From contig JAGVHI010000004.1 of the NCBI GenBank assembly GCA_020056635.1, positions 2,782 through 66,781 on the forward strand: DNA of 64,000 nt, read 5' to 3'. Origin of the DNA: an archaeon. Lineage in GTDB: Archaea; Micrarchaeota; Micrarchaeia; Anstonellales; Anstonellaceae. The position numbers and the translations under genes are program-made. Positions 1 to 64,000 of the stretch are shown piece after piece. The notes beneath the pieces were generated by a model. It made no database searches. It worked only from the letters and a program-made list of their open reading frames with translations, and was not told the origin of the DNA. Positions within the stretch are counted from its first letter, which is position 1, and every line of letters starts with the position of its first letter.

Positions 1-1335
1 TGCGCCAATTCAAGCGAATGCTGCAACTGGAACTGCGGGGAAGCCAGCCCTGGCAAGTTCGCTTGCTGCAATGTAGAAAACCAGAGCTGCTCACATAATT
101 CCGATTGCTGCCTTGGGATGGAATGCGGTGAAGGGGGAAAGTGCTTCTACCCGGTCCCGAACCTACAGGCGGATGCGCAAGTAGCCAATTATACTATGAG
201 GTACGGGTTTGCGCAGAATATACCTGTCCGGACCTGGAATTCAGGCACAGGGCCGAGCGTGAATGTTTCCACTACCAGGGTGGAGTGGGACGGGGTTGAG
301 GTCGCGGCATTTGGCATCCCCTCGCTCATGCCAGCGGAAGAGAACATTCAGAATGTTTCAATCTCGTGCACCACCGCAGGAGTCAAGCAATTGGTGGTCA
401 CTGCGGATTATGGAGGGACAGTCGGAGAAAGCGATGAGAGCGATAACACAGCAACATACTCTATTGCATGCAGCTGCCCGGTATGCGAATACACATCAAG
501 CGTGGACTACCTCAACATGAACATAGGGGAGAATGTCGCGCACCGCGCGTTTGACATAAACATATCAGTTGCCAATGCATATCTTACTGCCCTTTGGTTC
601 GATGATGTGATCCTTAGGGATTATGGGGCGGGGTACCTGAACGGCCAGAGGGTGTTCTATGACGTCTCTCCCGGGCCTGGCGATACAGGGAACTGCGGGA
701 ACGACCCGCACTACGGCCCGTTCTATGTGGACCCTGCTTTGCTGAACCAGAATCCCTACTATGTGAATGCGCTCCATTTTGACATTGTGGATTTCTGCCT
801 TGGCCAGGTGGGGTTCGGGCTGGATGTCGGGTACAATGTGAGTGTAGTTCCGCTTGAGAACCAGAGCTGCGCCTGCCCACCCAGCCCGGAGGGAATAGTG
901 AACATTTCGGACATTTACTTTGCGAGCACCTGCGGCCCCCCAAGGGAGTTTTTCAACACGAGCATATGCCCTTCGGGGGTCTGCGCATGGAACGAACCCC
1001 CCGCACCTGGCGCGTGCACAATATGCAGCACGTTCCCGACCGTGTGCAGCAGCAATGGGCAGTGCTGCAACGGAAGGTGCGAGGATTACAATGGGACTAT
1101 GAGGTGCGCTTATGGGCCGATGAACAGGAATGGAGCTTGCGATGTAGAGTATTCCTCGCCATCCCCGCCGGGCTTCGTTTGCGTCCCGGACTGCAGCGGG
1201 CCTGCGGACTGCCCGCTCCCGCTCCAGTGCGTGTCCGGGAGCTGCCTGTTCCCATGCTCGCCGAACGGGAACCCGAATCCCGACTGCGGTTCGTATACAA
1301 CGCGGTGCAGGAACGGGTATTGCACATATCCTTAA
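1..1335 (+). CDS. Cys-rich secreted surface protein, 5'-truncated by the window edge (CARDB-like domain plus knottin-like Cys modules). Paralogue of the giant proteins at 24.5-36 kb.
   Basis: Frame 1 is open from nt 1 (CANSSECCNWNCGEASPGKFACCNVENQSCSHNSDCCLG...) straight into listed ORF 118..1335. 'GESDESDNTATYSIACS' resembles the E-x-[DN]-E-x-[DN]-N end motif of CARDB-type domains. The C-terminal third is dense in Cys (CSSNGQCCNGRC, CSGPADCPLPLQCVSGSC). Confidence 0.75.
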   Translation, partial: CANSSECCNWNCGEASPGKFACCNVENQSCSHNSDCCLGMECGEGGKCFYPVPNLQADAQVANYTMRYGFAQNIPVRTWNSGTGPSVNVSTTRVEWDGVEVAAFGIPSLMPAEENIQNVSISCTTAGVKQLVVTADYGGTVGESDESDNTATYSIACSCPVCEYTSSVDYLNMNIGENVAHRAFDINISVANAYLTALWFDDVILRDYGAGYLNGQRVFYDVSPGPGDTGNCGNDPHYGPFYVDPALLNQNPYYVNALHFDIVDFCLGQVGFGLDVGYNVSVVPLENQSCACPPSPEGIVNISDIYFASTCGPPREFFNTSICPSGVCAWNEPPAPGACTICSTFPTVCSSNGQCCNGRCEDYNGTMRCAYGPMNRNGACDVEYSSPSPPGFVCVPDCSGPADCPLPLQCVSGSCLFPCSPNGNPNPDCGSYTTRCRNGYCTYP

Positions 1336-1386
1336 GTCCGGGCTGGAACGGCATGAACAAAAGCGTGTTGTTTCCTACTCTAATGC

Positions 1387-2238
1387 ATGAAAGATGCAAA
1401 GTGGATAGTTATTCTTCTGTTTGTAACACTGGTTTGGGGAGCGACTTTCCCCTTGGTTAAGGATACGCTCAAAGTATTTGATGCGTTTGCGATGATGGGG
1501 ATGAGGTTTTTGATTGCTGCAGCGTCTGTTTGGCTGTATCTGAAATTTGCTGGAGGGAAACTGGAGAGGGAGGAATGGAGGCATGGGGCGGTGCTTGGGT
1601 TCCTTTTGTTCGTGGGGTACGGGATGCAAACCTACGGGTTGAATTATACTGAAGCGACAAAGAGCGCATTTATCACAGGGCTGTATGTGATCGGGGTGCC
1701 AGTGCTCTCTGCGCTGCTGTTGTCAAGAAGGAGTGAAAGGAAGATTTGGATTGCGGCTGCGCTTGCGGCCATTGGATTGTGGCTATTGAGCGGCGCGGGA
1801 AGCAATTGGAATTTGGGGGATGGGGTTACACTCATTACTGCAGTCGCGTTCTCATTGCACATAATATATACGGGAATGATTGCAAAAAGATGCGGGCCGG
1901 TCGGGCTTTCGGTTGCGCAATTGCTCGTGTGCGGGGTGCTGTCCTTAGTTCCGATGGTTGCGTTGGGGGAAACCCCAGCTGAGTTCCCGCTTGGGGCGCT
2001 GGGGGCAGTTGTGTTTTTGGGAGTAGTTGCAAACGGATTTGCGATGTGGGCGCAGAGCGCGGCGCAGAGGGTGATGGATGCATCAAGGGTTGCGCTGGTG
2101 TTCATTGGCGAACCGGTGTTTGCTGCAGTCATTTCTGTTATGCTTTTCGGGGAAATTCTGAGGGAGATGCAGATTGTTGGGGCTGGGTTGATACTTGCAG
2201 GGATGGTTGTGGCGGAATGGGAAAAGGTTAAGTTGTAG
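1387..2238 (+). CDS. EamA/DMT-family (drug/metabolite) transporter
   Basis: 283 aa with about 10 hydrophobic segments. The N-terminus 'LLFVTLVWGATFPLVKDTL' and an internal duplication are typical of EamA domains. Confidence 0.8.
   Translation: MKDAKWIVILLFVTLVWGATFPLVKDTLKVFDAFAMMGMRFLIAAASVWLYLKFAGGKLEREEWRHGAVLGFLLFVGYGMQTYGLNYTEATKSAFITGLYVIGVPVLSALLLSRRSERKIWIAAALAAIGLWLLSGAGSNWNLGDGVTLITAVAFSLHIIYTGMIAKRCGPVGLSVAQLLVCGVLSLVPMVALGETPAEFPLGALGAVVFLGVVANGFAMWAQSAAQRVMDASRVALVFIGEPVFAAVISVMLFGEILREMQIVGAGLILAGMVVAEWEKVKL
2212..2238. repeat. 27-bp direct repeat, copy 1 (3' end of the EamA gene including its stop codon)
   Basis: gcggaatgggaaaaggttaagttgtag. It matches 2931..2957 at 26/27 positions. 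Confidence 0.9.
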
Positions 2239-2262
2239 ATAAATTTATCCAGAAAAGATATA

Positions 2263-2270
2263 TTTATATA
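2263..2270 (+). promoter_or_regulatory. TATA-box-like element upstream of the putative antitoxin gene
   Basis: 'tttatata' lies 23-30 nt upstream of the ATG at 2293, a spacing consistent with an archaeal leaderless or short-leader promoter. Confidence 0.4.
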
Positions 2271-2292
2271 CTTATTAAGCATAAATAATGCC

Positions 2293-2568
2293 ATGAAAAG
2301 CAAACAAGTCCAAATGCAGGTAATGCATTCGCCTACCCTGAACACTGTCCTTATGGTGGAAAAAGAATTGCAGGAAGCAAGGGAAATAGTCAAAGTTTCT
2401 GAGCTCAAAGAGAGCCTGCCTAGGAAGGTTATGCATTCCACATTGCTGCAAATCCTTGATTACCTGCAGCAGAGCGGGAAAATAATCATTACAACCAAGG
2501 GAGTAGTTTGGGTATACCGGCCAAGCGCACAAATGGAGGCGCTTCGGGCAAGCGGGCTGGAATTATGA
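2293..2568 (+). CDS. Small protein, putative antitoxin partner of the downstream RelE/ParE-like gene
   Basis: 91 aa. Its stop overlaps the downstream start in an ATGA motif (2565-2568), a typical toxin-antitoxin operon arrangement. No family recognised by eye. Confidence 0.45.
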   Translation: MKSKQVQMQVMHSPTLNTVLMVEKELQEAREIVKVSELKESLPRKVMHSTLLQILDYLQQSGKIIITTKGVVWVYRPSAQMEALRASGLEL

Positions 2569-2927
2569 GCGCACGGCCCGTTAGAGTTGTTTTGCTTGAC
2601 CAGGCAAAAGCCGAATTTGAGGAGCTGAATAGGATTGCTGCGAAGCAGCAGGCAAAAGGGGAAAAAAGTTCGGAAGAGATGCAACTTCTCAAATCGATAA
2701 AGCAGAAAATAGAAATAATAAAGTTAAACCCTGTTTACGGTGACAAAATACCAAAAGAGCAGATTCCGAAAAACCTTGATGTGCCGAATCTATTCCACGT
2801 GGGCCTTACAGGGTATTGGAGGATGGTTTACTCCTTGCAAGGGAACCAGATCGAGATAGTCGCGTTTGTGCTGTATATCGTTGACCATCCGAGTTATGAT
2901 AAAATATTCGGATATCGGAAAAAGTAG
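2565..2927 (+). CDS. RelE/ParE-superfamily toxin-like protein
   Basis: The C-terminal 'GYWRMVYSLQGNQIEIVAFVLYIVDHPSYDKIF' resembles the [Y/W]R-[IV]-[IV]-Y ... I-x-[IV]-x-x-[IV]-x-H ... Y core of RelE/ParE toxins. The start was moved to the ATG at 2565 (ATGA overlap) instead of the listed 2508. Confidence 0.55.
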   Translation: MSARPVRVVLLDQAKAEFEELNRIAAKQQAKGEKSSEEMQLLKSIKQKIEIIKLNPVYGDKIPKEQIPKNLDVPNLFHVGLTGYWRMVYSLQGNQIEIVAFVLYIVDHPSYDKIFGYRKK

Positions 2928-2930
2928 CTT

Positions 2931-2957
2931 GCGGAATGGGAGAAGGTTAAGTTGTAG
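2931..2957. repeat. 27-bp direct repeat, copy 2 (non-coding duplicate of the EamA 3' end)
   Basis: gcggaatgggagaaggttaagttgtag. One mismatch to 2212..2238, and the copies start 719 bp apart. Confidence 0.9.
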
Positions 2958-2975
2958 GAAAGGAAAGCTGGAAAA

Positions 2976-4613
2976 ATGTTTCATGAGCAATATGAAACGA
3001 TGGGCTGGCAAATTTCAGAAATTTACGAACCCCTAAACAGGCACTGGAAAGCCACGTGCAAGGCTATTTTTGGGGAAGAGGTAGGGGAGCTTTCTGAGTT
3101 TGAGGAATGGCTTGCGAAGTACAATAATCCGCTGCCCTCGAGAAAATCATCAGCTTCAGGAAGGAATGTCTCATTCGTGCTTCCGCATTATTCAAAGTCC
3201 GCACCAATTTTCTCCATGGATGAGGTGGATTTCAACAGGAAATTTGAGCCACTGAACATCAATGAGGTCAAGGATATGGATTCCATAGCGGAAGCTGTGA
3301 GGGAAAGGATTGCTTACACAGGGAACATCTGGCTTGGGAATTCGCAGTTTGTGGCTGAGAGCACGGACATAATGGACAGCTTTTACGTATTCAAATCCTC
3401 ACAGATAACCAGCTCGAAATATATCGCGCATGGATTCCATATGGAATTTTCAGAAAATTGCTTTGGGACATTGCACCATGGGAATTGCGTGAATTGCATA
3501 CGCATGATGGATTCGGATTTCCTGAGCAGGTGCTTTGAGGTTTACGGGTGCGAGGAAACAGCAGATTCGTATTACTCACACCATATTTTCAACTGTAAGA
3601 ATTGCCTTTTCTGCTTCAATATCCGCAATGCGCACCATGCAATTGGGAACTTGGAGCTGCCGCAGGAAAAATACCTCGAGCTAAAAAGGAAATTGATGGG
3701 CGAGATGGCGAATGAGCTGCGAACGAAAAAAGAGCTGCCCACCCTGCTTGAATTGGTCGGGAATCCGGAACCGGATATTGCGGAAATGAGGGAAATCAAA
3801 AAGAATCTGGGCAAGAAGCAAGCGGCCCCAATACATCCGGAAATTATTGAGAGCGCATTTTCCAAAACGACAGGGGTTATTCTTGGGAAGAGCCTTACAG
3901 GCATTGAAAAGTACCATAATTGGCTTTCAGAATTCATGAAGCCGACGAAACGCTGCAAGTCCGCGCTCACAGGGGAGGAAATGATTGTGGTTGGAACGCC
4001 GTATTATATCAGGTACCCTGAGAACAGGCTGGCAAGCGAAGAGGAATCCATACTTCTTGGGAATAGTTTGAAGATTGCGCCTGAGGAATTGGAGAGGTTC
4101 GGGCTTGAAAAGGCAAAAAAGTTCATTGGAAAGATTGCGTACTTCCATCCTGGAGTGGATTTCGGAAAGCTATCGAATATCATAGAAAGCCATGAGAACG
4201 TGAATGCAACTGACATGTTCCGGAGCGTGATAAACATTTCATCGAAAAAATGCGCCTACAGCTACGTCATAATCGAATCGGAATCTATATTCGGATGCCA
4301 TTCCATCCGGCAGTCCGGCTTCCTGCTGCGGTGCTATCTGTCTTCCAAGCTCAACAGATGCTTTGAGGTGGATTCATCAAGGGAATGCTTTGACTGTTAC
4401 TTCTGCCATAATTGCGAGAATGTGCAGGATTCGATGTTCTGCTTCAATGTGAAAAATAAGAGGTATGCGATTGGGAATTCGGTTTTCGCAAGGGACGAGT
4501 ACTTGAGGGTGAAGGGGATGCTGCGCGAGGAGCTTGTTTCGAGATTGAAAGAGGGGAAGGGGCTGAAGCTCAATATTTTCAATATTGCAGAATGTGGGAA
4601 AGAAAGGTTGTAG
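2976..4613 (+). CDS. Cys/His-rich protein of unknown function with an internally duplicated C-x2-C module
   Basis: 545 aa. It has two related modules: 'RCFEVYGCEETADSYYSHHIFNCKNCLFCFNIRNAHHAIGN' and 'RCFEVDSSRECFDCYFCHNCENVQDSMFCFNVKNKRYAIGN'. Confidence 0.65.
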   Translation: MFHEQYETMGWQISEIYEPLNRHWKATCKAIFGEEVGELSEFEEWLAKYNNPLPSRKSSASGRNVSFVLPHYSKSAPIFSMDEVDFNRKFEPLNINEVKDMDSIAEAVRERIAYTGNIWLGNSQFVAESTDIMDSFYVFKSSQITSSKYIAHGFHMEFSENCFGTLHHGNCVNCIRMMDSDFLSRCFEVYGCEETADSYYSHHIFNCKNCLFCFNIRNAHHAIGNLELPQEKYLELKRKLMGEMANELRTKKELPTLLELVGNPEPDIAEMREIKKNLGKKQAAPIHPEIIESAFSKTTGVILGKSLTGIEKYHNWLSEFMKPTKRCKSALTGEEMIVVGTPYYIRYPENRLASEEESILLGNSLKIAPEELERFGLEKAKKFIGKIAYFHPGVDFGKLSNIIESHENVNATDMFRSVINISSKKCAYSYVIIESESIFGCHSIRQSGFLLRCYLSSKLNRCFEVDSSRECFDCYFCHNCENVQDSMFCFNVKNKRYAIGNSVFARDEYLRVKGMLREELVSRLKEGKGLKLNIFNIAECGKERL

Positions 4614-4652
4614 TATTAAATAGTTTCATGTGGTAAGTAGTTCGGGAGAGAA

Positions 4653-5084
4653 ATGAACATTTTTAGCAAGTTCGGAAGGAAACCTGTTGCTGATTCCCAT
4701 CATGCGCAGCCAAAGGAAGCGCCGCTTGTTGAAAGGCTGAAACTGTCGGCAATTGAGCTAAGCGAGAGGATTGGGAGGCTGGATCCGAAAGTGAAGCATC
4801 CTTCTTCTTCGCAGGAATCCAAGGATTTGTTCCCGATGGGCGGCATCATTTACCGGAACTCTGCGGAAAGCGCAAGGGGGGAGCCCATTGGGAGGCTCTC
4901 AGAGCGTGAAGACAAAACTAAGCATCGCTACAATTTGGAATATGCAGAGCTTGATGAGCAGGTGCTTGTGCGGGAGATTACAGCTGCGCATTCAAGGGGA
5001 GAGGAAACTTATATCAGGTTCAAAAATTCGGGCGAGGCTGAGCTGCTTATTGTAAAGCTTGTCGCAGATGGAAGGGGGCAGTAG
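4653..5084 (+). CDS. Hypothetical protein
   Basis: 143-aa ORF in an otherwise unoccupied interval. No motif recognised. Confidence 0.4.
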   Translation: MNIFSKFGRKPVADSHHAQPKEAPLVERLKLSAIELSERIGRLDPKVKHPSSSQESKDLFPMGGIIYRNSAESARGEPIGRLSEREDKTKHRYNLEYAELDEQVLVREITAAHSRGEETYIRFKNSGEAELLIVKLVADGRGQ

Positions 5085-5090
5085 CTGTTT

Positions 5091-6143
5091 CTATATTGTA
5101 AGGAAGAACTGCTTAAGCATCAGGCTCACCAGGAAATAGACAAGGAGGGAGATGCCAATCATGAACGGGATGAACTTTATCCCTCCTTTTTTGGAGCCTG
5201 ATTGTATCACCCCTATTATGAAAGAGGAGAAGATTGCAGTCACTACTGAAGAGCCAAGCGTGAAGAGCTGGAATGCGGAAAGGGAAATCGAAACAGGGGC
5301 GGGGCGCGCGAAACCAAGGTCTGGAACTGCGCCTGCGGGCGGGAGAGGGACTTCTTTTAGCACCTCAATGAGCTTTGAGGAGACGCCGAACAGGAACGGG
5401 GTGCCAAGCGCTGCTGCGAACGAGACGAATATCACGTACATCATGAGCGAGGCTGCGATCTCCTTGGAAATCATCTGCATGTTGCGCGTGTCATCCGCAG
5501 TATGCTCGAGTATCTGCGCCATCTCGCCGCCGGATGCTATGCCCTGCTTTAGGAGCGCAACAACGCGCTTTATTGATTTGGAGGAGAAGCGCTCAGCAAA
5601 CCGGTCGATTGCCTGGTTGAAGGGGACTCCCCCGAATGTCTGCTTTGCAACAGTTTCAACTTCTTTTGAGAGCAGGCCGAACTCGGGCTTTGCGGCATAC
5701 CACATGGCCTGGTCCAAAGTCATGCCAGCGCGGACGTTGGAGGCTGCAAGAGTGAGGAAATTGGGGAGCGCATTTTCAACCGAGCGCTTGCGCGCGTCGG
5801 TAACAAGGATTACAAACACATAGACCAGGAGCGAGAGGAGCGCGAATGCGAGAAGCGTGCCCACCACTATTCCAAGCAGGGTCACAAAGAGCGGGCTTGT
5901 AATGGTGAGGGATTGGAATGCGGCAAGCGAAAAGGAAATGAGCAGGCGCTGCAAATCCGGGATTGAGAGGATGGAAAGGGAGAAGAGAACAGAGAGGAGG
6001 GCGCCCATCACAAGGAAGAAGCCTGCGAACGCTTCTGGGACCATGTTCATTCCGGCCGAATCAAGCGCGCTGCCAAGCTCGCGTATCCTAGTGCGCGGGA
6101 AGAGCCGCCCGATTGCCTCGTATGCTTCGAATTTCATAATCAC
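5091..6143 (-). CDS. Type II secretion system F-domain membrane protein (TadC/ArlJ-half-like platform subunit)
   Basis: 350 aa and polytopic. The region 'NFLTLAASNVRAGMTLDQAMWYAAKPEFGLLSKEVETVAKQTFGGVPFNQAIDRFAERF' is T2SSF-like. Its start overlaps the stop of the upstream gene by 4 nt. Confidence 0.8.
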   Translation of the reverse strand: MIMKFEAYEAIGRLFPRTRIRELGSALDSAGMNMVPEAFAGFFLVMGALLSVLFSLSILSIPDLQRLLISFSLAAFQSLTITSPLFVTLLGIVVGTLLAFALLSLLVYVFVILVTDARKRSVENALPNFLTLAASNVRAGMTLDQAMWYAAKPEFGLLSKEVETVAKQTFGGVPFNQAIDRFAERFSSKSIKRVVALLKQGIASGGEMAQILEHTADDTRNMQMISKEIAASLMMYVIFVSFAAALGTPFLFGVSSKLIEVLKEVPLPPAGAVPDLGFARPAPVSISLSAFQLFTLGSSVVTAIFSSFIIGVIQSGSKKGGIKFIPFMIGISLLVYFLVSLMLKQFFLTI

Positions 6144-7051
6144 ACCAAATCAAACTTAGGGCGCGAGGATTCCACGACCGAGAGGAACAGGTATTGTATC
6201 AGGGTCACAAGCGCGAATATCAGCAGGAGCGCGGTGTCGCCTATTTGGAAGCGGCCGCCGCCTACGATTGAGATGAGTATGATCAGGAACGCGACACCGA
6301 GGGAAGGGAGGATGATTCCGAATATCATGTAGAACATCACAATCGGGTTTAGCTTCTGCCCGTATTCCTTGAGCTTTATTATCTGCTCCTTTGTGATCTG
6401 CTCAAGCACGGACTCGAGCGCCTTTGCGCTGTCCGAGCCGGAAACCAATGCGTTTGCAAGCTGGAGTATCACCCTGCGGAACGCGGAAGAGGGGTTGTTC
6501 ATCGCAACCTCGTGCATCGCAAGCGTTGCTGGAACCCCGAGCGCAATCTTCTCAACTATCTTGTTGAACTCCACTGAGACCTCGCCGTAATCGCGCGAAA
6601 CCCCGAGCATCGCATCAAACAGCGGGACTCCGGATTTGAGCTCGATTAGCATGTGCCTGCAGGCAAATACCAGCTCCTGGTCTATGGCGCGCTCGCGCTG
6701 CATTATCTTCACATCCGGGTAGAACATGAAATAGAAGAATGAGAGCACAAGGAATATCGGGGCAAGCGGGAGCAGGAATATTATCGAAACATTTAGCGAG
6801 TTGAATGCGATGAAGAGGCCGAATAGGATTAGGATGGTGGCGACGGTTGCGCCTTGGAGCGCAAGTGAGATGAATTTCGTGTTGTCGTAGGGCAGGTTCG
6901 CCTGCTGCAGCTTTGTTTTGAGCTCAGGGAAGTAGGAGGAGATGTATTGGAGCAGGTTTCGCAGCGGCGAGGGGGCGGATTCCTGCACAGACTCGCGGAT
7001 TGGGGAGGAAATAAGCGGGTGAGGCGACTTGTCCTTGTGCTTTTCCTTCAT
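6140..7051 (-). CDS. Type II secretion system F-domain membrane protein (TadB/ArlJ-half-like platform subunit)
   Basis: 303 aa. The region 'LVFACRHMLIELKSGVPLFDAMLGVSRDYGEVSVEFNKIVEKIALGVPATLAMHEVA' is T2SSF-like and is followed by C-terminal TM helices. Confidence 0.8.
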   Translation of the reverse strand: MKEKHKDKSPHPLISSPIRESVQESAPSPLRNLLQYISSYFPELKTKLQQANLPYDNTKFISLALQGATVATILILFGLFIAFNSLNVSIIFLLPLAPIFLVLSFFYFMFYPDVKIMQRERAIDQELVFACRHMLIELKSGVPLFDAMLGVSRDYGEVSVEFNKIVEKIALGVPATLAMHEVAMNNPSSAFRRVILQLANALVSGSDSAKALESVLEQITKEQIIKLKEYGQKLNPIVMFYMIFGIILPSLGVAFLIILISIVGGGRFQIGDTALLLIFALVTLIQYLFLSVVESSRPKFDLV

Positions 7052-7057
7052 GCGTTA

Positions 7058-8884
7058 TCACTTCTTGCGGAACTTCTTAATATTATCTTCCAATTCCGAG
7101 AATGCGGAACCGGAGGATGGGCCTTGCGAAGGGACATCCATCTGGGGGGAGGTGGATTCCTGCTCGACGCCCCCGCGCCCCATATGCGCCTTTACCTGCT
7201 TTCGCAGGTCATCGAGGGAAACCCCCTTCATGTTGTATATTTCAATGAGCCAAGGCATATATTGCCTTGCGTATCCCAGAACCTGCGTGTCGTCCTCTCC
7301 CCCGAGCGAGGCTGCGTTGAGCGGCTTTACAATTCCAGGAGGCTGCGCACCCTTAGGCTTTAGGGAGAGGGGTTCTGGAGCTAAAGCTTCCTTGGGGGCA
7401 ACAAGCTCTTCTATCTCATCCACTATTTGCGGCTTGGTTTTTGCAATCGATTCCGGAACATCGAACAGCCTTTTCTTTTCAGGAGCGGCTTTTGGAGCCG
7501 GCTTGTCCTCATCGCCCCAGTAAAATTCCTCGCTCTTGCTTGTGGGTTGCGTGGCTGGCGCTTCCTCTTGAGCGATCGCGTCTGCTGGCTCGGGAGTTTG
7601 TAATGTGCGCTTTGGGGCAGGGGGTTCATCTGTTTCGAGTTTCATTCTTTGCACAGGGGAGTATGTTTCAACTTGGTTTTTTGCTGCAGCGGCTCGCACC
7701 GGCTTTGGGACCACTTTTGGGGCAGGGGGTTCCTGCTCCTCTTGGGAAACAGGCGGGGGCTGAGCTTTCTTTTGAGCTGGCTTTTTCGCAGGGGTTCTTG
7801 GAAGCCAGGGAGAAGCAGAAGCTGATTTTGAGGGGGGTTGCGAGGGGGCAGTGCGGGATTGGGTGAGCCAGGGGAGCGAAGAGGGAACTGTGCGGGAGTC
7901 GGTTTGGGCGAGAGGTTGCTTTGCAACTGGAGCAGCCTCAGGCTCTTGCGAAGAAACAAGAGCGGAGGGCGCTATTGCAGGTTCGGGCTTAAAGCGTGAT
8001 TTTGCAAGCGAGGGCTTGGGAATTTCCAGCTCATCCTCAAGTGCGCGCGCTTTTGGAGCGGAATATGGTTCAGGCTCGAATTGCTTTGGCGCGGGTTTGG
8101 CAATCACTGGTGCGGGAGCTGTTGTGGGTTCGCTGGAGAGCGTTGCAATTGAAGCGGGGAGTGTTTCATTTGGAATTGAAATGGATGAGGCAGTGGGCTT
8201 TGCTGCTGGCGAGGGGGGGATTTGAGGGGCGAATATGCGCTGCGAGGGCTTTGTGATTTCCTGCCAGGGTTCTTGTGAGTAGGGGGCTTCTGCGGGCAGC
8301 GCTTGCGAAGCTGGTTGAGGAGATTGCACTTTGGGGGGAAGTTCTGCTTGCTCCGGGACTGAAATCACTTGGAGTTTTGCGGCCTGGGGGGCGGCTGCGG
8401 CCTTCTGCTGCGAAGGCTTTTTTGCGAATGAGTTTTTGAGCTTTGCGAAAAGCGATTTGTCCTCTTGCGCAAGCTGGGGAATTGAAACAGGCATAGCAGT
8501 TTCCTCCTCAAGCTTTTCAGGCGGGCGAAGCTCAATCGGGATGGAGCTTTGATCCTTTTTCCCGGTGCGCCGCTCCCGTATTTTTGCCTCTTCCTTTGAG
8601 TACTTGCCAAGCATCTCAAGCTCGGTTTGCGAAAGCGCCTGGGGTGCCTGCTGAATTGTCTTGTCGTATGAGCGGGCAGCGAGCCTGCGCTCAACCGATT
8701 GGGAGGAAATGAGCAGGTAGGAGTAGGAAAGATCGTTTAGGTCCTTGGGCTCGTAGTCTATGGGCTTTAAGTCCCCGGGCTTTACCGCAACCGGGCGGGA
8801 GGGGACCTGCATGGGCTGGCGCTCGATGGTGCGCACATAGTTGATTAGGGCGCCCAGGTCAGGGAGAGAGAGTTCCTCTGCCAT
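7058..8884 (-). CDS. P/A/Q-rich low-complexity protein with small structured N- and C-terminal ends (pilus-operon accessory protein)
   Basis: 608 aa. Its ATG shares one base with the ATPase stop (TAATG at 8882-8886). The central region of roughly 400 aa is proline/alanine-rich. Co-directional and tightly packed within the operon. Confidence 0.6.
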   Translation of the reverse strand: MAEELSLPDLGALINYVRTIERQPMQVPSRPVAVKPGDLKPIDYEPKDLNDLSYSYLLISSQSVERRLAARSYDKTIQQAPQALSQTELEMLGKYSKEEAKIRERRTGKKDQSSIPIELRPPEKLEEETAMPVSIPQLAQEDKSLFAKLKNSFAKKPSQQKAAAAPQAAKLQVISVPEQAELPPKVQSPQPASQALPAEAPYSQEPWQEITKPSQRIFAPQIPPSPAAKPTASSISIPNETLPASIATLSSEPTTAPAPVIAKPAPKQFEPEPYSAPKARALEDELEIPKPSLAKSRFKPEPAIAPSALVSSQEPEAAPVAKQPLAQTDSRTVPSSLPWLTQSRTAPSQPPSKSASASPWLPRTPAKKPAQKKAQPPPVSQEEQEPPAPKVVPKPVRAAAAKNQVETYSPVQRMKLETDEPPAPKRTLQTPEPADAIAQEEAPATQPTSKSEEFYWGDEDKPAPKAAPEKKRLFDVPESIAKTKPQIVDEIEELVAPKEALAPEPLSLKPKGAQPPGIVKPLNAASLGGEDDTQVLGYARQYMPWLIEIYNMKGVSLDDLRKQVKAHMGRGGVEQESTSPQMDVPSQGPSSGSAFSELEDNIKKFRKK

Positions 8885-10434
8885 TACTTATACACCGTGC
8901 TCCATTCGGAATTTTTCTTTGCCGCGGAAAGCACTTCATCCGGGTTCACGTAATAGCGCGAAACTATCTCGCCCACAGTGTTCACGTCCTTGTGATTGCG
9001 CTTGACCATCCATTTTATGATTTCGCTCTTGTCTTCCACGTCCTGGTCTATCTCTTTTTGCGTGAGCCCTGCGTAGAGCGAGAGGGTCGCGGCAAGCGTG
9101 ACCATCTTGTTCGCCTCCATCACCTTGTCTGATTTCACGTCCCAGCGGTAGAGCACATTGGGGTCACCGCCCTTCTGCACCTCTGCAAATTCCAGGGTGC
9201 GGCGGATGTTGAAGCGCCTGTGCCTGTACTGCACCACTATCCCTGAGAGCGCATCTATCATCTGCTTGGGAACGTTTATGGGCGCGTTTGTGAGCCTCTG
9301 CACAGTCTGCGCAGCATTGTCCGCATGCAGCGTTGCGTAGACCGCATGCCCGGTGTGCATAGCCTCGAAAAGGATTTCCGCCTCGCGCTGCTTTCGCACC
9401 TCCCCCACTATTATGCGATCAGGGCGCTGGCGCAATGCGTTTGCAAGCAGGTCGAGCATGGTGATTTCCCCTTTCCCCTCTGCGTTGGGCTCGCGCGTGA
9501 CCATCGGGACCCATTGCAGGAAAGAGGGGAGAGTAAGCTCGCGCGTGTCCTCAATCGAAATTATCCTGTGGTTTGCTGGAATCAGGCAGGAAATCGCATT
9601 TAGGAAAGAGGTTTTCCCAGAGCCTGTCCCTCCGGAAACCAGAAGCGACATCTCGTTCTGTATGCAGAGCCAGATGAGCGCCGCAACGTTGGGCGAGATG
9701 CAGTTGAGCTCAACCAAATAGGGAATGGTCCAGGGGTTCTTGGAGAATTTGCGTATGGTTATGGTGTTCCCGAAAGAGGAAATCGGCGCGAGGGTTGCGT
9801 TCACACGCTCGCCTGACCCAAGGTGCGCGTCCATGAGCGGGTTTAGGATGTTTATCTGCTTTCCCACTTTCCTGCCAATCATAGCTGCGTAATCGTAAAT
9901 CGACTCCTCGTTCTTGAGCGCGATGTTGGTGCGGCACCAGCCGTATTTCTTGTGGTACACCCACACGGGGTCGGTGGAAGAGTTGATTGCGACCTCTTCT
10001 AGGTGCTCATCGTGCAGCGGGGCTTCAAGCTCGCCTAGACCGAGCGTGTTCTGTATAAGATAGGAGGAGAGCACGGATTTTGTCTCATCCGAGAGAGAGG
10101 GGAAGTGCTTTGTGAGAAGCGACATCGCCTTTGCGTCGAATTTTGCGCGCACCTCTTCCCTTCGCTTCTGGTCCATTATTTCAGTGATTTCAAGCTTCAC
10201 GTTTGTGATGAGCTCGCCTTTCAGCGTGTTCAGCACGAGCTTGGTTCCCTCGGAAAGCCCGCGGACGGACATTTCGTAGTGCGGCACGAACTCTCCCTTG
10301 CGGTAGAGGATGCGCACCGAAACCGGGATTCCCTCGTTGTCAAACGAGTAGGACTCGATTTCCTTGCCTTTCATCGCTTCCGGCACAGGTATCTGCCCGG
10401 GCATGTCACGTTTTGCTTCGACCATCCAAACCAC
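8884..10434 (-). CDS. Type II/IV secretion-family ATPase (ArlI/FlaI/PilB/CpaF-like assembly ATPase)
   Basis: Walker A 'LVSGGTGSGKTSFLNAI', Walker B/Asp-box region 'RIISIEDTRELTL', 'PDRIIVGEVR' and a His-box 'TGHAVYATLHA'. Confidence 0.9.
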   Translation of the reverse strand: MVWMVEAKRDMPGQIPVPEAMKGKEIESYSFDNEGIPVSVRILYRKGEFVPHYEMSVRGLSEGTKLVLNTLKGELITNVKLEITEIMDQKRREEVRAKFDAKAMSLLTKHFPSLSDETKSVLSSYLIQNTLGLGELEAPLHDEHLEEVAINSSTDPVWVYHKKYGWCRTNIALKNEESIYDYAAMIGRKVGKQINILNPLMDAHLGSGERVNATLAPISSFGNTITIRKFSKNPWTIPYLVELNCISPNVAALIWLCIQNEMSLLVSGGTGSGKTSFLNAISCLIPANHRIISIEDTRELTLPSFLQWVPMVTREPNAEGKGEITMLDLLANALRQRPDRIIVGEVRKQREAEILFEAMHTGHAVYATLHADNAAQTVQRLTNAPINVPKQMIDALSGIVVQYRHRRFNIRRTLEFAEVQKGGDPNVLYRWDVKSDKVMEANKMVTLAATLSLYAGLTQKEIDQDVEDKSEIIKWMVKRNHKDVNTVGEIVSRYYVNPDEVLSAAKKNSEWSTVYK

Positions 10435-10508
10435 ATCCGGTATTATTGATTATCTACTGGCGTCCAGTTACTTCTTGTCCCCGTTATTGTTCCTCTGATA
10501 GTTTACGA

Positions 10509-11978
10509 TCACTTCTTGTCCTCTTCCCACATCTTGCGGATGAGCCCTCGCAGCTCCTCGCGCTTTTGTTCAAAATCCTTTTCCTCATCAGTGGTGAGCT
10601 GCACCCTCTGCTCGATTGCCTGCACCTGCGGGCCCTGCGACTCAAGGTTCACTATCGCGGCCTCGCCCTCTATTGCGCGCAGCTTGAGCGAGAGCTCCTG
10701 CTGGCGCGCGCGAAGCTGCTCTGTAGCCTCCATCACTTTCCGAATCTCATCCTGCTTGCCCTTTGCCTGCGAAAGCCGCGAGAGCACCTGCTTGCCGGAA
10801 TCTATCTCAGCCCTTATTTCCTCGTGCAGCGGGCCTGCGTAGGACTCGAGCTCTGAAGCGTATTCAGTCAGCTTGCGAAGCGATTCGGAAATTTCGGAGC
10901 GGATTTGCGACAGCCTTTGCAGGTCTGAATCTGTTACGCCCTTTGCGCCCACAGCAGGCTTGGAAACCTGCTGCGCCTTGTAAGCGGACTCGAACTTTGC
11001 AAGCAATTTTGAAACGGTTGCGGCGTTTGCACCAAGCTCGCGCTCAAGCTTCTTCTTCTCCTCCTTTGCAGCCGCATGGAGCTCGCGCAGCTGCGCGAGC
11101 GATTCCTCAATAGCATCGGAAACTATTTTCGGGGACTGCGCGCTTGAGAGCTCTTCGGAAATTTTTTCAGTGTCCTCCGCGATTATCTCCTGCTCCTGCG
11201 CAAGCGCCTCAATCTGCGCCTCCATCTTCTCCACTTTCTCAATAAGCGAATCGAGCTTGGATTGAAGCGCGTCCGCTTTCTGCATGTAGCCGGATTTCGC
11301 CTCCTCCTCTGCGGCTGATACTTTTGCCTCGATGTCCGAGTACACGGATTCGGACTGCGCAATCAGGTCCTGTATGTCGTCGCGGAAGCGCGCAAGGTCC
11401 GAAATCTGCTCGCGCTCAATCGTAATCCCGGAAGTTGAGGGGCCTTTTGCGCCTTTTGAGCGCTCAATCGAGCCTGAGAGCCGCGCTTCAAGCTCGGAGA
11501 ACTCCTTTCGAAGCGTTGCAAGCCGCGCAGCCTCGGAATTGAACAGGTTCTGCGTTTTCGCATCCATGTCCTCAAGCGCGGAGAGCTTTTCGTGCAGGGC
11601 GTGAAGCCTGTCCTCAACATCGCCAAGCATGCCTGAGTATTCGGTTTGCAATGATTCCAAGTCGCCGGACTGCTCCTCGACCCGCTGCTCGAGCGAGTGT
11701 ATCTGCTCGGCCACTTCCGATTTGCGCTCGGTGATTTGCGCTGCGCGCGCCTCAAGCTTCTTTGGCTCAGGCTCAATCCAAACAAGGTAGGCTTTTGTGA
11801 GCTTGTACTCTATTGTGATTATCCCTTCCTGCTCGAGCACCGCTGCCCAGTCCTGCACGTTTTGCGGGGTGAGAGAAAGCGCCTTAGCTGCGGAATTGAG
11901 CTCGATTTTGCCTTTTTCGCGCACAAGCTTGATTAGGCTGTCAACTCCCGTGGAAATAAGCAGGTCGTCGATTGCCAT
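10509..11978 (-). CDS. Coiled-coil protein with an N-terminal wHTH-like module
   Basis: 489 aa. The N-terminal ~65 aa 'LIKLVREKGKIELNSAAKALSLTPQNVQDWAAVLEQEGIITIEY' is wHTH-like. The remainder has a heptad-like, E/K/L/A-rich composition. Confidence 0.65.
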   Translation of the reverse strand: MAIDDLLISTGVDSLIKLVREKGKIELNSAAKALSLTPQNVQDWAAVLEQEGIITIEYKLTKAYLVWIEPEPKKLEARAAQITERKSEVAEQIHSLEQRVEEQSGDLESLQTEYSGMLGDVEDRLHALHEKLSALEDMDAKTQNLFNSEAARLATLRKEFSELEARLSGSIERSKGAKGPSTSGITIEREQISDLARFRDDIQDLIAQSESVYSDIEAKVSAAEEEAKSGYMQKADALQSKLDSLIEKVEKMEAQIEALAQEQEIIAEDTEKISEELSSAQSPKIVSDAIEESLAQLRELHAAAKEEKKKLERELGANAATVSKLLAKFESAYKAQQVSKPAVGAKGVTDSDLQRLSQIRSEISESLRKLTEYASELESYAGPLHEEIRAEIDSGKQVLSRLSQAKGKQDEIRKVMEATEQLRARQQELSLKLRAIEGEAAIVNLESQGPQVQAIEQRVQLTTDEEKDFEQKREELRGLIRKMWEEDKK

Positions 11979-12097
11979 CAGGGGAAACTGTATATCGAAA
12001 TATTATAAAGATGTAGGGCATGCTTACGGATGAGGGGCGGGAGCGAGATTATTAAGTTTCCCGTGCGAGACATGGATTAGGAAATTGGGGATTTTTC

Positions 12098-13747
12098 ATG
12101 GATGCTGGGCAAAATTCGTACCCGAAAAAGACCGAGCGGCGGCCGCTTGACCGGTTTAGGAACCAAAGCGCGCTATTGCAGCAGTTCGGGGAAGACGGGA
12201 TTCGGGTTTATGATGCGATTGACGGGAGGAAGAGCTCCGGGGAGATCGCCGCCTCGCTTGGAATCGAGTGGGGGAAGTATGACCAGATTGCCTCCTTTAT
12301 GGCGCAGAATGGGATGATTTCGTATTCTGATTCCAAAGAGGCGCCTGCGCCTTTTTCCGCGCCGAGCTACCCCCAGGCGCCAGCGTATCCAAGGGAGCAG
12401 CCGCAAGCGCCAGCTTCAGGTGCGCAGCAACCCGCATACCCAAGGCAGCCCTCACAGTACTCGCAGCCGCCCCCTTCGGCAGCCTATCCAAGCGCGCAGC
12501 AGCCATCGGCTGCGCGATATCCTTCAAGGGCGCAGCCATCGCAATATTCACAGCCTTCTCCCGCACCGAAGTACGGGCAGCCTGAGCAAAAAGCGCCCGG
12601 AGCGCAGTATGCTTCAAACGAATCCCGGGGAACCCCTGCAATTCAGCCAGAGAGGCCGTGGGCGCCCAAGCCTACTATATATGGGAGGGAAGAGCCGCAG
12701 GAAAAAGGGACAGAACAGGAACCCTACACAAGGCCGGTGCCTGCGGAAAGGATACAGCCAGGCGAGCGTGAGGAGAGGCCGTTTGCGCCAACTCCCCCGA
12801 AGCAGCCCCCCGAGCTTGGGAACATCGCACCCCCGTATAACCCAAGTGACGAAGGGCACCCGGTGATTGCACCGCAGAGCGGGAGGGGGGAGCAGAAACA
12901 GGAGGTGGAAACCTCAGGGGTTGCGGCAATGTCCCCGCTGGAAAAGCTCATCTTCGGGAAATACGGGGAGCTTGGGATATTGGTGTATAATTTGATTGAC
13001 GGGCAGAAAACAGCGGAAGAGATAATGATGGAGACAGGGATTTCGGAAGTGAAATTAGTCGAGATACTTGAGTTCATGGACAGCCAGGGGATAATCAAGC
13101 TTGAGAGGCCGGAGGAGGAAAGCATTGCACCGCCGCCCCAGACCGAACAGCCTGAGCTTCGGCCCATGGTTGAGGAGAAGGGGATAGAGAATGTGCCTGA
13201 GGAGCCAAGCGATGAGAAGCTGGGAATTGTGCCAATCGATGTGCCGGTGCTGAATAAGGGGAACATATTGCAGAAGGTGGAGATTAACGCGCTGCTCACT
13301 TTCAAGTACGGAAAGCAGGGGCCTGCATTGCTTGGGATGGTGGATGGGAAAAGGGATTTCGTGCAGCTCTCGCTTGAATCCAGGCTTGCGCTTGTGGAGA
13401 TTGATGCAATCATGGGCTTTGTTGGGACGCATAATTTGGCGACCTTCCGCACCATGACTAGGGAGGAGATAAAGAAGCAGTATGGGGAGGACGGGTATAC
13501 TATTTACAAGAAGTTTGGGAGGGACGGGGTGCTGCTGTACGAGATGATTGGGAAGGAGGGGAACCTGAGAGATATTATTGTGCACTCAAAAATAGACCCG
13601 GAGCGCGCAGTGGAAATATTCATGTTCATACATTCAGTGCTTGGGCTGGAGCTTCCTCTTGACAGGGAGATGCTGTACAAGCAATTGGGGATTAAGAAGC
13701 CGCCTACAAGCAGCTCGCCCTCGAACCCGCCTGCCCCGCCAGCGTAA
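12098..13747 (+). CDS. P/Q-rich protein with four copies of a ~40-aa wHTH-like module
   Basis: Repeated modules: 'VYDAIDGRKSSGEIAASLGIEWGKYDQIASFMAQNGMISY', 'VYNLIDGQKTAEEIMMETGISEVKLVEILEFMDSQGIIKL', 'LLGMVDGKRDFVQLSLESRLALVEIDAIMGFVGTHNLATF' and 'LYEMIGKEGNLRDIIVHSKIDPERAVEIFMFIHSVLGLEL'. Confidence 0.65.
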   Translation: MDAGQNSYPKKTERRPLDRFRNQSALLQQFGEDGIRVYDAIDGRKSSGEIAASLGIEWGKYDQIASFMAQNGMISYSDSKEAPAPFSAPSYPQAPAYPREQPQAPASGAQQPAYPRQPSQYSQPPPSAAYPSAQQPSAARYPSRAQPSQYSQPSPAPKYGQPEQKAPGAQYASNESRGTPAIQPERPWAPKPTIYGREEPQEKGTEQEPYTRPVPAERIQPGEREERPFAPTPPKQPPELGNIAPPYNPSDEGHPVIAPQSGRGEQKQEVETSGVAAMSPLEKLIFGKYGELGILVYNLIDGQKTAEEIMMETGISEVKLVEILEFMDSQGIIKLERPEEESIAPPPQTEQPELRPMVEEKGIENVPEEPSDEKLGIVPIDVPVLNKGNILQKVEINALLTFKYGKQGPALLGMVDGKRDFVQLSLESRLALVEIDAIMGFVGTHNLATFRTMTREEIKKQYGEDGYTIYKKFGRDGVLLYEMIGKEGNLRDIIVHSKIDPERAVEIFMFIHSVLGLELPLDREMLYKQLGIKKPPTSSSPSNPPAPPA

Positions 13748-14017
13748 TTACTTTTTACGGAACGATGCAAGCCAGAGCGATTTGAAAAAAGGAAGCGTGA
13801 GAGTCCCGAGCATGAACGCAAGCGCTGGAACGATTGCATTTAGCCAGGGCTCGGGGATTTTGACTGCCGCAAGGTAGAAGCCGATTGCTAAATAGGTGAA
13901 AAGGGTGAGCAGGCCTCTCCGGGTAAGGCTGGTTTCCCAAGCCTTGTCAGATTCGACCTTTTCGTTTCGCGACTTGAGCGTTTTGATTTCGCGCTCAAGC
14001 GATTTTATTGAAGCCAT
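13748..14017 (-). CDS. Small membrane protein (2 predicted TM) downstream of a KaiC-like ATPase
   Basis: 89 aa with a charged N-terminal helix followed by hydrophobic segments 'LLTLFTYLAIGFYLAAV' and 'AIVPALAFMLGTLTLPFF'. Confidence 0.45.
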   Translation of the reverse strand: MASIKSLEREIKTLKSRNEKVESDKAWETSLTRRGLLTLFTYLAIGFYLAAVKIPEPWLNAIVPALAFMLGTLTLPFFKSLWLASFRKK

Positions 14018-14026
14018 AGTGTGTGG

Positions 14027-14764
14027 TTAGCCTTCTTTTTCCTCCTCATCCTTCCCGAGCTCGGTGAATATGCCCTGCCCGGGGTATACTTTCATCCCCA
14101 CCCCGGAAACGAATTCGAACGGGGAGAGCTTTTGCGAGTGCGTGCTCCCGCGGATTTTTAGCACCTCAAGCGCGTGTATCCGAACGCCCCCCTGCCGCGG
14201 GTGGTGGAGCGCGATTATCACATCAGGTATGTATTCCATCCCGGCGCTCGTGCGAAGCGGAGCGGCGCGTATTTCCTCCCCTGAGAACATTGCGGTGATG
14301 CTCCACTTGCGCACCATCTCAAAAAGCGATATCTGCGCCTCCCTTGCCTGGTACGCGCTCTCAAAAAGCATCGAGTAGGAGGTGAGGGAGTCTATTGCAA
14401 TCCTTTTTGCGTCTATGCTCTTTATCGAGTCGAAAATCAGCCCGCCTCCCTCATCCACCAGCTTTTTCACCTCGTGGGGCTTGTAGGAGACAGTGAGGAA
14501 CATGTTCTCTTCCTCGAGCTTCTCAAAATCCCAGCCGTATGCCTCGAAATGCTTGTTTATTGCATCTTTCGGCTCCTCGAAAGAGAGGAAAAGCCCTGGC
14601 TCCTTGCGGTTAACCGCGCCGTTGTAAAGGAATTGGAGCAGCATCGTGGTCTTGCCGGTTCCGGTGCCCCCCATCACAAGGACTGTGCTGTTGCGCTCGA
14701 ACCCGCCGCCAAGAAGCTCATCAAGCCCTTCGATTCCCGAGGGCATTCGTTCAACACCGGCCAT
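14027..14764 (-). CDS. Single-domain KaiC/RadA/ArlH-like RecA-superfamily ATPase
   Basis: 'GIEGLDELLGGGFERNSTVLVMGGTGTGKTT' (Walker A). The ATG at 14764 sits 24-31 nt downstream of a TATA element, whereas the listed ORF begins at a TTG at 14785. Confidence 0.8.
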   Translation of the reverse strand: MAGVERMPSGIEGLDELLGGGFERNSTVLVMGGTGTGKTTMLLQFLYNGAVNRKEPGLFLSFEEPKDAINKHFEAYGWDFEKLEEENMFLTVSYKPHEVKKLVDEGGGLIFDSIKSIDAKRIAIDSLTSYSMLFESAYQAREAQISLFEMVRKWSITAMFSGEEIRAAPLRTSAGMEYIPDVIIALHHPRQGGVRIHALEVLKIRGSTHSQKLSPFEFVSGVGMKVYPGQGIFTELGKDEEEKEG

Positions 14765-14787
14765 CGCGCTTTCTATCCGCGTCAATC

Positions 14788-14795
14788 TTTATAAA
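14788..14795. promoter_or_regulatory. TATA-box-like element in the divergent KaiC-like gene pair intergenic region
   Basis: 'tttataaa' lies between the divergently transcribed 14027..14764 (-) and 14847..15551 (+). Confidence 0.4.
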
Positions 14796-14846
14796 TCGTG
14801 GCTGGATTATCTTGGGTTGGATTTACGAGAGGAAGAAGTGCTTGTT

Positions 14847-15551
14847 ATGGTTGCAATCGCGCGCGTGAAAACCGGGATTCCGTCCCTTGATGCAATAATG
14901 GGAGGCGGGCTCCCTCCGCAATCTAACATACTGGTGTATGGCGAGCCCTTGTGCGGGAAGAAACCCCTGATAATGCAGTACATTTACCAGGGGTTGCAGG
15001 AGGGGATGCCGGGCATGTTCGTGCTCACGGATTACGGGGTGGTGGAATGGGCGAACATGATGAGGCAGGGCGGATGGAATTTGGAAACTGTTAAGGACCA
15101 GTCGCTCATACACTTTGTTGATGCGTATACGAAGCAGTTCCAGCCAGGCCTTGAGGACAATCCCAATATCGCGTATGTGGAGCACCCAAGCGCCATCAGT
15201 TCGGTTGCGCTGCACATCTCCTCGATGCAGGATGAGATTTTGAAAGCAGGCGGGAAGGAGCACAGGCTTGCGTTCCATTCCATTTCCTCCTTGCTCGAGG
15301 AGTGCGATTCTAAAACAGTGTTCAACTTTTTGCATTATGTCACTGGAAAATTCAGGATGGCTGGCGCGACTGCGCTCTACACCATGGAAAAGGGGATGCA
15401 CTCGCCTGTAGAAGTGAACATGGTTGAGCATTTGATGGATGGGATAATAGAGTTTGAAGGGGAGAATGTGAAAGTGAAGGGGATTTTTGGTTCGGACGCG
15501 CAGGTGCACGCGTACAAAATTACGCCGAGGGGTATAACGATAAAGGTTTAG
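14847..15551 (+). CDS. Single-domain KaiC/RadA/ArlH-like RecA-superfamily ATPase (degenerate P-loop)
   Basis: 'GIPSLDAIMGGGLPPQSNILVYGEPLCGKKPL'. The P-loop reads GEPLCGKK rather than GxxGxGKT. The start is set at the ATG at 14847, because the listed 14646 start would overlap the divergent gene. Confidence 0.75.
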   Translation: MVAIARVKTGIPSLDAIMGGGLPPQSNILVYGEPLCGKKPLIMQYIYQGLQEGMPGMFVLTDYGVVEWANMMRQGGWNLETVKDQSLIHFVDAYTKQFQPGLEDNPNIAYVEHPSAISSVALHISSMQDEILKAGGKEHRLAFHSISSLLEECDSKTVFNFLHYVTGKFRMAGATALYTMEKGMHSPVEVNMVEHLMDGIIEFEGENVKVKGIFGSDAQVHAYKITPRGITIKV

Positions 15552-15562
15552 GGGTGTTGCGC

Positions 15563-15883
15563 ATGAAGCTTGGAATAATCATTGCAACTGATGAGCCCGA
15601 AACTGCCTGGAACGCGCTTCGGCTTGCGAACTTTTCGCGAAAAGAGGGGGATGAGGTCGGGGTGTTCCTGCTTGGGAGGGGAGTGGACTACGAAAAAACA
15701 AGCGGCGGGAAGTTTGACAGCGTGGGCGAAGCAAGGAAGCTGCTTGCAGCAGGAGGAAGAATAATGGCGTGCGGCACATGCCTGAAAGCAAGGGGCAGCG
15801 AGGGAGACGAGATTTGCCCGATTTCGAGCATGAAGGACTTGCACGCGCTTATTAGGGATTGCGAAAAGACAGTGTCATTCTGA
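15563..15883 (+). CDS. DsrE/DsrF-like family protein
   Basis: 'MKLGIIIATDEPETAWNALRLANFSRKEGDEVGVFLLGRGV' and 'ACGTCLKARG' resemble the DsrE/F sulfur-relay-like fold family. A GGGG Shine-Dalgarno-like motif precedes the ATG at 15563. Confidence 0.6.
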   Translation: MKLGIIIATDEPETAWNALRLANFSRKEGDEVGVFLLGRGVDYEKTSGGKFDSVGEARKLLAAGGRIMACGTCLKARGSEGDEICPISSMKDLHALIRDCEKTVSF

Positions 15884-15898
15884 TGCTGGGTGGTTTGG

Positions 15899-16735
15899 AT
15901 GAAAATAATTGTTTTGATTGCAATATTTGCATTCGGGTTGTTGCTCGTGGGATGCGCAGGGAATCAGCCGCAAACACCCCCTGCAGGCGGAAGCCCGGAG
16001 CAAAATGCGAATCCCAACCAGCAGGCGCAGCCACCTGCCGTGCTTACGCGCGAGGAAATTTGCAATAAAATCCAGGGTGCCGATTACAAGAATTGGTGCC
16101 TGGGATTCGTGACTGGGAAATCATCCTATTGCGATAGCATTGCAGCGGAGAATGACAGGAACGACTGCTATGGGGTCACAGGGATGAATGCAAAGGACGT
16201 TTCAGTATGCGAAAAAATGACGAATGTAAACAAGAAACAAACATGCCTTGCGGTTGCAAGAGACGATATCAAGGAATGCGACGCGACGGACCAGTATGGA
16301 AAAGAGAGATGCGTAAACCAGTTTGCCGCGTATACGAAAGATTTGTCCGTATGCGGGGGCGCAGAGGGCCCAACCAACAGGGAAAATTGCTATTACAACG
16401 TCGCAAAATCGACAGGGGATGAGGATGCCTGCGCACAGTATACTGTAGGTATGAAGGACAAGTGCTACTTTGAAGTTTCAAGGACGATAGATGACATAGG
16501 GCAATGCGGCAATATAGTTGATTCGGGAATGAAAGCAACGTGCACGGCTGTTGCGAAAAAAGACTACTCGCTGTGCCCTGCAAATGACAGCAATTGCATG
16601 GCATTTGTTGCCATGGCGAAATCCGATTGGGGCTATTGCGATGAAACAGCCTTGAAAATGCAATGGGATTCATCGGCAAAGGATGCGTGCTATATGTGGA
16701 TGGCGGTATTCAGGCTTGAGAGGAATCTGGTGTAA
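15899..16735 (+). CDS. Lipobox-bearing Cys-rich repeat protein (~26-aa two-Cys repeats)
   Basis: Signal peptide plus lipobox 'MKIIVLIAIFAFGLLLVGCAG'. Repeated pattern C-x(10-12)-C-[YL]-x2-[VIL]-[AS]-x(4-5)-D-x-[SG]-x-C (e.g. 'CEKMTNVNKKQTCLAVARDDIKEC', 'CGGAEGPTNRENCYYNVAKSTGDEDAC'). Confidence 0.75.
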   Translation: MKIIVLIAIFAFGLLLVGCAGNQPQTPPAGGSPEQNANPNQQAQPPAVLTREEICNKIQGADYKNWCLGFVTGKSSYCDSIAAENDRNDCYGVTGMNAKDVSVCEKMTNVNKKQTCLAVARDDIKECDATDQYGKERCVNQFAAYTKDLSVCGGAEGPTNRENCYYNVAKSTGDEDACAQYTVGMKDKCYFEVSRTIDDIGQCGNIVDSGMKATCTAVAKKDYSLCPANDSNCMAFVAMAKSDWGYCDETALKMQWDSSAKDACYMWMAVFRLERNLV

Positions 16736-16747
16736 GGGGTGGGATTC

Positions 16748-17503
16748 ATGAACAATGGGTTTGTTGCAATTGCCGCACTGCTGCTTTTCGGCTGCTGCTG
16801 CCAGACTATAGGCCAGCCGCCCGCGCTCACTCCTGCGCTTGCCTGCGAGAAAACCAAGGATGCGGACATGATGAACTGGTGCCTTGGAGCCGTTAATTTG
16901 GATTCGGGCTACTGCGACAAAATAGTAGACCCGGGCGGGAGCAAGGGGCAGAAATCGAACTGCTATTTTATCGTGGGAATAAGAAATAAGGACTCGGATG
17001 TGTGCCAGCATGTAACGAAACCCGAGGATATGAATGGCTGCCTTGCGATTGCAGAGGGGAATGTGAGCAGGTGCGATATACTTGAGGACGGTTACAAGGA
17101 GACATGCATAAAATATTTTGCCGCATTCACATTGAATTCGGAACCATGCGCGAACTTGTCAGGAAAGCAGAACTGCTATGAGATGGTTGCAAGGTATTCA
17201 GATGATGCAAGCACATGCGAGATGGATGCGAGCTCGAACAATTCCGGATGTTATTATAATGTGGCAGTGCATGCCATGGATTCGTCAGTTTGCGAGCAGG
17301 TGAGCGATGCGGATTCCAAGAGCACCTGCCTTGCAATCACCAAAAATGACACTTCGCTGTGCCCGAGTGGCGCAAACCATAACTCATGCCTTGGCTATGC
17401 CGCGATGTCGAACGGGGATTATGAGGGGTGCATAAGCGCTACAGGCAATGCAGACCAGTGTTATTTCTACATCGCGACAAAGGGGAAGGAGAGGTTCTTC
17501 TGA
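16748..17503 (+). CDS. Lipobox-bearing Cys-rich repeat protein (paralogue of 15899..16735)
   Basis: 'MNNGFVAIAALLLFGCCCQ' followed by the same repeat ('CQHVTKPEDMNGCLAIAEGNVSRC', 'CANLSGKQNCYEMVARYSDDASTC'). Confidence 0.75.
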   Translation: MNNGFVAIAALLLFGCCCQTIGQPPALTPALACEKTKDADMMNWCLGAVNLDSGYCDKIVDPGGSKGQKSNCYFIVGIRNKDSDVCQHVTKPEDMNGCLAIAEGNVSRCDILEDGYKETCIKYFAAFTLNSEPCANLSGKQNCYEMVARYSDDASTCEMDASSNNSGCYYNVAVHAMDSSVCEQVSDADSKSTCLAITKNDTSLCPSGANHNSCLGYAAMSNGDYEGCISATGNADQCYFYIATKGKERFF

Positions 17504-17507
17504 GAGC

Positions 17508-17530
17508 GCTTTCTTTTTCAAAAAGAAAGC
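17508..17530 (+). terminator. Perfect palindrome / T-rich hairpin immediately after the lipoprotein gene stop
   Basis: gctttcttttt-c-aaaaagaaagc (11-nt arms) starts 5 nt after the TGA at 17501-17503. The 5' arm supplies an oligo-T tract typical of archaeal termination. Confidence 0.45.
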
Positions 17531-17595
17531 CCTCGGCGCAAAGAAAATTCAGGACAGTGCCGAATATCCGGCTTCGCCAGGATTCGTCACCCCAA

Positions 17596-17627
17596 GGATA
17601 ATTAACCATCGCGTGGATAATTAACCA
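17596..17627 (+). promoter_or_regulatory. Duplicated A/T-rich box (ggataattaacca x2) upstream of tRNA-Arg. The distal copy is at TATA-box distance.
   Basis: The copies are at 17596-17608 and 17615-17627. The 'ataattaa' core of copy 1 lies about 26-33 nt upstream of the tRNA 5' end (17631). Confidence 0.4.
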
Positions 17628-17630
17628 GTT

Positions 17631-17702
17631 GCCCCCATAGTTCAACGGATAGAATGCTGGCCTCCGGAGCCGGTGATCGGCGTTCGAATCGCCGTGGGGG
17701 CG
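17631..17702 (+). tRNA. tRNA-Arg (anticodon CCG)
   Basis: Folded by hand. Acceptor GCCCCCA/TGGGGGC, D stem GTTC/GAAT, anticodon stem CTGGC/GCCGG with loop CTCCGGA (CCG), 4-nt variable loop, T stem CGGCG/CGCCG with loop TTCGAAT, discriminator G. CCA is not encoded. Confidence 0.9.
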
Positions 17703-17756
17703 TTCCCATAGCCTTAAAATATACCCAATCTGAAATCCTATTCGGGAGTGAACAAG

Positions 17757-18260
17757 ATGGCAGAGAAGAAGAAATCGCTAGAAGAGATCATTAGGGAGAA
17801 AGTCGCAGAAGGCGGGATACATGCGATGCTCTATTTCGATGTGCATGGGAATTCCGAGCAGGCGCTTCGAACAATCATGGTCGATTTTATAGGAAGGCTT
17901 ACAAAGGAGCCCGGAGTCGAATACGTGGTTGGCGAGATTGAAAAGCCCATTGCGGACGGGGAGCTGTATTCCACTTACGGGGAGGTCAGGATACTGGTGG
18001 ATGACTTCCCGTCGCTTGTGAATGTTTGCTTCAATTTCGCGCCAGTTGGAATCGAGATACTGGACCCGCTTGAGATAAAGCTGCGAAGCGGGAGTGCGCA
18101 GACTGCGCTCATGAACGTGTCCTCAGCAAGCCAGAATTTCACGAAACTGGTGATGGAGAAGATACTTACGCCGCAGCAGAAGGCGGATTTGCAAAGGAAA
18201 ATGGAAGCAAGGAGCAAAATCGGGAAAATGCTCGTGGAGAAGAAGGGAGCTGGGCAGTAG
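17757..18260 (+). CDS. Hypothetical protein upstream of the third KaiC-like ATPase
   Basis: 167 aa from the ATG at 17757 (GGGAG 9 nt upstream). No family recognised. Confidence 0.5.
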   Translation: MAEKKKSLEEIIREKVAEGGIHAMLYFDVHGNSEQALRTIMVDFIGRLTKEPGVEYVVGEIEKPIADGELYSTYGEVRILVDDFPSLVNVCFNFAPVGIEILDPLEIKLRSGSAQTALMNVSSASQNFTKLVMEKILTPQQKADLQRKMEARSKIGKMLVEKKGAGQ

Positions 18261-18349
18261 GCGCGCAAGCATGGGATGAAAATTGGGGAAAGATGCGCAA
18301 TAGAGTAAGGGAGAGGGGAATGCGAGACTGAAAAAATAGCGGTTTGGAG

Positions 18350-19231
18350 ATGGAAACAATGGATGAGCTTTCGAAAAAAACCCAGTCCGGGATTCCGGGC
18401 TTGGATGATTTGATTGGGGGCGGATTCCGCAAGAACAGCATAATTTCCGTGAGCGGGTCCACTGGCTCTGGAAGGACTATTTTCGGGCTGCAGTTCCTTA
18501 TGGGAGGGATTGAGCAGGGGGAAGTGGGGATGTACATTTCATTTGACGAGAAGAAGCACTCATTTTACGAGAACATGAAATCCTGCGGATGGAATTTGGC
18601 TGCAATGGAGGCAAAGAAGCAGTTTGTGTTCATAGAATACCCGGTTCACGAGGTCGAGAGCCTGATCGACCAGGAAAGCGGGATTAGGGATTTGATTGAC
18701 GCAGTGGGGGTCGAGAGGGTGGTGCTTGATTCGGTCACGCCGTTTGCGCTCTCTTTCGATTCAGAGGATGACAGGAGAATAGCGCTGGGAAAGCTTGTTG
18801 AGAAGATGAGGAAGTGGCTCTGCACCGTGCTTGTGATTGCAGAGGATACGGGCGAGCACGGGATTGCGGTCCCGAGGACCAAGGCGGGGATAGAGTATGT
18901 TGCGGATGGGTTCATACACTTGTCTTTCATCAAGGACGGGATGAAAAGAAGCAGGTACCTTGAAGTGGTGAAAATGAGGGGGGCTGCGCACATGCACGAG
19001 ATGTTCCCTGCGAAAATAGATGATGAGGGGTTCTCGGTGATTACCGGGAAGGTGCAAGTGAGGAAAAAGGAAAAGCTAAAGCAGGCAGTTGAGGAGAAGC
19101 AGCAGGTGAAAAAGGAGATTATGCCAGAACAGAGGCCCAAGCTGTCAAAATTTGTGCTTCCAAAGAGCTTTGATTATGGGAAAGAGGAAACTGAGTTAAT
19201 TGAGGAAGAGGAGAAAGATGACATCATTTAA
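18350..19231 (+). CDS. Single-domain KaiC/RadA/ArlH-like RecA-superfamily ATPase with an acidic C-terminal tail
   Basis: 'GIPGLDDLIGGGFRKNSIISVSGSTGSGRTIFGLQF' (Walker A variant GSTGSGRT), 'RVVLDSVTP' (Walker B-like) and 'YLEVVKMRG'. Confidence 0.8.
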   Translation: METMDELSKKTQSGIPGLDDLIGGGFRKNSIISVSGSTGSGRTIFGLQFLMGGIEQGEVGMYISFDEKKHSFYENMKSCGWNLAAMEAKKQFVFIEYPVHEVESLIDQESGIRDLIDAVGVERVVLDSVTPFALSFDSEDDRRIALGKLVEKMRKWLCTVLVIAEDTGEHGIAVPRTKAGIEYVADGFIHLSFIKDGMKRSRYLEVVKMRGAAHMHEMFPAKIDDEGFSVITGKVQVRKKEKLKQAVEEKQQVKKEIMPEQRPKLSKFVLPKSFDYGKEETELIEEEEKDDII

Positions 19232-20303
19232 CCCATGGGGGAGCGAGCTTCCGGAATACGGGAAGCTCTTTTCGGAATTTGGGATGTCCAGGCTGGAGGG
19301 GCCGAAGTTTGAGTCCCTAATGCCAAAGCACAGGCTGTTTAGGAGGGGGTTGATTTTCGCTCACCGGGATTTGGACAAGTTTGTGGATGCGAACAGGCAA
19401 AAGAAGCAGATAGCAGTCATGTCCGGGATAAAGCCATCGAGCGAGTTCCACCTGGGCTCGAAAATGACTGCTGAGGAGCTGATATTCTTCCAAAAAGAAT
19501 TCGGGGCAAAAGTGTTCTACTGCATTGCGGATTTGGAAGCGAATGCGGATAATGGAATAAGCTTAGAAGAGAGCCATAACACCGCTGTTTCGAATGTCGC
19601 GGATTTGCTTGCGCTCGGGCTGGATGCGAAGAATGCGTACATTTACAAGCAGTCGCAGGAGAGGAGGGTTACGAACATGGCGTTCGTGCTTGCAAAAAGG
19701 GTCACTCCTGCAACATTGAGGGCGATATACGGGGAGCGGGAGATGGCATTGTACATGTCTGCGCTTATCCAGGTCGGGGATATTTTGCTTCCGCAGCATG
19801 AGGAGTTTGGGGGGCAGAAACAGGTGCTTGTGCCGATTGGGGCGGACCAGGACCCGCATATTAGGCTAACTCGGGACATTGCGGTGAAGCTGGGGCTGAT
19901 TCCGCCTGCTGCCACTTACCATAAGTTCATGAGGGCGTTGAATGGCGAGGAGAAGATGTCAAAGAGGGACCCGATGGGGGTGCTGAACCTTTCAGATACT
20001 ATTGAGGTTGCGAAAAAGAAAATCATGGGAACGTTTACAGGGGGAAGGACCACTGCGGAGGAGCAGAAGAGGCTGGGCGGGATGATTGACAAGTGCGTGA
20101 TTTACGATTTGGCTGTTTTCCACTTCCTGGAGAAGGATGAGGAATTGCTTGAGATGAAGAGAAGGTGCCTCAAGGGGGAAATTTTGTGCGGCGCGGATAA
20201 GTCTTGGCTTTGGGAAAGGATTGAAGCGTATCTTGTGAAGCACCAGGGGAAGAGGGAAAAGATGCTCCCTAAAGCGGAGAAAATATTAGAGGGGGGAAAT
20301 TAG
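19218..20303 (+). CDS. trpS: Tryptophan--tRNA ligase (archaeal/eukaryotic type)
   Basis: Class I aaRS signatures 'SGIKPSSEFHLGS' (HIGH-region variant) and 'KMSKRD' (KMSKS). The N-terminal 'FNPWGSELPEYGKLFSEFG' is typical of archaeal TrpRS. TyrRS was not formally excluded. Confidence 0.75.
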   Translation: MTSFNPWGSELPEYGKLFSEFGMSRLEGPKFESLMPKHRLFRRGLIFAHRDLDKFVDANRQKKQIAVMSGIKPSSEFHLGSKMTAEELIFFQKEFGAKVFYCIADLEANADNGISLEESHNTAVSNVADLLALGLDAKNAYIYKQSQERRVTNMAFVLAKRVTPATLRAIYGEREMALYMSALIQVGDILLPQHEEFGGQKQVLVPIGADQDPHIRLTRDIAVKLGLIPPAATYHKFMRALNGEEKMSKRDPMGVLNLSDTIEVAKKKIMGTFTGGRTTAEEQKRLGGMIDKCVIYDLAVFHFLEKDEELLEMKRRCLKGEILCGADKSWLWERIEAYLVKHQGKREKMLPKAEKILEGGN

Positions 20304-20304
20304 G

Positions 20305-21177
20305 ATGGACCATATTGAGATGCTTAGGTTCGGGCTGTCCGGGTACAGGCAGGAAGGGGTCCTAAAGTACATGCTGCTGTTCATCCTGGCTTCAGTGGCT
20401 TATACGCTTCTTAGCGCAGCATTGATTGGGGATGCGAGGTATGACGGAAATGTTGGGATTGTGCAGATGGTCCTGTGGTTCGGTCTGACGATCGCGATGG
20501 CGCTCGTTAATGCGCCAATAGCGCTTAGGATTGCCGCGGGGGCGATGAAAAAAATCGGATTGCCTGTGCACAAGGATATGCTAAGGGAGCTTTCATTTTC
20601 ATGGGCGTATGTTTCGGTGAGGTACGTTTTGTACGGGCTGGTCTGGTTCATTTATATGATGCTCTCGTGGTTTGAGAAGAAGTTCCTGGTTGCGCTAGTT
20701 GCGGCAGTGGGGTTTTTTGCAATAAGCATTTCAGCATTCATTTACAAGGAATTTATTATCGGGCTTGTGTGCCTCGGGATTTCAGGGATTGCATTCCTTG
20801 CTTACTCAGTTGTGCTTGCAAGGATTTGGCTGCGGCTGATGTTCGTGTCCAATGTGTTTATCCAGGACCCGTACGGGCCGCTTCGCGCGAATGTTTGGAA
20901 GGCGTGGAACGAGACTAGCGGGAAGGCTTTGCACATATTCGTTGCGCTGGCAGTGTTTTTCATTGCAATATTGCTCCCGCTGGTGTTTGTGGTGCTGCTC
21001 CCTTATGCGGCGTTATCTTTTGTGGAGCCTACAGCTGCCGAGGTTTATCTCAATATATTCATGCCGGCGATTTCGGTCTTCGGGATATACTGCAGCGCAT
21101 ACATGTATAGGAATATTGTGAAATCCGCGAAGCAAAAGCCGGAAGGCAGAAAAGCAGGCAGGAAAAAGAAGCGCTAG
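20305..21177 (+). CDS. Polytopic membrane protein, unknown function
   Basis: 290 aa with at least 6 hydrophobic segments and a basic C-terminal tail 'KQKPEGRKAGRKKKR'. Confidence 0.55.
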   Translation: MDHIEMLRFGLSGYRQEGVLKYMLLFILASVAYTLLSAALIGDARYDGNVGIVQMVLWFGLTIAMALVNAPIALRIAAGAMKKIGLPVHKDMLRELSFSWAYVSVRYVLYGLVWFIYMMLSWFEKKFLVALVAAVGFFAISISAFIYKEFIIGLVCLGISGIAFLAYSVVLARIWLRLMFVSNVFIQDPYGPLRANVWKAWNETSGKALHIFVALAVFFIAILLPLVFVVLLPYAALSFVEPTAAEVYLNIFMPAISVFGIYCSAYMYRNIVKSAKQKPEGRKAGRKKKR

Positions 21178-22142
21178 AGCGGGTGCATCCTCGGGATGAA
21201 TGCGCAAAGGAGAGCCTGCCTGTTCATTTCTTTCCGCTCAAGCAGGCCGTTTGAGAGGAAATGGATTGCGCCCATTTTTGTCCCAATATCAGCTATGCCG
21301 GATAGTTCGGAAACCACTTCGCCCATTGATTTCTTTTCCTTTTTTATCCTGTGGAATATTGAATCTGGCACATGGAAGCCCATCGAGTTGCCAAATGAGA
21401 AATCTGCACCGCCATAGACTGCGCAGAACACTATGTCAAAGCGCTTCCCGCCAAAAAGCAGCAAGCCGCTCTCAAAACCAATGCCGTAATCGCAGTTGGC
21501 AACTGTGTTGAATGCGTTTTTTGCGCGGTTCTTCGCCCCCTTCATGGTTTCCTTCCAGCCTATCGGCTGGTCTGAAACGCCGGAGGGCACGTTTAAGGGG
21601 AGAAGCTCGAATTTGCACTGGAAAAGGCGCGAGGCGGCTTCCCTTGCGCCATCGAGCTTTGAGGGGTTCTCGGTCCCGGCTGCAACCTTGATTGGTAGGA
21701 GGCGCTTTCCATCGGAACCGATCAGCCCTTTTGCAATTGCTTCGCATGAGATTTTTTTGTAATCCTCACCAAGCGAAATAGGGATGATGATTTTATTTAG
21801 AGCTTTCCAGCCTTTCCTTTTGCGGATTGAATTAATGGTTTCAACTGTGTGCTCGGTTTCCTTGCTTGCAACTATTGCATCGAGCTGGGGGTCCGTGACG
21901 CTCTCTCCGTAGTTGTTGCGCAGCGGGAAAATGCGGAAGTTTGCAAAGTTCAGGGAGCGAAGCGCTCGCGTGAGGCCTTCACGCCTGTGCTCATATGAAG
22001 GCAGGGAGTAGCCCTTGGTGCCGGAAGCAAAAGCGTCGCTTGTGAGCCCTATGTGCACCTCATCGAATTTCACTGCCTCTGATAGGAGCGCAAGGTGCCC
22101 TTTGTGTATGCAGGAGAACGTTCCCCCCAGGATTGCCCGCAT
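21174..22142 (-). CDS. Fusion protein with an archaeal-type phosphopantetheine adenylyltransferase-like cytidylyltransferase domain and a DUF84/YjjX-like non-canonical NTPase domain
   Basis: The N-terminal 'AILGGTFSCIHKGHLALL' is a (H/T)xGH nucleotidyltransferase motif. The C-terminal half, 'KVAAGTENPSKLDGAREA ... VPSGVSDQPIGWKETMKGAKNRA ... DYGIGFESGL', matches inosine/xanthosine triphosphatase-type (DUF84) proteins. Confidence 0.65.
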   Translation of the reverse strand: MRAILGGTFSCIHKGHLALLSEAVKFDEVHIGLTSDAFASGTKGYSLPSYEHRREGLTRALRSLNFANFRIFPLRNNYGESVTDPQLDAIVASKETEHTVETINSIRKRKGWKALNKIIIPISLGEDYKKISCEAIAKGLIGSDGKRLLPIKVAAGTENPSKLDGAREAASRLFQCKFELLPLNVPSGVSDQPIGWKETMKGAKNRAKNAFNTVANCDYGIGFESGLLLFGGKRFDIVFCAVYGGADFSFGNSMGFHVPDSIFHRIKKEKKSMGEVVSELSGIADIGTKMGAIHFLSNGLLERKEMNRQALLCAFIPRMHPL

Positions 22143-22175
22143 AGTGATAAAAAGCAGTTTCGGGAATAAAAAGCC

Positions 22176-22505
22176 ATGGCAAAGGGAAATGGGGGGAGGG
22201 CAAAAAGCGAAGCGGGTGTGAGGGGCAAGGGGTTGAAACCCTCAAGGGGGCAATCGGCTGGCGGGAGTCCCCCTTATGGGAGGGATGAGAGAACACGGAT
22301 TGAATCGGATATCGAGCAGTTTTACGCAAATGTGAAGGAAGTGAGGAAAACTGGGGAAAATGCGCATATACTGGAGCTTGCATCGCAGTATTGCGAGGAC
22401 ACAAAATATTTTTTGGGAAAGGGCGATTATGTCACTGCGTTCGGGTGCATTAATTACGCGCACGGGCTTATTGATGCCTTTCGGAAAGCGAACGAGAAAG
22501 ACTGA
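22176..22505 (+). CDS. DUF357-like small archaeal protein (true start may be internal)
   Basis: 'ASQYCEDTKYFLGKGDYVTAFGCINYAHGLIDA' resembles the conserved core of DUF357 proteins, which often neighbour archaeal PPAT. The Gly/Arg-rich first ~40 aa look non-native. Confidence 0.45.
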   Translation: MAKGNGGRAKSEAGVRGKGLKPSRGQSAGGSPPYGRDERTRIESDIEQFYANVKEVRKTGENAHILELASQYCEDTKYFLGKGDYVTAFGCINYAHGLIDAFRKANEKD

Positions 22506-22520
22506 GCCAAAGGGAAAATT

Positions 22521-23624
22521 ATGAAAACCGAATTTGTTTGCGAAGGGAAAGCCAAGCTGCAAAAATCCGGTTCGGTTTTCTACAACCCGCACATGGAGTT
22601 CTGCAGGGATATTTCCTCACTGGCCGTTGGAGCGGTTGGGGAGAAAATTTCAATTTGCGATTCATTCTGCGCAAGCGGAATTAGGGGGATACGGTACAAG
22701 CGCGAAAACGGGAATGCGCAGGAAGTTGCTTTTGTTGATATGAATAAAGAGGCATACGCGCTTGCGAGGAAGAATGCAAAAGCGAATAGAGTGAAGGGGA
22801 AAGTGCATGTGAGCGATGCGAGAAAATTCTTTTTGGAGCATGAATTCGATTTTTTAGAGCTTGACCCGTTCGGGACCCCTGCGCCGTATCTCCCCTATGC
22901 GTTCAATTCGTTCAGGGCTAAGAAAATAGGTTACGTTTCTGCAACTGCAACGGATGTTGCGGTGCTGTGCGGCGCGCACTCGGAAGCTTGCTTGAAAGTT
23001 TACCAGGCTCACCCGATAGACAATGAGTTCTGCCATGAGAATGGGATTAGAATCCTGCTGGGGAAAATGGCGAGGGAAGCGGCAGGTGCGGAATTGGGAA
23101 TTGAACCGTTGGTTTCTTTCTCGCACAGGCATTACATGAAAATTATTGTGAGAGTGAAAAAAGGCGCGAAAGAGGCTGTGGAGAGCGTAAGGAAACTGGG
23201 TTACATTGGATGGTGCTCAAGGTGCCTGTTCCGCAATGCGATAAAATTGCCAGAAACGAAAATCTGCCCTGAGTGCGGGAATTTGCTCGAATTTGCGGGC
23301 CCGCTTTGGCTTGGGGAATTGAGCAATAGGGAATTTGTGGAAAAAATGAGGGAATTGAATAAAGAAAGAAAGTATGCGAATGAAAAGGCGGTTGAAAAAA
23401 TGCTCTCCTTGATTTCGGAGGAGTGCGGGATGCCGCCTGCGTATTATGATTTGCACTCGATTGTGAAAAAGCTGAAGCAGGGGGCGGTCGGGAGCGAACC
23501 GGTCATGGAATCATTGCGCGCGGATGGGTACAGGTGCGCAAAAACGCATTTCAACCCGAATGCGATTAAAACGGATGCTCCGCTCGGGGCGATTAAGGAA
23601 ATAATAAGGGAATTGAAAATTTAG
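22521..23624 (+). CDS. trm1: tRNA (guanine(26)-N2)-dimethyltransferase
   Basis: 'FYNPHMEFCRDISSLAV', 'DSFCASGIRGIRY', 'LELDPFGTPAPYL' and the Cys cluster 'CSRC...CPECG' are typical of Trm1. Confidence 0.85.
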   Translation: MKTEFVCEGKAKLQKSGSVFYNPHMEFCRDISSLAVGAVGEKISICDSFCASGIRGIRYKRENGNAQEVAFVDMNKEAYALARKNAKANRVKGKVHVSDARKFFLEHEFDFLELDPFGTPAPYLPYAFNSFRAKKIGYVSATATDVAVLCGAHSEACLKVYQAHPIDNEFCHENGIRILLGKMAREAAGAELGIEPLVSFSHRHYMKIIVRVKKGAKEAVESVRKLGYIGWCSRCLFRNAIKLPETKICPECGNLLEFAGPLWLGELSNREFVEKMRELNKERKYANEKAVEKMLSLISEECGMPPAYYDLHSIVKKLKQGAVGSEPVMESLRADGYRCAKTHFNPNAIKTDAPLGAIKEIIRELKI

Positions 23625-24004
23625 ACTGCAATCCCGTTTACCACGCCGTCCTGGCCAACGCGGTTTGTGACTTTTACCTTTCCAACCTCAGTATCCAGTA
23701 TTGCGCCCTTTGTGATTATGTTCTGCCTTGCGTGGTGGCGGTTGTCAGGAGTTTCTGTCACGGATTTTATCGAGGCTTTCTTCATCTTCCCGTCCTTCAT
23801 TTTTACATTCGCAAATTGCGCGTGCTTGAGCTTCACCTTGAGCGTATTGCCCATGCCAAAAATGAGCTTGCGTATGTCTTTCTTCCCCACCTTGGTTGCG
23901 GTGAATACCCCGCCCCAGAGGGACAGGCGCTTGTCTGATGCTTTTTTGCGCTTGCCGCCTGTGCCTGTGCGCTTTGATGCTGATGGCCCGTGATACTGCT
24001 CCAA
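23621..24004 (-). CDS. rps8e: 30S ribosomal protein S8e
   Basis: 'YHGPSASKRTGTGGKRKKASDKRL ... VKVTNRVGQDGVVNGIAV' is S8e-like. A TTG start at 24004 is preceded by AGGAGGT (24012-24018, minus strand). The listed longer ORF (to 24088) would overlap the divergent gene. Confidence 0.8.
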   Translation of the reverse strand: MEQYHGPSASKRTGTGGKRKKASDKRLSLWGGVFTATKVGKKDIRKLIFGMGNTLKVKLKHAQFANVKMKDGKMKKASIKSVTETPDNRHHARQNIITKGAILDTEVGKVKVTNRVGQDGVVNGIAV

Positions 24005-24037
24005 GTAAATTACCTCCTTGAAATAGGATTTACGAGA

Positions 24038-24047
24038 GTATATATAC
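24038..24047. promoter_or_regulatory. Palindromic TATA-like element shared by divergent rps8e and cgi121
   Basis: 'gtatatatac' lies 22-31 nt upstream of the ATG at 24069 (+) and about 35-43 nt upstream of the TTG at 24004 (-). Confidence 0.4.
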
Positions 24048-24068
24048 CTTAGGCTTTTTAAAACTCTC

Positions 24069-24503
24069 ATGAAAGCATGGGTTTGCAAAAGCGGCTTTGG
24101 CTCTGTGCAGGAAATGCTGGGGGCTGTAGGCAGGGCTGCGAAAGAGAGCGGAATCGAGGTGGCAGTGGTTTCAAGGGAAGCGCTGGAGGGGGCTGGGGAG
24201 GGAAGGCTGCTCCTTGCCGAACATCTTTCAACTAGCGGGAGGATAAAGCGGGAAAGGATGGCGCATTCTGCTGCAAACGAGTTCCTTCTCTGGCTTGCGT
24301 GCGAGAGGCAGGTAAGCGTTGCAATTGCAAAAGTTGGGGCGACGGATGCAAAAGAGTTCGGGATTGTGGCGATCGGGAAGGGGAGTTCAACGGAGTTTGT
24401 AGCTTATTTGAAAAAAAGCGGAATAGAATGCAAGGAAGCGAAATTTAAGGTAAAGGATGATTTGAAGGAATTGGAAAGGATGGCCGTTTCAAGAATTGAA
24501 TAA
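24069..24503 (+). CDS. cgi121: KEOPS complex subunit Cgi121-like
   Basis: 'NEFLLWLACERQVSVAIAKVGATDAKEFGIVAI' parallels the conserved 'E-[IL]-L-x4-G-x-R-Q-I-x2-A-I-x2-[IL]-G' core of archaeal Cgi121. Size of 144 aa. Confidence 0.6.
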   Translation: MKAWVCKSGFGSVQEMLGAVGRAAKESGIEVAVVSREALEGAGEGRLLLAEHLSTSGRIKRERMAHSAANEFLLWLACERQVSVAIAKVGATDAKEFGIVAIGKGSSTEFVAYLKKSGIECKEAKFKVKDDLKELERMAVSRIE

Positions 24504-24526
24504 GGCACTTCCGCGCTTAGATTAGC

Positions 24527-27500
24527 TTATTCGTCCCTTAGCCTGCCTTTCGGGTCGCCCTGGTAGATGTCCATGTGGCGGGCGTAATTGCTTGAGGAGT
24601 AGAATGCGTCAGCGAGGTTGTAGCCCTGGTAGTAGCGGGGGAATAAGAGGTCGGAGTAGGAGGGTGCATGGACATTGGGCTCGGTCACCTCGCCCATAGC
24701 GCCAGCCGCCCCTTCCGCAACCATGTCGCCTATGTACCCGCCCCATGGGTTGCTGTAGTTCCAGAATTGGGTCTGGTTCACCATCGTGGTTTCATACGCA
24801 AGCAGGGTGCCGTTTGGATAGTATGTGCCGTTCGGAAGCCTATATGAGCCCCATGAGATGAGCGTGCCTGCCGGGAACGTGACATTAGATGAGAGGCGCA
24901 CATTCGGGGTGAAATAATTGTCGTATGAATAATCAATAAAGTAAGAGCTGTAGGAATAGAGGTATTCGCCGATTCCGCCCGGGGCCCAGGTGTTGTTCGG
25001 GGCAGCGTGGTAAGTGTACCATTCCGCCATTGAGCTTCTGCTTTGCGCATCATTGTAGCCCCATGAGATGTACATGAGCACGTTGGGCTGGTTATGGATG
25101 TATATGCTGCCATCCGTATCGACCACGAAGCGCGATGGGTCGACCCCCATTGCCTGCAGGCGGGACATTGCGGTGTCCATCCGCACGTTGTGTGGGTAAT
25201 TGATGTATCCCCCCCACAGGCTCTTATCAAATACGAATATGCCATTGTTCTTATTGCCATAAGCCCGGTCCACCATGGAAGTCGAATTTTGCACAGTGTA
25301 GCCATTGAGGCGCGTGGCTAGGTAGGTGCCGCCCATTTTTGCTGAGGAGAAAACAGGCATGGCGTCATAGGTTCCGCTGTAGTATGGCATAGTCGGGGGG
25401 CCAAGGTGGTTATCGCAGAAATTCTGGGATATTGAAACCAGGTGGGCATCTATGGAATAGTAGTCATCGTATACAGGGCAGCCGTGGAACCTGAATGGGA
25501 CGCCCCTTGTGAGGACGATGTAGTTTATTTTCTGGGTCAGGTTGTTCGAGCTTAGGTAGTCGCGTATGGGCTGCCGTATGTGCGATTCCGCGTAGGGCTC
25601 GGTCACGTCCATGTAAATTGCAGTGAGGTTTGTGATGTTCAGGATGTGCATGACGCCCCGCGCTTGGGCGAAATAGTTGCCTATCTGCTGGCTTTCCGCG
25701 CTGGCATTGTTCAGCACGAGCAGGACATCGTCATAGGATTCGTACGGGCAGCCTGCGCGGCTGCAGAAATCCACAGGGATAGAGAGCGAATTGGAAACCA
25801 CTGGTATTATTGTGCCGTTTGCAAGCATGATGTTTAAGACCAGGCTTACAGGCGCTGGGCCCCCGTATGCTGGGAGCGTCGGGCAGAGGAACCGTATTGA
25901 GGGCGTTGCGTTCTTGTCCATGCCAGCGCCATTATTGAGCGTGCCGTCTGGCAAAACGCCGTCGTAGCAATTCGTAGGCCCGAGATTCCAGGTGAAATCA
26001 ATGGTAGAGCCGACAGGGGCGTCAGGGACAAGCGTATAGTTGAAAAACACTGGGTCAAGGACATCGGGCGCGGTGTTGTTCGCGCTTATTGCAAGCGCAT
26101 AAGTGGATTCGTTTGCGCATTGTGCTGTGTAGTTCCACTGGTTGTTCGTTTCGTCAGATTCATTTATGGAATTGGCAGCATCAGCGAGCAACGTGAACAG
26201 GGCAGGGCCGGGAGCAGTGCAGTTGAGCGTGACATTCTGCGTCTTGTTCATAAGCGGGTAGATAAGGCCTGTTGAGAAGTTCGCAGCCAGGGTATCGTTT
26301 TGATACGCATAGGTCCAAGTGGGATAGGCAATCACATTGCCGAGGTTTTTGGTGTATGTGGTCACTATGAAAGGAACGCCCACAAGGTGCGGTATTGAGA
26401 GGCTTTCAAGGGACGCGCTTGCCGCCAAATCCCCGACCTCTCCACAGTGCACTGTCGCATTCCAGCGGTTGTTGGACTCGTTCTGCTCGAACACCTCGCC
26501 TTGGGCATCCGCAACGGTCTGAAACTCGTACAGGCCGTAATCGGGGCAGGTGATGCTTGTAGAATTGAGCCATGTGCCGTAGCTCATGGTTGGCATGCTG
26601 AAGTTTGCAATAAGCGCGCCATTGAAGAATACGTGCGTGTGCGAAGGGGGCGAGGAATTTGTCCCGTAATTATATGTGTATATGGTTTGTGAGCTTGAGA
26701 CGTTGATTTGCTTGGGCAGCAATAGTTGCAGCATATTGACGCCCGATCTAAGGTCCGGCAGGCTGCCGCACGGGACCGTGTAGTTCCATTCGTTGTTAGC
26801 CTCGTCCCATTCATCAGCTTCAGATGATGCATCCGCAATCACACGGAATTCGAAACCGCCTGATGAAGTGCAGTTGAGCGTGGCGTTGCGGTAGTGGGTG
26901 GCCCCTGGCGCAAGCGGTGCAGTGGTGTTGTAGCTTGTGAGATTGGCCCCTCTGAATTGCACCTGCGCAAGCGTCTGGATTGGGACTGGCTCGTCGCCCT
27001 CATTTTTTATGCTTATGGAAACGTTGAAGGGAATGCTTACATTATGCTGGGATGAGAGCGCCGCGAGGTCTGCGGATGGGGTGAGGTCCGGCTTTCCCGA
27101 GCAGGAGTTGGGGAAAAGACCGGTGTCGCATGTGCCGCTGCAGCAGTCAGAGCCGCTGCTGCATTCGCCCCCTTTCGGAAGGCAGGAGACGCAGTTGCCG
27201 CTATTGAGCGTGTCGCACAGCAGGCCGGAGCAGCATTCGGAAGTGGCAGCGCAGGATTGGCCCTCGGGCAGGCACTGCGAGCAGATGCCCCCGATGCACA
27301 CTAGGCCAAAGCAGCATTCCGGGTTGAGTGCGCATGTGCCGCTGCCTTCCGCATAGCAGCATCTTGCATAAGGCGTTGATTCCCCTTCGCATGTGAGGCC
27401 AGTGCAGCATGTTTCGTTTGAAAACCATGCAGAGCAGTATTGCGTGGCATTGCGGCACGAGATGCATGGGACTGGGATTTCGGCAAAATTGTTAATCTCG

Positions 27501-28441
27501 CTGGATTCGCTGATATTGCCCCCGGAGTCTGCCAGCAGCGCTGCGTATGATGCCTGCACGCATATGAACGGGGTGGAAAAATCCGAGTACTGGCTGCTTG
27601 GAAGGAACCCGATTGAGGCATTGCTTTCGTTTTCGCAGTATTGTGAGGCGCACGGTGGCTGGCGCCAGCTTATATTTGCGGTTGAGGGGCCGGAAGGGCC
27701 TGGCCCTATGTTGAGGATGCGCAAGATGAGGGGCACCGAAGGCTCGCCTGATGAGGAGGGGGAGGAAAGCGCCACAAGGTCCGGGGGCTGCTGGCAGGTT
27801 GAATTCGAAAGGGAGTCCGTGAAGCATGTGAGCGAGACGCAGCAGTCAGAGCTTAAGGAGCATTGCTGGGTTTCTGAGCCGCAGCCGCCGCATGTGCCGT
27901 ACCTGCAAGCCACCCCGCCGCAGCAGTCCGAGCTGTCGATGCAAAACTCGCCTGCTGCGTTGCACACATCTGGAGGCGGGAGAATTAGCGGCTCCCTGCC
28001 GTCCATGCTGTTTCCGCCGCCAGTGGACCTTGAATAGTCAAGCCTTATGTCAAGCGATATATATGGGTCGACCGGCACGTAGCTCGAGGGGACAGTTACC
28101 TTTGCGCTCATGCCCGGGAGAAGCTCGATTGGAGTTGAAAAATTTGTGGAGTTGGTTATGTTCGATGCCCTGTCCCGAATGTATATCGAGTGTAGGAAGA
28201 GCCCCTGCCTTCCTGCGTTTTTTACCATAATGATGAGCCCGTTTTGTATGGCTTTTGCGTCGGTTATTGCAAGCGGCTTCTCATTGAGCCAGTATATTTT
28301 TGACCCTAGGTAGAGGCTCTGCGGGCTTGACGTGAACCCTTGGGTGATGAAATAGACGCAGGACAGGGTGAGTATTATGAGGACTGCAAGCGCGATTAGA
28401 TACTCGGAAGAAGACTGCCCCTTTGAACCTGCGCTGCACAT
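24527..28441 (-). CDS. Giant surface protein (1,304 aa). Order: class III (prepilin-type) signal peptide, conserved N-domain, knottin-like Cys modules, about 4 CARDB-like domains, and a ~410-aa uncharacterised C-terminal domain.
   Basis: 'MCSAGSKG|QSSSEYLIALAVLIILTLSCVYFI' (Q+1, E+5, hydrophobic helix). CARDB-like end motifs 'SEADEWDEANNEWNYTVPCG', 'FEQNESNNRWNATVHCG' and 'INESDETNNQWNYTAQC'. Many N-x-S/T sequons. Confidence 0.85.
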   Translation of the reverse strand: MCSAGSKGQSSSEYLIALAVLIILTLSCVYFITQGFTSSPQSLYLGSKIYWLNEKPLAITDAKAIQNGLIIMVKNAGRQGLFLHSIYIRDRASNITNSTNFSTPIELLPGMSAKVTVPSSYVPVDPYISLDIRLDYSRSTGGGNSMDGREPLILPPPDVCNAAGEFCIDSSDCCGGVACRYGTCGGCGSETQQCSLSSDCCVSLTCFTDSLSNSTCQQPPDLVALSSPSSSGEPSVPLILRILNIGPGPSGPSTANISWRQPPCASQYCENESNASIGFLPSSQYSDFSTPFICVQASYAALLADSGGNISESSEINNFAEIPVPCISCRNATQYCSAWFSNETCCTGLTCEGESTPYARCCYAEGSGTCALNPECCFGLVCIGGICSQCLPEGQSCAATSECCSGLLCDTLNSGNCVSCLPKGGECSSGSDCCSGTCDTGLFPNSCSGKPDLTPSADLAALSSQHNVSIPFNVSISIKNEGDEPVPIQTLAQVQFRGANLTSYNTTAPLAPGATHYRNATLNCTSSGGFEFRVIADASSEADEWDEANNEWNYTVPCGSLPDLRSGVNMLQLLLPKQINVSSSQTIYTYNYGTNSSPPSHTHVFFNGALIANFSMPTMSYGTWLNSTSITCPDYGLYEFQTVADAQGEVFEQNESNNRWNATVHCGEVGDLAASASLESLSIPHLVGVPFIVTTYTKNLGNVIAYPTWTYAYQNDTLAANFSTGLIYPLMNKTQNVTLNCTAPGPALFTLLADAANSINESDETNNQWNYTAQCANESTYALAISANNTAPDVLDPVFFNYTLVPDAPVGSTIDFTWNLGPTNCYDGVLPDGTLNNGAGMDKNATPSIRFLCPTLPAYGGPAPVSLVLNIMLANGTIIPVVSNSLSIPVDFCSRAGCPYESYDDVLLVLNNASAESQQIGNYFAQARGVMHILNITNLTAIYMDVTEPYAESHIRQPIRDYLSSNNLTQKINYIVLTRGVPFRFHGCPVYDDYYSIDAHLVSISQNFCDNHLGPPTMPYYSGTYDAMPVFSSAKMGGTYLATRLNGYTVQNSTSMVDRAYGNKNNGIFVFDKSLWGGYINYPHNVRMDTAMSRLQAMGVDPSRFVVDTDGSIYIHNQPNVLMYISWGYNDAQSRSSMAEWYTYHAAPNNTWAPGGIGEYLYSYSSYFIDYSYDNYFTPNVRLSSNVTFPAGTLISWGSYRLPNGTYYPNGTLLAYETTMVNQTQFWNYSNPWGGYIGDMVAEGAAGAMGEVTEPNVHAPSYSDLLFPRYYQGYNLADAFYSSSNYARHMDIYQGDPKGRLRDE

Positions 28442-28466
28442 CGCACAAATAGGGCGCGCATGCTGC

Positions 28467-28479
28467 TTTTAATATTATA
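28467..28479 (-). promoter_or_regulatory. TATA-like box upstream of the 1,304-aa gene
   Basis: The minus strand reads 'tataatattaaaa', centred about 32 nt upstream of the ATG at 28441. Confidence 0.35.
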
Positions 28480-28552
28480 CTCCAGAGCTTGTGCGGGAGA
28501 ATTGGAATTGGCTGCACATTTTAATTCCCGCGCATGTGTTGCGAGCCGGCTT

Positions 28553-31500
28553 TCATTCATTGTTGGGCTGGGTTGGAGGCTGCTGTTTTTCAATCTCCTC
28601 TAAAGCCTCATCAATGACATGCTGGTCCCAGCCCTCTTCTTTCAGCCTGTCAGTTGTGTATTCGCGCGGGAAGCCCAGCTCCTGCGAGTGCCGCATATAT
28701 GCCTTGATCTCCGCAAGATGCTCCTCCTGCGATTTTATTTTCCGCGCCTCCTGCTTCTTCCTCATTGAGGAGAGGGTGATTGCGGCAAGGCCCGAGAGGA
28801 GAGTGAGTGAGACAATAACCTCGAGCGCAAATTGGGGTATCCGCACTTCCTGCTGCTGGGGCAGCGGTGCGGGCAAGTTAGGAGAGGAGATTGGCGGATT
28901 TAGGATTCGGAGCGCCTGCTCTGAAATTTTGCCGAAGAGCCAGGCGATGGTGCCGCTGGAGCCGTTGCCCCCAAGCGGCGGAGTGATGAGCCCGAACGGG
29001 TCCGATCCCTGGTTTGCAAGCGAGCAGTTGGATAGGAGAGGGGGCATCCCGTCCTCTGTCCCGCATGAGCTCAAGTCTGTGCACAAACGCTCCTGTGTCC
29101 TGTTCTGCAAGCAGGGGCCCCAAAGCGTGCATTCCCAGTTTGGCGTGCAGCCAGAGCCGCCCCTTCCGCCCCCTCCTCCGCCGGAGCTGCCCGAACCGCC
29201 AGAACCTCCCCCGGGGCCTGATGGCGCGCATGCGGCGCACGGGCCGCCGCAATCAACCCCAGCCTCGCCGTTATTCTGAACCCCGTCTGAGCATGTGGGG
29301 CACGCAGCGCATGAGCCTCCGCAATCGATTCCAGTTTCCTGCCCGTTCAGCACGCCATCAGAGCAGGTGGGGCATGTGATGCATGAGCCTCCGCAATCAT
29401 TGCCGGTCTCGTCCCCGTTTTGCATTCCATCGGTGCAGGAGGAGCTTGAGCCGCATGCCCAATAGAGCGTGGGCCGGTCGCTTGCAGTGCCGCAGGAATT
29501 TTCATCGTAGCAAGTGCGTGAGAGCTGCCCGCTCCCTTCACAATCTTCTTCCCAGCCCGAGCATATCCAGGATTCGGGGCAGATGCCATCAAGGCGGAAG
29601 AAGCCAACTTCGAATGGGAGCAGCGTGGGCGAGAACGTAGCGCCCGAATGCGGGATTATTTCGTAGCCCGTTGCAGTGACCTTGGTGATGCCCCCTATAT
29701 TCTCGTTGAAGGTGATTGTTGGGGAAACCGAAACGTTGCGCTTGTTGATAACTGTCATTGCCCTGTGCGGTGAGCTCACTGCGAATATTTCCAGCAAATC
29801 GTCCTGCGAGCCTGCTGCAGCCATCTGGGCGCCGTAGGGGTTGAGAGAGCTGAACAGCTTGCGAACGCCAAACATCGGAGTCGTTGAGAAGTTGTCAAGC
29901 GGCGAGGCTGACCACATGCCGTATCCGTACATGTGCTTGACGCCCCGGTCATGATAAACGCCCGGATAGCCCGACGTGTCGGCAACGTAGCGTGGGTCAG
30001 GGGTGTTGTAGCCGCGCGAATTCCCCTCAAAGTGCATCTCGTGGGTTGCGTTGCTCCTTGCAAGCCAGTTTAGCATTGAAGCCCCCCACATTGCGCCGTA
30101 GTCCCCTTTGAGCGGGTTGAACTCCGGTACGTACATTATTGGCGGGATGCAGGTGTCGCAGAGCGCAAAATTGTATTCCGAGTATGCCATCAGGGGTGTG
30201 TCGTTTCCTGGTCTGAATTGCCTGATTTTTGAGTAAGCCCAGTTCGGGACCACGTAGCCGTAATAGTAGGTGTTGTTGTCGTAGTCGTGCAGCGACACGA
30301 AATCCGCATTCGTGCGGTTCAGGAATTGCGCAAGCTGCGGGTAGGAATCGTCCGCCATTATGCCTGCCGAATCCCATCCGCCGACTTTGGCGGTTGGGAC
30401 GCGCGATTTTATTGCGGAATATGCGGTGTTGAAGAAATTTATGAAATTTTCCGGGCGCGAATCAGACTGGTTGAAGTCTGCCCAGTCGTTCGGGTGATTA
30501 TGGCCCGAGCATCCTTCCTTGCCGTCAACCTCGTTCCCTATTGCCCAGTACCAATCGCTGAAGTTGCCGCAGAAATTCCAGGTCCCGTTCGTGCATAGGC
30601 TGTAGAAATGCTCGGTTACATCGGCAAAGTAGCCCGCACACTGGGCGAAGTCGGTCGGGACGCTGTAGTTTTCGCCGCAGTGGTTCACTCTGGTAACCAT
30701 CATTTCGCCAGGGCACCCGACCCCGTTGGAATCCTCAAAATTCACGTAGGGGGTTGCGCTCAAGTTGAGAAGGACGTGCCTGATGTCGCGCTCCAGGTTG
30801 GTGTAGTTGTACTGGCCGCTTCCGCTCCAGTTGTACGGCACCGTGTTGTAAAGGATGCTCTCGGGTCTTGCGCCGTATGAGTTTATGTACGGGTCAGGAC
30901 CGGGCCAGAAGGCCGCGCCAAACGGGTGTATCCTCACGCGAATGTAGGAAGTGCCCACATCGCGGTAGTGCTGGAGTATCTCGGGTGAGGTCCAGTAGTT
31001 TTCGTCCTTGCCGTTGTAGCCGTAGTGCAGCCCGACCTGCTTTGTGCCCCTTGAGAAATCCACGCTTGCAATAGGGGTTATGCTGAAGTTTCCGGAGAGC
31101 AGAACGCTGTTTATGCTGATTAGGTGGCCCCCGTGAGTGCAGGCGCTTGCCTTGCGCAGCCGGAGAGTGTGGCTCCCTGCAGTTATTGGGATGGTGAGGT
31201 TGAGGTAGGAATAACTGCTGCCGTTCACGTCAAAGACTGCCTGCTGCGCCCCGTCCAGGTCCACTGCAAGCCGCCGAGGTTCAGGCGGGCATAATGAGGC
31301 GCCGCCTGCGGCGGATATTGAAACTGATGCAGAGGAATCGGAATCGAAAGTGATGTTCATGGAGTGGTTGAGGACCTGCCCGTACTGCGGGACGGTGCCT
31401 ATGTAAAGCGCGCGCATCCCATACTGGCCGGCAATCTTGCCGCCCCACAGCATTTCGTAAGAGTGCGTTTCATGGGCCTGCTCCGAAGGGGGGCGAGTGC

Positions 31501-34500
31501 TTGCGGATATCAGGGTTGTGCCGCAGAGGCGGGTGGGGAAATAGATTGTCCCCTGGGATGAGGAGTCGAGCAGCATGTCCTGGGGCAGGCCGCAGCTTTC
31601 TGCCCGTACATAGTATGCTGTTGATGGTCTGAGGTCGGCGAGCAGGATGCTGGTTGCGCCGACGTGCGTGAAAGGCAGCAGGGTGACGTTCTCAAGCTCG
31701 TTCCCGTACGTGGAGAAAACTGCCGCATAGTCGCGGGTTGCAACGCCCTTGGCAGTCCCGTCGGCTGATGAGAGGCGTTCAAAGAACATTGCAGGCGAGC
31801 TGACCTGGCTGCTGTTGAACACATAGAGCACGTTTAGGAAATTGTCAAACGTGCTTGGCACTGTCGGGGATATCTCTATCCTCCACTTTCCAGCATGCTC
31901 GTCCGGCCCCAGAGCAGACGTGTTCGGGTAGTTCCTGCCGTCAACCCAGAACTCGTAGCCGCTGCCGCCTATGCGGGTTAGGTTCCAGCCGTTTGGGCCC
32001 GGAAGGACGGTCTGCACCGCAAGCCCGATGTAGTTTGATTTTATGAAAGTGGTGTTGCTGTAATTGCCGTTGAAAGCCGTGCCGTTGAAAACTTCTATGT
32101 GGCCGGGCACGTCTGAGGAGATTAGGGACCCGACTATGGTGGGCTGGTCCTGGAAGTGCATCACGAAGCTTTTCCTGAAAGACGGGTCGGTTGAGTTGAC
32201 GCGGTCAAATATCACAATGTTCCATACGTTTAGGTTGCTCCAGTTTGACGGCGGGGCATGGTATGGGGAGTACAGGTTTGCTGGCTTTCCATCCTTGAAA
32301 AACACTATTTCGCGCGTGAAATTTGAGAGCTTGGAGCGGTTGTAGGAAAGCGTCGCATCCCCGGAAATATATAAGTAATTTTCGTTTGCTTCATAGTGCG
32401 GTATTGAGCCTGCGTCGTATGCGGGGGTGTTTGTGAGCTGGTCGTACGTGAATATGCGGGGGAACATCATCTGCCCGCCATCATTCGAAACGTTGCGTAT
32501 TATTCCTGAATCGTTCCAAAGCAGGATGTTGCCCTCCCCGTCGCTGAATGACTCGTTCGGGTCATAAACTGTTATTGTGTTGTGCGCTATTGTGCGCTGG
32601 TAGTAGTTGCTCCAGTGAGGTGAGCCGTAACCTCCTGCAGGGCCGTATGCGCCGGAATCCACAACCTGGTCGCCCAAGTAATAAAGCGAGAAGCTGTTTG
32701 CGTCGCGGTGCAGGTGGCCTGAGCGCTGCTTGGGGTTGTTTGAGAAGGTGAGCCAGACCGAGTCATTGCCCCAGCTTGTGCGCGAAACAAGCGTGCCGGA
32801 ATTGCGGGAGAACCAGTCCAGTGGAAGTTCCGTGTAATTCCTCCTGTTTGCAGTCTCGTCAAACCAGAGCAGTTCCCAGAGCCGGTTGTACCAGCGGTAT
32901 GTCTGCTCAAAATTGTTCTGGTGCGTTGAGATGAACCAGTTCGCATATTCGTTGTAGGGCGAATTTCCGTAGTAGGATATTATGGAGGGGGCAGTCTGCC
33001 CAAGCGAGGGAGGGGGGCCGTAAACGTCGTAGTCGCCCCAGCTTGCCTTGTAATCGTTTGGCTTGAGCAGGTAGGCGTTGTGGTTGATTACTCGCAGCTG
33101 CAGCCAGGGGTTCTGCGCAAACCAGTCAGTGCCTGTTGCAGTTGTGAGCTTTGCGGCCATGGAAGTGTGAGTCGGCATTCCGGAGAAGCTGTAGCCTGTG
33201 CCCCAGTTCCATCCCCCATTGTCAGAGCCGGTGTAATTATAGATTCGGTAGAACTCAAGGAAGCGGGCGTATGCGATATCAGTCTGGTTGAGCACCAATT
33301 CAGCAAGCGTTGCGTTCTGTGCCTCAAGGTCAGGGTCGTACGCGAGCGCAAGCAGCGCGGTCGCCCAGCCGGAGTTCACCTCGAAAGAGTGGCTGAACAC
33401 GTTTGCGTCGCTCTCGTCCGCAAAATCACGCCAATGGTAGTAGGTTGAAAAGCGCGCGAGTGCCGTACTGAAGTTGGCGCGCTCCTCAGAGGAAAGGTTG
33501 TTGTAGAGCCAGTCGTACGCAAGCCCGGATTCCGAGCTCCATGCAGTGTAGAAATATTCCGCATCGTCCTTTCCAGAAAGCGCTGTGCTCGGATCGTCGT
33601 CCCAATAGTTCCATGTCGCATTGTACGTTGCAAGCAGCGTGTTTAGCTCGCGGAGCATGAATTTCGAGCGGTTAAGGTATGTTTCGTTGTCCGTCATCCA
33701 GTATAGGAACGTGCCTATCCGGATAAGCGAGCCCCATGAGCCGCCGTATGAAGTCGGGTAGCCCTCTCCACAGACATTTGCCTGCGAGAGGTTGGATGTG
33801 TTTAGCAGCACTGCGACCCAGTTTGCCTGGTTTGGCGAGGACATGTTGCAAGCCCAAGTGGCACGGCCGTTTGTCTGGTTCTCGTATTCTGATTTGAGCA
33901 CGTTGAAATCGTCGGTTAGGAGCGGCGTACCCAAATCGAGCTTCTGCCTGATGACTGGAATCATTTCCTGCGTCACGTAAAGGCGTGGGTGGTCCTCACG
34001 AATCGATATATTGTGCCCGGGGGACTGGAAGTTCATGATAAGGAATTTTGAGCTCACATTGCCGCATTGGATGTAGTATGTGTTGAGGTTGTTAGTCTCG
34101 TCCGACTCGTTCACCTCGAGCCTTGCATCCGCCTCAAGCACAAGCTCAAGCACCCCATCATGCATGCAGCGCAAATTCAATTCATCAATATCCGATTCGC
34201 CCGAAGCAAGCATTGGGGCATCCGCATGCGCAACCTCCTGGCCGTCAAAAGTCGCGTAAGTCGAGGATTCCGAGGCATTTGCGCTGCCCCTGTTCGTTGT
34301 GGTGAGATTGAAGGTGAAAGTCGAGTTCAGCTCGTGGGGGATATAGAATTCCTCTTCGCTTGCAGTCGCAACCAAATCTGGCATCGGGGGGAGGCAGTCC
34401 GCATAGCCATCCCAATGGTTGTTCGATTCGTTGGTCTCGTTTTGCTCGTTTGCCGCATCAACCGACAGTTGCAAATCAAGCCTTCCCTCCTGCCTGCAAG

Positions 34501-36040
34501 AAAGCAGGAGTTCGTGGCTGAGTACTGAATCCGGGGCAAGAGGCGGGATTGAAAGCTCGGTTGGGGAATCCTCGCCTATTTCAATCAGGAGGGACGACTG
34601 GGCGCTCTGCGCGGTCCCAAGGTTCGTAATTGTGAGAGGAAGGCTGAAGAGTTCGCCATATGGCTGCGGCTCGAGAAGCGAAGAGTCATCAACCAGCAGG
34701 CTCAGGTCCGGCGAGCCTGTGCATGATGGGGGGACCAAGAGTATGTTGCACACTTTGCTGCAGCATTCGGCTGGGGAGGAGCATGCGTTCCCTGCTGAGA
34801 GACATGAGTTGCACGTGCTTGTGGCAGGGTCGCAAACGCCCGAGCAGCAGTCCGCACTTGTGGAGCATGCGATTCCGTCTTCAATGCATTTTGAGCATTT
34901 GCCTTCAACACAGAGCAGGGAGGAGCAGCAGCCGTCATTGGAGGAGCAAGCGCTTCCTTCGATTGCGCAGCACGCCCGCATCGGCTTCACTCCGCTTGCG
35001 CACGAAAGCCCTTCGCAGCATGGCTCGGATCTCGAGCAGAGGCCGCCGCCCTTGGCGCACTTGCAAGGGAGCAAAATTTCGGATGAAATAGTGGAAAGCA
35101 AAGCGGGCTGCCTTGCAATCTGATTGGATGCTGCTGCAAGGTACGAAAGCTCGCTGCACTTGAATGGGAGGAGAATGTCCCTTGATTCTCCGCTTTTGAG
35201 CATTGGGACTGCCACAAGGAGCTCTTCTGTGCAATCGGCTTGCTGGCAATCCGAAGGGCTCCAAGTCAGCGTTGCGGAGGAAGGGGGGGATGGGCCAAGC
35301 CCGATATTGGTTGCTTGGAGGATGACCTGCGAATTTGGCTGCTCGCCCTGGCTTGGGGAAAGCGTGATTATCACTTCGGGGGGCTGGGAGCAGGAGAGCT
35401 TATTCCCGCTGCCTGTGCAGAGCAGCTCCCCGCAGCATTCCTGGCTGGTTTTGCAGGATTTGCCTTCGCCCCCGCACCCGCCGCAGAGCCCGTACCTGCA
35501 TTTTTGCGAATCGCAGCATTCCAAATTCGATTTGCATATCTCACCCTGCGAGTTGCACGAGCTTGGCGGGGAGAGGAGGATTTCCTCGCTTGGCGGGGTT
35601 TTTGAGGTTGGGGCGCCGGCCTGCTCAAGCGAGTAGGAGAACCGAAGGTCGATTGGAATTAGAGATGGGCCATAATCCGGAATATCTGCAGGGATTGAAA
35701 CCTTGGCTGCGGAGCCTGGCGAAAGAAATGCAGGGGAATCGAGCTTGATTTCCTGTGCTGTGCCCCCTTGCGCAGTGATTGAAACCTGCTCAAGCGAAAT
35801 CGCCTGCGTGCCGCTATTCTTAATGAGCAGAATTACGCCCCCCTGCACAAGCTTTGCGTCGGTCACAGCAAGCGGCTTTTGCGTTATCCAATAAAGTTTT
35901 GATTGCGCCTGCTTTATCGGGGAGGCCGAGGAAGCCGCCTGGTTTATGAGTGTGGCTGAGATGAGGGCAATCACCAAAACTGCGGAGAAGACAGCTAGGA
36001 ACTCGGAAGAAGACTGACCCCTCGATTCAGACCTCCCCAT
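28553..36040 (-). CDS. Giant surface protein (2,495 aa). Order: class III signal peptide, conserved N-domain, Cys modules, CARDB-like domains, heparinase II/III-like region, clan GH-A-like barrel, Cys-repeat stalk, G/S linker, C-terminal TM anchor and cytoplasmic tail.
   Basis: 'MGRSESRG|QSSSEFLAVFSAVLVIALISATLI'. 'SGHLHRDANSFSLYYLGDQVVDSGAYG...QRTIAHNTITV' is a heparinase II/III C-terminal hallmark. 'WYWAIGNEVDG' is a GH-A NE-type motif. There are three copies of 'C-[ST]-DG-x-[QL]-N-x(1,2)-E-[TA]-G-x-DCGG-x-C'. The TM segment is 'FALEVIVSLTLLSGLAAITLSSM'. Confidence 0.9.
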   Translation of the reverse strand: MGRSESRGQSSSEFLAVFSAVLVIALISATLINQAASSASPIKQAQSKLYWITQKPLAVTDAKLVQGGVILLIKNSGTQAISLEQVSITAQGGTAQEIKLDSPAFLSPGSAAKVSIPADIPDYGPSLIPIDLRFSYSLEQAGAPTSKTPPSEEILLSPPSSCNSQGEICKSNLECCDSQKCRYGLCGGCGGEGKSCKTSQECCGELLCTGSGNKLSCSQPPEVIITLSPSQGEQPNSQVILQATNIGLGPSPPSSATLTWSPSDCQQADCTEELLVAVPMLKSGESRDILLPFKCSELSYLAAASNQIARQPALLSTISSEILLPCKCAKGGGLCSRSEPCCEGLSCASGVKPMRACCAIEGSACSSNDGCCSSLLCVEGKCSKCIEDGIACSTSADCCSGVCDPATSTCNSCLSAGNACSSPAECCSKVCNILLVPPSCTGSPDLSLLVDDSSLLEPQPYGELFSLPLTITNLGTAQSAQSSLLIEIGEDSPTELSIPPLAPDSVLSHELLLSCRQEGRLDLQLSVDAANEQNETNESNNHWDGYADCLPPMPDLVATASEEEFYIPHELNSTFTFNLTTTNRGSANASESSTYATFDGQEVAHADAPMLASGESDIDELNLRCMHDGVLELVLEADARLEVNESDETNNLNTYYIQCGNVSSKFLIMNFQSPGHNISIREDHPRLYVTQEMIPVIRQKLDLGTPLLTDDFNVLKSEYENQTNGRATWACNMSSPNQANWVAVLLNTSNLSQANVCGEGYPTSYGGSWGSLIRIGTFLYWMTDNETYLNRSKFMLRELNTLLATYNATWNYWDDDPSTALSGKDDAEYFYTAWSSESGLAYDWLYNNLSSEERANFSTALARFSTYYHWRDFADESDANVFSHSFEVNSGWATALLALAYDPDLEAQNATLAELVLNQTDIAYARFLEFYRIYNYTGSDNGGWNWGTGYSFSGMPTHTSMAAKLTTATGTDWFAQNPWLQLRVINHNAYLLKPNDYKASWGDYDVYGPPPSLGQTAPSIISYYGNSPYNEYANWFISTHQNNFEQTYRWYNRLWELLWFDETANRRNYTELPLDWFSRNSGTLVSRTSWGNDSVWLTFSNNPKQRSGHLHRDANSFSLYYLGDQVVDSGAYGPAGGYGSPHWSNYYQRTIAHNTITVYDPNESFSDGEGNILLWNDSGIIRNVSNDGGQMMFPRIFTYDQLTNTPAYDAGSIPHYEANENYLYISGDATLSYNRSKLSNFTREIVFFKDGKPANLYSPYHAPPSNWSNLNVWNIVIFDRVNSTDPSFRKSFVMHFQDQPTIVGSLISSDVPGHIEVFNGTAFNGNYSNTTFIKSNYIGLAVQTVLPGPNGWNLTRIGGSGYEFWVDGRNYPNTSALGPDEHAGKWRIEISPTVPSTFDNFLNVLYVFNSSQVSSPAMFFERLSSADGTAKGVATRDYAAVFSTYGNELENVTLLPFTHVGATSILLADLRPSTAYYVRAESCGLPQDMLLDSSSQGTIYFPTRLCGTTLISASTRPPSEQAHETHSYEMLWGGKIAGQYGMRALYIGTVPQYGQVLNHSMNITFDSDSSASVSISAAGGASLCPPEPRRLAVDLDGAQQAVFDVNGSSYSYLNLTIPITAGSHTLRLRKASACTHGGHLISINSVLLSGNFSITPIASVDFSRGTKQVGLHYGYNGKDENYWTSPEILQHYRDVGTSYIRVRIHPFGAAFWPGPDPYINSYGARPESILYNTVPYNWSGSGQYNYTNLERDIRHVLLNLSATPYVNFEDSNGVGCPGEMMVTRVNHCGENYSVPTDFAQCAGYFADVTEHFYSLCTNGTWNFCGNFSDWYWAIGNEVDGKEGCSGHNHPNDWADFNQSDSRPENFINFFNTAYSAIKSRVPTAKVGGWDSAGIMADDSYPQLAQFLNRTNADFVSLHDYDNNTYYYGYVVPNWAYSKIRQFRPGNDTPLMAYSEYNFALCDTCIPPIMYVPEFNPLKGDYGAMWGASMLNWLARSNATHEMHFEGNSRGYNTPDPRYVADTSGYPGVYHDRGVKHMYGYGMWSASPLDNFSTTPMFGVRKLFSSLNPYGAQMAAAGSQDDLLEIFAVSSPHRAMTVINKRNVSVSPTITFNENIGGITKVTATGYEIIPHSGATFSPTLLPFEVGFFRLDGICPESWICSGWEEDCEGSGQLSRTCYDENSCGTASDRPTLYWACGSSSSCTDGMQNGDETGNDCGGSCITCPTCSDGVLNGQETGIDCGGSCAACPTCSDGVQNNGEAGVDCGGPCAACAPSGPGGGSGGSGSSGGGGGGRGGSGCTPNWECTLWGPCLQNRTQERLCTDLSSCGTEDGMPPLLSNCSLANQGSDPFGLITPPLGGNGSSGTIAWLFGKISEQALRILNPPISSPNLPAPLPQQQEVRIPQFALEVIVSLTLLSGLAAITLSSMRKKQEARKIKSQEEHLAEIKAYMRHSQELGFPREYTTDRLKEEGWDQHVIDEALEEIEKQQPPTQPNNE
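29225..29440 (-). repeat. Three tandem ~72-nt (24-aa) coding repeats inside the giant gene
   Basis: aa 2201-2272: 'CTDGMQNGDETGNDCGGSCITCPT / CSDGVLNGQETGIDCGGSCAACPT / CSDGVQNNGEAGVDCGGPCAACAP'. The DNA copies are visibly similar (e.g. gcatgagcctccgcaatc at about 29310 and about 29381). Confidence 0.85.
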
Positions 36041-36126
36041 TGGGGGAAGATAATGGATAGATTGTTTTTAATGCTATTCTCGATGGAACCGAGAGAAAAA
36101 TGTCTCGGGATCGACAATCTCCTGAA

Positions 36127-36200
36127 CGACAAAAAAACTATCGTTCAGTCGAAAAAAAACTATCGTTCAGTCGAAAAAAAACTATCGATGCCTCGAAAAC
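36127..36200. repeat. About 3.4 tandem copies of a 22-bp unit (tcgaaaaaaaactatcgttcag)
   Basis: Units at 36127-36148 (diverged 5' end), 36149-36170, 36171-36192 (diverged 3' end) and a partial unit at 36193-36200 that runs into the att-like repeat. Confidence 0.9.
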
Positions 36201-36347
36201 CAGGTGAGGGAATCGAGTGCTAGGAGGTTAGGTTTTTCTCTCTCTACCTCATAAAAGCCCTATTCTTTTGCCCTCTTTCGCCCTGCTAGGCTGCCAATTA
36301 GGGTGAAACTACCCCGAAGAATGGCTTATTTACTCCCTGAAATTCAT

Positions 36348-36686
36348 CTATATCCAGCTTTGTTGTTTGGTTTTCCGCTTTGCCTTGCGTTTCTTGGGTT
36401 TATAGACACCGAATTTTTTTTGTGCAGCCGCAAGTCCTAATTTATTCTTTAGTCTGTTGCAGCTTCGATGCGCCCACTTAACCGTCTTCCCACCTTTCGC
36501 AAATGCCCGCACATGGTCTAACTCCGCGGCATCAAATGAAGTTATGCGACGAAAGCAAATATGACACATGTGGGAGTATAACATCCAGAGTTTCAGCTTT
36601 AATGCGGGAGATATTGCCTTGCGCTTTTTCTTCTCTTTGGGTTTAAACGGATTCCGTTTGAACGGACTATTTATTTTCATAACCAT
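36348..36686 (-). CDS. HNH endonuclease-family protein with basic N- and C-terminal tails
   Basis: 'CHICFRRITSFDAAELDHVRAFAKGGKTVKWAHRSCNRLKNK' shows a C-x2-C ... D-H ... H-x2-C-N HNH/ββα-Me signature. Confidence 0.7.
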   Translation of the reverse strand: MVMKINSPFKRNPFKPKEKKKRKAISPALKLKLWMLYSHMCHICFRRITSFDAAELDHVRAFAKGGKTVKWAHRSCNRLKNKLGLAAAQKKFGVYKPKKRKAKRKTKQQSWI

Positions 36687-37545
36687 ACCAACCACCTCGA
36701 TTTACAGTAATACTACAATTACCAAGAATACTTTCATCTAAAAATATTTCAGAACGATCCATATAAAATTCGTTGCTCGGTACGCCTTTCTGAATGTGGA
36801 AATATATTCCTTGTTTTGCTTCATTAAGTGTATCTTCATATGATAAGGTTCTTTGCTTATTGCTCTCGATTTTAGCAGTTAAACATCCTTCTTCATCACA
36901 TGCATAGATAGAAAGTTCCTTGCCAATAAATATTTGACTTCCTGCCAAGCCTGTTCCACAACGAAAGATAATTAGTGCAGTACTGCGATTTGCCCCTCTA
37001 ATATCCATGATAATACTAACTTTTTTAGTGGATACCGTATTATTCATAAATTTTGAGAATGGTACTGTTTCATTTGCAGGTTTTGCAAGTTGTTTAGATA
37101 AACTTTCTCCTTGGAAAAAGAGAAGAAAGAGAAATTCACCTATTCCTAAAATTATTAATAATATGAATATAGATGCGCATACCCAATACATACCATCCCA
37201 AATCCAACTGGGCAAGCCAGCTTTGCGTTTGCCTTCTGTTAGGCATTTAACTTCATATAGAAGGTCTGCACGCGTATTTATTCCACCTATCAGAACCGCT
37301 ATAACGACCACAAATGGAAGAAAGAAAAAAGATATGATTGTTTTTAGCCATTTAGTATCTGATTTAAATTCTAAAAATTGGAGATTGTTATCTATTTTAG
37401 CTTTGACGCGCCTAAAAACATACTCCCGCGTAAAACTGCAACTCCCATCAGAATAATGTATTATGTCCTTGAAACCATACTTACCATCCAAGACTGAGAA
37501 TTTGACTGATGATGCGTGTGGAATTTGGTCTGAACGCTCCTTCAT
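36667..37545 (-). CDS. Membrane protein of unknown function (2-3 TM plus a C-terminal soluble domain) within the islet
   Basis: 292 aa with TM segments 'TIISFFFLPFVVVIAVLIGGI' and 'MYWVCASIFILLIILGIGEFLFLLFF'. GGGGTGGAG precedes the ATG, and codon usage is AT-rich. Confidence 0.55.
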   Translation of the reverse strand: MKERSDQIPHASSVKFSVLDGKYGFKDIIHYSDGSCSFTREYVFRRVKAKIDNNLQFLEFKSDTKWLKTIISFFFLPFVVVIAVLIGGINTRADLLYEVKCLTEGKRKAGLPSWIWDGMYWVCASIFILLIILGIGEFLFLLFFQGESLSKQLAKPANETVPFSKFMNNTVSTKKVSIIMDIRGANRSTALIIFRCGTGLAGSQIFIGKELSIYACDEEGCLTAKIESNKQRTLSYEDTLNEAKQGIYFHIQKGVPSNEFYMDRSEIFLDESILGNCSITVNRGGWYGYENK

Positions 37546-37733
37546 TACTCCACCCCATAAGGGTTAAACAAACAGGGCTTTATACGCCTTTCTCTAAGAC
37601 GTGCTAGGCTGCCTTATTTACTGAAAGACTATTTCAAAACAAAGACTAAAATATTGGTTTTATGGCTTTTACGTCGGTAAATCGGATAAACTGAACCTGG
37701 CGTTTTCTATTCTCCGACGTAAAAATAACTTTA

Positions 37734-37825
37734 AGCCAGGTGAGGGAATCGAACCCCCCTAAGCCGCTTTCCGCACTTGCAGATAAATGCTGCAGGCGGC
37801 TGCATAGCCTCTCTGCCAACCTGGC
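37734..37825 (-). tRNA. tRNA-Cys (anticodon GCA) with a 21-nt intron at the canonical 37/38 position
   Basis: Folded by hand. Acceptor GCCAGGT/ACCTGGC, discriminator U73 (a Cys identity element), anticodon stem GCCGC/GCGGC, loop CTGCAG^[intron]^A, T stem GGGGG/CCCTC with loop TTCGATT. The intron, catttatctgcaagtgcggaa, is at 37769-37789. Confidence 0.85.
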
Positions 37826-37879
37826 GAATAGAATAACTGATAAAAATTAGGGGAAACTAGGTTAAAAAGGGTTTAGCGC

Positions 37880-39055
37880 CTAGGCAGGTTTGCCGAAGAC
37901 CGCTCCATATCCGTGCTCCGTTGCAACAAATGATGCGGCTGCAACTACGAGCGCTGCGCGCTCGCCTGCGGCGACCATCCGCTCTTCTTGTTCGCATGTG
38001 GGATAGCCCTCTCCTGGAACTGGCCCGATTTTTATGTAAATTGCCCCAGTCTGCATTAGGGCGGAACTATTTTCCATATTGATTTTTGCACCTTCCAGGT
38101 TCAGCATGATGCCTTCCATTTCTGTTGATTTGCAGCCGTGGTCATCATGGAGGTGATGTATCAGATGCGTGGACATGTGCTCGGTATAGAGATAATCCTT
38201 TGAAACTGCATTTCCGATTTCGATCTTAGGGCTTGAGCTGCCACCCATAATAGCTTGGCCTGTCCGGAAAAGGGTATCGACCAAACTCGGAGTACTCCTT
38301 GTTTTTGCCCACGCAAATCCCCCTACATTAATGATTTTGAAACCGTCATCATAGGAGAGGAACTCGCGCACGAATTCCTCGAAGTGTGACTTGCCGGCAA
38401 GGCCCTTGAGTGCATCTGCAACCCGGGCGATTTTTGAATACAGCATCGTGCCAAGCGGCTTGTTCACCGCGCTTGCGATAGCATCGGCACGGGCAATATG
38501 ATTTTCGGCAACTACCAAGTCCCCAGACTCAAGCCAGGGGGCCGTAGGATCTGCGCTGTTTTTTCCAAGCAGGCCGCCTGACGTGCCCACCCGCACGATG
38601 ATTGTGCCATTATGCCCCAGTTTTTTCCCATTGAATGTGTATCCGGCCGTGCAGGAATAACCTGCGATTTCCCGGACGTATATTTGGGTGGGCGGAAACC
38701 CCATTTCAGTCGAGGCTAGGAGGATCGGCACTTGATAGCCGTTGAAAGAGTAGGTGCCTACGATAACTGGGACCCGTTCGCGGTCGTTTCGCCGCCCGGT
38801 GAGATTCGGAACTATTTCATCAAGGACGATGGCGTCTCTGAGAGCGAGGGCATCATAAGCGTCTTCCACACGGTTCCTTGAGCCAAAAATGATGGCAAAC
38901 GGCGGCCCGCCTGCAGGGCTGAAGTACCGCGCTATTCTGGAATCAGATTCCCACAATTTCTTGTTGAATATGGCGATAAGGGCAGTGTGCGGCCCGCGGA
39001 CATCGGAATTGGGCTGTTTTGTGTCGGTGCGGGTCCTAGAGATAATCATAAGCAT
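37880..39055 (-). CDS. Nucleoside phosphorylase-superfamily (PNP/UDP-type) protein, unusually long
   Basis: 'STEMGFPPTQIYVREI', 'IIVRVGTSGGL', 'SGDLVV' and 'STEMEGIML' parallel the conserved phosphate/ribose-binding motifs of PNP_UDP_1-family enzymes. Confidence 0.55.
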   Translation of the reverse strand: MLMIISRTRTDTKQPNSDVRGPHTALIAIFNKKLWESDSRIARYFSPAGGPPFAIIFGSRNRVEDAYDALALRDAIVLDEIVPNLTGRRNDRERVPVIVGTYSFNGYQVPILLASTEMGFPPTQIYVREIAGYSCTAGYTFNGKKLGHNGTIIVRVGTSGGLLGKNSADPTAPWLESGDLVVAENHIARADAIASAVNKPLGTMLYSKIARVADALKGLAGKSHFEEFVREFLSYDDGFKIINVGGFAWAKTRSTPSLVDTLFRTGQAIMGGSSSPKIEIGNAVSKDYLYTEHMSTHLIHHLHDDHGCKSTEMEGIMLNLEGAKINMENSSALMQTGAIYIKIGPVPGEGYPTCEQEERMVAAGERAALVVAAASFVATEHGYGAVFGKPA

Positions 39056-39163
39056 TCTCCTATCATGTTATACAAAGTGGAATTTAAAAAACCAGCCGAA
39101 GTTGGCTGAAATTAGGTATTGATATTTATAGTTTGGGAGTGAGTTCTAGGAACAGGTGGTAGG

Positions 39164-40234
39164 ATGGAAGTCGTTCCAGCAACCGTGCTTGATGCGTCAG
39201 AGCCTGTTTCCAAAGCCGCGTCCGAGATTACGAAGAACGGGACCCTCGTGATTGTGACAAAGGGGAAGAGGTACCACGGGATTATTGATGACAGGGCGCT
39301 TCGCAATTCGAGGAACGACACCTCGAAAACCAAGTGCGAGGCGCTCTGCGAGCGCGCGCCGTTCGTGAAGATAAATGACACGCTAGTTGAAATATGCAAG
39401 GCATTTTTTGCCGGGAGGTTCAGCGCGCTTCCCGTCGTGAGCGGGAATACCATAGAGGGCGTGATAACCCGGGCTGATGTGATAAAGCTGCTGCTTGCAG
39501 AAAAGCTGCTTGATGGGAAAAAGGTGTCCGAGGCAATGAGCTCCCCTGTGCTCACGATTGCGCACAATGCGGGGATGGGCACTGCGCGAAAGCTTATGAG
39601 GGAGAAGAACGTGCGGCGGCTCGTGGTGACCAAGAACGAGAGGCTTGCAGGGATAATATCGACTTTCGATTTGGCATCTATAGCGGCGCATGAGCGCGAT
39701 GTGAGGCCGTCGGGAATGAGCGAAAAGTACAGCGCAGAGAAGGAATGGGTGGAGCGGTTCATGCGAGATTCGATTGAAACCATCACGCCAGACGCGCCCC
39801 TAGGCGACGCGGCAAGGAAAATGCTGGACACGAAAGTTGCGTCCGTGGTCGTCGTAGGCGGGGGGAAGGCAGTCGGGATAATCACTGCAAAGGACCTGTT
39901 CGAAACTGCGCTGGTGCTAAAGGAGGCGGACAGGGTTTTCATTTCCGGCTTGCACGACTTGGAGAAGGAATATTACCACGAGGTGCACGAGGAGTGCGAG
40001 AAAACGCTTTCCAAGCTCTCGAAAATCGAGAGGATTGGCTCGCTTGCGCTGCATATCAAGAAATACGGGAACCAGTATGCCATACATGCGAGGCTGAATG
40101 CAAGGCAGCTCACAACCGCAAGCGCAAACGGGTTTGATTTGCACGCATGCGTCGCGCAGGTGCTGGAGGAATTAAAAACACAGGTGGAAAAAAGGAAACC
40201 TAACAAGATGCATGAAAGAGGGCATAGAAGATGA
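39164..40234 (+). CDS. Protein with four CBS domains and a C-terminal HPF/RaiA-like (ribosome hibernation factor-like) domain
   Basis: Four CBS-like units (e.g. 'GIIDDRALR', 'GVITRADVIKLL', 'GIISTFDLASI', 'GIITAKDLFE'). The C-terminus 'VFISGLHDLEKEYYHEVHEECEKTLSKLSK...ALHIKKYGNQYAIHARLNARQLTTASANGFDLHACVAQVLEELKTQVEKRK' follows the HPF/RaiA pattern. Confidence 0.7.
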   Translation: MEVVPATVLDASEPVSKAASEITKNGTLVIVTKGKRYHGIIDDRALRNSRNDTSKTKCEALCERAPFVKINDTLVEICKAFFAGRFSALPVVSGNTIEGVITRADVIKLLLAEKLLDGKKVSEAMSSPVLTIAHNAGMGTARKLMREKNVRRLVVTKNERLAGIISTFDLASIAAHERDVRPSGMSEKYSAEKEWVERFMRDSIETITPDAPLGDAARKMLDTKVASVVVVGGGKAVGIITAKDLFETALVLKEADRVFISGLHDLEKEYYHEVHEECEKTLSKLSKIERIGSLALHIKKYGNQYAIHARLNARQLTTASANGFDLHACVAQVLEELKTQVEKRKPNKMHERGHRR

Positions 40235-40647
40235 AAAAAGCCCAGGTGAGCGCGGAGCTCCTAATAATTGTCGGGTTCATCGCGCTTGTGATGGTCCCGG
40301 TCCTTTTCTCAATATATGTTCGGGGCGGGGAATACAAGGATAGGATAGGGGTATCGCAGGTTAACATTGCCGCGGGAAGGATTGCGCAGGCAGTGGATTC
40401 GGTAGGGTTCCTCGGGGGCAGGGCGAAAATCGTGCTTGAGGTGCAGATGCCAAAGGGCGTGAGCGCCAGGGCGCAAGGAAAGGAGATCCTTTTCTCATTT
40501 GAGAACTCGGGGCAGAGGAACGACATTGTGAAAACAACCCGGTTTGCGATGAGCGCTCCAGACCTTGATAGGCTCAATGCGACCGGGACTTATTTTGTTG
40601 AAGTGATGAATGAGGATGGGATTGTGTCGCTCGATGTAAGGGAGTAG
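40231..40647 (+). CDS. Small class III signal peptide (archaeal type IV pilin-like) protein
   Basis: 'MKKA|QVSAELLIIVGFIALVMVPVLF' has Q+1, E+5 and a hydrophobic helix (DUF361-type Q-x-S-x-E motif). ATGA overlap with the upstream CBS gene. Confidence 0.6.
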   Translation: MKKAQVSAELLIIVGFIALVMVPVLFSIYVRGGEYKDRIGVSQVNIAAGRIAQAVDSVGFLGGRAKIVLEVQMPKGVSARAQGKEILFSFENSGQRNDIVKTTRFAMSAPDLDRLNATGTYFVEVMNEDGIVSLDVRE

Positions 40648-40667
40648 GGGCTGCCCGGTTGCAGGCT

Positions 40668-41984
40668 CTAGTAGGAGACCATCTTGCCAGAGCCCCTGCC
40701 CGCAAGAACATTGCCTGAATCGAACGCAAGCTCGCCGCGCACAATTGCCTTTGACACTTTGCCCCTAAGTTTCCTTCCTGAAAATGGGGACCACTTGCAC
40801 TTTGTGAAAAGCTCTTCGTTCTTCACAATCCATTCCTGCTTCGGGTCCACCAGGCAGAGGTCAGCATCAAAGCCCGGGAAAATCGAGCCCTTGAGCTTAA
40901 GGCCGAATATTTTTGCGGGAATGAGCGATGTCATTTTTGCGATTTGGGAAAGCGGAAGAGAGCCTGATTTGAAAGAGTAGTCAAGCAGAAGCGGGAGCGC
41001 TGTTTCAAGCCCGGGCACTCCGGAAGGCGCAAGCCTTACGGGCGTATTCGGAGAAGCCGAATCACGACCGGATGCGCCGGACTGCTTCTGTAGGAGGGTG
41101 TGGGGCGCGTGGTCCGTTGCAATAATGTCGATTTTGCCAAGCGAGGAGAGGAGCGATTTGCGGCCTGAATCGCCCCTGATTGGCGGGTTGGTCTGCGCAA
41201 GCGGCCCGAGAACCGCGATTTCCTTTTCAGAGAGGAACAGGTGGTGGGGAGTCACTTCGCAAGTGGCTTTGGGATAGGCGCGCACAAGCGAAACTTCCTG
41301 AGAAGAGGTAACGTGGCAGATGTGGACAGGGCGGGAGGCTGATTTGGCGCATGCGATTGCCGCTTTCACCCCTGCAATTGCCGCCTTTAGCCCTCGGAGC
41401 TCGTAATGCGAGCTGGCGCCCTTTGATTTTGCGAGGTCTATTTCCTCCTGGAGCTCGCAGTGCACAAGCACTGGGCGCGCTTTGGGGAATTTTTTCATGT
41501 GCGCCAAAAGCGATTTGGGGGGGATTGTAAGCTCGCTTCCGGTCTGGGCAAGGAACGCCTTTATCGAAAGCGGCTTTGCGCGCGAAACCTCTTCGAAATT
41601 GCCCGCGGTTGCGCCCATGTGAAGCCCGAAATCGCAAACTGCTTTTTTGGATGCAAGCGCGAGCTTCTCAAGGTATGCGCCCGCAGTAGTGGTCGGGGGG
41701 TTGCGGTAGTTTGGCATGTCCAGCACTGTGGTGAAGCCGCCTGCAAGCGCAGCGCATGTGCCTGTATAAAAATCCTCTTTTTCGGCTGCTTCAGGGTCGC
41801 GCAAGTGGACGTGGGAATCGATTAAGCCCGGGAAAACAAGCAGCCCCTCAGCATCGATTATTTCGTGCCCGGATGATTCGCGGGCGGCAATTCTCCCGAT
41901 TTTTTTGAATTTGCCGCCTTCAACCAATATGTCGGCCTCCGCGATTTTATCCGGGAGGATTAAGGTGCCGTTCTTTATCAGCAT
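40668..41984 (-). CDS. pyrC: Dihydroorotase
   Basis: 'PGLIDSHVHLRDP' (metal-binding HxH), 'DHAPH' and the overall amidohydrolase pattern. ATG at 41984 ('MLIKNGTLILPD'). Confidence 0.85.
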   Translation of the reverse strand: MLIKNGTLILPDKIAEADILVEGGKFKKIGRIAARESSGHEIIDAEGLLVFPGLIDSHVHLRDPEAAEKEDFYTGTCAALAGGFTTVLDMPNYRNPPTTTAGAYLEKLALASKKAVCDFGLHMGATAGNFEEVSRAKPLSIKAFLAQTGSELTIPPKSLLAHMKKFPKARPVLVHCELQEEIDLAKSKGASSHYELRGLKAAIAGVKAAIACAKSASRPVHICHVTSSQEVSLVRAYPKATCEVTPHHLFLSEKEIAVLGPLAQTNPPIRGDSGRKSLLSSLGKIDIIATDHAPHTLLQKQSGASGRDSASPNTPVRLAPSGVPGLETALPLLLDYSFKSGSLPLSQIAKMTSLIPAKIFGLKLKGSIFPGFDADLCLVDPKQEWIVKNEELFTKCKWSPFSGRKLRGKVSKAIVRGELAFDSGNVLAGRGSGKMVSY

Positions 41985-41995
41985 GAGACCAGCCG

Positions 41996-42766
41996 TCAAA
42001 TCGGGATGCGCTCGCTTGTCCGGTCGAGCTTTGTGGCCCCGAAATCCGCAAACGAAAGCGCTTCAATGCCGAACATCGGCCCATCGCGGCAAACCAGGCG
42101 GTCGCCAATCACGCACTGCCCGCAGACCCCGATTCCGCATTTCATGTACCGCTCAAGGAGCATCTGGCACCCTATTTTCCTATCCTTGCAAATCTCAGCG
42201 ATTGCCTTCATCATGCGCTCTGGGCCGCAGGTGAATATGGTGTCGAATTTTTCCCCTGAATCAAACAGCCCCAAAAGCGCATCTGTCACAAGCCCCTTTT
42301 TCCCAGAGCTGCCGTCGTTTGTGGTGATTATGGTTTCGCACCCTGCCGCAGGCCTAAGCAGCCAGTCCTTGTTCTTTGCGCCAAGGATGGCTTTTGTCTT
42401 TGCGCCTTTTTTCTGCATCTCCAAAAGAGCGTAGCGCACCGGGCCAAACCCGTACCCTCCGCCTATCCCGAGCACGGATTTTCCCTCGAGCCGAAAGCCT
42501 TTCCCAAGAGGGCCGCGAAGGAACATGCACTCGCCCTCCTTGTATTCATTCATGCGGATGCTTGCAGGCCCTATCCCGCAGATGGTGAGCGAAAGAGGGC
42601 GCGTACCTGAAACCGACATCGGCTTTTCCTCAAGCCCGGGGACCCAGACCATGTAGAACTGCCCAGGGATGGCGTATGACTGGTCATCGAAGTAGTATGT
42701 CTTCACGGTTTTGGTCTCCTGCTCGACCCGTGTTATCTTAGTAGGGGTGGGAAGCATCCGAACCAT
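41996..42766 (-). CDS. pyrK: Dihydroorotate dehydrogenase electron-transfer subunit
   Basis: FAD/NAD-binding ferredoxin-reductase-like 'GPLGKGF' and 'GGGYGFGP', plus the C-terminal 2Fe-2S cluster 'CGIGVCGQCVIGDRLVCRDGP'. Overlaps pyrD. Confidence 0.8.
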   Translation of the reverse strand: MVRMLPTPTKITRVEQETKTVKTYYFDDQSYAIPGQFYMVWVPGLEEKPMSVSGTRPLSLTICGIGPASIRMNEYKEGECMFLRGPLGKGFRLEGKSVLGIGGGYGFGPVRYALLEMQKKGAKTKAILGAKNKDWLLRPAAGCETIITTNDGSSGKKGLVTDALLGLFDSGEKFDTIFTCGPERMMKAIAEICKDRKIGCQMLLERYMKCGIGVCGQCVIGDRLVCRDGPMFGIEALSFADFGATKLDRTSERIPI

Positions 42767-43673
42767 CCTCTATCAGTTTCAAATCCTTAAGCGAACGGTA
42801 ATTGTTCTCTGACATGAATTTCTCAAGCTCCAAGCACAGGGAAGAGAATAGGTTTTCCCTGCCCATCGCAGCAGTGCCAACGCCGATTGCGTTCGCGCCT
42901 GCGCAGAACATTTCAGCAGCATCCTTCCCAACCGAGATTCCGCCTGTGCCTATTACCGGGATTTTAACCCCCCTCCTCCGGATTTCCCAAACAGCCTTTA
43001 GCGCAACAGGCTTAATGAGCGAGCCTGAGAGCCCGCCCACCTTGTTTGAGAGCAGCGGGCGGCGCGCGATCGGGTCTATGAACATCCCGCCAACCGTGTT
43101 TATTGCCGTGATGCAGTCTGCGCCTGCAGCCTCAACCGCATGCGCAATTTCTGCGATGTCGGTGACATTGGGAGAGAGCTTGATTGAAATCGGGATTGAG
43201 GTTGCTTTTTTCACTGCGTGGGTGACATCTGCCGCATCAGGCGCACATGCGGAGAACATCCTCCCTTCGTTCGCAACATTCGGGCAGGAGATGTTCACCT
43301 CTATCATTTCTGGCTCTGCTTCAGAAATGCGGTAGGCAAGCTCGTAGAAATCCTCAACCGACTGCGCGAATACGCTTGCAATTATCGGGACGCCTGCTGC
43401 GCGCTTTGCGGCTTTCAGCTCCTTAATCTCCGCATCGATGCCAGGGCCTGAGAGCCCTACTGCGTTCAGCATGATGCCGCCGTGGAAAACCACAGTGGGG
43501 TTCGGGTGCCCAAGCCTGGGGGCAAGCGAAACCGATTTGGAAGTGACTGCGCCAGCCCCTTCTTTTGCTGCGCGCACTAGCAAGGCAGAATTGAGGTCCC
43601 TTATGCCAGAGGCCAGTATGAAGGGGTTGTGGAGGGTTATGCCGCACAGGCTTGTTTCAAGCACGCTTGCCAT
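42738..43673 (-). CDS. pyrD: Dihydroorotate dehydrogenase catalytic subunit (class 1B)
   Basis: 'LHNPFILASG', 'IEVNISCPN', 'NTVGGM', 'GGLSG..IKP' and 'IGTGGI' are classical PyrD motifs. Confidence 0.9.
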   Translation of the reverse strand: MASVLETSLCGITLHNPFILASGIRDLNSALLVRAAKEGAGAVTSKSVSLAPRLGHPNPTVVFHGGIMLNAVGLSGPGIDAEIKELKAAKRAAGVPIIASVFAQSVEDFYELAYRISEAEPEMIEVNISCPNVANEGRMFSACAPDAADVTHAVKKATSIPISIKLSPNVTDIAEIAHAVEAAGADCITAINTVGGMFIDPIARRPLLSNKVGGLSGSLIKPVALKAVWEIRRRGVKIPVIGTGGISVGKDAAEMFCAGANAIGVGTAAMGRENLFSSLCLELEKFMSENNYRSLKDLKLIEDGSDASHPY

Positions 43674-43715
43674 AGTTTGACCTATTCTCCCGGATTGTTT
43701 AAAACCGCTGCCATT

Positions 43716-45194
43716 TCAGGCTTTCCTGTGGTTTTGCAAAGGGTGCGCCACCTGTGCGCGCATCTTGTCAGCCTCGCTTTTTGAGTATGCGAAAGCGGCG
43801 ATGAAAAGCACCGCAAGCACCAGGAGCGAGGCCGGGTTGAAAATGAAAATCGGGAAATTGTTGTTTATCACAGTCTGGTCCGCAATCGCGCTCATGTTGA
43901 AAATCGAGTGGAGCATCACTGCTATGAAAATGCCAGGGATGATTCCGAATTTCGCAAATTGTGAGTAGTTCTTGTGGGATTTGAAATAGCCTATGAGCGC
44001 GCCTGTTGCTGCAGTGAAGCACCCGTGGCCCAGGGAATTGAAGAACGAGCGGTAGAGCATGAGCCCTACCCAGGGGGCCACCCCGTAATCGAACGGGCTT
44101 GATTTGGAGGTGAAGTAGAACCAGTTCTCGACAAAAGAGAACCCCACCCCCGCGGTGAAGCCGAAGAGGAGGCCTGTGAACATGCTGTCGTACTCGTGGT
44201 GGCCGGAAACGAAATAAACCCCCAGCCCCTTTAGCGTCTCCTCAATCAGAGGCGCAATCAGGATTGCGGTAATAGTGAGAGTGTAGCCTACAGGAATGTA
44301 GAATAGGAGGGACTGGAGCTCGATTGAGGAGTTGAGCAGGAGAGCGAAAAATGCCGAGTACATGCCCCACACGAAAAGGCCGATGAAAAAGCGGAGCGGC
44401 TTTTGGGTGTAGGATTCGGCATAGTAGACAACTATGAGATAAAAGAGCGGCATCATGAATGCGCCTGCCCCGGCAATCAGGAATACCGGGATGATGCCAG
44501 TGTCGCCCATTTTCTCAGTATAGCTTAATAGGAGAATCCATATCAGGACAATGAGGGAGATAAGCTCAACCGACCAGAAGAACGGGGTGATGAAAAGGTC
44601 CGCAATCTTTTCCTCAAACGGCCTGCCTGCCATCCTCGGGAAGAAAAGCGAGGTGTTCGTGAATTCGCCTTCAGCAAACCCGGTTTCATGGCGCTTTTGG
44701 GCGTAAGCGACCACCACCGCAAGAAGAATGAGTATGAAAATCACAATTATTGGAATGACTGAGAGCGAAACGCCTGAGAGGTATTCTGAAACCTGGTCGC
44801 GGTAGCCGGTCCAGTCCTCCACAACCTCAAACTCCTTCCCCTTGACCGAAAGCGGGGATGCGGCAATAAGGGCATAGTGCGAAATTTTTTTCATGTATCC
44901 CTCGTAGGTGAGGTGGAGCACTATTGTCGCGTTGAGCGCGCCGTAAGGCTCAAGCTCGCCTATTTCACGAAGCAACGACCACTGGCCGTCGTTTTCATAG
45001 TAGAGCTGGATTGAGTAGTTTATCGGGTCGGTGTTCTCCAAGTAGGCGTATATGGTCACATTGTCGCGCTTTTGCGTGAGCGTTTTTTCCTCAACCGAGA
45101 TTATCCCGTTTAGGGGGTAATCGAAAGGCTGCTCCGCAAGGAGAAGGAAGGTGAATGAGAGAAGCGCGAGGAGCAGTTTCCAGTTCGTTCCCAT
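43716..45194 (-). CDS. PrsW-family intramembrane protease-like protein with an N-terminal extracellular domain
   Basis: 'APLIEETLKGLGVYFV' (EExxK), 'FGFTAGVGFSFVEN' and 'HSIFN' (HxxxN) match PrsW-type signatures. ATG at 45194 avoids overlap with the upstream gene. Confidence 0.6.
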   Translation of the reverse strand: MGTNWKLLLALLSFTFLLLAEQPFDYPLNGIISVEEKTLTQKRDNVTIYAYLENTDPINYSIQLYYENDGQWSLLREIGELEPYGALNATIVLHLTYEGYMKKISHYALIAASPLSVKGKEFEVVEDWTGYRDQVSEYLSGVSLSVIPIIVIFILILLAVVVAYAQKRHETGFAEGEFTNTSLFFPRMAGRPFEEKIADLFITPFFWSVELISLIVLIWILLLSYTEKMGDTGIIPVFLIAGAGAFMMPLFYLIVVYYAESYTQKPLRFFIGLFVWGMYSAFFALLLNSSIELQSLLFYIPVGYTLTITAILIAPLIEETLKGLGVYFVSGHHEYDSMFTGLLFGFTAGVGFSFVENWFYFTSKSSPFDYGVAPWVGLMLYRSFFNSLGHGCFTAATGALIGYFKSHKNYSQFAKFGIIPGIFIAVMLHSIFNMSAIADQTVINNNFPIFIFNPASLLVLAVLFIAAFAYSKSEADKMRAQVAHPLQNHRKA

Positions 45195-45222
45195 GTTGCA
45201 CCCGATTAATGCATGCGCGGCG

Positions 45223-46896
45223 CTAGAACGGCAGCCACACATACAGGTTGATATTCTTGTTGAGCCAGGCCCATGCCTTGTACCAGAGCTCGTTGCGCCT
45301 CTTTATCACGTCTAAGAGCTCCTTGAACTGCTCTTTTTCCCCTGCCGCAAGCTTGCTCTCCGTGATTTTTATGTGCTCCTTCCCGTCCACTACCGTTTTT
45401 TCCTCCTGCTGCCCGATCTGCTTTTTCGCCTGCTCGTACCAGGGGGGAAGCGAGCTTTTCTTTTTCCGGATTGCGTTTATGAAATCGCGGGTAGTGACCT
45501 CGCGCTGCTTCCCTGTTTTGAATGCCGCACGCCACGGGATTGAGCATGCCTCATCCACTATTGCCTTTAGGTCCGAGCTTGCGTAACCTATCGTTGCGCG
45601 CGCAAGCCGCGCGTAGTTTATGCCCTTGCCCACGGGGCGGTTCTTCGCATGGAGCTTGAGTATGTCCAGCCTGCTTACGTAATCCGGCTCGCCTATGAAA
45701 ATCGCCTTCCCGAACCGCCCGGAGCGCCTTGCAGCCGGGTCCACGTCCCAGGGGGCGTTGGTCGCGCCCACCACAAGCACGTTTGCGTTGTTTGCCTCAA
45801 TCCCGTCCATCTCAAAGAGCATCTGGTTCACTGCCATCTTCATGTACTGCGTGCTCTGCGTCATCTCATCCCTTCTTCCGCCTATCCCCTCCATTTCATC
45901 GAAGAATACTATGCACGGGGAATTCTTCCTCCCAGTTTCGAATATGTTGTGCAGGTTCTTTTCCGTGTTCCCAACGTACATGTCCACCACGTCGGAAATT
46001 TTCGCGTTTATGAAGTTGGACTGGCACTCGCCTGCGGCTGATTTCATTATGAATGTTTTTCCGCACCCAGGAGGGCCGTAGAGCATGATGCCGCCGCCGC
46101 CAAGCTTGCCGTATTTGCGCGCAAGGTCGGGCTTGAGCATCGGGTAAACTATTGCCTCGCGTATCTCTTCTTTCAGCTTCTCCATCCCCGCAACATCCTT
46201 GAATGTGACTGAGGGCTTCTGCAGCAGCTTCACTGCGTTTATCCCCTGGTTCTGCTGCCCGGCTGCCATGCCAGAGCTGTCTATGTTCCCCCCGGGAGGG
46301 CCGGTGTAGCCAGAATCCTTCTTTGACTTTGCAAGCTCGCGGTGGGATTTTGCCTCCTCGAAATTCGGGTTGAGCTCGATTGCCTTGTCATAGTCCGCAA
46401 TCGCCTTGTCAAAATTGTTCATGTAATCGTAGGCAAGGCCGCGTATGTGGTATGCTTCCGAGAAGCTCGGGTTTAGCTTGATTACCTCATCGAAATCAAC
46501 TATTGCCTTTTCGTAATCCTGCAAGCAAGCGTACGCAAGCCCGCGGTTGTAATAGGCTTTGAGGTAGCGGGGGTTGAGAGCAAGAGCCTTGTCATAGTCC
46601 TTTATCGCAGCCTGGAAATCCTGCTTGCGGTAGTATGCGTCGCCCCTGTTGTTGTAAATCACAGGGTTCTTCGGGTCAAGGTCAGCGCTCTTCGCGTAAT
46701 CGGAAATCGACTTGTCGAAGTTCTTTAGGTTGTAGTAGCACAGCCCCCGGTTGAAATACGCCTCTGAGAAGTTCTGGTTGAGTATGATTGCCTTGTTGTA
46801 GGAGTCTATTGCCTTGTCGTAGCTGCCCTTCTCGTAATAGTCGTTGCCGGCGTGGTAGTAGGCGCGCGCATCCGTTGGGTTGGGCTTGTCTGGCAT
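45223..46896 (-). CDS. TPR-repeat / AAA+ ATPase fusion protein
   Basis: At least 6 TPR units (e.g. 'AYFNRGLCYYNLKNFDKSISDYAKSADLDPKN'), followed by Walker A 'LYGPPGCGKTF', Walker B 'IVFFDEME' and the second region of homology 'VVGATNAPWDVDPAARRSGRF'. Confidence 0.85.
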   Translation of the reverse strand: MPDKPNPTDARAYYHAGNDYYEKGSYDKAIDSYNKAIILNQNFSEAYFNRGLCYYNLKNFDKSISDYAKSADLDPKNPVIYNNRGDAYYRKQDFQAAIKDYDKALALNPRYLKAYYNRGLAYACLQDYEKAIVDFDEVIKLNPSFSEAYHIRGLAYDYMNNFDKAIADYDKAIELNPNFEEAKSHRELAKSKKDSGYTGPPGGNIDSSGMAAGQQNQGINAVKLLQKPSVTFKDVAGMEKLKEEIREAIVYPMLKPDLARKYGKLGGGGIMLYGPPGCGKTFIMKSAAGECQSNFINAKISDVVDMYVGNTEKNLHNIFETGRKNSPCIVFFDEMEGIGGRRDEMTQSTQYMKMAVNQMLFEMDGIEANNANVLVVGATNAPWDVDPAARRSGRFGKAIFIGEPDYVSRLDILKLHAKNRPVGKGINYARLARATIGYASSDLKAIVDEACSIPWRAAFKTGKQREVTTRDFINAIRKKKSSLPPWYEQAKKQIGQQEEKTVVDGKEHIKITESKLAAGEKEQFKELLDVIKRRNELWYKAWAWLNKNINLYVWLPF

Positions 46897-46956
46897 CGAA
46901 TCGCCGTATATGTCGGAATAAGAATGGTCGTTTTATTTAAAAAGCTGATTGGGGAG

Positions 46957-47107
46957 CTAGCAGTAGCCGCGTATGGTTTGGTTTGAGATCATTTCACAGA
47001 GCGATTTGTCGTTCCAGTTCCTTGCGAGGCCGAGGTAGCATTGGTCTTTCTCGTTCGAGGAGGGTATTTTAGCGCAATAAGAGGAATCGCGGCGTGAGAT
47101 TGCCAGA
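46957..47107 (-). pseudogene. Out-of-frame terminal repeat units of the 927-aa Cys-repeat lipoprotein gene (frameshifted 3' extension)
   Basis: The listed 124-aa ORF ends '...LAISRRDSSYCAKIPSSNEKDQCYLGLARNWNDKSLCEMISNQTIRGYC', which is the same repeat as the upstream gene. Joining at the TAA (47108-47110) by +1 gives 'KTACYSQLH-NLAISRRDSSYC', restoring the repeat register. Confidence 0.45.
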
Positions 47108-49891
47108 TTAGTGTAATTGAGAGTAACATGCTGTTTTGAAAGCACCAGCATTTTCGCAGTCTGCAGGATTGTGCGTGTATTGCATTGCAGTATTGTAATA
47201 GCAATAATCCCGTTTGCTTGAATCGTTAATTTTGCCGCAATCCGATATATTGAGCTTGAGGTTCTGGATAATTTCAAAGCATCTGGTTTTTGCGGTTGAA
47301 TCGCTGAGCCTGCTGCAGCCCGAATCGTCATCCCTTTTCTGCCCGTAGGTTATGTAGCACTCGCCACGGTATGCCTCATCGGGTATTTTGTCACAAGCTT
47401 CAAGGCTGTCCTGCACCCTCGCGATATCAAGATAGCAGCTGTAGCGCCTGAAGTACGGCACCTGGGGGGACTCCTGCAGTGACGGGCCTATAAGCGCGCA
47501 TATGGAGAAATTCTGGGCTGATGTTGCTATTTCAGCATAGCATGAGTCCTTGGTGATACCAGTTTGCATGGCGCCACAATCTGAGATTGTTTTAGGACCG
47601 CTAGGAGTTCCTCCGCTTGCTAACCACTGGCAATAGCTTTTCTGGGCAGGCCAACTTATGCCTTCGCACAAGGAAGAATTTTTAGTGAGGTTGGCCACAT
47701 CGGTAAGGCATAGGCCTTTGCCAGAGGAATCTGAAATTTTGTCGCACAGGCTTCCATCCTTGTTTGTTTTAGCCGCTAGTGAAAAGCAGAACTCCCGAGT
47801 GCTTAGAGTGGGTATTTTATTGCATATCGACAAATCGCCCGTCTGCCCGCCGAAGCGCGCATAGCACGATTCCTTTGCCCGGTTGGACTGCTGGCCGTCA
47901 CAGAATTGGATATTTGGTATTTGCGCTCTTCCAACAAGCAGAGTGGTCGAGTAGCATATGTCTTTCAAATCCCTTTGGCCAATTTTATCGCAAAGAGAAA
48001 GATTACCTGTTCCTGGCGCAACATTGGCATAACAGTTGTCGCCCGAGTACTGGTCGCTTATCCTATCACAAAGCGAAGAGTCAAGCAGCTGTGGCGCGAC
48101 CCCTGCGTAACAGCTATCTTTAGAACGAGATGTGGGGGCCTTGAGGCAGACATTAGGGTCTTTCGTTGCCTGACCCACCATAAGATAACAATTGTCCATT
48201 GTTTCGTTTTTCTTGATTAACAGGCATGTATCCGCATCGCGCCTGTTCTCAGCGACTTTTAAGAGGCAATCATCCTTCCATCCGCTGGATTGGATTTTTT
48301 CGCATGCAAGGATAACTGTGCTTTTTTCGGCTGACTTGTAATAGCACTGGTCCCTTGCCTCGCCTGCAGAGAGGCTGTCGCATGAACTGGAACCGCTTAT
48401 TGAGGAGCCTATTATCCCTCTGCATGTTTCCTGCACTGTCGCATTTGATATTTTGGAGCATATTGAAGCATCTTTTTTCTGTTGCGCCATTCTTGAATAG
48501 CAGTCGTCCTTTGACCATGTGGGCATACCGTCACAGGTGGACGAATCGACCATGTTAACCGCCCCAAATTCCCAGTAGCATTGGTTTTGCTTGCTGTCAT
48601 CGGTGATTTTGAGGCATATGGAACGGTCGTTTGAACTCTTTGCTGCATCATAGTAGCACGCATCCCTTTCATTTGCAAATCGAATTTTCTCGCAAACAGT
48701 CAAATCGGACTTGGGAGGAGATGCAGAATAGCATCCTTCTGGAGTATTTGCGCAGCCTCCAGCTTTTTCCCGCATTACATCCGATCTGCATGAGGCTTTC
48801 CAGTAATCGAGACTGATTTCTTCGCAAACAGATGCATCCTTCCTAGCCATTGCCAGTGCGTTCAAGCAATAGTTTTTGTGGTAGGATTGGTTGAGTTTTT
48901 TGCATATGGAATTATCTGCCTTGGATATTGCCACAGCAGAATAACATTTGGATTTGCCATCTTCCTCAACGGAAAATGGATAACCGTCGCATATTGTTAG
49001 ATCCCCATCCGCTACAGCAAATCCATAGCGACAGCTTGAACTATCACATCCGTCCAGCCGATTAAAGCTTGACTCTTGGGCACGGCTGAAGTATTCCTCG
49101 CATTTTTCCCTTGCCTGGCGGTTTAGGTCTGAATCTGTTGGGTAATCGTCTATGTTATTGCATATCGTAGGATCGGACTTCAGTATTGCTACGAGAGCAT
49201 AGCACTCGTCTCCAAACCCAAAGGACGTATTTTCGCAGAATGACACATCCTTTAATGAGAGGAGCGAAGCCCTGCACTGAAACCCATATTGGTAAGGAGA
49301 TTTGATTTTTTGGCATATGCTAAGGTCTTGCCTGACCGGACCAATTTCAGAATAACATTCCTCCTGCCTTAGCGTATCGCCAGTCTTAAGGCAGAGATCG
49401 GCATCTTGCTTGGCTGTAGCAATGGAATAGTAGCACTGCTCCCGCAATTGACCGGCAAGTTTATCACATAGGGAAAGATTGTTGGTCTTGAATGCCAAAT
49501 CTTTATAGCATTTTGATAAATCGTTCGCATTGCTTAACTTCTCGCATAGGCCTGTTTCAACTTTTGAAGTTCCAAGCTTGAGGTAACAATCGTCCTTGCG
49601 GGTTTGGAGCGTAATTTTATCGCAGAGATTGGAGTCCTTTTTTGCGGTGGCAACCCAAAAGTAACAGTCATCCAGAAGATCTTGCTTGTCAAGATTTGAG
49701 CAGATCCCGATGTCCTGATTTTTTATAGCCAATTCCATATAGCAGAGGTTCCGCTTTCCCTGATCTTGGGATGTTGTGCAATCCGAAGCAGATAGGGGAT
49801 TTCCTGGGCTAGGCTCTATTGGGCCAACCCCGGTGCAGCCAAAAAATAATACTGCTAGAACAACGATCGCTATTGGAATATATTTTTTCAT
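47108..49891 (-). CDS. Large lipobox-bearing Cys-rich repeat protein (about 30+ copies of the ~26-aa two-Cys repeat)
   Basis: 'MKKYIPIAIVVLAVLFFGCTG' followed by repeats such as 'CDKITLQTRKDDCYLKLGTSKVETGL / CEKLSNANDLSKCYKDLAFKTNNLSL / CDKLAGQLREQCYYSIATAKQDADL'. Confidence 0.8.
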   Translation of the reverse strand: MKKYIPIAIVVLAVLFFGCTGVGPIEPSPGNPLSASDCTTSQDQGKRNLCYMELAIKNQDIGICSNLDKQDLLDDCYFWVATAKKDSNLCDKITLQTRKDDCYLKLGTSKVETGLCEKLSNANDLSKCYKDLAFKTNNLSLCDKLAGQLREQCYYSIATAKQDADLCLKTGDTLRQEECYSEIGPVRQDLSICQKIKSPYQYGFQCRASLLSLKDVSFCENTSFGFGDECYALVAILKSDPTICNNIDDYPTDSDLNRQAREKCEEYFSRAQESSFNRLDGCDSSSCRYGFAVADGDLTICDGYPFSVEEDGKSKCYSAVAISKADNSICKKLNQSYHKNYCLNALAMARKDASVCEEISLDYWKASCRSDVMREKAGGCANTPEGCYSASPPKSDLTVCEKIRFANERDACYYDAAKSSNDRSICLKITDDSKQNQCYWEFGAVNMVDSSTCDGMPTWSKDDCYSRMAQQKKDASICSKISNATVQETCRGIIGSSISGSSSCDSLSAGEARDQCYYKSAEKSTVILACEKIQSSGWKDDCLLKVAENRRDADTCLLIKKNETMDNCYLMVGQATKDPNVCLKAPTSRSKDSCYAGVAPQLLDSSLCDRISDQYSGDNCYANVAPGTGNLSLCDKIGQRDLKDICYSTTLLVGRAQIPNIQFCDGQQSNRAKESCYARFGGQTGDLSICNKIPTLSTREFCFSLAAKTNKDGSLCDKISDSSGKGLCLTDVANLTKNSSLCEGISWPAQKSYCQWLASGGTPSGPKTISDCGAMQTGITKDSCYAEIATSAQNFSICALIGPSLQESPQVPYFRRYSCYLDIARVQDSLEACDKIPDEAYRGECYITYGQKRDDDSGCSRLSDSTAKTRCFEIIQNLKLNISDCGKINDSSKRDYCYYNTAMQYTHNPADCENAGAFKTACYSQLH

Positions 49892-49897
49892 GGAGCA

Positions 49898-50572
49898 TCA
49901 ACCCCTGAAAGGATGCAGAATATAGCGGGTGCATTGATCCTTAAAGCTCGAATCTGATAGCTTGTAGCAAATTGATGGATCATTTAGCTTGCGGGCAAGT
50001 CCGTAATAGCATTCATCGCGAGATCCAGGATAGTAGTTGCTAATCTTGCCGCAATAGAATGTGTTGTTTTGCACAGTTGCCATCTTGCTATAGCAATCAT
50101 CGGCCCAGTTCTGATCAGGCATCCCATCACATATTGAACTATCATTCAAATGCCCTGCCACCGTTCCATAACAGTTTAGTTTGGAGTTCGCTGGACAGAG
50201 AGATAAGTCTTTCTTTGCAGCAGCATATTCTCCGTAGCACCAAGTTGACCAATATTCATCAGGTATTTTGCTGCATAGTGGCTGGTTATCTGTGGCGATG
50301 GCAACACCAAAATAGCAAAATGCCTTGAAATCGATTGCCTCGATTTTTTCGCATAGGGAGCTATCTTTCATTTTTGGTCCGACTTTGGCATAACACTGGT
50401 CATCCAATAGATATTCGTTATTTGGCAATTTTTCACAATCTGCTACCGTCTCCATAGGCTGCGGCGTCCATCCGCCAACATTGCCGATGCAGCCAAAAAA
50501 CAGAAATACATTGAATAAGACAGCTGCAAAAATCAATAAAGAGGAGTTTTTGACCCAATTCCCGTTATGCAC
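49898..50572 (-). CDS. Lipobox-bearing Cys-rich repeat protein (short paralogue, tandem with the 927-aa gene)
   Basis: 'LLIFAAVLFNVFLFFGCIG' and repeats 'CEKIEAIDFKAFCYFGVAIATDNQPLC' and 'CDGMPDQNWADDCYSKMATVQNNTFYC'. Confidence 0.75.
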   Translation of the reverse strand: MHNGNWVKNSSLLIFAAVLFNVFLFFGCIGNVGGWTPQPMETVADCEKLPNNEYLLDDQCYAKVGPKMKDSSLCEKIEAIDFKAFCYFGVAIATDNQPLCSKIPDEYWSTWCYGEYAAAKKDLSLCPANSKLNCYGTVAGHLNDSSICDGMPDQNWADDCYSKMATVQNNTFYCGKISNYYPGSRDECYYGLARKLNDPSICYKLSDSSFKDQCTRYILHPFRG

Positions 50573-50604
50573 ACCTTATCAGCGAGAGTTATGAATAAAT
50601 AGCT

Positions 50605-51387
50605 TTACTTTTTCTTGAAAACAGCCGGCTTTCTCGCTTCGGGTGGCATTGCAGCCGCTTTTGCTGCAGGTTTTGCGCTTTCCTTTGCTTCGGGTTTGAG
50701 TGTGAGAGCTTGGTTTTTTGCATCCGCTTTTTTCCCATCCGCCATGGGCTTTATTTCTTTTATTTCGGGAATGTACGCCTTCACTGATGCAAGAAGCGAC
50801 TGCTCCATGATCGCCTGGTCAGGGGTTTTGTCGCGGTTCAAAAACCGGATTTCAAGCGAGCTTCCGGAAATTTTGTATTCCGCCTCAAGGAACGCGGAAT
50901 CGAGCAGCGCCTGCACCTTCTTCCCAGTATCCGAAATTACTTCCTCAAGCTTAATCGAGTACACCACGTTCTCGCCTGCAAGAGGGTGGTTCAAATCAAC
51001 GGTCACGCGCCCGCCTGCAACAGATTTTACCTTTGCAGCCAGCCGGTTGTCAAGCGCCACCATCATCCCAGGGGAGGGGTTCACCCCCTGGGAGTGGAAC
51101 TTTGAAAGCGGGATTACGCGCACGAGCTCCGGGTTGCGCTCCCCGAACGCCTTGTTGGGGTGAAAAAGGAAGCTCTCCTGCTTTCCAGGGGAAAGCGTGC
51201 GGACTGCCTCCTCAATCCCGCGTATCATCTGCCCTAAGCCCAGCGCCACCACTTTCTGCCCGTACCTGCCCTTCAGTGCGTATATGCCTGCCTGCTTTGC
51301 AAGGGGCTCGTCCGTGGTCTCGAATACCTCCCCTGTCGAGGCAAGCTTGCCTGTGTATGTGATTTTTACAAAATCGCCGTTCTTCAT
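50605..51387 (-). CDS. FKBP-type peptidyl-prolyl isomerase (SlyD-like, with an insert-in-flap domain) and a K/A-rich C-terminal tail
   Basis: 'MKNGDFVKITYTGKL..GEVFETT', 'LGLGQMIRGIEEAV' and 'GGRVTVDLNHPLAGENVVYSIKLEEV' are archaeal FKBP/SlyD patterns. ATG at 51387. Confidence 0.8.
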   Translation of the reverse strand: MKNGDFVKITYTGKLASTGEVFETTDEPLAKQAGIYALKGRYGQKVVALGLGQMIRGIEEAVRTLSPGKQESFLFHPNKAFGERNPELVRVIPLSKFHSQGVNPSPGMMVALDNRLAAKVKSVAGGRVTVDLNHPLAGENVVYSIKLEEVISDTGKKVQALLDSAFLEAEYKISGSSLEIRFLNRDKTPDQAIMEQSLLASVKAYIPEIKEIKPMADGKKADAKNQALTLKPEAKESAKPAAKAAAMPPEARKPAVFKKK

Positions 51388-51455
51388 CAAAACCGCCCTT
51401 GCGCGGGCAAACCATTTCTGCAATATTATTAATCTTGCCCGAGCAAGCTACTTTT

Positions 51456-52634
51456 ATGGACAAATCATTATTAATCAAATTGGCAGTAGTCGGAATAATT
51501 CTCGCGTTCGTGATTCAGACTTTTGCATTCGGCATGCTCAACAACCCGAATTCCGGGATAGGAGGGGGCGGGAACGCGATAAGCAATGTGGCATTCCAGG
51601 GGACCGTGGTAGTGCCTGCAACAGTGACCTCGTACAAGCCGGTGATTATTTTGCAGGGAACCAGGGGGCAGGTTGCAGAGGCGGTAAAGCCGCTTGTTGC
51701 GTCCGGTGCCGTCATTTACACAGGAGAGCCGGACGAGGAGAACATGACCCTTGTGAACCTAGCAGGGGATGCGGATGTGAGGGCGGTTGCAAAGAGCCTG
51801 GAAGGCGGGAATGTGACCGTTTATACCACTGCAGTAATCAGCCTGCCATCCAGGTTCAACATCACCACCCCGGAAGGGCAGCGGGAGATAGAAGGGACCA
51901 CCTTCGACCTTGGGACACCAGAAATATTGGGGGAGAATGAAACGCTGCAGATGAGCGTCTACCTCTACGTGCAGAACGGGAAAATAGTGCAGCTCCAGAA
52001 TCCGGTTTTCATGCAGGAGAAAAAGGCGCTTTTGCTTGAGGGGACCGTGTCAGGGGGGGTTGGGGCTAGCTATGCGGTTCTCATACCATTTGAGCAGAGG
52101 AGGATTGATAAGGAAAAGGCAAAGGCGATTTTCAGCGCTGAAAATTATTCCATTGAGATAAAGGAGATATCTTACATAGCGTTCGACCCGCCGCTATCGC
52201 AGGAGCAGCTCTCGAAATTGAATTTCCCGTATGTCACGTATTCCCAGCCTGCAAGCGTCTCGATCAGCCCAACATTTACTGACGGCGCGAAGCTCAGGTC
52301 GGACTTTGAGCTTGCCGGAGTGAATGCCACGCCCCCGTATTCGTTTATCAGAGTGGCGGGGAATGCAAACGAGGATTTGGAAAATGAGAGCGCGAAAATT
52401 GCAGGGCTTGGGAAGCTTGTTGCAAACGAATCGTCCTTGCAGATTGCATACCGCGCAGAGCTATCGCTTCCGGATTATATGGAGCTGGATGGGAAGAGGA
52501 TTACTGGCTTTCCGCAAAAGGTGAATGCCATTGTGGATTCGAAACCTAATATTGGGGATAAGATTTCTGTGACAATAACAGCGTGGGTTTCCGGAAGCAG
52601 GATTGTGAAAATAGAAACGATTGGAACAGGCTAG
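51456..52634 (+). CDS. N-terminally membrane-anchored protein, unknown function
   Basis: 'MDKSLLIKLAVVGIILAFVIQTFAF' is a signal anchor, followed by a soluble region of about 370 aa. No family recognised. Confidence 0.55.
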   Translation: MDKSLLIKLAVVGIILAFVIQTFAFGMLNNPNSGIGGGGNAISNVAFQGTVVVPATVTSYKPVIILQGTRGQVAEAVKPLVASGAVIYTGEPDEENMTLVNLAGDADVRAVAKSLEGGNVTVYTTAVISLPSRFNITTPEGQREIEGTTFDLGTPEILGENETLQMSVYLYVQNGKIVQLQNPVFMQEKKALLLEGTVSGGVGASYAVLIPFEQRRIDKEKAKAIFSAENYSIEIKEISYIAFDPPLSQEQLSKLNFPYVTYSQPASVSISPTFTDGAKLRSDFELAGVNATPPYSFIRVAGNANEDLENESAKIAGLGKLVANESSLQIAYRAELSLPDYMELDGKRITGFPQKVNAIVDSKPNIGDKISVTITAWVSGSRIVKIETIGTG

Positions 52635-53140
52635 CCAAGTTTTGCGAGCAGTGCTTGCAGTTTTTTCCCTTCAAGCATCCTTGAGACTGCGGTTGGCACA
52701 CGGTTCCTCCATTTTTTCCCTGCAAGCATGAGCTTCCTTATTTTGGTCCCTTCAAGCTCAGCGCGGCGCAAATAAGGGGGGATGAGAACTTGGAGCCCTT
52801 TCCCCTCCGCCAGTTTTTTCACAAGGGGGTTTGCGGAAAAAACCGCATCGAAGCGCGGGAGGTTCTTTTGCAAATGTGCGACCCATTTGGAATCGTCAGG
52901 AATGTCGCGTAAGGGAATAATTTTGCAGCGGGAGAGAAGAGAGGGAGGAATGGAGCGCTTGAGCATTTGGATTCTTTCGCTGGCAGAAAATGGATTTTTT
53001 CTGGTTCTGGATTCGTTTGCAGTCCCAACCATGATGATTAGCTGTTTGCACCGCGCAAGCGACCAGCGGATTGCCCCTATGTGCCCCTTGTGAAGCGGCT
53101 GGAAGCGGCCCGGAAGCAGGCCTGTGGGGAATTTTTGCAT
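52631..53140 (-). CDS. Nicotinamide-nucleotide adenylyltransferase (archaeal type)
   Basis: 'GLLPGRFQPLHKGHIGAIRW' (GRFQPxHxGH) and a size of 169 aa. Confidence 0.8.
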   Translation of the reverse strand: MQKFPTGLLPGRFQPLHKGHIGAIRWSLARCKQLIIMVGTANESRTRKNPFSASERIQMLKRSIPPSLLSRCKIIPLRDIPDDSKWVAHLQKNLPRFDAVFSANPLVKKLAEGKGLQVLIPPYLRRAELEGTKIRKLMLAGKKWRNRVPTAVSRMLEGKKLQALLAKLG

Positions 53141-53171
53141 AAGGAAGAAGGGAGATGCGCTGTTAATTAAA

Positions 53172-54728
53172 CTAGTGCTTGAAGTGGCGCAGCCCGGTGA
53201 AAATCATTGCCATGCCACGCTCGTTTGCCGCGTCTATTATATCAGAGTCGCGCAGCGAGCCTCCTGGCTGGCAAAGCGCTGTGACCCCGGCATCCGCAAG
53301 CTCATCCAGTGTGTCGCGGAAAGGCAGGAACGCATCGGAGGAGGCGACCGTTCCGCGCAAATCAAACTTGTTCGCCTTTGCTTTTGCAATTGCAATCCGG
53401 CAGGAGTCAATCCTGCTCATCTGCCCTGCCCCGACCCCGATTAGCTGGTCCGAGTTTGAGATTATCACTGCATTTGATTTGGCGTGCTTTGCGAAAATGG
53501 TCGCGAAGAACATGGAATCCAGCTCCTGCTTGGTGGGGGCGCGCTTGCTCACCACTTTTGCGTCCCTGCTTGAGTAGACCCTGCCGTCCTCCTCCTGGTA
53601 GAGCATGCCGCCTGCCACCCATGAGTAGCGTTTTTTCCGCTCAAGCACTACACCAAGAAGAGACGTGACGTCCAGAATCCTCCTTGCTTCTTTCCGCTTA
53701 AGGTATTCAAGCGCATCGTCATCGTAGCCCGGCGCGACAATCACATCCAGGAACTTGTCCCCTATCACTTCCGCGGTCTCCAGGTCCACGCGCTTGGAGA
53801 ATGCGATTATGCCGCCGAATGCCGCCAAAGGGTCGGTCCGGTACGCCTTTTCGCAGGATTCTGCCAGCGTGTCCGCGGTTGCGCCGCCGCAGGGGTTCGT
53901 GTGCTTAATGATTACAGTTGCAGTGTTGCCGAAGAATTCCTTTATCAGGTCAAGCGCCGCATTCGCATCCACGAAATTGTTGTATGACATCTGCTTTGCA
54001 GAATGGATTTTCGAATCGAATATCGAAATCTTGCCGAGCTGGCGGTACGCCAGAGCGCGCTGGTGAGGGTTCTCGCCATACCGGAGGTCATAGGCTTTCT
54101 GCAACCTAAGCTCGAGGTATTCCGGGAATTCCTCTTGCACCTGCTTTGCAAAATGCCGCGAAATCGCCCAATCGTAATCCGAGGTTCGCGCAAACGCCTT
54201 TAGCATGAGTGAGTAGCGGGTCTTGTCTGAGAGAGCGCCGTTGCCCTCCCTAAGCTCGGAAACAATCGAATCATAGTCCTCTGGGTCGGTGACCACCGCA
54301 ACGTGCTCGAAGTTCTTTGCGGCTGCGCGCAAGAGCGAGGGGCCGCCTATGTCTATGTTCTCAACTATGTCCGATTGGGAGGACTTGTGGTCGGCCGCGA
54401 CCTTCTCGAACGGGTAGAGGTTCACCACCACCATGTCGATTGGCTCAATCCCGTTCTTCTGCGCCTCGTCCTCGTCTGCCTTGTTGCCGCGCCTGAAAAG
54501 AATGCCCCCGTGCACTTTAGGGTGCAGGGTTTTCACCCTTCCCCCGAACATCTCAGGAGAGCCCGTGAATTCCGAAACATCGGTTATTTGCATTCCGGCT
54601 TTCCGGAGTGCAGAGGCAGTGCCCCCGCTGGAGAGTATTTTGATGCCCATGCTGGATAGCGCAAGGCAGAATTGGGTTATGTTGCGCTTATCCGAAACAG
54701 ATATGAGTGCGGTCCGTACCCTCATCAT
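53172..54728 (-). CDS. purH: Bifunctional AICAR transformylase / IMP cyclohydrolase
   Basis: 'ALISVSDK', 'SSGGTA', 'GGRVKTLHPKVHGGIL', 'VVVNLYPF' and 'KHTNPCG' are canonical PurH motifs. Confidence 0.9.
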   Translation of the reverse strand: MMRVRTALISVSDKRNITQFCLALSSMGIKILSSGGTASALRKAGMQITDVSEFTGSPEMFGGRVKTLHPKVHGGILFRRGNKADEDEAQKNGIEPIDMVVVNLYPFEKVAADHKSSQSDIVENIDIGGPSLLRAAAKNFEHVAVVTDPEDYDSIVSELREGNGALSDKTRYSLMLKAFARTSDYDWAISRHFAKQVQEEFPEYLELRLQKAYDLRYGENPHQRALAYRQLGKISIFDSKIHSAKQMSYNNFVDANAALDLIKEFFGNTATVIIKHTNPCGGATADTLAESCEKAYRTDPLAAFGGIIAFSKRVDLETAEVIGDKFLDVIVAPGYDDDALEYLKRKEARRILDVTSLLGVVLERKKRYSWVAGGMLYQEEDGRVYSSRDAKVVSKRAPTKQELDSMFFATIFAKHAKSNAVIISNSDQLIGVGAGQMSRIDSCRIAIAKAKANKFDLRGTVASSDAFLPFRDTLDELADAGVTALCQPGGSLRDSDIIDAANERGMAMIFTGLRHFKH

Positions 54729-54784
54729 TATTACCGAATATATTGCATGATACAGGTTAAAGAAGGTTGCTTATTTTGTCCCTC

Positions 54785-55450
54785 TCAAGGCCCAGCACAT
54801 CTGTCTTCGCAGACTCCGGCTTGGCATGAACAACATATGTCACCATAGCAGCAGCAATCGGTTGCAGCCGTGCAACCCCCGACTCTATTTGGTATGCAGC
54901 ATTTGCTAGAAGAGCAGGAAACATTGGTTGCAGTGCAGCAGTCTCCAACAACTGAGCAGCCGCTCGAGCCCAGCGCGATGCATACCTGAGTTATGCTCGT
55001 TGGGGCGTTGACCGCAAAATTCCTGTTCCCGCCCTGCACGAGGTTTGAAAATGAGGCGGAGTTATATGTGAATGAAACATTCCCCTCATAATAGCCCGAG
55101 CCCGAGCTTATGTTTGCGCTTAGCGATACTGTGGCGCTCCCTCCCGGACTCACGTATATGGAGCCGAGCGAGTAGGATGCATTGCCAAGCGAAATTGTTT
55201 TGAGCACAAGCGATTCGGCTGCATTGTTCTGTATCTTAAGCGAAAGGGTCCCGTTGCTGCCTGCGCTTGCGCCCACTATCGCAAATGGCTGTGTGGAGCG
55301 CCAGTATGCTTCGCTCTGCCTAATCTTTGCATCCTTGCTCAAGCCCGCGTTCCAGGTAAGAAGCGTGGTTGAGGCAAGCGCCACCATCAGCACAACAGCA
55401 AGGAGAATAACGTATTCGGTGGAGGTTTGGCCGCGGAAAGAGAGACCCAT
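54785..55450 (-). CDS. Class III signal peptide (pilin-like) protein with the conserved N-domain and a Cys-rich C-terminus. Minimal member of the giant-protein family.
   Basis: 'MGLSFRG|QTSTEYVILLAVVLMVALASTTLL'. 'SEAYWRSTQPFAIVGASAGSNGTLSLKIQNNAAESLVLKTISL' aligns with the N-domains of the 1,304- and 2,495-aa proteins. C-terminus 'CCTATNVSCSSSKCCIPNRVGGCTAATDCCCYGDICCSCQAGVCEDRC'. Confidence 0.7.
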   Translation of the reverse strand: MGLSFRGQTSTEYVILLAVVLMVALASTTLLTWNAGLSKDAKIRQSEAYWRSTQPFAIVGASAGSNGTLSLKIQNNAAESLVLKTISLGNASYSLGSIYVSPGGSATVSLSANISSGSGYYEGNVSFTYNSASFSNLVQGGNRNFAVNAPTSITQVCIALGSSGCSVVGDCCTATNVSCSSSKCCIPNRVGGCTAATDCCCYGDICCSCQAGVCEDRCAGP

Positions 55451-55491
55451 GCCCAGCTAGGGGGAGGAAAAGTAAAAAAACCGTTGGTAGC

Positions 55492-55767
55492 TTACTTGCA
55501 GACCATCGGGTGGATGATTGCCATGAGCCCGGTGAGGGCTATCCCAAGGCCGACCACGCTCCAGACAGAAACGCCTTTTAGCATGTCGACTAGCTGGAAG
55601 TAGCCAAGCCCGTACGCAAGCAGGATTGCACCCCAGACCAGGAAATACCAGCCGCAGACCTTCCCACCTGCGCAGCTCATGCACGACATCCAGTCGCATC
55701 CGGAGTTGCAGCACTCGCCGCAACATTCAGAATCCATCCCTTTCTTTTTCATAGCCATCAAAACCAC
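55492..55767 (-). CDS. Small membrane protein with a Cys-rich N-terminal segment
   Basis: 'DSECCGECCNSGCDWMSCMSCAGGKVC' followed by two hydrophobic helices. Lies between the pilin-like gene and ccdA. Confidence 0.5.
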   Translation of the reverse strand: MVLMAMKKKGMDSECCGECCNSGCDWMSCMSCAGGKVCGWYFLVWGAILLAYGLGYFQLVDMLKGVSVWSVVGLGIALTGLMAIIHPMVCK

Positions 55768-55816
55768 CTCGGAAGTGCGGGAGATAAGAAGCGCGCTTTG
55801 CTTATAAAGCGATTGC

Positions 55817-56527
55817 TTATTGGAGCCTGAGGGATTTTAGCACGAAAGTAAAATCCGAGAAGCGCGAGAGCTGGCCCGTGAAAACCAGGATGCCAAGCGC
55901 TATGAGAAGTATTCCTATGAGCTTGTTGAAGTAGCCCATGAATTTTCCGTGCCTTGCAACCAGCCCTGCAAATTCGGATGCGAAAAACCCTGCCATCAAA
56001 AACGGGATTCCCAGGCCGAGCGAATAGGAGAAGAGGAGCGCAAACGCCATCCCCGGGCTTGCGACCGCAAGCGTGAGTATGCTGCCCAGTATCGCGCCAA
56101 CGCATGGGGACCAGCCGGCTGCAAAGCTTGCGCCGAACAAAAATGAGGTGAGGTAGGAGTAGCGGGTTTTTTTCACAGGGAGCTTGTATTCCTTCTCGAG
56201 GAATTGGAGCTTGAGAACCCCGAGCACGAAGAGGCCGAATGCGATTATCAAAAGCCCGCCTATGCGCGAAACCAGGCTGCGCAAATCGTACGAGATGCCG
56301 GTGAATGCCTCGTTTAGCAATAGGCCAAGGAAGCTGAATATGAGGGAGAAGCCAAGTACGAAAAAAAGCGCGTTTAGGAAAGTTTTTGTGCGCGCCTGCG
56401 CGGATTTGTCCTTCAGCCCGACACCGGAGAGGTAGGAGAGGAAGCCTGGCAGCACAGGAAGTATGCACGGGGAGAAAAAAGAGACCATCCCGGCAAGGAA
56501 AGCTATTGCAATGTTCACATCTGCCAT
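55817..56527 (-). CDS. ccdA: CcdA/DsbD-family thiol:disulfide electron-transfer membrane protein
   Basis: 'AFLAGMVSFFSPCILPVLPGFLSY' and 'AAGWSPCVGAILG' are the two conserved Cys-containing CcdA motifs. About 6 TM. Confidence 0.8.
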   Translation of the reverse strand: MADVNIAIAFLAGMVSFFSPCILPVLPGFLSYLSGVGLKDKSAQARTKTFLNALFFVLGFSLIFSFLGLLLNEAFTGISYDLRSLVSRIGGLLIIAFGLFVLGVLKLQFLEKEYKLPVKKTRYSYLTSFLFGASFAAGWSPCVGAILGSILTLAVASPGMAFALLFSYSLGLGIPFLMAGFFASEFAGLVARHGKFMGYFNKLIGILLIALGILVFTGQLSRFSDFTFVLKSLRLQ

Positions 56528-56592
56528 TGGACCACAGGTCTGTTCTCCTGCTTTCTTGCAGGTTAAAAAGATTTGCCAGGTAATTTTGGGCT

Positions 56593-56895
56593 ATGCCGTT
56601 TGCCTCTTTCGATTCGATACTCACGCACATGTTCGTGGGAACAAGGGGAGGGGACAATAGGCTTCGGATAATCAAGAAGCTGGAGAGGAGGCAGTTCAAC
56701 CCAAACCAGCTTGTGAAGGAGCTGGGGCTCGATTACAAGACCATTGTGCACCATTTGGAAATACTTGAGGAGAACGGGCTTGTGGAGCGGGCGGGCAACA
56801 AGACATATGGCGGGATATTCTCGATGACGGAATTCGGGAAATCGAACATGGGGCTGATAAACAGGCTTATTCGGGATTTGGGGGAAGGTAAATAA
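56593..56895 (+). CDS. ArsR-family winged-helix transcriptional regulator
   Basis: 'RLRIIKKLERRQFNPNQLVKELGLDYKTIVHHLEILEENGLVE' shows the typical ArsR/SmtB HTH layout. Divergent from ccdA. Confidence 0.7.
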   Translation: MPFASFDSILTHMFVGTRGGDNRLRIIKKLERRQFNPNQLVKELGLDYKTIVHHLEILEENGLVERAGNKTYGGIFSMTEFGKSNMGLINRLIRDLGEGK

Positions 56896-56919
56896 ACAGT
56901 GGTAATCAGAGGTGGTAGT

Positions 56920-57210
56920 ATGCATGAGTTCCTGCAACTGTCGTTTGTATTCGAAGCCGTCACAGCGCTCGCGCTTCTTGTGCTGCTTTACATCTATCTT
57001 CGGAACATCAAGAAAATCAAGTGCCACTTCACCATAGGGCTAGTGGTGTTTGCCGCGCTGCTCTTCCTCAACAGCGTCGGGACGCTGTATACGCACAGCT
57101 GCATGGCCGCCGCGTACCAAAGCGAATTGGTGACGTATGAGATGGTGACTGCGGTGCTCAAGCTTGCTGCAATTGGCGCCCTGCTGTACATCACCTGGAA
57201 GGGAAGCTAG
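56920..57210 (+). CDS. Small membrane protein (3 TM) downstream of the ArsR-like regulator
   Basis: ATG at 56920 preceded by GAGGTGG. Has three hydrophobic segments. Confidence 0.4.
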   Translation: MHEFLQLSFVFEAVTALALLVLLYIYLRNIKKIKCHFTIGLVVFAALLFLNSVGTLYTHSCMAAAYQSELVTYEMVTAVLKLAAIGALLYITWKGS

Positions 57211-57611
57211 AGCTTCTCGTGCTCCTTTTTCATGCATTTATTCATTATTATGAGGAGCCCATGTTTTCTTGCAAGCGCCGCTGCTTCCTCGTTGATTACC
57301 CCTTCCTGCATCCAGACCGCTTTTGCGCCTATTGAAATCGCTTCCTGCACTATTGGCAAAACCGATTCGCTTTTGCGGAAAACATCCACAATTTCTATTC
57401 GATTCTCTTCCGCAGCGTCCGTTAGCGTTGCGTATGATTTCTTTCCGTTCCAGCCGGTGGAAATGAGAGCGGGATTGATTGGGATTATTTCATAGCCGTG
57501 AGAAGAGAGGTATGATGCAACAATTGAGGAGGGGCGGGAGGGGTCTGCTGAGATGCCCACTACTGCAACTGCGCGCATTTTCAGGATTTTTTCAATAACT
57601 GAAGCTGGCAT
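57207..57611 (-). CDS. CoA-binding domain protein (YccU-like)
   Basis: 'MRAVAVVGISADPSRPSSIVASYLSSHGYEIIPINP' and 'VDVFRKSE...GAKAVWMQEG' are typical of the CoA_binding_2 family. Confidence 0.7.
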   Translation of the reverse strand: MPASVIEKILKMRAVAVVGISADPSRPSSIVASYLSSHGYEIIPINPALISTGWNGKKSYATLTDAAEENRIEIVDVFRKSESVLPIVQEAISIGAKAVWMQEGVINEEAAALARKHGLLIIMNKCMKKEHEKL

Positions 57612-57659
57612 GACTAAAAGTAGGGAAGAAGAAAATAAAAAGTAAAAGAGGCGTTCTGC

Positions 57660-58079
57660 TTACGCCTCTAACCTTGAGCGCATCATCTCGAGCATCTGCT
57701 TGTTGCGCTCCACGTCCTTGGGGAAGTGCCTTCCCCTCATGAAGAAGTTCTTCTCTGTGGCCTTTGCCTCGAACATGGAGATGATGAAGTCCTCGGCTTT
57801 CTCAGTGTCGAAATCCTTGCATGAGAATATGTCTACTGACGCATACCCCTTGTCCACGAAAGTGTGGATTGAGATGTGCGACTCTGCTATGAGCACTATG
57901 CCAGACACGCCCCAGTCCTCGGGTTTCAGGCCCGAATATGAGAACACATAGGGCGGCATTATCTTGTGCATCCCAATTTGCTCAGGGAGCGAATCCAGGA
58001 ACGTTGAGACAAAAGCAACGTCTTTCAATTTTTTCTTGTTGCATCCATACAGGTCAAGCGTTAGGTGCGGACCGAACAT
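57660..58079 (-). CDS. speH: S-adenosylmethionine decarboxylase proenzyme (pyruvoyl-dependent, class 1)
   Basis: 'GVSGIVLIAESHISIHTF' contains the E-S self-cleavage site. 'SVDIFSC' and a size of 139 aa also fit. Confidence 0.8.
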   Translation of the reverse strand: MFGPHLTLDLYGCNKKKLKDVAFVSTFLDSLPEQIGMHKIMPPYVFSYSGLKPEDWGVSGIVLIAESHISIHTFVDKGYASVDIFSCKDFDTEKAEDFIISMFEAKATEKNFFMRGRHFPKDVERNKQMLEMMRSRLEA

Positions 58080-58140
58080 TTCTTTCTTTTCCTCCGTAAT
58101 TCCCCTCGGGAATTCACTGGAACTTTGAATCGGGCTTTAT

Positions 58141-58290
58141 TTTTAAATGTATCGCCATTTTGGCAAAAAAGGAACGCTAATAACCGTTCTAATGCAATCG
58201 GGAACGCTAATAACTGTTTTAACTTAATTGAGAGCCTCAATAGCTGTTTTAATGCAAAACGGGGCAGTTATAGCGTTATTTGGCAAAATC
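58141..58290. repeat. About five degenerate tandem units with 30-bp periodicity in the 300-bp speH/MNT intergenic region
   Basis: Units start at 58141, 58171, 58201, 58231 and 58261. Units 2 and 3 share ggaacgctaataacYgttYtaa. Unit 5 contains an inverted copy (cagttatagcgtt). tttggcaaaa occurs in the first and last units. Confidence 0.7.
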
Positions 58291-58382
58291 GGCTCGATTT
58301 CCGTGTGTTTCACTCGGAGGTTTGTTGGCGGGATAAATATGAGAACATTTATAAGCTGGTTCTGTCATAGAACACTCGTTCT

Positions 58383-58979
58383 ATGAAAAAACCGCTTGTT
58401 CGAAAAAAGAACCGCTTGTCCAGAAGTCTTTTCGAGATTGAGGCAGCGAGACAAAGAGTTCTGACTGTTATTTTTCTTTCCCCGAATGAGGAATTCAGCC
58501 TCACGGATTTGGCAAAAACTGCGGGTGTTTCAAAGAGCTCGGCAAGCAGAGTGGCCTGGGAGCTTGAACAGGAGGGCGTGGTCAAGATTATAGAGAGGCC
58601 GATTCTCCTTAGGATAAAGGCGAACAGAGGAAGCGCCCCATATTTGAAGGAAAAGATTGCATTCAATTTGTCCGTCATTTACAGGAGCGGGCTTGTGGAG
58701 GCGCTGGTGGAGAGATTCAACAATCCGAAAGCAATCGTGCTGTTCGGGAGTTTCCGGTGGGGGGACGATATCGCCGGTTCCGATGTAGACATAGCCATCG
58801 AATCAGGGGAACCTAGCGAGCCTGAAATTGTCCGCGTGGATGAGCTTAGGCAACTCGAGGGGCAGATAGGGAGGGAGATTAGGATTTTGATTTTTAATAG
58901 GGACAAATGCGACTTGAACGTGTTCAATAATATTGCGAATGGTATTGTGCTTGCTGGCTTTTTGGAGGTCAGGTCATGA
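58383..58979 (+). CDS. Minimal nucleotidyltransferase (MNT)-type protein with an N-terminal wHTH domain
   Basis: 'VLFGSFRWGDDIAGSDVDIAI' is the G-S-x(n)-D-x-D polymerase-beta-type NTase motif. N-terminal 'FSLTDLAKTAGVSKSSASRVAWELEQEGVV'. Confidence 0.75.
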   Translation: MKKPLVRKKNRLSRSLFEIEAARQRVLTVIFLSPNEEFSLTDLAKTAGVSKSSASRVAWELEQEGVVKIIERPILLRIKANRGSAPYLKEKIAFNLSVIYRSGLVEALVERFNNPKAIVLFGSFRWGDDIAGSDVDIAIESGEPSEPEIVRVDELRQLEGQIGREIRILIFNRDKCDLNVFNNIANGIVLAGFLEVRS

Positions 58980-59413
58980 GACAGGATGAAATAGATGACA
59001 TGGTGGAGGATGGAGTTCTTGTCAAGCGGAACAGGGATGCTGCGAGGGCAAGGACCCTGCTGGAATCTTCCGATGAAGTTTCCAGAGTCATGCTAAAAAT
59101 AGTGCTCGATGAACATTCGGCCAACCCCATCTTCCGGGAGCTCTACGAATGCATACGGCAGCTTGGTGAGGCAAAATTATGGTTAAGCGGCCTTGAAACC
59201 AAGACCCATGAGCCGTGCATGAGGGCGCTGATGGATGAAGATGTGAAGGACAGGCTTAAGCTAAAGCAACTGGATAGGTTTCGGCAGATAAGAAATTCCT
59301 CGCATTATAGGGGCATCAGGGTTTCGGTTGCTACCGCCAATGAAATAATCTATTTCTGGCAAACCTGCGGCGTAGAAATCCTTGAGAGATTGAAAAAGCG
59401 GGCGGCAGTTTAG
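58976..59413 (+). CDS. HEPN-domain protein (partner of the MNT)
   Basis: All-helical, 145 aa. 'RQIRNSSHY' fits the R-x(4-6)-H HEPN motif. ATGA overlap with the MNT gene. Confidence 0.6.
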   Translation: MRQDEIDDMVEDGVLVKRNRDAARARTLLESSDEVSRVMLKIVLDEHSANPIFRELYECIRQLGEAKLWLSGLETKTHEPCMRALMDEDVKDRLKLKQLDRFRQIRNSSHYRGIRVSVATANEIIYFWQTCGVEILERLKKRAAV

Positions 59414-59685
59414 GGGAGTTTTTGCCAAAAATTACGGGAACACCATCCCGTAACCTTGGCTAGTGGGCGATGCGTTTTGGAAAAAACTAAAAGAGCGAGT
59501 AAATGTCCGAGAACAGCGGCTTGGTTTCGCTCACGCTTGCATCATAGGTCTGCAGCACTGTGTTCTGCTCCAAGCGCGAGATGTACGATTCGAGCTTGAG
59601 CGTGCGCAAGCGCTCAACTATTTCGCGCACTTCATTAGTGGACAGGCCGTTTATGTCAATTTTCATTTTTCTCACCAAGCAATAA

Positions 59686-60279
59686 GTGAGTGAATTTTGG
59701 TATTTAAAGCGCCCGAGGCGCCACCTTTCCGGCGGAAAAGACAGAAACTGCAACATGCGGCTGTGCAAACGATATAAACATTCAAGGCAAAAGAGGCCCA
59801 TGCACCCCTTGCCGCCCATTGAAGTGCCCATACGCTCGAATTCACAGAACCATTTCCTGTTCCGGTTCCCGCCCATGGTAGTGCTAATGGCCTCCACCCT
59901 GCCCATGATGGCGTTGGGTTACTATGGGACTAGGAATGGCATGCTTACGAGATCCATCCCTTTCCTGGTTATTTTCATTTCGTCATTCCTTATTGCACCT
60001 GCGTATTTCGTGGTTAGCCTGTTTTTGGCGCGGGGCTACGGAATTAGGGAAGGAAAAGTAAGGTTATACCGCGACATGCGATATGGGAACGCGTGTCGGG
60101 TGCAGCTTGGGAAAAGCGCGCTTTGGGTGCATCCATTTTTTGGCGGGGCGCCCGAAATTGCCGGAACCGGGAGGGATTCCCAGGGGGGTTATGTTCTTCT
60201 TGGAAAGCTGAAACTGAAAGTGTATGCAAGGAAAGAGGAGATGGAGAATGCGATAGAGAAGCTTTCAGCCCGGAATTGA
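59686..60279 (+). CDS. Hypothetical membrane protein (start uncertain, probably internal)
   Basis: Two hydrophobic segments ('MVVLMASTLPMMALGYY', 'IPFLVIFISSFLIAPAYFVVSLFLA') followed by a soluble tail of about 90 aa. The basic first ~60 aa look non-native. Confidence 0.35.
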   Translation: MSEFWYLKRPRRHLSGGKDRNCNMRLCKRYKHSRQKRPMHPLPPIEVPIRSNSQNHFLFRFPPMVVLMASTLPMMALGYYGTRNGMLTRSIPFLVIFISSFLIAPAYFVVSLFLARGYGIREGKVRLYRDMRYGNACRVQLGKSALWVHPFFGGAPEIAGTGRDSQGGYVLLGKLKLKVYARKEEMENAIEKLSARN

Positions 60280-60285
60280 TTTCGC

Positions 60286-61734
60286 TTACCGCACAAACCA
60301 GGGCAGGAAATTCGTAACGAAAGAGAGCAGGATTATCCCTGTAATCGCTTTTTTGAGCAAGGGGCTCTGCACTGAGATGTCCATCACGCGGTAGCCGTCG
60401 AACATCGGGACAGGAAGCAGGTTCACCGCGCCCACGATGAAATTGAGAGCGAATGTGAGCGCGAGTGTCGTGTAAATGAATGCTAGCCACTCGAATCCTG
60501 AGAGAAAGCGCATCCTGCCGAATGCAGAATTCTTGGAAACCGGGTCTAAGTATGCCCCAATCTTGCCATCCTTGTTCGCAATTGCATCGTACGTGCCCTT
60601 GTTGGATTCTATTTTCACAGTGCTCCCAGGCTTGAATTTCTCACCTGTGAACGTGAGCGCGTCCTTCCCGTTTATCGTTTTAATGAGCGTGCCTTGCGGG
60701 ATTATGCTTGTGCCGCTTGTAACGAGCATCCCCGAATCGCGAACATTGTATGTGAGGAATGCAAATGAGATTAGCAGGAAGAATGCAAGAAGCGAGGTCG
60801 CGAAATTGGCAGTCGAGCCTGCAACAAGCACGCGGTGCTGGTCTATGTGCTTTGCGCGCGCAAGCTGCTTCTCATCAGGGTCAATGAATGCGCCTGCCGG
60901 GAGTATTCCGAAAAGCACTACGCCTGCGGAATCAAGCCGGATTTTTGCAATGCGCGCAAGTATCCCGTGGGATGACTCGTGCACTACAAGCAATATTGCA
61001 AGCGCGAGAACTCCCTCAAATAGGGGGAGGTTTATCCCAGGTATTATGAGCGCCGCCCCGGGCTGCGTGCCTGCAAGCGGCGCTGAGTTGCCGAGCATGA
61101 AGTGTGCTATGTTTGAGAGTATGATTGCAGCGTAGGAGATTACGCCTGTTGCGGTAGTGAGCGCGATTCCCCCAAGCACGAGTATGAGAAGGCTTGCAGC
61201 CATTGCAACAAGCTGGTTAGGGCCGAACACGCCGCGCGCCTGCTGCGTTGCGGAAGTGATATCGATTGAGGTCAGCTGGGAGGCGAGCACTGAGAATATT
61301 GCGGGGGAAACGAAAACTGAGAAGAGTATTAGCGCCAAGGTGGAAGCTGCAAGCAATTTTGCCTTGTATTGCAGAGGCTTTCCCTTGAGGAGCGGGACCG
61401 AGAGGAGGCCGAAGCCGAATGCAAGCCCGAAATCTGCAAACAGCGCCCAGAATTTCGGGTGCGAGCGCGCAATCCTATCAAGCAATTCCAATCCCCGCCT
61501 GTCCTTGAGCATGATGATGCCCCATTCCCCGTGCAATTTGAGCAGGGATTTTAGGGCCATGCCGGTGGCTATGAAAAGCGCGATGCACAGGATGAATTTT
61601 GCAACCCCTCCCAAATCTGAGCCCAGTATCCCGAGAAACGAGAACACTGATGCGATTATTACTAATAGGGAAAGCAGTTTCTTCAGGGATGCGATTATTA
61701 CTAATAGGGAAAGCAGTTTCTTGTGCGCCATCAA
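60286..61734 (-). CDS. Site-2 protease (M50 family) with a PDZ-like insert
   Basis: 'LLVVHESSHGILA' (HExxH), '...NLLPVPMFDGYRV' (the LDG-type third ligand motif) and a polytopic membrane profile. Confidence 0.85.
   Translation of the reverse strand: MMAHKKLLSLLVIIASLKKLLSLLVIIASVFSFLGILGSDLGGVAKFILCIALFIATGMALKSLLKLHGEWGIIMLKDRRGLELLDRIARSHPKFWALFADFGLAFGFGLLSVPLLKGKPLQYKAKLLAASTLALILFSVFVSPAIFSVLASQLTSIDITSATQQARGVFGPNQLVAMAASLLILVLGGIALTTATGVISYAAIILSNIAHFMLGNSAPLAGTQPGAALIIPGINLPLFEGVLALAILLVVHESSHGILARIAKIRLDSAGVVLFGILPAGAFIDPDEKQLARAKHIDQHRVLVAGSTANFATSLLAFFLLISFAFLTYNVRDSGMLVTSGTSIIPQGTLIKTINGKDALTFTGEKFKPGSTVKIESNKGTYDAIANKDGKIGAYLDPVSKNSAFGRMRFLSGFEWLAFIYTTLALTFALNFIVGAVNLLPVPMFDGYRVMDISVQSPLLKKAITGIILLSFVTNFLPWFVR
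61649..61722. repeat. In-frame tandem duplication (39-bp period) inside the 5' end of the site-2 protease gene
   Basis: gatgcgattattactaatagggaaagcagtttctt occurs at 61649-61683 and again at 61688-61722. It encodes 'KKLLSLLVIIAS' twice. Confidence 0.9.
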
Positions 61735-61808
61735 ACCCTCTTGCTGCGTGCTATATTAATAAGCCTAGACCAAAATGTTTGGGTTCAATTTAGCGGGGGG
61801 AATGAAAA

Positions 61809-62270
61809 ATGCCTGAGTGCGAAATCTGCGGCAAGCCCAGCGACGGGAGAATCGCAATAGTGGAAGGGGCGAAAATGCAGGTGTGCCCCCAGTGCGAGCA
61901 CCTGGGCAGGACTGTGTGGGTGCCGCAGCCTGAGAGAAGAGAGGAGCCCGCCCGTTCGCGCGCGCCAATGGAATTTGAAGTGATTGAGGGGTACGGGCAG
62001 AAAGTGAAGAGCACAAGGGAAAAGAGAGGGCTTTCGATTGAGGAGCTTGCGAAAAAGATAAATGAGAAAGCGAACTACTTGGAGAGGGTGGAGCACGAGA
62101 AGACGCTTCCGTCAGAGAGCCTGTGCCACAGGTTGCAGAAGGAGCTTGGGATAAAATTGATGGAGCCTGTCGGCAGCGGGAGCGGCCCTGCCTCCAAAAG
62201 CGGGGAGGGAGGGGGAGTGACGCTTGGGGACATCCTGGAAATTGCGGAGAAAAAGAAGAAAGATGATTAA
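61809..62270 (+). CDS. mbf1: Archaeal multiprotein-bridging factor 1 (zinc ribbon plus HTH_3)
   Basis: 'CEICGK...CPQCEHLG' zinc ribbon and 'REKRGLSIEELAKKINEKANYLERVEHEK' cro/C1-type HTH. Confidence 0.8.
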   Translation: MPECEICGKPSDGRIAIVEGAKMQVCPQCEHLGRTVWVPQPERREEPARSRAPMEFEVIEGYGQKVKSTREKRGLSIEELAKKINEKANYLERVEHEKTLPSESLCHRLQKELGIKLMEPVGSGSGPASKSGEGGGVTLGDILEIAEKKKKDD

Positions 62271-63109
62271 TGCGCGTTTGGGCGGCGGCCCCCGTGGCGG
62301 TGCGTGAAATTAGCACTATGCGTTGGCCTTGCCGCTCGCGCGGCAAGCAGCCTTCCCATATCCCTGTCATTCTTGAAATCCGCATATCGGTGCAGGTCTG
62401 AATCACGGGTGGTGTCGCCAAGCATCTTGAAATGGAAAATGCCGGAGTTGTGAAGCCTGTCTAATGTGCTGCCATTTTTATAGATGCGGTCAAATGCGTC
62501 TGCAAGTATTTCTAGCAGCTTGATTTCAGCGATTGAATATTTTCTGGTAAGACTGGAGAATGCAGGGATGTCAGCCTCGCAACCACCTGATAAAATTCCT
62601 GAGAAGCATTCCTTCAGCAGTTCTGCAGCCCTGATTGAGGGGTGCATCCAGGCAACCTCTTGGATAATGTATGCCAATTCCTTGCGCGCGGAAAACATTT
62701 CATAATCGTGTGTCTGGCGCGCGAACCCGAATATTGCAATAAGCAGCCTTCCTTCTTCTGTTTTTTCAGCCTCAAGCCCAGCCTGGAGCAATATGCTGCC
62801 AACCCCATCCAACCCGATTTCCAGGTACCGGTTTGCCAAATATTCTTTGGCTGGAAGGCTGCCCACATGGCCGATTAGGAAATATTGGTCGCGCAGCACC
62901 CCTAGCACGTGTTCCTCGCCGAATTTTGCAACAAGTTCTTGGCCCGGGGCGGATTTAATGAAGCTTGAGAAGATTGCTTCCATGCCCTTTGCTTCATCCG
63001 CGCTGAATATGCCGTTTTTTGAGCCTGAAGGGGCGTCCTTTTTCAATAACGCGCCCCTAAAACCCGCTGGCGGAATGGAATCTTGACCGTTCCCTTCGCC
63101 AGTTCCCAC
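62267..63109 (-). CDS. Hypothetical protein
   Basis: 280-aa ORF with 4-nt end-to-end overlap with mbf1 on the opposite strand. No family recognised. Confidence 0.45.
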   Translation of the reverse strand: MGTGEGNGQDSIPPAGFRGALLKKDAPSGSKNGIFSADEAKGMEAIFSSFIKSAPGQELVAKFGEEHVLGVLRDQYFLIGHVGSLPAKEYLANRYLEIGLDGVGSILLQAGLEAEKTEEGRLLIAIFGFARQTHDYEMFSARKELAYIIQEVAWMHPSIRAAELLKECFSGILSGGCEADIPAFSSLTRKYSIAEIKLLEILADAFDRIYKNGSTLDRLHNSGIFHFKMLGDTTRDSDLHRYADFKNDRDMGRLLAARAARPTHSANFTHRHGGRRPNAH

Positions 63110-63222
63110 GATTTGATTTATTCAACCAATGGTATATATAGATTGCGATATGGTGGGATGGGATTGCTGGCAGGAAACTGGAGATACATTTTATAATCTC
63201 GTCTTGCAAGCAAACTTAGGTG

Positions 63223-64000
63223 GTGCCCGTGCCCAACATTTTATGGTTCAACCAAATCACAAAAGACAACATCCCGCAGGCTGGCGGGAAGGGCGCGAAC
63301 CTTGGGGAGATGACACAGGCGGGTTTTCCCATTCCGCCAGGCTTTGTAGTGACATCTGACGCGTATTTTGCATTCATCAAGCACAATAGGATAGATGCGT
63401 TCATAATTGACCAAACTACTGATTTGGACACTTCGAAAATGGACCAGCTGAATCTTGTTGCAGAGGCGGTTAAGAACAGGATACTTTCTGGCGAAATCCC
63501 GTCCCAAATCAGGAAAGATATAGTGAGTTCTTACATGGGGATGGAAAAGGGCAGGGAGCCGTATGTTGCAGTGCGCTCGAGCGCAACTGCAGAGGATTTG
63601 CCTGATGCGTCATTTGCAGGCCAGCAGTCCACCTACCTCAATATCAAGGGCCCGAACAATGTGGTGCAGGCGGTGAAAGAGTGCTGGGCATCGCTGTTCG
63701 AGCCAAGGGCGATTTTTTATCGGGTGGAAAACAAGTTTGAGCATATGAAAGTGGGGCTGGCTGCAGTTGTGCAGGAGATGGTGCAGTCCGAGAAATCAGG
63801 CGTGATATTCACAGTGGAGCCTGTTGAGGAGGACCACAACCTGATTTCAATTGAGGCGGCTTATGGATTGGGCGAGATTGTGGTGTCCGGCTCAGTAACC
63901 CCGGATAGGTATCTTGTGAGCAAGAAGAATTTTGAAATTGTGAGCAAGGAAATTTTCAAGCAGACCTGGATGATTACCAAGGTGAATGAGGAGAATGTGC
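63223..64000 (+). CDS. ppsA: Phosphoenolpyruvate synthase / pyruvate, water dikinase, N-terminal part (3'-truncated by the window edge)
   Basis: Not in the ORF track because it has no stop in the window. Frame 1 after the stop at 63217-63219 reads 'VPNILWFNQITKDNIPQAGGKGANLGEMTQAGFPIPPGFVVTSDAYF...AVRSSATAEDLPDASFAGQQSTYLNI', the classic PPDK_N ATP-grasp motifs. GTG starts are possible at 63220, 63223 or 63229. Confidence 0.85.
   Translation, partial: MPVPNILWFNQITKDNIPQAGGKGANLGEMTQAGFPIPPGFVVTSDAYFAFIKHNRIDAFIIDQTTDLDTSKMDQLNLVAEAVKNRILSGEIPSQIRKDIVSSYMGMEKGREPYVAVRSSATAEDLPDASFAGQQSTYLNIKGPNNVVQAVKECWASLFEPRAIFYRVENKFEHMKVGLAAVVQEMVQSEKSGVIFTVEPVEEDHNLISIEAAYGLGEIVVSGSVTPDRYLVSKKNFEIVSKEIFKQTWMITKVNEENV

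Follow-up and report, generated by a model that had tools for sequence, protein, structure and literature searches.

Five co-directional genes lie on the minus strand between positions 5091 and 11978 of the window (the whole 64-kb stretch of DNA that was analysed), and all five ORFs are present at the coordinates given in Table 1. They encode a soluble coiled-coil protein, an assembly ATPase, a soluble low-complexity protein and two polytopic membrane proteins. Their ends overlap or nearly abut, as an earlier note on this DNA had described. The ATPase gene and the 608-aa gene meet at a TAATG (8886-8882) in which the stop and start codons share 1 nt, a 6-nt gap (7052-7057) separates the latter from the first platform gene, and the two platform genes overlap by a GTGA (6143-6140), an alternative start of the second one being the ATG at 6137, 2 nt past the stop, which would yield 348 aa. 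About 75 nt separate the coiled-coil gene from the ATPase gene. Furthermore, a sixth conserved gene, missing from the earlier list of five, is transcribed divergently from the operon. The region between the two, which has TATA-like stretches, is presumed to be their shared promoter.

Table 1. Coordinates of the operon genes, the flanking features and the class III-type proteins of the window.
Feature	Position	Strand	Length	Characteristics
Lower-GC segment	2000..5084	.	~3 kb	GC ~0.45 vs ~0.55; abuts operon end
Platform half 2, polytopic T2SSF-domain protein	5091..6143	-	350 aa	PF00482, E 7.3e-15
Platform half 1, polytopic T2SSF-domain protein	6140..7051	-	303 aa	PF00482, E 1.3e-17
Soluble low-complexity protein	7058..8884	-	608 aa	14% Pro, 12% Ala; start overlaps ATPase stop (TAATG)
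Assembly ATPase, PilB/ArlI/GspE superfamily	8884..10434	-	516 aa	PF00437 T2SSE, E 4.8e-40
Soluble coiled-coil protein	10509..11978	-	489 aa	N-terminal winged-helix-like domain, long variable coiled coil (alignment)
Divergent intergenic region (putative promoter)	11979..12097		119 nt	A/T-rich TATA-like stretches (TATATCGAAATATTATAAAG), read from sequence
Soluble four-winged-helix-like protein	12098..13747	+	549 aa	Four domains of ~60 aa, variable P/Q/E-rich linkers (alignment)
Two giant proteins	24527..36040	-	1304 and 2495 aa	Pilin-like module, then CARDB and heparinase II/III-like domains
Candidate small pilin in trans	40231..40647	+	138 aa	KKA/QVSAELLIIVGF..., class III motif scan
Candidate pilin in trans	54785..55450	-	221 aa	FRG/QTSTEYV class III-type N-terminus, beta domain, Cys-rich tail

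The ATPase is the only one of the PilB/ArlI type in the window, and its Walker A (GGTGSGKT), Asp box, Walker B and His box are intact in alignments with afGspE, FlaI and CpaF. ATPases of this family act as hexamers. Its top NCBIfam match was the FlaI model at 286.8 bits for a cut-off of 550, and the TadA-family (190.9 bits, cut-off 373) and BasE (142.6 bits, cut-off 1000) models also scored below their cut-offs. Homologues are named 'FlaI' in some databases and 'CpaF family' in some. Among solved relatives, afGspE (2OAP, 253 bits) ranked ahead of FlaI (204 bits) and CpaF (160 bits), with core-region identities of 43%, 41% and 36%, respectively, so that the three are about equally distant. Placing the ATPase phylogenetically, as the earlier note had proposed, gave a divided answer: the closest solved protein is afGspE, but a rough NJ tree, built from references other than haloarchaeal PilB, set the protein on a separate DPANN branch. 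Therefore, its function is extrapolated from distant relatives.

The two membrane proteins are mutual paralogues (E ~1e-8) and together make up a split platform. The 303-aa protein, which has hydrophobic segments on either side of its T2SSF domain, matches positions 10-249 of the 555-position ArlJ profile and corresponds to the N-terminal half of ArlJ/PilC, whereas the 350-aa protein matches positions 293-553 and corresponds to the C-terminal half. The latter also gave a weak match to UpsF. The ArlJ and UpsF models thus match the platform halves, while the bacterial TadB/C models do not. Together with the T2SSE domain of the ATPase, these two T2SSF domains support the reading of the operon as a type IV filament assembly module.

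The window resembles Micrarchaeota, a group of tiny archaeal symbionts, as the best 80 genome loci, mostly from this group, carry ATPases 51-76% identical to the one described here. The order ATPase, low-complexity ORF, TadB-like and TadC-like gene was found again in about 60 of these 80 loci, with platform half 1 at the same position in 62 and platform half 2 present in 61, and an independent Logan assembly of this organism shows that gene order as well. In the 608-aa protein, a variable middle rich in P, A, E and K lies between two conserved motifs, one of about 70 aa at the N-terminus and one of about 60 aa at the C-terminus. The protein matched no Pfam or NCBIfam family. In nearly all loci, the slot after the ATPase gene holds one long ORF (200-1330 aa) whose ends align, and an HMM of the N-terminal motif located a homologue directly 3' of the ATPase gene in 62 of the 72 loci with enough sequence; none was found at L035 and L078.

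The coiled-coil protein carries a conserved C-terminal motif in the alignment (LT..E..EF..KR.ELR.LI.K.WE), and its Pfam and NCBIfam matches, to coiled-coil (SMC, Rad50) and wHTH families, were all sub-threshold. No TM segment was found in either of these accessory proteins of the operon, which are uncharacterised. Homologues of the coiled-coil protein lie directly upstream of the ATPase gene in 32 of 67 loci and elsewhere in the locus in 11, while the remaining 24 have none within 10 kb of the ATPase gene. Of the 53 loci whose sequence reaches far enough upstream, 34 have a homologue of the four-winged-helix protein. Its gene adjoins the coiled-coil gene in opposite orientation wherever both were mapped, even where the pair has been relocated. 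Precomputed Pfam matches of these homologues comprise TrmB, HTH_5 and wHTH. The AF2 model of the 549-aa protein (mean pLDDT 74, structured segments above 90) retrieved winged-helix proteins as nearly all of its best Foldseek matches, none of them significant (best E-value 0.28). The pair is missing within 10 kb in about one third of the relatives; therefore, it belongs to the machine less securely than the low-complexity protein does.

In agreement with the earlier note, the operon has no gene for a pilin, an A24 peptidase or an archaellin. No A24 prepilin peptidase was found among the ORFs of the window that were scanned, either. However, the missing pilin is not a trait of the machine's design. 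Of the 80 related loci, 55 extend beyond the second platform gene, and in 46 of these the very next gene is co-directional and encodes a pilin of about 170 aa ([KR]G/QAAMEYLMTYGWA...). These pilins matched no Pfam pilin family, and nothing conserved was found beyond their genes. A tblastn search of the 64-kb window with 17 operon pilins found no orthologue anywhere. The position of the relatives' pilin gene is occupied here by the lower-GC segment, of which the convergent gene 4653-5084 stops 6 nt short of the stop of the platform gene. Neither this gene nor 2976-4613 has a homologue among the 80 loci, and 2508-2927 has one in L047 only, together with its EamA neighbour 1387-2238. The pilin gene has been lost or moved in the source genome, which is a derived exception. 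Orthologous ATPases are encoded in operons with a cognate pilin, which goes most of the way towards one of the outcomes that the earlier note had named as refuting its reading. Since the operon is without its own pilin, pilins must be supplied from elsewhere.

A class III motif scan retrieved four class III-type proteins in the window, all of them outside the operon, which have Q+1 and E+5 in common with the operon pilins of the relatives. The 221-aa protein gave a sub-threshold match to PF04021, and its AF2 model, of low confidence (mean pLDDT 57), shows an N-terminal helix followed by a beta sandwich; with this low-confidence model, the best Foldseek matches were archaeal type IV pilins, with 8fk7 (E 5e-4) ahead of 6w8u and 8q30. 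The 138-aa protein matched PF04021 weakly and is related (E 8.5e-9) to the second of the pilin genes located after the orthologous operon at L078, a Woesearchaeota locus. The two giant proteins begin with SKG/QSSSEYL and SRG/QSSSEFL, and alignment and HMM place the pilin-like module of the 221-aa protein in their first ~170 aa, ahead of the Pfam domains CARDB and Hepar_II_III_C. The class III-type N-termini previously reported for the giants and their small paralogue were thereby upheld. The giants may act as minor or tip subunits, or else be surface proteins that are co-processed. Modular type IV pilins, in which a pilin module is joined to a functional domain, occur in bacteria such as Streptococcus sanguinis. 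The giants have a similar build but are far larger, and their incorporation into a filament is putative.

A published counterpart from the same phylum is Mia14 ('Ca. Mancarchaeum acidiphilum'), a member of Micrarchaeota with two type IV pili systems whose key components are, according to its authors, common to many Micrarchaea (PMC5498576). One of these systems, within MIA14_0170-0177, comprises an ATPase (0170), a TadC (0172) and a second TadC (0173), with one unlisted gene after the ATPase; by layout, the level at which the two were compared, this arrangement fits ATPase, disordered protein, TadB and TadC. However, MIA14_0170 was placed in the CpaF family (clade 1), whereas the ATPase of the window scores higher with afGspE and FlaI than with CpaF, and the coiled-coil, disordered and four-winged-helix proteins are not described in that paper (PMC5498576).

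Other archaeal systems share some of these features. Pilin-less ATPase/TadC loci and loci with two tadC genes are common in archaeal clades 1 and 2, and modules whose pilins are encoded in trans are on record (PMC4858521). Therefore, the layout of the operon does not lie outside known layouts, contrary to what the earlier note had claimed, although a match to the archaellum, Aap or Ups was rightly denied there; nor is the locus of the Bas type. Like the operon described here, euryarchaeal clade 2 modules (Haloferax volcanii PilB3-PilC3; afGspE AF0659) can be pilin-less with pilins in trans, often have KaiC-family ATPases nearby, and many of their loci contain two tadC-like genes (PMC4858521). 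The closest solved structure, afGspE, belongs to this clade (arCOG01817), yet its core identity to the ATPase is only about 43%, the operon pilin of the relatives belongs to no Pfam pilin family, and the accessory proteins differ. Subclade 4F (arCOG01818 ATPase) has an intracellular coiled-coil protein in its locus (arCOG07564), as does the operon described here, a likeness drawn from literature descriptions. Its ATPase was reported in nanoarchaea, where cognate pilins were not identified (Makarova 2016). The ATPase of the window is without the extra N-terminal Cys-rich domain that is frequent, not universal, in 4F. Methanococcus maripaludis, for its Epd pili (clade 1), and bacterial Tad systems likewise encode the platform in two TadB/TadC-like genes. 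Since many clade 2 loci also contain two tadC-like genes, this feature is not discriminating. The Epd/Tad ATPase is of the CpaF/TadA type (arCOG01819), that of the window is less similar to the solved CpaF than to afGspE or FlaI, and the operon is devoid of genes for an EppA-type peptidase, several minor pilins, FleN/MinD (TadZ) and a DUF2341 adhesin. The bindosome (Bas) was rejected as a counterpart given the BasE score, and no solute-binding protein with a class III signal was found in the window.

Altogether, the operon is probably a conserved locus for type IV pilus biogenesis in a Micrarchaeota (DPANN) archaeon. Its motor and platform are of an ordinary, known kind, the accessory set is lineage-specific, and the three soluble partners seem undescribed. 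The earlier note had instead proposed, solely because they share the window, that the machine exports or assembles the giants. We consider it unlikely that its main role is bindosome-like, exporting or assembling the enzyme-bearing giants and their small paralogue for surface display rather than building a conventional pilus. The N-termini of both giants and of the 221-aa protein follow the [KR]G/Q...E pattern of the relatives' operon pilins, their shared module is pilin-like according to the low-confidence model of the paralogue, the operon of the source genome has no pilin, and in L006 a homologue of the module adjoins the ATPase gene divergently, so that a link to the giants is plausible. 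The synteny comparison was otherwise less favorable: the operon order recurs, but in the other 79 of 80 relatives no such module occurs within 10 kb of the ATPase gene. Moreover, the conserved operon partner is a conventional pilin, the BasE model scored far under its cut-off, and a shared 64-kb window says little if, as is probable, the genome is small. Export of the giants would be compatible with pilus biogenesis.

Two further readings bring in other neighbours of the ATPase. That the locus is a reduced archaellum serving motility, with the KaiC-like ATPases encoded 2-7 kb from the operon acting as ArlH, would agree with FlaI being the top NCBIfam match and with the name given to some homologues. 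This reading is hardly credible, as the FlaI score is about half its cut-off, the ArlH model scores 37 bits on the nearby KaiC-like protein for a cut-off of 215, and no genes for archaellin (ArlB), ArlF/G or ArlCDE/X are found in the locus. Furthermore, the platform is split whereas ArlJ is not, and the KaiC-like neighbours are kept in only one of the 80 loci. Mia14 was found to have no archaellum-related genes, and motility has been lost by most DPANN species (PMC5498576). It also appears highly improbable that the filament takes up or transfers DNA or other macromolecules, with the winged-helix proteins binding nucleic acid on the cytoplasmic side. Type IV filaments power DNA uptake in bacteria, and the two conserved adjoining genes encode five winged-helix-like domains. 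Golyshina et al. speculated on DNA exchange via type IV pili in Mia14 (PMC5498576). However, the operon and its conserved flanks showed no ComEC-, ComEA- or DprA-like, relaxase or coupling-protein genes, winged-helix domains often serve protein-protein contacts or ordinary transcriptional control, and local regulators typically sit divergently, as the four-winged-helix gene does.

For the pilus biogenesis locus, we infer a mechanism in which the ATPase and the two half-size PilC/ArlJ-like proteins would form the core machine, pulling pilins processed by a signal peptidase out of the membrane and polymerizing them into a surface filament. In a host-dependent archaeon, the filament would most likely serve attachment to the host or to a surface. 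The three soluble partners may scaffold or regulate the motor from the cytoplasmic side, one of them, the disordered protein with conserved ends, being translationally coupled to the ATPase. In the source genome, pilins would come from elsewhere, the 221-aa and 138-aa proteins being the candidates within the window, and the giants, whose N-termini are of that type too, may undergo the processing along with them and be added as minor subunits. A bolder proposal, which we regard as distinctly unlikely, is that the three soluble proteins constitute a DPANN-specific motor module, a functional counterpart of ArlCDE/ArlX or PilMNO without sequence relatives, and that the pilin-deprived machine displays the giants as modular pilins whose polysaccharide-lyase-like domains act on the host cell envelope.

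The five ORFs claimed by the earlier note were all found exactly where it placed them, on the minus strand, and domain searches bore out its statement that the operon encodes no pilin, archaellin or A24 peptidase. Nor did any of the scanned window ORFs match a prepilin peptidase. On reading the sequence, we observed that the ATPase stop overlaps the start of the 608-aa gene in TAATG (8886-8882) and that the two platform genes overlap in GTGA (6143-6140), with an alternative ATG 2 nt past the stop. A 6-nt gap (7052-7057) precedes the first platform gene, and the coiled-coil gene lies about 75 nt from the ATPase gene. The ATPase carries GGTGSGKT and matches PF00437 (E 4.8e-40). The two membrane proteins are paralogues with PF00482 matches; the first aligns with the N-terminal half of ArlJ, the second with its C-terminal half. 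The 608-aa protein (Pro 14%, Ala 12%) had no family match in domain searches, and the 489-aa protein produced only coiled-coil matches, all sub-threshold.

The gene order, including the convergent gene abutting the operon end, was reproduced in an independent Logan assembly, where the disordered protein is also called at 608 aa. The JGI call is 584 aa, with a start 24 codons downstream (window 8813-8884). The start overlapping the ATPase stop is supported since the N-terminal motif conserved among orthologues lies upstream of the JGI start.

Features of the operon, its surroundings and the class III-type proteins in the window
Feature	Position	Strand	Remark
Coiled-coil protein	10509-11978	-	489 aa
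ATPase	8884-10434	-	516 aa
Disordered protein	7058-8884	-	608 aa
First platform protein	6140-7051	-	303 aa
Second platform protein	5091-6143	-	350 aa
Four-domain protein	12098-13747	+	549 aa
KaiC-family ATPase	14027-14785	-	2-7 kb from operon
KaiC-family ATPase	about 14860-15551	+	2-7 kb from operon
KaiC-family ATPase	18344-19231	+	2-7 kb from operon
Giants	24527-36040		1304 aa, SKG/QSSSEYL; 2495 aa, SRG/QSSSEFL
221-aa protein	54785-55450	-	FRG/QTSTEYV
138-aa protein	40231-40647	+	KKA/QVSAELL
CARDB ORF	118-1335	+	405 aa
27-nt direct repeat	2212-2238, 2931-2957, 4587-4613		GCGGAATGGGAAAAGGTTAAGTTGTAG
Genes with a stop codon in a repeat copy	1387-2238, 2976-4613		
Gene ending just before the middle repeat copy	2508-2927		
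Lower-GC segment	2000-5000		GC ~0.45 vs ~0.55
TPR-AAA ATPase and PrsW-protease pair	43716-46896	-	40 kb from operon
Lowest-GC stretch of window	36001-38000		GC 0.41
Adjacent ORFs without family match	36667-37545, 37880-39055		

The earlier note had proposed placing the ATPase among ArlI, PilB, CpaF and BasE; comparison with solved structures and family models sets it clearly apart from archaellum ATPases, BasE and CpaF of the bacterial type. Among solved structures it matched afGspE (253 bits), FlaI (204) and CpaF (160), with core identities of 43%, 41% and 36%, respectively; afGspE belongs to clade 2 (arCOG01817). An archaellum, to which the FlaI match might point, was rejected, as the FlaI (286.8, cut-off 550) and ArlH models scored far under their cut-offs and the locus showed no archaellins. 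The TadA family model gave 190.9 (cut-off 373), and membership of the bindosome was dismissed on a BasE score of 142.6 against a cut-off of 1000. A rough neighbor-joining tree, whose three PDB references are too thin for assigning a Makarova clade, grouped the window ATPase with DPANN-type sequences, away from afGspE and FlaI. A search of 50%-identity representatives returned DPANN-type relatives only, and the few named near relatives beyond Micrarchaeota came from Altiarchaeota and Diapherotrites. Plasmid searches by tblastn yielded only haloarchaeal and bacterial CpaF-like matches of ~34% identity and were not informative.

Many DPANN-type relatives of the ATPase reach ~1000 aa through inserted inteins (Intein_splicing and LAGLIDADG endonuclease). 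In one relative (P0128) the interruption falls close to Walker A (query residue ~275); another (P0122) has a LAGLIDADG match only, with the interruption further downstream (~326). The window ATPase is intein-free. A Diapherotrites cluster (loci L084, 8001-9575, and L085, 1905-3479), whose representative shares ~45% core identity with the window ATPase, stands alone amid housekeeping genes (CCA-adding enzyme, LigT, TYW3), without an adjoining platform gene.

The 80 best genome loci for the ATPase, 51-76% identical to it, come nearly all from MAGs of Candidatus Micrarchaeota, Micrarchaeia or Anstonellaceae; among protein clusters, the nearest has 89% identity. Searches by tblastn with the window proteins detected the platform genes in 62 and 61 of these loci, the coiled-coil gene in 46 and the divergent gene for the four-domain protein in 39, counts that are lower bounds as contig ends cut many loci. 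In nearly every locus, the slot between the ATPase and first platform gene holds a single long low-complexity ORF of 200-1330 aa, alignable over ~70 residues at its N-terminus and ~60 at its C-terminus and variable in between. In an HMM census, 62 of the 72 sufficiently long loci had the N-terminal motif of this slot protein right behind the ATPase. The coiled-coil gene was directly upstream in 32/67, elsewhere in the locus in 11/67 and missing within 10 kb in 24/67; the four-domain protein was present in 34/53. These census figures delimit a tight core of ATPase, disordered protein and two platform halves. The coiled-coil and four-domain genes form a linked divergent pair whose attachment to the core is usual, not constant. 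As judged from the 51-76% identity of the ATPase across the 80 loci, the locus is among the phylum's most conserved surface-machine loci around its ATPase.

Neither a TM segment nor a signal peptide was found in any of the three partner proteins, and the literature searched held no description of them. In the coiled-coil protein, a conserved ~60-aa N-terminal domain with weak winged-helix matches is followed by a variable coiled coil and then, at the C-terminus, by a conserved motif that ends in WE. Subclade 4F of Makarova 2016, found also in nanoarchaea, has a coiled-coil partner, arCOG07564, that is unrelated by name to the window's. A homologue search with the 608-aa protein found only itself, low-complexity words having swamped the candidates. 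Alignment of the 549-aa protein revealed four conserved ~60-aa blocks between variable linkers, and many of its homologues bear precomputed Pfam matches to TrmB, HTH_5 or wHTH. Its AF2 model (58 sequences) has a mean pLDDT of 74, with helical segments above 90. Best Foldseek matches of the model were nearly all winged-helix proteins (GATOR1, RPC34-like, TFE-alpha, Lrp and MarR types), none significant (best E-value 0.28). For the repeat itself, Pfam matches were all sub-threshold and a profile search against PDB sequences gave no significant match. The 549-aa protein probably adopts a winged-helix fold.

The earlier note stressed the lack of a pilin gene in the operon; most relatives do carry one. 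A scan of N-termini in all loci revealed a co-directional class III-type gene immediately behind the second platform gene, encoding 148-217 aa with the N-terminus [KR]G/QAAMEYLMTYGWALLVIVIV (also written [KR]G/QAAMEYLMTYGWA). Of the 55 loci extending far enough, 46 have this operon pilin next to the platform gene (tblastn), and two further loci carry it nearby in a different orientation. It matches no Pfam family, and beyond it no conserved gene was observed among the relatives' loci. In the window, the second platform gene stops at 5091-5093 and the convergent gene ends at 5084, leaving no room for an operon pilin. Furthermore, 17 of the relatives' pilins used as queries found no orthologue anywhere in the 64 kb. 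Two of the three genes in the lower-GC segment beside the operon end have no homologue in the 80 loci, and the third (2508-2927) was matched in one. In two relatives (L015 and L029), the TPR-AAA ATPase and PrsW-protease pair closely follows the pilin, so its distance from the operon here points to rearrangement in this genome. From these comparisons we conclude that the pilin-less state is derived, via rearrangement or replacement, and not inherent to the system. All three copies of the 27-nt repeat, 96% and 70% identical to the reference, lie in or border the lower-GC segment; they may be duplicated gene ends from insertions.

A motif scan revealed four window proteins with class III-type N-termini, namely the two giants, the 221-aa protein and the 138-aa protein, all of which have Q at +1 and E at +5, as does the operon pilin of the relatives. 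The 221-aa protein is alignable with the first ~170 residues of the giants; its low-confidence AF2 model (pLDDT 57) has an N-terminal helix and a beta sandwich and matched archaeal type IV pilins best in Foldseek (8fk7, E 5e-4, then 6w8u and 8q30). The 138-aa protein is similar (E 8.5e-9) to the second of the pilins in an orthologous Woesearchaeota operon. On these similarities, all four proteins are credible candidates for processing by the same peptidase and possibly for handling by the operon machine. The earlier note's proposal that this machine exports the giants agrees with their N-termini, but just one of 80 relatives (L006) has a homologue of their module less than 10 kb from its ATPase. 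Export of the giants by this machine would be plausible; that it serves them specifically is unlikely.

In L006 (7814-9831, minus strand), the giants' module has a 221-aa homologue, placed divergently beside the ATPase, the sole physical link between module and operon found, and a neighbouring 447-aa secreted protein looks repeat-rich and beta-helix-like by eye. The 405-aa window ORF has a CARDB domain, as in the giants, and may belong to their surface-protein family. The lowest-GC stretch, right after the giant genes, may be foreign DNA; a domain scan gave no family match for the two ORFs listed there.

KaiC-family ATPases often adjoin archaeal type IV pili loci (PMC4858521), and the KaiC neighbourhood seen here is common to one of the 80 relatives only (L036). 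The middle KaiC gene lies inside an ORF misread in the longest-ORF view.

The earlier note considered the gene content unlike known layouts, yet both the core and its 'atypical' layout were already described (PMC4858521, PMC5498576). Makarova, Koonin and Albers reported that pilin-less ATPase/TadC loci rely on pilins in trans and that two tadC genes occur in many loci of clades 1 and 2 (PMC4858521). Golyshina et al. found two type IV pili systems in Micrarchaeota Mia14, one comprising ATPase, one unlisted gene, TadC and TadC, and key type IV pili components common to many Micrarchaea (PMC5498576). Diverged type IV pili islands are also present in DPANN genomes (Makarova et al. 2019, PMC6393860). 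What appears to be new is the conserved accessory set, together with the derived loss of the pilin from the operon in a genome that also encodes giant modular pilin-like proteins.

The operon is a genuine conserved Micrarchaeota type IV pilus assembly locus with lineage-specific soluble partners, and its product is probably a type IV filament. Its core machine is ordinary; the useful leads lie in the partner proteins and the pilin-less genome. The three family-less conserved partners are concrete targets for further work, and a genome that lacks the operon pilin but encodes giant enzymes fused to pilin-like modules offers a natural test of substrate switching. To our knowledge, all cultivated DPANN archaea, Micrarchaeota included, need physical host contact. 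The high conservation of the ATPase locus across its 80 relatives makes it a prime candidate for the attachment apparatus.

Follow-up and report, generated by a model that had tools for sequence, protein, structure and literature searches.

The substrates of the Sulfolobus bindosome are solute-binding proteins of ABC transporters, which carry class III signal peptides, possess no stalk, and do not form filaments. Small archaeal pilin-like proteins recognized by PF04021 (Class_IIIsignal, DUF361) include the EppA-processed pilins of Methanococcus. Modular type IV pilins in bacteria are characterized by functional modules grafted C-terminally onto a small pilin module, as typified by PilB and PilC of Streptococcus sanguinis (PMC8179133). 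The survey in question relied on IPR012902, a bacterial signature unsuited to the leaders of archaea, and the most extreme multi-domain modular pilin named in it has 860 amino acid residues (PMC8179133). These systems, including the bindosome (mentioned in PMC4858521), serve below as points of comparison.

The archaeal DNA analysed here (the window; 64,000 nucleotides) contains a gene of 1,304 codons, read through without interruption (Table 1). We judge it likely that the product is a display protein of the cell surface, type IV pilin-like, modular, and of giant size, which acts by the steps proposed below; its modular architecture (pilin module, stalk, and TIGR03790 head) is scarcely in doubt. 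The protein is on record, in identical form, in NCBI and JGI/IMG (94,419-bp contig), the latter labeling it "uncharacterized protein (TIGR03790 family)," and every peptide quoted in the initial annotation was found in its translation. A TATA-like box (TATAATATTAAAA) is a possible promoter of the gene's own.

Table 1. Coordinates of the 1,304-aa protein, its parts, and related genes in the window.
Feature	Position (nt)	Strand	Basis
ORF, 1,304 aa, ATG start	24527..28441	-	Sequence translation
TATA-like box, 25-37 nt 5′ of ATG	28466..28478	-	Read from sequence
Class III (prepilin-type) leader, aa 1-8, MCSAGSKG, predicted cleavage G8/Q9	28418..28441	-	Motif [KR]G-Q-x-S/T-x-E, then hydrophobic stretch
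Hydrophobic α1 helix of pilin module, aa 9-38	28328..28417	-	Kyte-Doolittle; AF2 helix at 11-34
Pilin head, second helix and eight-strand β-sandwich, aa 39-159	27965..28327	-	AF2 model, PDB match
Cys-rich block 1, aa 160-216, 11 Cys, C-x6-C-x5-CC-x4-C-x4-C	27794..27964	-	Sequence
Divergent region of ~110 aa between Cys blocks, aa 217-325	27467..27793	-	Aligns with paralogue
Cys-rich block 2, aa 326-447, 24 Cys, four to five knot-like units	27101..27466	-	Sequence
Three CARDB (Ig-like) domains, aa ~448-775	26117..27100	-	Pfam
Spacer domain, aa 776-895	25757..26116	-	Common to P0009 (twice) and P0010
TIGR03790 domain, membrane-distal head, aa 896-1304	24530..25756	-	NCBIfam
Lineage-specific insertion of ~65 aa in TIGR03790 domain, aa ~1167-1232	24746..24943	-	Low-confidence prediction
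Upstream tandem paralogue, 2,495 aa	28553..36040	-	BLASTP, Pfam, NCBIfam
Stand-alone pilin module and one Cys block, 221 aa	54785..55450	-	BLASTP E = 3e-16 to aa 1-226
138-aa protein, leader MKKAQ/VSAELLII..., candidate further pilin	40231..40647	+	Motif scan, translation
Type IV filament machinery: two T2SSF/TadC-like genes, 608-aa unknown gene, secretion ATPase	5091..10434	-	Pfam

Pilin-like module and stalk

The N-terminus of the protein reads MCSAGSKG followed by QSSSEYLIALAVLIILTLSCVYFI, that is, a leader ending in Gly (-1), with Gln at +1 (Q9) and Glu at +5 (E13) and a hydrophobic helix, in agreement with the pattern of archaeal type IV pilin-like proteins (a short charged leader with Gly or Ala at its end, then about 20 hydrophobic residues); from this motif we infer that the precursor is cleaved between G8 and Q9. 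Q9 and E13 are invariant across 14 aligned N-module homologues, and Gly at -1 is likewise invariant. The AF2 model of the module (pLDDT 88.1) predicts an N-terminal helix and then a β-sandwich head, the fold of pilins and archaellins, and its best match in the PDB is a type IV pilin of Pyrobaculum (8fk7_A; E = 1.2e-5, probability 1.0), with a further match to FlaF (4p94; E = 2.7e-3). Profile searching retrieved 12 homologues, all of them small archaeal pilin-like proteins (149-241 aa), which in the alignment stop at the Cys closing the module, precisely at the point from which the giant proteins are extended. They were retrieved only with a three-sequence profile; neither aa 1-226 as a single query nor a scan of species genomes with a pattern built from two sequences yielded an N-module homologue. 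PF04021 matches two of the small homologues (P0162 and P0164) weakly, and gives no match to aa 1-159 of either giant protein even at E ≤ 10. By these alignments the first ~160 residues are homologous to small archaeal pilin-like proteins, and homology, motif, and predicted fold all back the initial annotation, which had proposed a pilin-type N-terminus; the module is very probably pilin-like.

Between this module and the TIGR03790 domain, the translated sequence places a long stalk of Cys knots and CARDB domains, rich in N-glycosylation sequons. Cys-rich block 1 is conserved in the 2,495-aa paralogue and in the stand-alone 221-aa copy, the region which follows (aa 217-325) has no Pfam match of its own, and block 2 exhibits weak, sub-threshold Pfam matches to Toxin_7 and UPF0506. 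CARDB (PF07705) is found in three stretches (2e-26; 92.6 bits against a gathering threshold of 22.7), which accords with the several CARDB-like domains first noted by eye. In the nearest relatives among archaea, the TIGR03790 domain always has the spacer domain on its N-terminal side. The protein possesses 46 N-X-S/T sequons, where 17 are expected, and 54 Cys residues, both of which argue for an extracellular location. Its sole strong hydrophobic segment is aa 10-38 (Kyte-Doolittle mean 2.67); a C-terminal transmembrane (TM) anchor is thus absent, as had been claimed.

Tandem paralogue and filament-related genes

BLASTP aligns the 1,304-aa protein with its 2,495-aa neighbor over aa 1-677 (33% identity, E = 1e-95), the aligned part comprising the leader and head domain, the two Cys-rich blocks, and two of the CARDB domains. 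This alignment bears out both the shared N-terminal module and the common Cys-module block of the initial annotation. The third CARDB domain has no counterpart in the paralogue, the homology stopping at aa ~669. The cargo differs, as was also proposed: TIGR03790 in one protein and, in the distal part of the other, a heparinase II/III-like lyase (HepB-type model, E = 5.8e-53, partial match), a weak GH39-like region, Cys repeats, and a C-terminal TM segment (aa 2401-2426) followed by a cytoplasmic tail. Since only two fused members were found, the idea of a cassette-like effector family survives in part: the common front end with swapped cargo stands, and no wider family was seen. A survey of related N-modules for other cargo, which had been suggested as a check, found small proteins throughout, both in the 12 homologues and in 45 metagenome loci. 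Nor does anything point to an effector, whether a toxin or a secretion substrate. Module shuffling is real; in P0010, the closest relative with the same back half, the place of the pilin module is taken by a TM segment or signal anchor of the ordinary N-terminal kind.

The 221-aa protein, the third copy of the N-module in the window, exhibits the leader motif of the giants; the 138-aa candidate pilin has no family match. The TadC-like genes match Pfam T2SSF (7e-15 and 1e-17), and the secretion ATPase matches T2SSE (4.8e-40) as well as a FlaI-type model, the latter at 286.8 bits, which is below its cut-off. The giant genes lie outside this pilus locus, 14-23 kb from the filament machinery, and the ORFs scanned in the 64-kb window include no A24-type prepilin peptidase. 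These two results and the silence of PF04021 on the giants count against the favored reading, as does the ordinary anchor of P0010, and it is difficult to see how the paralogue, with its C-terminal TM anchor, could be extruded into a filament.

The alternative is a surface protein or adhesin which is simply anchored in the membrane and never enters a filament, its N-terminal helix serving only as export signal and anchor, much as class III signal peptides do for the binding proteins of the Sulfolobus bindosome; it would be a long envelope or attachment protein used, for example, for host contact by a DPANN-type symbiont. A paralogue held at both ends, the same cargo upon an ordinary anchor in P0010, the location of the genes away from the pilus locus with no peptidase nearby, and stalks of the CARDB, PKD, or Ig type that are typical of adhesins would all suit such a protein, yet it would leave unexplained the clear homology to pilin-sized proteins with Q(+1) and E(+5) invariant, the pilin-like predicted fold, and the small paralogues and assembly machinery within the same window. 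On balance we hold this alternative to be possible though rather unlikely. The host archaeon is possibly DPANN-type (Micrarchaeota-like), as judged only from the name of one N-module homologue (Candidatus Micrarchaeota).

The TIGR03790 head

The C-terminal domain matches NCBIfam TIGR03790 from residue 904 to residue 1285 (E = 2.2e-34), which takes in positions 1-312 of the model's 316, and with 119.4 bits against a curated cut-off of 67 bits the identity which the initial annotation had proposed with some hesitation proves right. Its location also stands; the conserved core begins at V906 rather than at aa 895, a trivial difference. A cut-off of E ≤ 1e-3 gathers 1,114 cluster representatives of the family, which has at least 551 matches in species-representative genomes but no Pfam model. 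The literature searched makes no mention of TIGR03790, CHP03790, or IPR022265, and none of the members has a known activity or ligand. Among 82 members scanned, a T9SS sorting domain is present in 26 and a dockerin in four, with PKD and CARDB occurring too, and long members add β-helix, NHL, and peptidoglycan-binding domains; by their sequences the members constitute a large extracellular family of secreted or surface proteins. The Thermoplasmatota proteins possess the reversed order of signal peptide, TIGR03790, Ig stalk, and C-terminal TM, which makes the domain membrane-distal there as well. The closest relatives are P0009, which is alignable continuously with the back ~900 residues of our protein, and P0010, whose alignment takes in residues 329-666, with Cys block 2 and two of the CARDB domains, and the spacer/TIGR03790 end. 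The head of P0010 is 50% identical according to phmmer, from which this alignment was taken (local BLASTP of the full protein gave the stalk HSP alone). Both contain the ~65-aa insertion of our protein, modeled there at pLDDT 42-58 and missing from bacterial members.

The AF2 model of the domain (pLDDT 82.1, pTM 0.83) depicts a two-lobed α/β structure. Foldseek against PDB and BFVD revealed nothing at E ≤ 1e-3 (best E = 0.029); the weak matches to periplasmic-binding, LacI, and GT-B-like two-lobed proteins are all non-significant, with TM below 0.2, and hence no fold is assigned. Matches of the TIGR03790 profile to PDB sequences were at chance level (best 5isu, E = 0.0047, 19 bits). Of 57 family columns conserved at ≥85%, this copy keeps 45, and the conserved polar residues N911, S914, R1044, D1072, S1126-W-G-x-N-D1131, and E1254 are positioned at strand ends of the model. 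A search for a catalytic constellation in the predicted head thus located a conserved polar cluster but no recognizable catalytic motif, the family alignment having no conserved His or Cys. An SGNH hydrolase, suggested by the "GxND"-like SWGSND motif, and a hydrolase with a Ser nucleophile elbow were both rejected as family assignments, the alignment having neither a GDS block nor a conserved His. A PEP-CTERM sorting signal is absent from the C-terminus, and a PEP-CTERM/exosortase substrate was also rejected, regex matches occurring in 4 of 156 family proteins with only the tail of P0097 convincing. Four near-invariant residues are replaced (C-domain positions R290 by Y, Q357 by G, S358 by G, and W412 by H), because of which the head may be functionally divergent or inactive; P0009 retains all four, and so does P0010 except that its Ser is exchanged for Gly.

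These replacements, the missing His, Cys, and catalytic motif, the two-lobed binding and GT-B-like proteins among the weak fold matches, and the adhesive modules to which family members are fused would fit a head which is not an enzyme but a ligand-binding (lectin- or receptor-like) module, or one degenerate in this copy. Those fold matches are, however, non-significant, and the Ser, Asp, Glu, Arg, and Asn cluster at strand ends fits catalysis equally well; we would give this reading a minority chance. That the long ORF is an artefact of chimeric assembly or of a fused gene call is most improbable, for although the source looks like a metagenome-type contig and the neighboring gene is called at 2,061 aa in IMG and 2,495 aa in NCBI, the frame is open for all codons, the protein is identical in two sources, the paralogue confirms the front ~670 residues, and P0009 and P0010 align as described above.

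Proposed role and comparison with known systems

In the favored reading of a modular pilin-like display protein, class III signal peptidase would cut the precursor at G8/Q9, after which the hydrophobic α1 helix would anchor the protein in the membrane or, alternatively, allow its uptake by the type IV filament machinery, either as a minor subunit or at the tip. Incorporation into a filament we regard as doubtful. The TIGR03790 head would thereby be held tens of nanometres off the cell, where it might bind or process extracellular glycan. This activity is advanced tentatively, being somewhat less likely than its absence. Three hints suggest it: the heparinase II/III-like cargo of the paralogue; the genes for a PrsT-type TPR protein (375.7 bits versus a cut-off of 312.2), RmlD, and GT4, which some acidobacterial members adjoin; and the conserved polar residues at strand ends of the predicted head. 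The bacterial neighborhood signal stems largely from one phylum and may reflect lineage synteny.

A bolder proposition, to which we attach a low probability, is that the archaeon uses the pilin module as a carrier of giant glycan-active heads, lyase/GH-type and TIGR03790, a filament or anchor presenting these enzymes to host or environmental polysaccharide. If true, TIGR03790 would represent an unrecognized carbohydrate-active or carbohydrate-binding fold in at least 551 species-representative genomes, and the proteins would be presenting devices by which the archaeon feeds on polysaccharide or attaches to it. The occurrence of TIGR03790 next to a lyase-bearing twin, and always at the stalk tip, suggests testable glycan-related functions.

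By comparison with the bindosome substrates, the giants share a class III leader on a large non-filament-type extracellular protein; the two groups have no sequence relation, and the stalk is confined to the giants. The Thermoplasmatota proteins L026 (P0025; 1,243 aa) and L042 (1,290 aa) are also archaeal and bear a membrane-distal TIGR03790 domain on an Ig/CARDB-like stalk, whereas theirs is an N-terminal head behind a Sec-type signal peptide, with a C-terminal TM and no pilin module. Relative to the TIGR03790 family at large, the domain clears the curated cut-off along the full length of the model with most conserved columns kept, and it differs in being C-terminal rather than directly after a signal peptide, in an insertion common only to P0009 and P0010, and in the four replaced residues. 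The small PF04021 pilins resemble the giants in leader, helix, β-sandwich head, Q(+1), and E(+5), but end where the giants go on, and PF04021 gives no match to the giants. As in the bacterial modular pilins, an N-terminal pilin module is joined to distal cargo, here CARDB and TIGR03790, modules not specific to pilus biology (PMC8179133), and the proposed logic of presentation is the same. The giants differ in having a class III leader of the archaeal kind, with Q at +1, in place of the IPR012902 motif, in their long stalk of Cys knots and CARDB domains, in the C-terminal TM of one paralogue, in a filament incorporation which is hypothetical, and in their size, which is ~1.5 to 3 times the 860 residues of the bacterial extreme. 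Their cargo is enzyme-like and not a simple adhesin. The two giants would extend the bacterial modular-pilin principle to archaea.

Giant proteins and their common front end

The ORF of the 1,304-aa protein runs for 1,304 uninterrupted codons from an ATG start and adjoins, on its upstream side, the same-strand gene for a 2,495-aa paralogue. BLASTP reveals 33% identity between the two proteins over aa 1-677 (E=1e-95), in an unbroken alignment that takes in the leader, a head of ~150 aa, a first Cys-rich block, a divergent region of ~110 aa, a second Cys-rich block and two CARDB domains. This bears out the initial annotation, which had described the ORF, its N-terminal likeness to the 2,495-aa protein and a Cys module common to both; the several CARDB-like domains it had noted in the smaller protein are recovered as three stretches (Pfam, 2e-26). 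The paralogue possesses two CARDB stretches, a Hepar_II_III_C domain (42.6 bits) and a weak GH39 match (Pfam), as well as a partial match to a HepB-type lyase model (NCBIfam, E=5.8e-53). Since strong hydrophobicity in the 1,304-aa protein is confined to aa 10-38, it has no C-terminal anchor, again as first described; the paralogue carries a second TM segment at aa 2401-2426, with a charged tail behind it. The smaller protein contains 54 Cys residues and 46 N-glycosylation sequons, where 17 are expected. Each giant gene has its own TATA-like box 25-37 nt upstream of the ATG, and the two may be transcribed separately.

The Cys-rich regions contain repeated six-Cys, knottin-like units (C-x6-C-x5-CC-x4-C-x4-6-C), which are also found at aa 162-440 and 2154-2339 of the paralogue, in P0010 (a close relative sharing the back half of the 1,304-aa protein) and in a 221-aa pilin; their Pfam matches are weak and sub-threshold only (Toxin_7, UPF0506). 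The paralogue gene is called as 2,061 aa in IMG and 2,495 aa in NCBI. Its IMG label, "predicted GNAT family acetyltransferase," looks wrong, because the family matches are CARDB, heparinase II/III-like and weak GH39.

Features of the window, with coordinates and strand
Feature	Position	Strand	Remarks
405-aa ORF	118-1335	+	CARDB domain, Cys-rich C-terminus; at window edge
Type IV filament locus	5091-10434	-	two TadC/T2SSF-like genes, 608-aa protein, FlaI-like ATPase
Two T2SSF/TadC-like genes	5091..7051	-	in filament locus
FlaI-like secretion ATPase	8884..10434	-	in filament locus
Three KaiC-like ATPase genes	14027-15551, 18344-19231		near filament locus
Lipobox-like Cys-rich proteins	15890-17503	+	
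Lipobox-like Cys-rich proteins	47108-50572	-	
1,304-aa protein	24527..28441	-	class III leader motif
Insertion in TIGR03790 domain	24746-24943	-	~65 aa, lineage-specific
Six-Cys units	27101-27964	-	in 1,304-aa protein
2,495-aa paralogue	28553..36040	-	class III leader motif
Low-GC island	36000-38000		GC 0.41 vs ~0.55
22-bp tandem repeat	36131-36187		perfect, 2.6 copies
138-aa protein	40231..40647	+	class III leader motif
221-aa protein	54785..55450	-	class III leader motif

The pilin-like N-module and its genomic setting

At four N-termini in the window the motif [KR][GA]Q-x-S-x-E precedes a hydrophobic stretch. The 221-aa protein is a stand-alone version of the N-module head with one Cys block (E=3e-16). 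As a single-sequence query, aa 1-226 of the 1,304-aa protein found no database homologue; a three-sequence profile retrieved 12 proteins, all of 149-241 aa, two of which match Pfam PF04021 (Class_IIIsignal) and one of which is annotated as Candidatus Micrarchaeota. Q9 and E13, which would be +1 and +5 for cleavage after G8, never vary across the 14 aligned sequences, and the small proteins stop at a Cys exactly where the first Cys block of the giant proteins begins. Although PF04021 does not score on either giant protein, the sequence comparisons make homology of the N-module to small pilin-like proteins clear.

An AlphaFold2 model built from the same alignment (pLDDT 88.1) contains helices at 11-34 and 40-52 and an eight-strand β-sandwich. 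Its top PDB match by Foldseek is the type IV pilin of Pyrobaculum calidifontis (8fk7_A; E=1.2e-5, probability 1.0), spanning 135 of 136 target residues; the archaellum protein FlaF (4p94) is matched at 2.7e-3.

The 608-aa protein of the filament locus has no family match, and the window ORFs scanned did not include an A24 prepilin peptidase. Genes for Trm1, ribosomal protein S8e and a class I aminoacyl-tRNA synthetase mark the window as archaeal. Just upstream of the paralogue gene, the low-GC island encodes a 115-aa basic protein (HNH-like by eye) and a membrane protein of 292 aa that matches no family; with its tandem repeat, ~90-150 nt upstream of the paralogue start, it may be a mobile insertion or a regulatory element. 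Several Cys-rich proteins whose N-termini resemble lipoboxes (…LLVGC, …LFGCC, …FFGCTG, …FFGCIG), including one of 927 aa, lack Pfam matches and are probably archaeal surface lipoproteins. A further large surface protein running past the window edge may end in the 405-aa ORF.

The TIGR03790 head

The C-terminal domain, tentatively likened in the initial annotation to the TIGR03790 type, does belong to this family (NCBIfam; aa 904-1285, 119.4 bits, E=2.2e-34, cut-off 67). The protein is present in NCBI and JGI/IMG, encoded on a contig of 94,419 bp, and its membership is already public, the IMG name being "uncharacterized protein (TIGR03790 family)." Searched exhaustively with phmmer, 1.84 billion cluster representatives yielded 1,114 proteins at E<=1e-3, of which 486 reach E<=1e-10. 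Scanning species genomes for the pattern GYxSWG[SY]ND confirmed at least 551 loci, mainly in Acidobacteriota, Ignavibacteriota, Chlorobiota, Bacteroidota, Armatimonadota, Planctomycetota and Gammaproteobacteria, with a few in Thermoplasmatota. Pfam has no family for the domain, and a search of the literature library revealed no paper mentioning it. Fusion partners are surface or secretion modules: a T9SS sorting domain on 26 of the 82 proteins scanned, and FlgD-Ig, TPR, dockerin, PKD, CARDB, β-helix, NHL and peptidoglycan-binding domains. Thermoplasmatota members run from signal peptide through TIGR03790 and an Ig/CARDB stalk to a C-terminal TM segment, the reverse polarity to that of the 1,304-aa protein, yet both place the head distal to the membrane.

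AlphaFold2 modeling (82 sequences) yields an α/β domain (pLDDT 82.1, pTM 0.83), with low confidence across the lineage-specific insertion. Fold searches against PDB and BFVD gave nothing at E<=1e-3, the best, non-significant matches being two-lobed binding and GT-B-like proteins (TM <0.2); a sequence profile search of PDB was empty. The conserved polar residues (N911, S914, S917, R928, T978, R1044, D1072, Y1124, S1126, W1127, N1130, D1131, S1163, D1239, E1254 and D1296) lie mostly at strand ends, a modeled arrangement that would fit a cleft for ligand or substrate. The 1,304-aa copy keeps 45 of 57 conserved columns; four near-invariant residues flanking the insertion are replaced (R to Y, Q-S to G-G, W to H). 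P0010 and P0009, a second relative of the back half, retain all four, except for Gly at the Ser position in P0010.

Clues to function hint at extracellular polysaccharide: the heparinase II/III-like lyase of the paralogue, and dockerins or β-helix domains on some family members. A third clue is that neighbors at 11-20 of 80 bacterial loci include PrsT-type TPR proteins (above cut-off), sigma-54 activators, RmlD and GT4 glycosyltransferases; this neighborhood signal, mostly from Acidobacteriota, may be synteny. We tentatively regard the domain as a surface-displayed glycan-binding or glycan-processing head, which may be an enzyme or a lectin, a reading that is rather less than an even bet.

Proposed display, module shuffling and comparison with modular pilins

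A class III peptidase would cut the precursor after G8 once it has entered the membrane. The α1 helix would then stay as a membrane anchor, or the filament machinery would recruit the protein as a minor or tip subunit; this recruitment we consider possible but doubtful. A disulfide-rich, heavily N-glycosylated stalk would project the TIGR03790 head. Simple anchoring in place of filament incorporation is a serious rival, favored by the additional C-terminal TM segment of the paralogue and by P0010, which is held by a plain N-terminal anchor.

All 12 N-module homologues are small, the stop-to-stop frames at all 45 metagenome loci encoding the module reach at most ~360 aa, and 185,579 species-representative genomes scanned with a two-sequence pattern yielded no relative; no giant fusions other than these two were therefore found. 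P0009 is a 1,445-aa fragment of two successive stalk-spacer-TIGR03790 units, 43% identical to the 1,304-aa protein. In P0010 (1,004 aa, GCA_053535515.1), Cys knots, CARDB, the spacer of the 1,304-aa protein and a TIGR03790 head sharing 50% identity follow an ordinary N-terminal TM or signal anchor, and no pilus genes lie near its gene. Module shuffling at both ends is thus real. Of the cassette-like family first envisaged, the shuffling of modules stands, as the back halves of P0009 and P0010 attest, but a broad family on a pilin chassis was not seen. In P0163, a 198-aa protein of a different organism, the N-module leader and a portion of the head are fused straight to a TM segment and cytoplasmic tail closely resembling the paralogue C-terminus (…KIKSQEEHLA…EGWD.HVIDEA…); its ENA contig spans 1,145 bp, and the sequence may represent a giant protein that has collapsed or an artefact of assembly.

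Previous work has pointed to large class III or signal-peptide proteins in the vicinity of archaeal pilus loci as candidate adhesins or minor pilins. The modular architecture of the giant pair is solid and unusual; the key functional steps, incorporation into a filament and an activity of the head, are putative. In concept, the nearest counterparts are the bacterial modular pilins (PilB and PilC of S. sanguinis). The survey of these, resting on a bacterial signature, covers >1,200 proteins and 264 architectures, the most extreme multi-domain example that it singles out being an 860-aa protein (PMC8179133). By comparison the giant pair is archaeal, far larger, and bears enzyme-like or uncharacterised heads.

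Follow-up and report, generated by a model that had tools for sequence, protein, structure and literature searches.

Among the closest described counterparts of the protein reported here are the bacterial 'modular pilins', in which functional modules have been grafted onto a small pilin that has a class III signal, as in PilB and PilC of Streptococcus sanguinis; these proteins are widespread (more than 1,200 InterPro architectures), some of them are predicted to bear peptidases, and they are common in ultra-small CPR bacteria and predicted to be tip-located (PMC8179133). In archaea, class III signals also mount nutrient-acquisition proteins that do not belong to filaments at the cell surface, as in the Sulfolobus/Saccharolobus bindosome (GlcS, AraS) and in predicted binding proteins, proteases and redox proteins (PMC3387779; PMC2910488; bioRxiv 10.64898/2026.04.22.720090). 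The proteases and redox proteins, whose signals were predicted earlier by FlaFind (PMC2910488), and the bacterial modular pilins (PMC8179133) precede the present case, so the earlier note, in calling the bindosome 'the known exception', was too narrow. A further point of comparison is offered by the Epd pilins of Methanococcus maripaludis, which are small structural subunits of the DUF361 (PF04021) family processed by EppA. Giant multi-domain surface proteins with enzymatic modules and a proposed action on the host are also reportedly found in another DPANN archaeon, Ca. Nanohaloarchaeum antarcticus (the SPEARE proteins, attributed to Hamm et al. in 2019).

The 2,495-aa Micrarchaeota protein analysed here (Table 1) resembles the modular pilins in that a small pilin module, headed by a class III signal, bears added functional modules, but it is archaeal, its signal is of the QxSxE/DUF361 type, its cargo consists of two CAZyme modules, it has a C-terminal transmembrane (TM) helix with a predicted cytoplasmic tail, and it is about three times longer than the longest modular pilin cited (860 aa). 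As in the bindosome, a class III signal would mount a nutrient-acquisition protein at the surface; bindosome proteins, however, are binding proteins of ordinary size working with ABC transporters, whereas here a lyase and a glycosidase sit on a long stalk and a recognisable pilin head domain is kept. The Q at +1 and the S-x-E motif are those of Epd pilins, but +9 is V rather than L and the PF04021 cut-off is not reached. SPEARE proteins differ in domain content (protease, adhesion, nuclease), and we know of none reported to have a pilin-type N-terminus. We consider it reasonably probable that the protein works at the cell surface as an N-glycosylated enzyme of several domains that degrades polysaccharide, its architecture being that of an archaeal modular pilin.

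Table 1. Features of the 2,495-aa gene and its surroundings in the window (the whole 64,000-nt stretch of DNA analysed)
Feature	Position (nt)	Strand	Basis or remark
Whole gene, 2,495 aa + stop	28553..36040	-	One reading frame; NCBI gene call agrees
Class III leader MGRSESRG, aa 1-8	36017..36040	-	Predicted cleavage between G8 and Q9; R -2, G -1, Q +1, S +3, E +5
Pilin alpha-1 helix, aa 9-52 (hydrophobic core aa ~14-33)	35885..36016	-	Hydropathy peak 2.73; AF2 helix aa 11-52
Pilin-like beta-sandwich head, aa 53-140, YW...P.A motif	35621..35884	-	AF2 pLDDT 79; Foldseek; homologues are 149-241-aa pilins
Stalk, aa 160-440: knottin-like Cys-rich repeats and Ig/CARDB-like domain	34721..35563	-	Cys histogram; weak conotoxin/Dickkopf-type matches; collinear with neighbouring paralogue
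Two CARDB domains, aa 443-660	34061..34714	-	Pfam PF07705, E 1.4e-26
Heparinase-II-like (PL21-like) lyase, three domains, aa ~680-1490	31571..34003	-	phmmer, NCBIfam HepB, Pfam, residue conservation
CBM-like beta-sandwich, aa ~1557-1655	31076..31372	-	Closest homologues (P0014, P0015) have Pfam CBM60 in aligned stretch; AF2 beta-sandwich
GH39-like clan GH-A (beta/alpha)8 barrel and C-terminal beta-sandwich, aa ~1657-2151	29588..31072	-	Relatives, AF2, Foldseek
C-terminal Cys-rich modules, aa 2160-2365: three C.DG.QN..E.G.DCGG.C repeats and Gly/Ser linker	28946..29563	-	Sequence
C-terminal TM helix, aa 2401-2426	28763..28840	-	Hydropathy 2.04, only other peak; RKKQEARK next
Predicted cytoplasmic helical tail, aa 2427-2495 (69 aa)	28556..28762	-	Positive-inside residues
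AT-rich box ATAGCATTAAAAAC	36061..36080	-	~25-40 nt 5' of ATG
Tandem paralogue, 1,304 aa: class III signal, pilin head, Cys-rich stalk, CARDB front end; TIGR03790-family head	24527..28441	-	BLASTP, NCBIfam, hydropathy
Type IV filament assembly genes	5091..10434	-	Pfam
Filament ATPase	8884..10434	-	Pfam T2SSE 4.8e-40
Two platform (T2SSF) genes	6140..7051 and 5091..6143	-	Pfam T2SSF 1.3e-17 and 7.3e-15
608-aa Pro/Ala-rich protein	within 5091..10434	-	
221-aa pilin, same signal and head family	54785..55450	-	Pfam Class_IIIsignal E 2.3e-4; alignments; small-pilin HMM E 1.4e-32
138-aa pilin-like ORF (MKKAQVSAELL...)	40231..40647	+	Pfam Class_IIIsignal E 0.0062

Judged from its sequence and predicted structure, the N-terminus carries a prepilin signal of the archaeal class III (QxSxE/DUF361) type, after which comes a pilin-like beta-sandwich. 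The leader fits, as RGQSSS, the FlaFind-type pattern, which we take to be [KRDE][GA][ALIFQMVED][ILMVTAS]x3. Compared with QXSXEXXXL, QSSSEFLAV has Q1, S3 and E5, and V instead of L at +9, a position at which the alignment of the small-pilin family keeps only a hydrophobic residue. The hydropathy peak of the N-terminus lies at aa 9-39, and the predicted helix runs unbroken for 42 residues, as in pilins. When the 64-kb window is translated in six frames, [KR]GQ.[ST].E occurs exactly three times, each time at ORF residues ~6-13 with a hydrophobic helix after it, and because it is limited to these three ORF starts the motif is not a product of chance. An independent HMM, built solely from nine foreign small pilins and run on 671 ORFs of the window, matched three of them, the same three that have the signal motif, with the 2,495-aa ORF at E 6.9e-19. 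A profile search with the N-terminal module returned pilin-like proteins of 149-241 aa, two of them annotated with PF04021 (P0005 and P0007, 149 aa, at E 6.5e-21 and 5.5e-18) and one coming from Micrarchaeota.

The predicted structure points in the same direction: only one Foldseek match of the N-terminal model falls below 1e-3, the archaeal type IV pilin 8fk7 (E 4.6e-5), and the lower-ranked matches include FlaF, an archaellin and the AAP pilin, the fold match to pilins being modest (TM 0.42-0.49). PF04021 (DUF361, Class_IIIsignal) itself gave no match at E <= 10 on either the 40-aa or the 161-aa N-terminus; the small pilins of the window reach 21.5 and 16.9 bits, short of the 23.7-bit cut-off. 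The claim of a prepilin-type N-terminus made in the earlier note is thus backed by the motif, the paralogues, the homology to small pilins and the predicted helix and beta-sandwich.

The front end of the protein is also found next door. The tandem paralogue is 33% identical to the 2,495-aa protein over aa 1-677 (BLASTP, E 3e-105), so that the two have their first ~670 aa in common while the enzymatic head has been swapped. As hydropathy reveals no C-terminal TM segment in the paralogue, its N-terminal helix must be what anchors it. No such N-terminus occurs among the ~60 relatives of either catalytic module (0 of ~60), and the pilin front end is therefore a graft and not part of the enzyme families. 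The window contains filament assembly genes as well, and their split platform agrees with the 'system 1' filament loci, found in methanogens and DPANN, in which the platform protein is likewise split in two genes (bioRxiv 10.64898/2026.04.22.720090). In related Micrarchaeota loci (1.2 Mb) the same ATPase adjoins a QxxxE-class major pilin. The 2,495-aa gene is separated from the assembly genes by 18-26 kb and is not part of their operon, and neither a prepilin (A24) peptidase gene nor the GxGD[VI]K motif was found in the 64-kb window by motif search and Pfam scans. The paralogous neighbour and the assembly genes had been left out of the earlier note, as had the C-terminal hydrophobic segment and its 69-aa tail.

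Beyond the pilin head, the stalk leads into the CARDB domains, of which at least two had been proposed and two are found by Pfam (PF07705, 93.1 bits over two stretches against a cut-off of 22.7). At the other end of the protein, the Cys-rich repeat is also present in P0002, and the tail has a sole homologue, the tail of P0006/L001. The C-terminal TM helix and cytoplasmic tail suggest that both ends are probably tethered. To our knowledge no pilin is known to have a C-terminal TM anchor, and tethering at two ends would be at odds with simple incorporation into a pilus fibre, given that the C-terminal TM helix would be expected to hinder extraction into the fibre. Sequons of the N-x-S/T type, which had been described as frequent, are about twice as numerous as expected from shuffling (57 versus 26.7 +/- 4.7); they reach a density of 2.28 per 100 aa versus 0.27 in the cytoplasmic proteins of the window and are limited to aa 500-2400.

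The two hydrophobic segments could also be those of an ordinary type I surface enzyme, in which the N-terminal one would be a Sec signal or signal-anchor, perhaps cut by SPase I after ...AASSAS, the C-terminal one the real anchor, and the pilin-like front a relic with no functional link to the pilus machinery. A C-terminal TM helix with a positive-inside tail is indeed the classic anchor of archaeal surface and S-layer proteins, a small-residue stretch (AASSAS) does follow the hydrophobic core, and the failure of PF04021 to score the N-terminus, the lack of a prepilin peptidase in the window and the location of the gene outside the assembly operon would all agree with such an enzyme. However, Q9 (+1) and E13 (+5) do not vary in the alignment that includes genuine small pilins, with which S +3 and the preceding [KR]-G are kept too, whereas the would-be Sec c-region and its putative SPase I site are not conserved. 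The beta-sandwich homologous to small pilins has been retained right after a helix of pilin-like length, and the paralogue has the same front end without a C-terminal TM helix. We regard an ordinary surface enzyme as rather unlikely, and the modular pilin as the better description of the N-terminus.

As for the cargo, the first catalytic module is, as far as can be told from its sequence, a relative of HepB but not an equivalog. Its similarity to HepB of Pedobacter heparinus (CAZy PL21, PDB 2FUQ/3E80) extends over the alpha-toroid, central beta-sheet and C-terminal beta domains (phmmer against 2FUQ, E 1.7e-43, aa 839-1480 aligned to 133-717), the difference being that it is here one module in a 2,495-aa archaeal membrane protein. 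Pfam places Hepar_II_III_C at aa 1092-1164 (E 6.7e-11, above cut-off), and the NCBIfam HepB match is highly significant (E 5.8e-53) yet reaches 179.9 bits versus an equivalog cut-off of 600 bits, so that the substrate cannot be read from family names. Counterparts of His202, Tyr257 and His406 and of the Zn ligands His408, Asp425 and His451 are all present, namely, by alignment, H884, Y950 and H1109 (catalytic) and H1111, D1128 and H1153 (Zn). These roles are those reportedly assigned to the HepII residues by Shaya et al. in 2006 and 2010. The six positions are kept in 21-25 of 25 aligned sequences, and the N-terminal HPR motif is one that the homologues have as well; the closest database relatives are bacterial, with an identity of at most 34%. 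The heparinase II/III-type lyase predicted earlier is thus borne out by significant HMM matches and by intact catalytic and Zn residues.

The second catalytic module is preceded by a CBM-like beta-sandwich. CBM60 (PF16841) does not match this module itself, which yields only weak CBM_6 (0.1) and CE2_N (0.079) matches, but is found in the aligned stretch of P0014 and P0015 (1.1e-17 and 5.8e-10). The module that follows is, from its relatives and its predicted fold, a divergent GH39-like clan GH-A enzyme. The GH39 Pfam family (PF01229) scores below threshold on it (E 0.0017, 17.7-20.0 bits versus 26), whereas four of its relatives (P0016, P0017, P0022 and P0031), which align to the query at 8.5e-22 to 2.3e-4, reach 7.7e-15 to 1.2e-18 against GH39, above the cut-off. 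The AF2 model (pLDDT 75, pTM 0.76) contains long low-confidence insertions; its best Foldseek match is the GH39 beta-xylosidase XynB1 (2BS9, E 1e-16), followed by GH39, GH30, GH79 and GH51 structures. As in these enzymes, a predicted (beta/alpha)8 barrel is followed by a beta-sandwich, with N-E after beta-4 and Glu in beta-7, but the module's own Pfam score lies below the GH39 cut-off and a CBM60-like module stands ahead of the barrel. The predicted acid/base (N1836-E1837) and nucleophile (E1955) are invariant in 21 sequences and lie at the ends of model strands 292-295 (beta-4) and 411-418 (beta-7). Relatives of the module are few, numbering only 23 proteins at E <= 1e-3 in 1.84 billion representatives. 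GH39 also includes alpha-L-iduronidase. That a clan GH-A glycosidase is encoded here had been proposed from two motifs, WYWAIGNEVDG and MAYSEYNF; both turn out to hold the predicted catalytic residues, and the fold match is significant.

Large adhesin-like proteins are known to go with archaeal type IV filament loci (PMC4858521; bioRxiv 10.64898/2026.04.22.720090), and the protein could instead be an adhesin whose lyase-like and GH-like modules are kept for glycan binding, attaching the cell to a partner or a surface. CARDB/Ig and CBM-like modules are present, and both catalytic modules have diverged widely from characterised enzymes, as such a function would allow. Against this, conservation extends to each of the six catalytic and Zn positions of HepII, as well as to both clan GH-A Glu residues and the preceding Asn, at the ends of the predicted beta-4 and beta-7 strands; a purely adhesive role therefore appears very unlikely, and we retain the polysaccharide-degrading enzyme.

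The earlier note had described a 2,495-aa protein of a reduced-genome archaeon; the gene is a real single one with the same product in NCBI (P0036, also 2,495 aa), and the source is indeed a micrarchaeon (DPANN). Stop codons lie 9 and 11 codons 5' of M1 in its frame. The JGI call is shorter (2,061 aa, starting at L435); it loses the signal together with the rest of the first 434 residues and labels what is left an acetyltransferase. No orthologue of the same architecture was found among GTDB species representatives or JGI metagenome contigs, and the comparative support for the fusion is therefore limited to the paralogue in the window and an 'ends-only' relative. An assembly chimera or decaying pseudogene uniting unrelated pieces, to which a metagenome-assembled contig, the disagreement between the JGI and NCBI calls and the nature of the sole relative having both ends (a 198-aa ORF on a 1.1-kb contig) might point, is hardly credible in view of an uninterrupted 7.5-kb ORF that runs collinear with the paralogue next to it on both sides of the JGI 'start' (aa 435), has a uniform composition (GC 0.54-0.57 along the gene) and shows a coherent sequon enrichment and domain order throughout.

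For the modular enzyme that we favour, we infer the following mode of action. The protein would be inserted with its N-terminus in the cytoplasm, and a prepilin peptidase of the EppA/PibD type would cut off MGRSESRG, leaving Q9 at the head of the hydrophobic alpha-1 helix (E at +5) with the small pilin beta-sandwich next to it. Type IV filament machinery of the Epd-like ('system 1') kind is encoded ~20 kb away, and the pilin module may then dock with the subunits and the platform of this machinery, whether at a filament's tip, at its base or in an assembly close to the membrane that resembles the bindosome; any dependence on the pilus machinery or on a prepilin peptidase is presumed. The disulfide-rich knottin/CARDB stalk would present lyase, CBM-like module and glycosidase outward, where the putative Zn-dependent heparinase-II-type lyase would act by beta-elimination at uronic-acid linkages and, jointly with the retaining GH39-like glycosidase, might depolymerise an acidic, uronate-containing glycan. 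The C-terminal TM helix and cytoplasmic tail would fix the opposite end in the membrane of the cell itself, and the enzyme would thereby remain cell-bound. To name a host-envelope glycan as its target is speculation, scavenging of acidic polysaccharide from the environment being equally compatible.

A bolder version of this model, which we consider quite doubtful, would make the protein the tip (initiator) subunit of a Micrarchaeota type IV filament, bringing the lyase and glycosidase to the acidic envelope glycan of a partner cell as an enzymatic 'drill' that would open the host glycocalyx for cell-cell contact. It would stay tied to the symbiont by the C-terminal TM helix and tail, through which engagement could be sensed or controlled from inside, and the paralogue, with its different head, would supply another tool that can be exchanged on a common handle.

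Micrarchaeota and other DPANN archaea are believed to spend their lives attached to other cells, and how they breach or feed on the envelope of their partners is an open question. A pilin-type handle with two carbohydrate-cleaving modules, together with a sister gene with a different head, suggests sugar-cutting enzymes mounted on pilus-type hardware and offers a concrete, clonable candidate for breaching or feeding on a partner envelope, cell-bound scavenging of acidic extracellular polysaccharide being an equally possible role. If this is true, the bacterial modular pilin idea would reach archaea and CAZyme cargo, and the bindosome idea would widen from binding proteins to depolymerases. Both catalytic modules, the lyase and the GH39-like one, are remote from characterised enzymes, and their specificities may be new. 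Such proteins are easily missed in surveys, as a public gene call that drops the signal and names the rest an acetyltransferase illustrates.

Two smaller observations concern the sequence itself. Every string quoted in the earlier note was found at the residues given, WYWAIGNEVDG included, but the end coordinate of that motif was wrong, its true span being nt 30521-30553 and not 30521-30547. The AT-rich box 5' of the gene (Table 1) is possibly a TATA/BRE element, and a similar AT-rich box is also found 5' of the paralogue gene.

The protein encoded by the big gene is best read as a putative cell-bound, glycosylated depolymerase carried on a pilin handle. The gene is a single unbroken ORF of 2,495 codons, and a longer form is impossible because in-frame stops lie 9 and 11 codons 5' of M1. 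NCBI's product for the same contig (P0036) is identical to the 2,495-aa translation. In the JGI annotation the gene begins only at L435, which gives a product of 2,061 aa and drops the signal, the pilin head and the stalk; the product's name, 'predicted GNAT family acetyltransferase', is probably owed to a faint Acetyltransf_CG-like similarity in the cytoplasmic tail (E 0.15). The long form is correct, since collinear similarity to the neighbouring paralogue continues across residue 435; this collinearity, along with the uniformity of the ORF, also led us to reject an assembly chimera. All sequence strings quoted in an earlier note on this DNA were found in the translation.

The big protein begins MGRSESRG-QSSSEFLAVFSAVLVIALISATLI, with R at -2, G at -1, Q at +1, S at +3 and E at +5, and a hydrophobic stretch of about 20 residues after the motif; position +9 is V, not the L of QXSXEXXXL. 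This signal belongs to the archaeal QXSXEXXXL/DUF361 type of class III signals, which EppA processes in Methanococcus (PMC2910488, PMC3387779). The motif is not a chance occurrence, as [KR]GQ.[ST].E has exactly three matches in all six reading frames of the 64-kb window, and each lies right at the beginning of an ORF, ahead of a hydrophobic helix (the big ORF, the 1,304-aa gene directly downstream and a 221-aa ORF). Searched against 5.8 billion clusters, a profile built from residues 1 to ~150 of these three paralogues finds 11 small and pilin-like proteins (149-241 aa), two of them annotated as PF04021 and one from Ca. Micrarchaeota. Of the 671 ORFs in the window, an independent HMM built solely from nine of these small foreign proteins matches just three; the big ORF has an E value of 6.9e-19 over residues ~4-117. 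The family alignment shows Q+1 and E+5 without exception, and a YW...P.A motif after the helix. The AlphaFold2 model made from the N-terminal alignment (pLDDT 79) has a helix 42 residues long (aa 11-52) and a beta-sandwich. Foldseek finds a single PDB match for it with an E value under 1e-3, namely 8fk7 (E 4.6e-5), an archaeal type IV pilin of Pyrobaculum calidifontis; further down its ranking come FlaF, an archaellin and the AAP pilin of Sulfolobus. The class III prepilin signal proposed in the earlier note is thus backed by motif, small-pilin homology and fold, and not by a Pfam match: PF04021 (Class_IIIsignal) tested directly on this N-terminus found nothing, and sub-threshold Class_IIIsignal matches occur in the 221-aa ORF and in a 138-aa ORF. 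Our conclusion is that a pilin module makes up the first ~140 residues and that it bears a class III-type signal with a predicted cleavage site.

Features of the window and of the big protein (positions in nt of the window, or in aa of the big protein where marked)
Feature	Position	Strand	Remarks
405-aa ORF with CARDB domain	118..1335	+	tblastn 4.8e-10 to big protein stalk
Type-IV-filament locus	5091..11978	-	ATPase, 608-aa Pro/Ala-rich protein, two platform genes, upstream 489-aa coiled-coil/wHTH protein
KaiC-family ATPase	14027..14785	-	near filament locus
Two lipobox-like ORFs	15890..16735, 16739..17503	+	
KaiC-family ATPase	18344..19231	+	near filament locus
Paralogue	24527..28441	-	1,304 aa
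Big gene	28553..36040	-	2,495 aa
Low-GC stretch	36041..38000		GC 0.41 vs ~0.55 in flanks
22-nt tandem repeat	36131..36187		2.6 copies, perfect
Small, basic, Cys/His-rich ORF	36348..36695	-	
138-aa ORF	40231..40647		
Two lipobox-like ORFs	47108..49891, 49898..50572	-	
221-aa ORF	54785..55450	-	
Knottin-like disulfide-rich repeats and Ig/CARDB-like domain	aa ~160-440		
Two CARDB domains	aa 443-660		Pfam E 1.4e-26
Beta-sandwich	aa ~1557-1655		counterpart in two nearest homologues scores CBM60
Further Cys-rich repeats and Gly/Ser linker	aa 2160-2365		
Second strongly hydrophobic segment	aa 2401-2426		the sole other one

Homologue searches were run per module. Residues ~680-1490 form what is predicted to be a complete heparinase-II-type lyase: the heparinase II/III region that had been claimed from the sequence scores over the cut-off with Pfam Hepar_II_III_C, and phmmer against the PDB retrieves HepII of Pedobacter heparinus (E 1.7e-43, aa 839-1480 against 133-717). 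NCBIfam HepB matches with an E value of 5.8e-53, yet with 180 bits against an equivalog cut-off of 600 bits. Once the offset of 25 between the PDB chain numbering and the HepII precursor is applied, His202, His406 and the Zn ligands His408/Asp425/His451 align with H884, H1109 and H1111/D1128/H1153, and Y950 falls in the near-invariant Tyr column of a 25-sequence alignment that corresponds to HepII Tyr257. The nearest database relatives of the lyase are bacterial (Deltaproteobacteria, Poribacteria, Myxococcota), at most 34% identical, and carry ordinary signals. A recent bacterial transfer was considered and rejected, as the relatives are bacterial but this distant and the GC content does not deviate; the event is not datable.

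Beyond a beta-sandwich that itself gives weak HMM matches alone, residues ~1657-2151 form a divergent GH39-like enzyme module. The Pfam GH39 score of the big protein itself is below threshold; an exhaustive search of 1.84 billion representatives found 23 relatives of the module and no more, and of those that were tested most pass the GH39 model. N1836-E1837 (in WYWAIGNEVDG, whose true span, 30521-30553, differs slightly from that first reported) and E1955 (in MAYSEYNF) are invariant in the alignment and lie at barrel-strand ends in the AlphaFold2 model (pLDDT 75, pTM 0.76). Among the Foldseek matches of this model the GH39 xylosidase 2bs9 comes first (E 1e-16), ahead of GH30, GH79, GH51 and GH44 enzymes. 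On invariance, position and fold match, the two motifs singled out in the earlier note are the clan GH-A acid/base and nucleophile.

The protein holds 57 N-glycosylation sequons, about twice the 26.7 +/- 4.7 of shuffled sequences and at a density 8-fold above that of the window's cytoplasmic proteins. They are limited to aa 500-2400, a distribution that fits an extracellular middle between two membrane-proximal ends. The C-terminal hydrophobic segment is followed by RKKQEARK and a 69-residue helical tail. Within aa 2210-2290 (nt ~29171..29413) lie three tandem C-x-DG-x-QN-x-x-E-x-G-x-DCGG-x-C repeats, with 66% identity over a short stretch to repeats of P0002, a bacterial protein of 1,786 aa that is otherwise unrelated. 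It would seem to be a Cys-rich extracellular repeat of wide distribution that no Pfam model clearly covers here. By its similarity to the stalk, the 405-aa CARDB ORF is a further member of the surface-protein repertoire.

The first ~670 residues of the paralogue are collinear with the big protein (33% identity, E 3e-105), sharing class III signal, pilin head, Cys-rich stalk and CARDB. The head of the paralogue belongs to the TIGR03790 family; a PDB sequence search with it gave no match, and the C-terminal TM is absent. The pair suggests interchangeable heads on one handle. AT-rich boxes upstream of the two genes are alike.

The prepilin-type signal and pilin module would dock with the filament machinery or its subunits, and a rigid disulfide/Ig stalk would bear the enzyme modules: a Zn-dependent lyase acting by beta-elimination, a CBM and a retaining glycosidase, together directed at an acidic, uronate-containing glycan. 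The C-terminal TM helix makes tethering at both ends probable, and for that reason we prefer an arrangement at the tip of a short filament, or a bindosome-like membrane-proximal one, to free insertion in a long fibre. The main rival is that the N-terminal helix now serves as a mere Sec signal or anchor, the C-terminal helix being the real anchor. We hold this to be less likely, given that positions -2, -1, +1, +3 and +5 are conserved, the pilin head is kept and the paralogue lacks any C-terminal anchor.

The big gene shares the window with type IV filament genes. At 5091..10434 lie the gene for an ATPase of the T2SSE family and two genes for T2SSF platform proteins, in the split-platform layout described for archaeal filament system 1 (methanogens, DPANN). 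No prepilin peptidase was found in the 64-kb window, Pfam scans included, and the KGQAAMEYLMTYGW-type major pilin, which lies beside the ATPase in relatives, was not found at the equivalent place in the window. The source organism was placed by its filament ATPase, which shares 72-76% identity with the ATPases of MAGs assigned to Micrarchaeota, Micrarchaeia and Ca. Anstonellaceae, and the purine and pyrimidine synthesis genes of the window match the description of Anstonellales (PMC8561730).

Filament loci of Micrarchaeota were sampled over 1.2 Mb (+/-10 kb from the ATPase, no census). The ORFs in them that carry the class III motif encode 104-436 aa, the giants being the two window genes alone, and a search for the C-terminal tail, stalk, lyase or GH module matched only the in-window paralogue and two outside nucleotide sequences (L001, L082). 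Scans of GTDB species genomes with peptides from the whole big protein gave no orthologue, those of JGI metagenome contigs with the N-terminal alignment gave no match, and the ~60 relatives of either catalytic module all lack a pilin-type N-terminus. Since no second organism with the same fusion was found in these genomes and contigs, we keep the claim modest. A 198-aa ORF (P0006; 454..1050 of L001, an ENA contig of 1,145 bp) joins a homologue of the pilin module directly to one of the TM-plus-tail, with nothing between. This suggests that the two ends of the big protein belong together; P0006 itself could have arisen naturally, as an 'ends-only' or deletion form, or through misassembly.

Among archaeal proteins outside filaments, class III signals are already known from bindosome binding proteins and have been predicted on proteases and redox proteins; archaeal filament loci are also accompanied by large adhesin-like proteins. 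In bacteria, modular pilins that bear grafted modules, in some cases peptidases, are likewise known; they are widespread, many come from CPR bacteria, and the longest cited has 860 aa against 2,495 aa here. Our literature search found no pilin-borne lyase or glycosidase in DPANN, no description of an archaeal pilin module with polysaccharide lyase and glycosidase modules, and none of a pilin of such size or with an added C-terminal anchor. The features not found described are therefore the cargo on an archaeal pilin module, the size and the C-terminal anchor.

The DNA adjoining the big gene holds a low-GC stretch that may be a mobile or foreign insert; it includes a 292-aa membrane ORF, and the small Cys/His-rich ORF shows an HNH-like D-H...H..C-N pattern and no Pfam match. 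The 22-nt tandem repeat (+ strand unit AAAAAAACTATCGTTCAGTCGA) sits ~90-150 nt 5' of the start codon of the big gene and may be a regulatory element. Elsewhere in the window, four ORFs without Pfam matches have lipobox-like N-termini, in which G-C-[ACIT]-G comes after a hydrophobic stretch; their products are candidates for archaeal lipoproteins or surface proteins.
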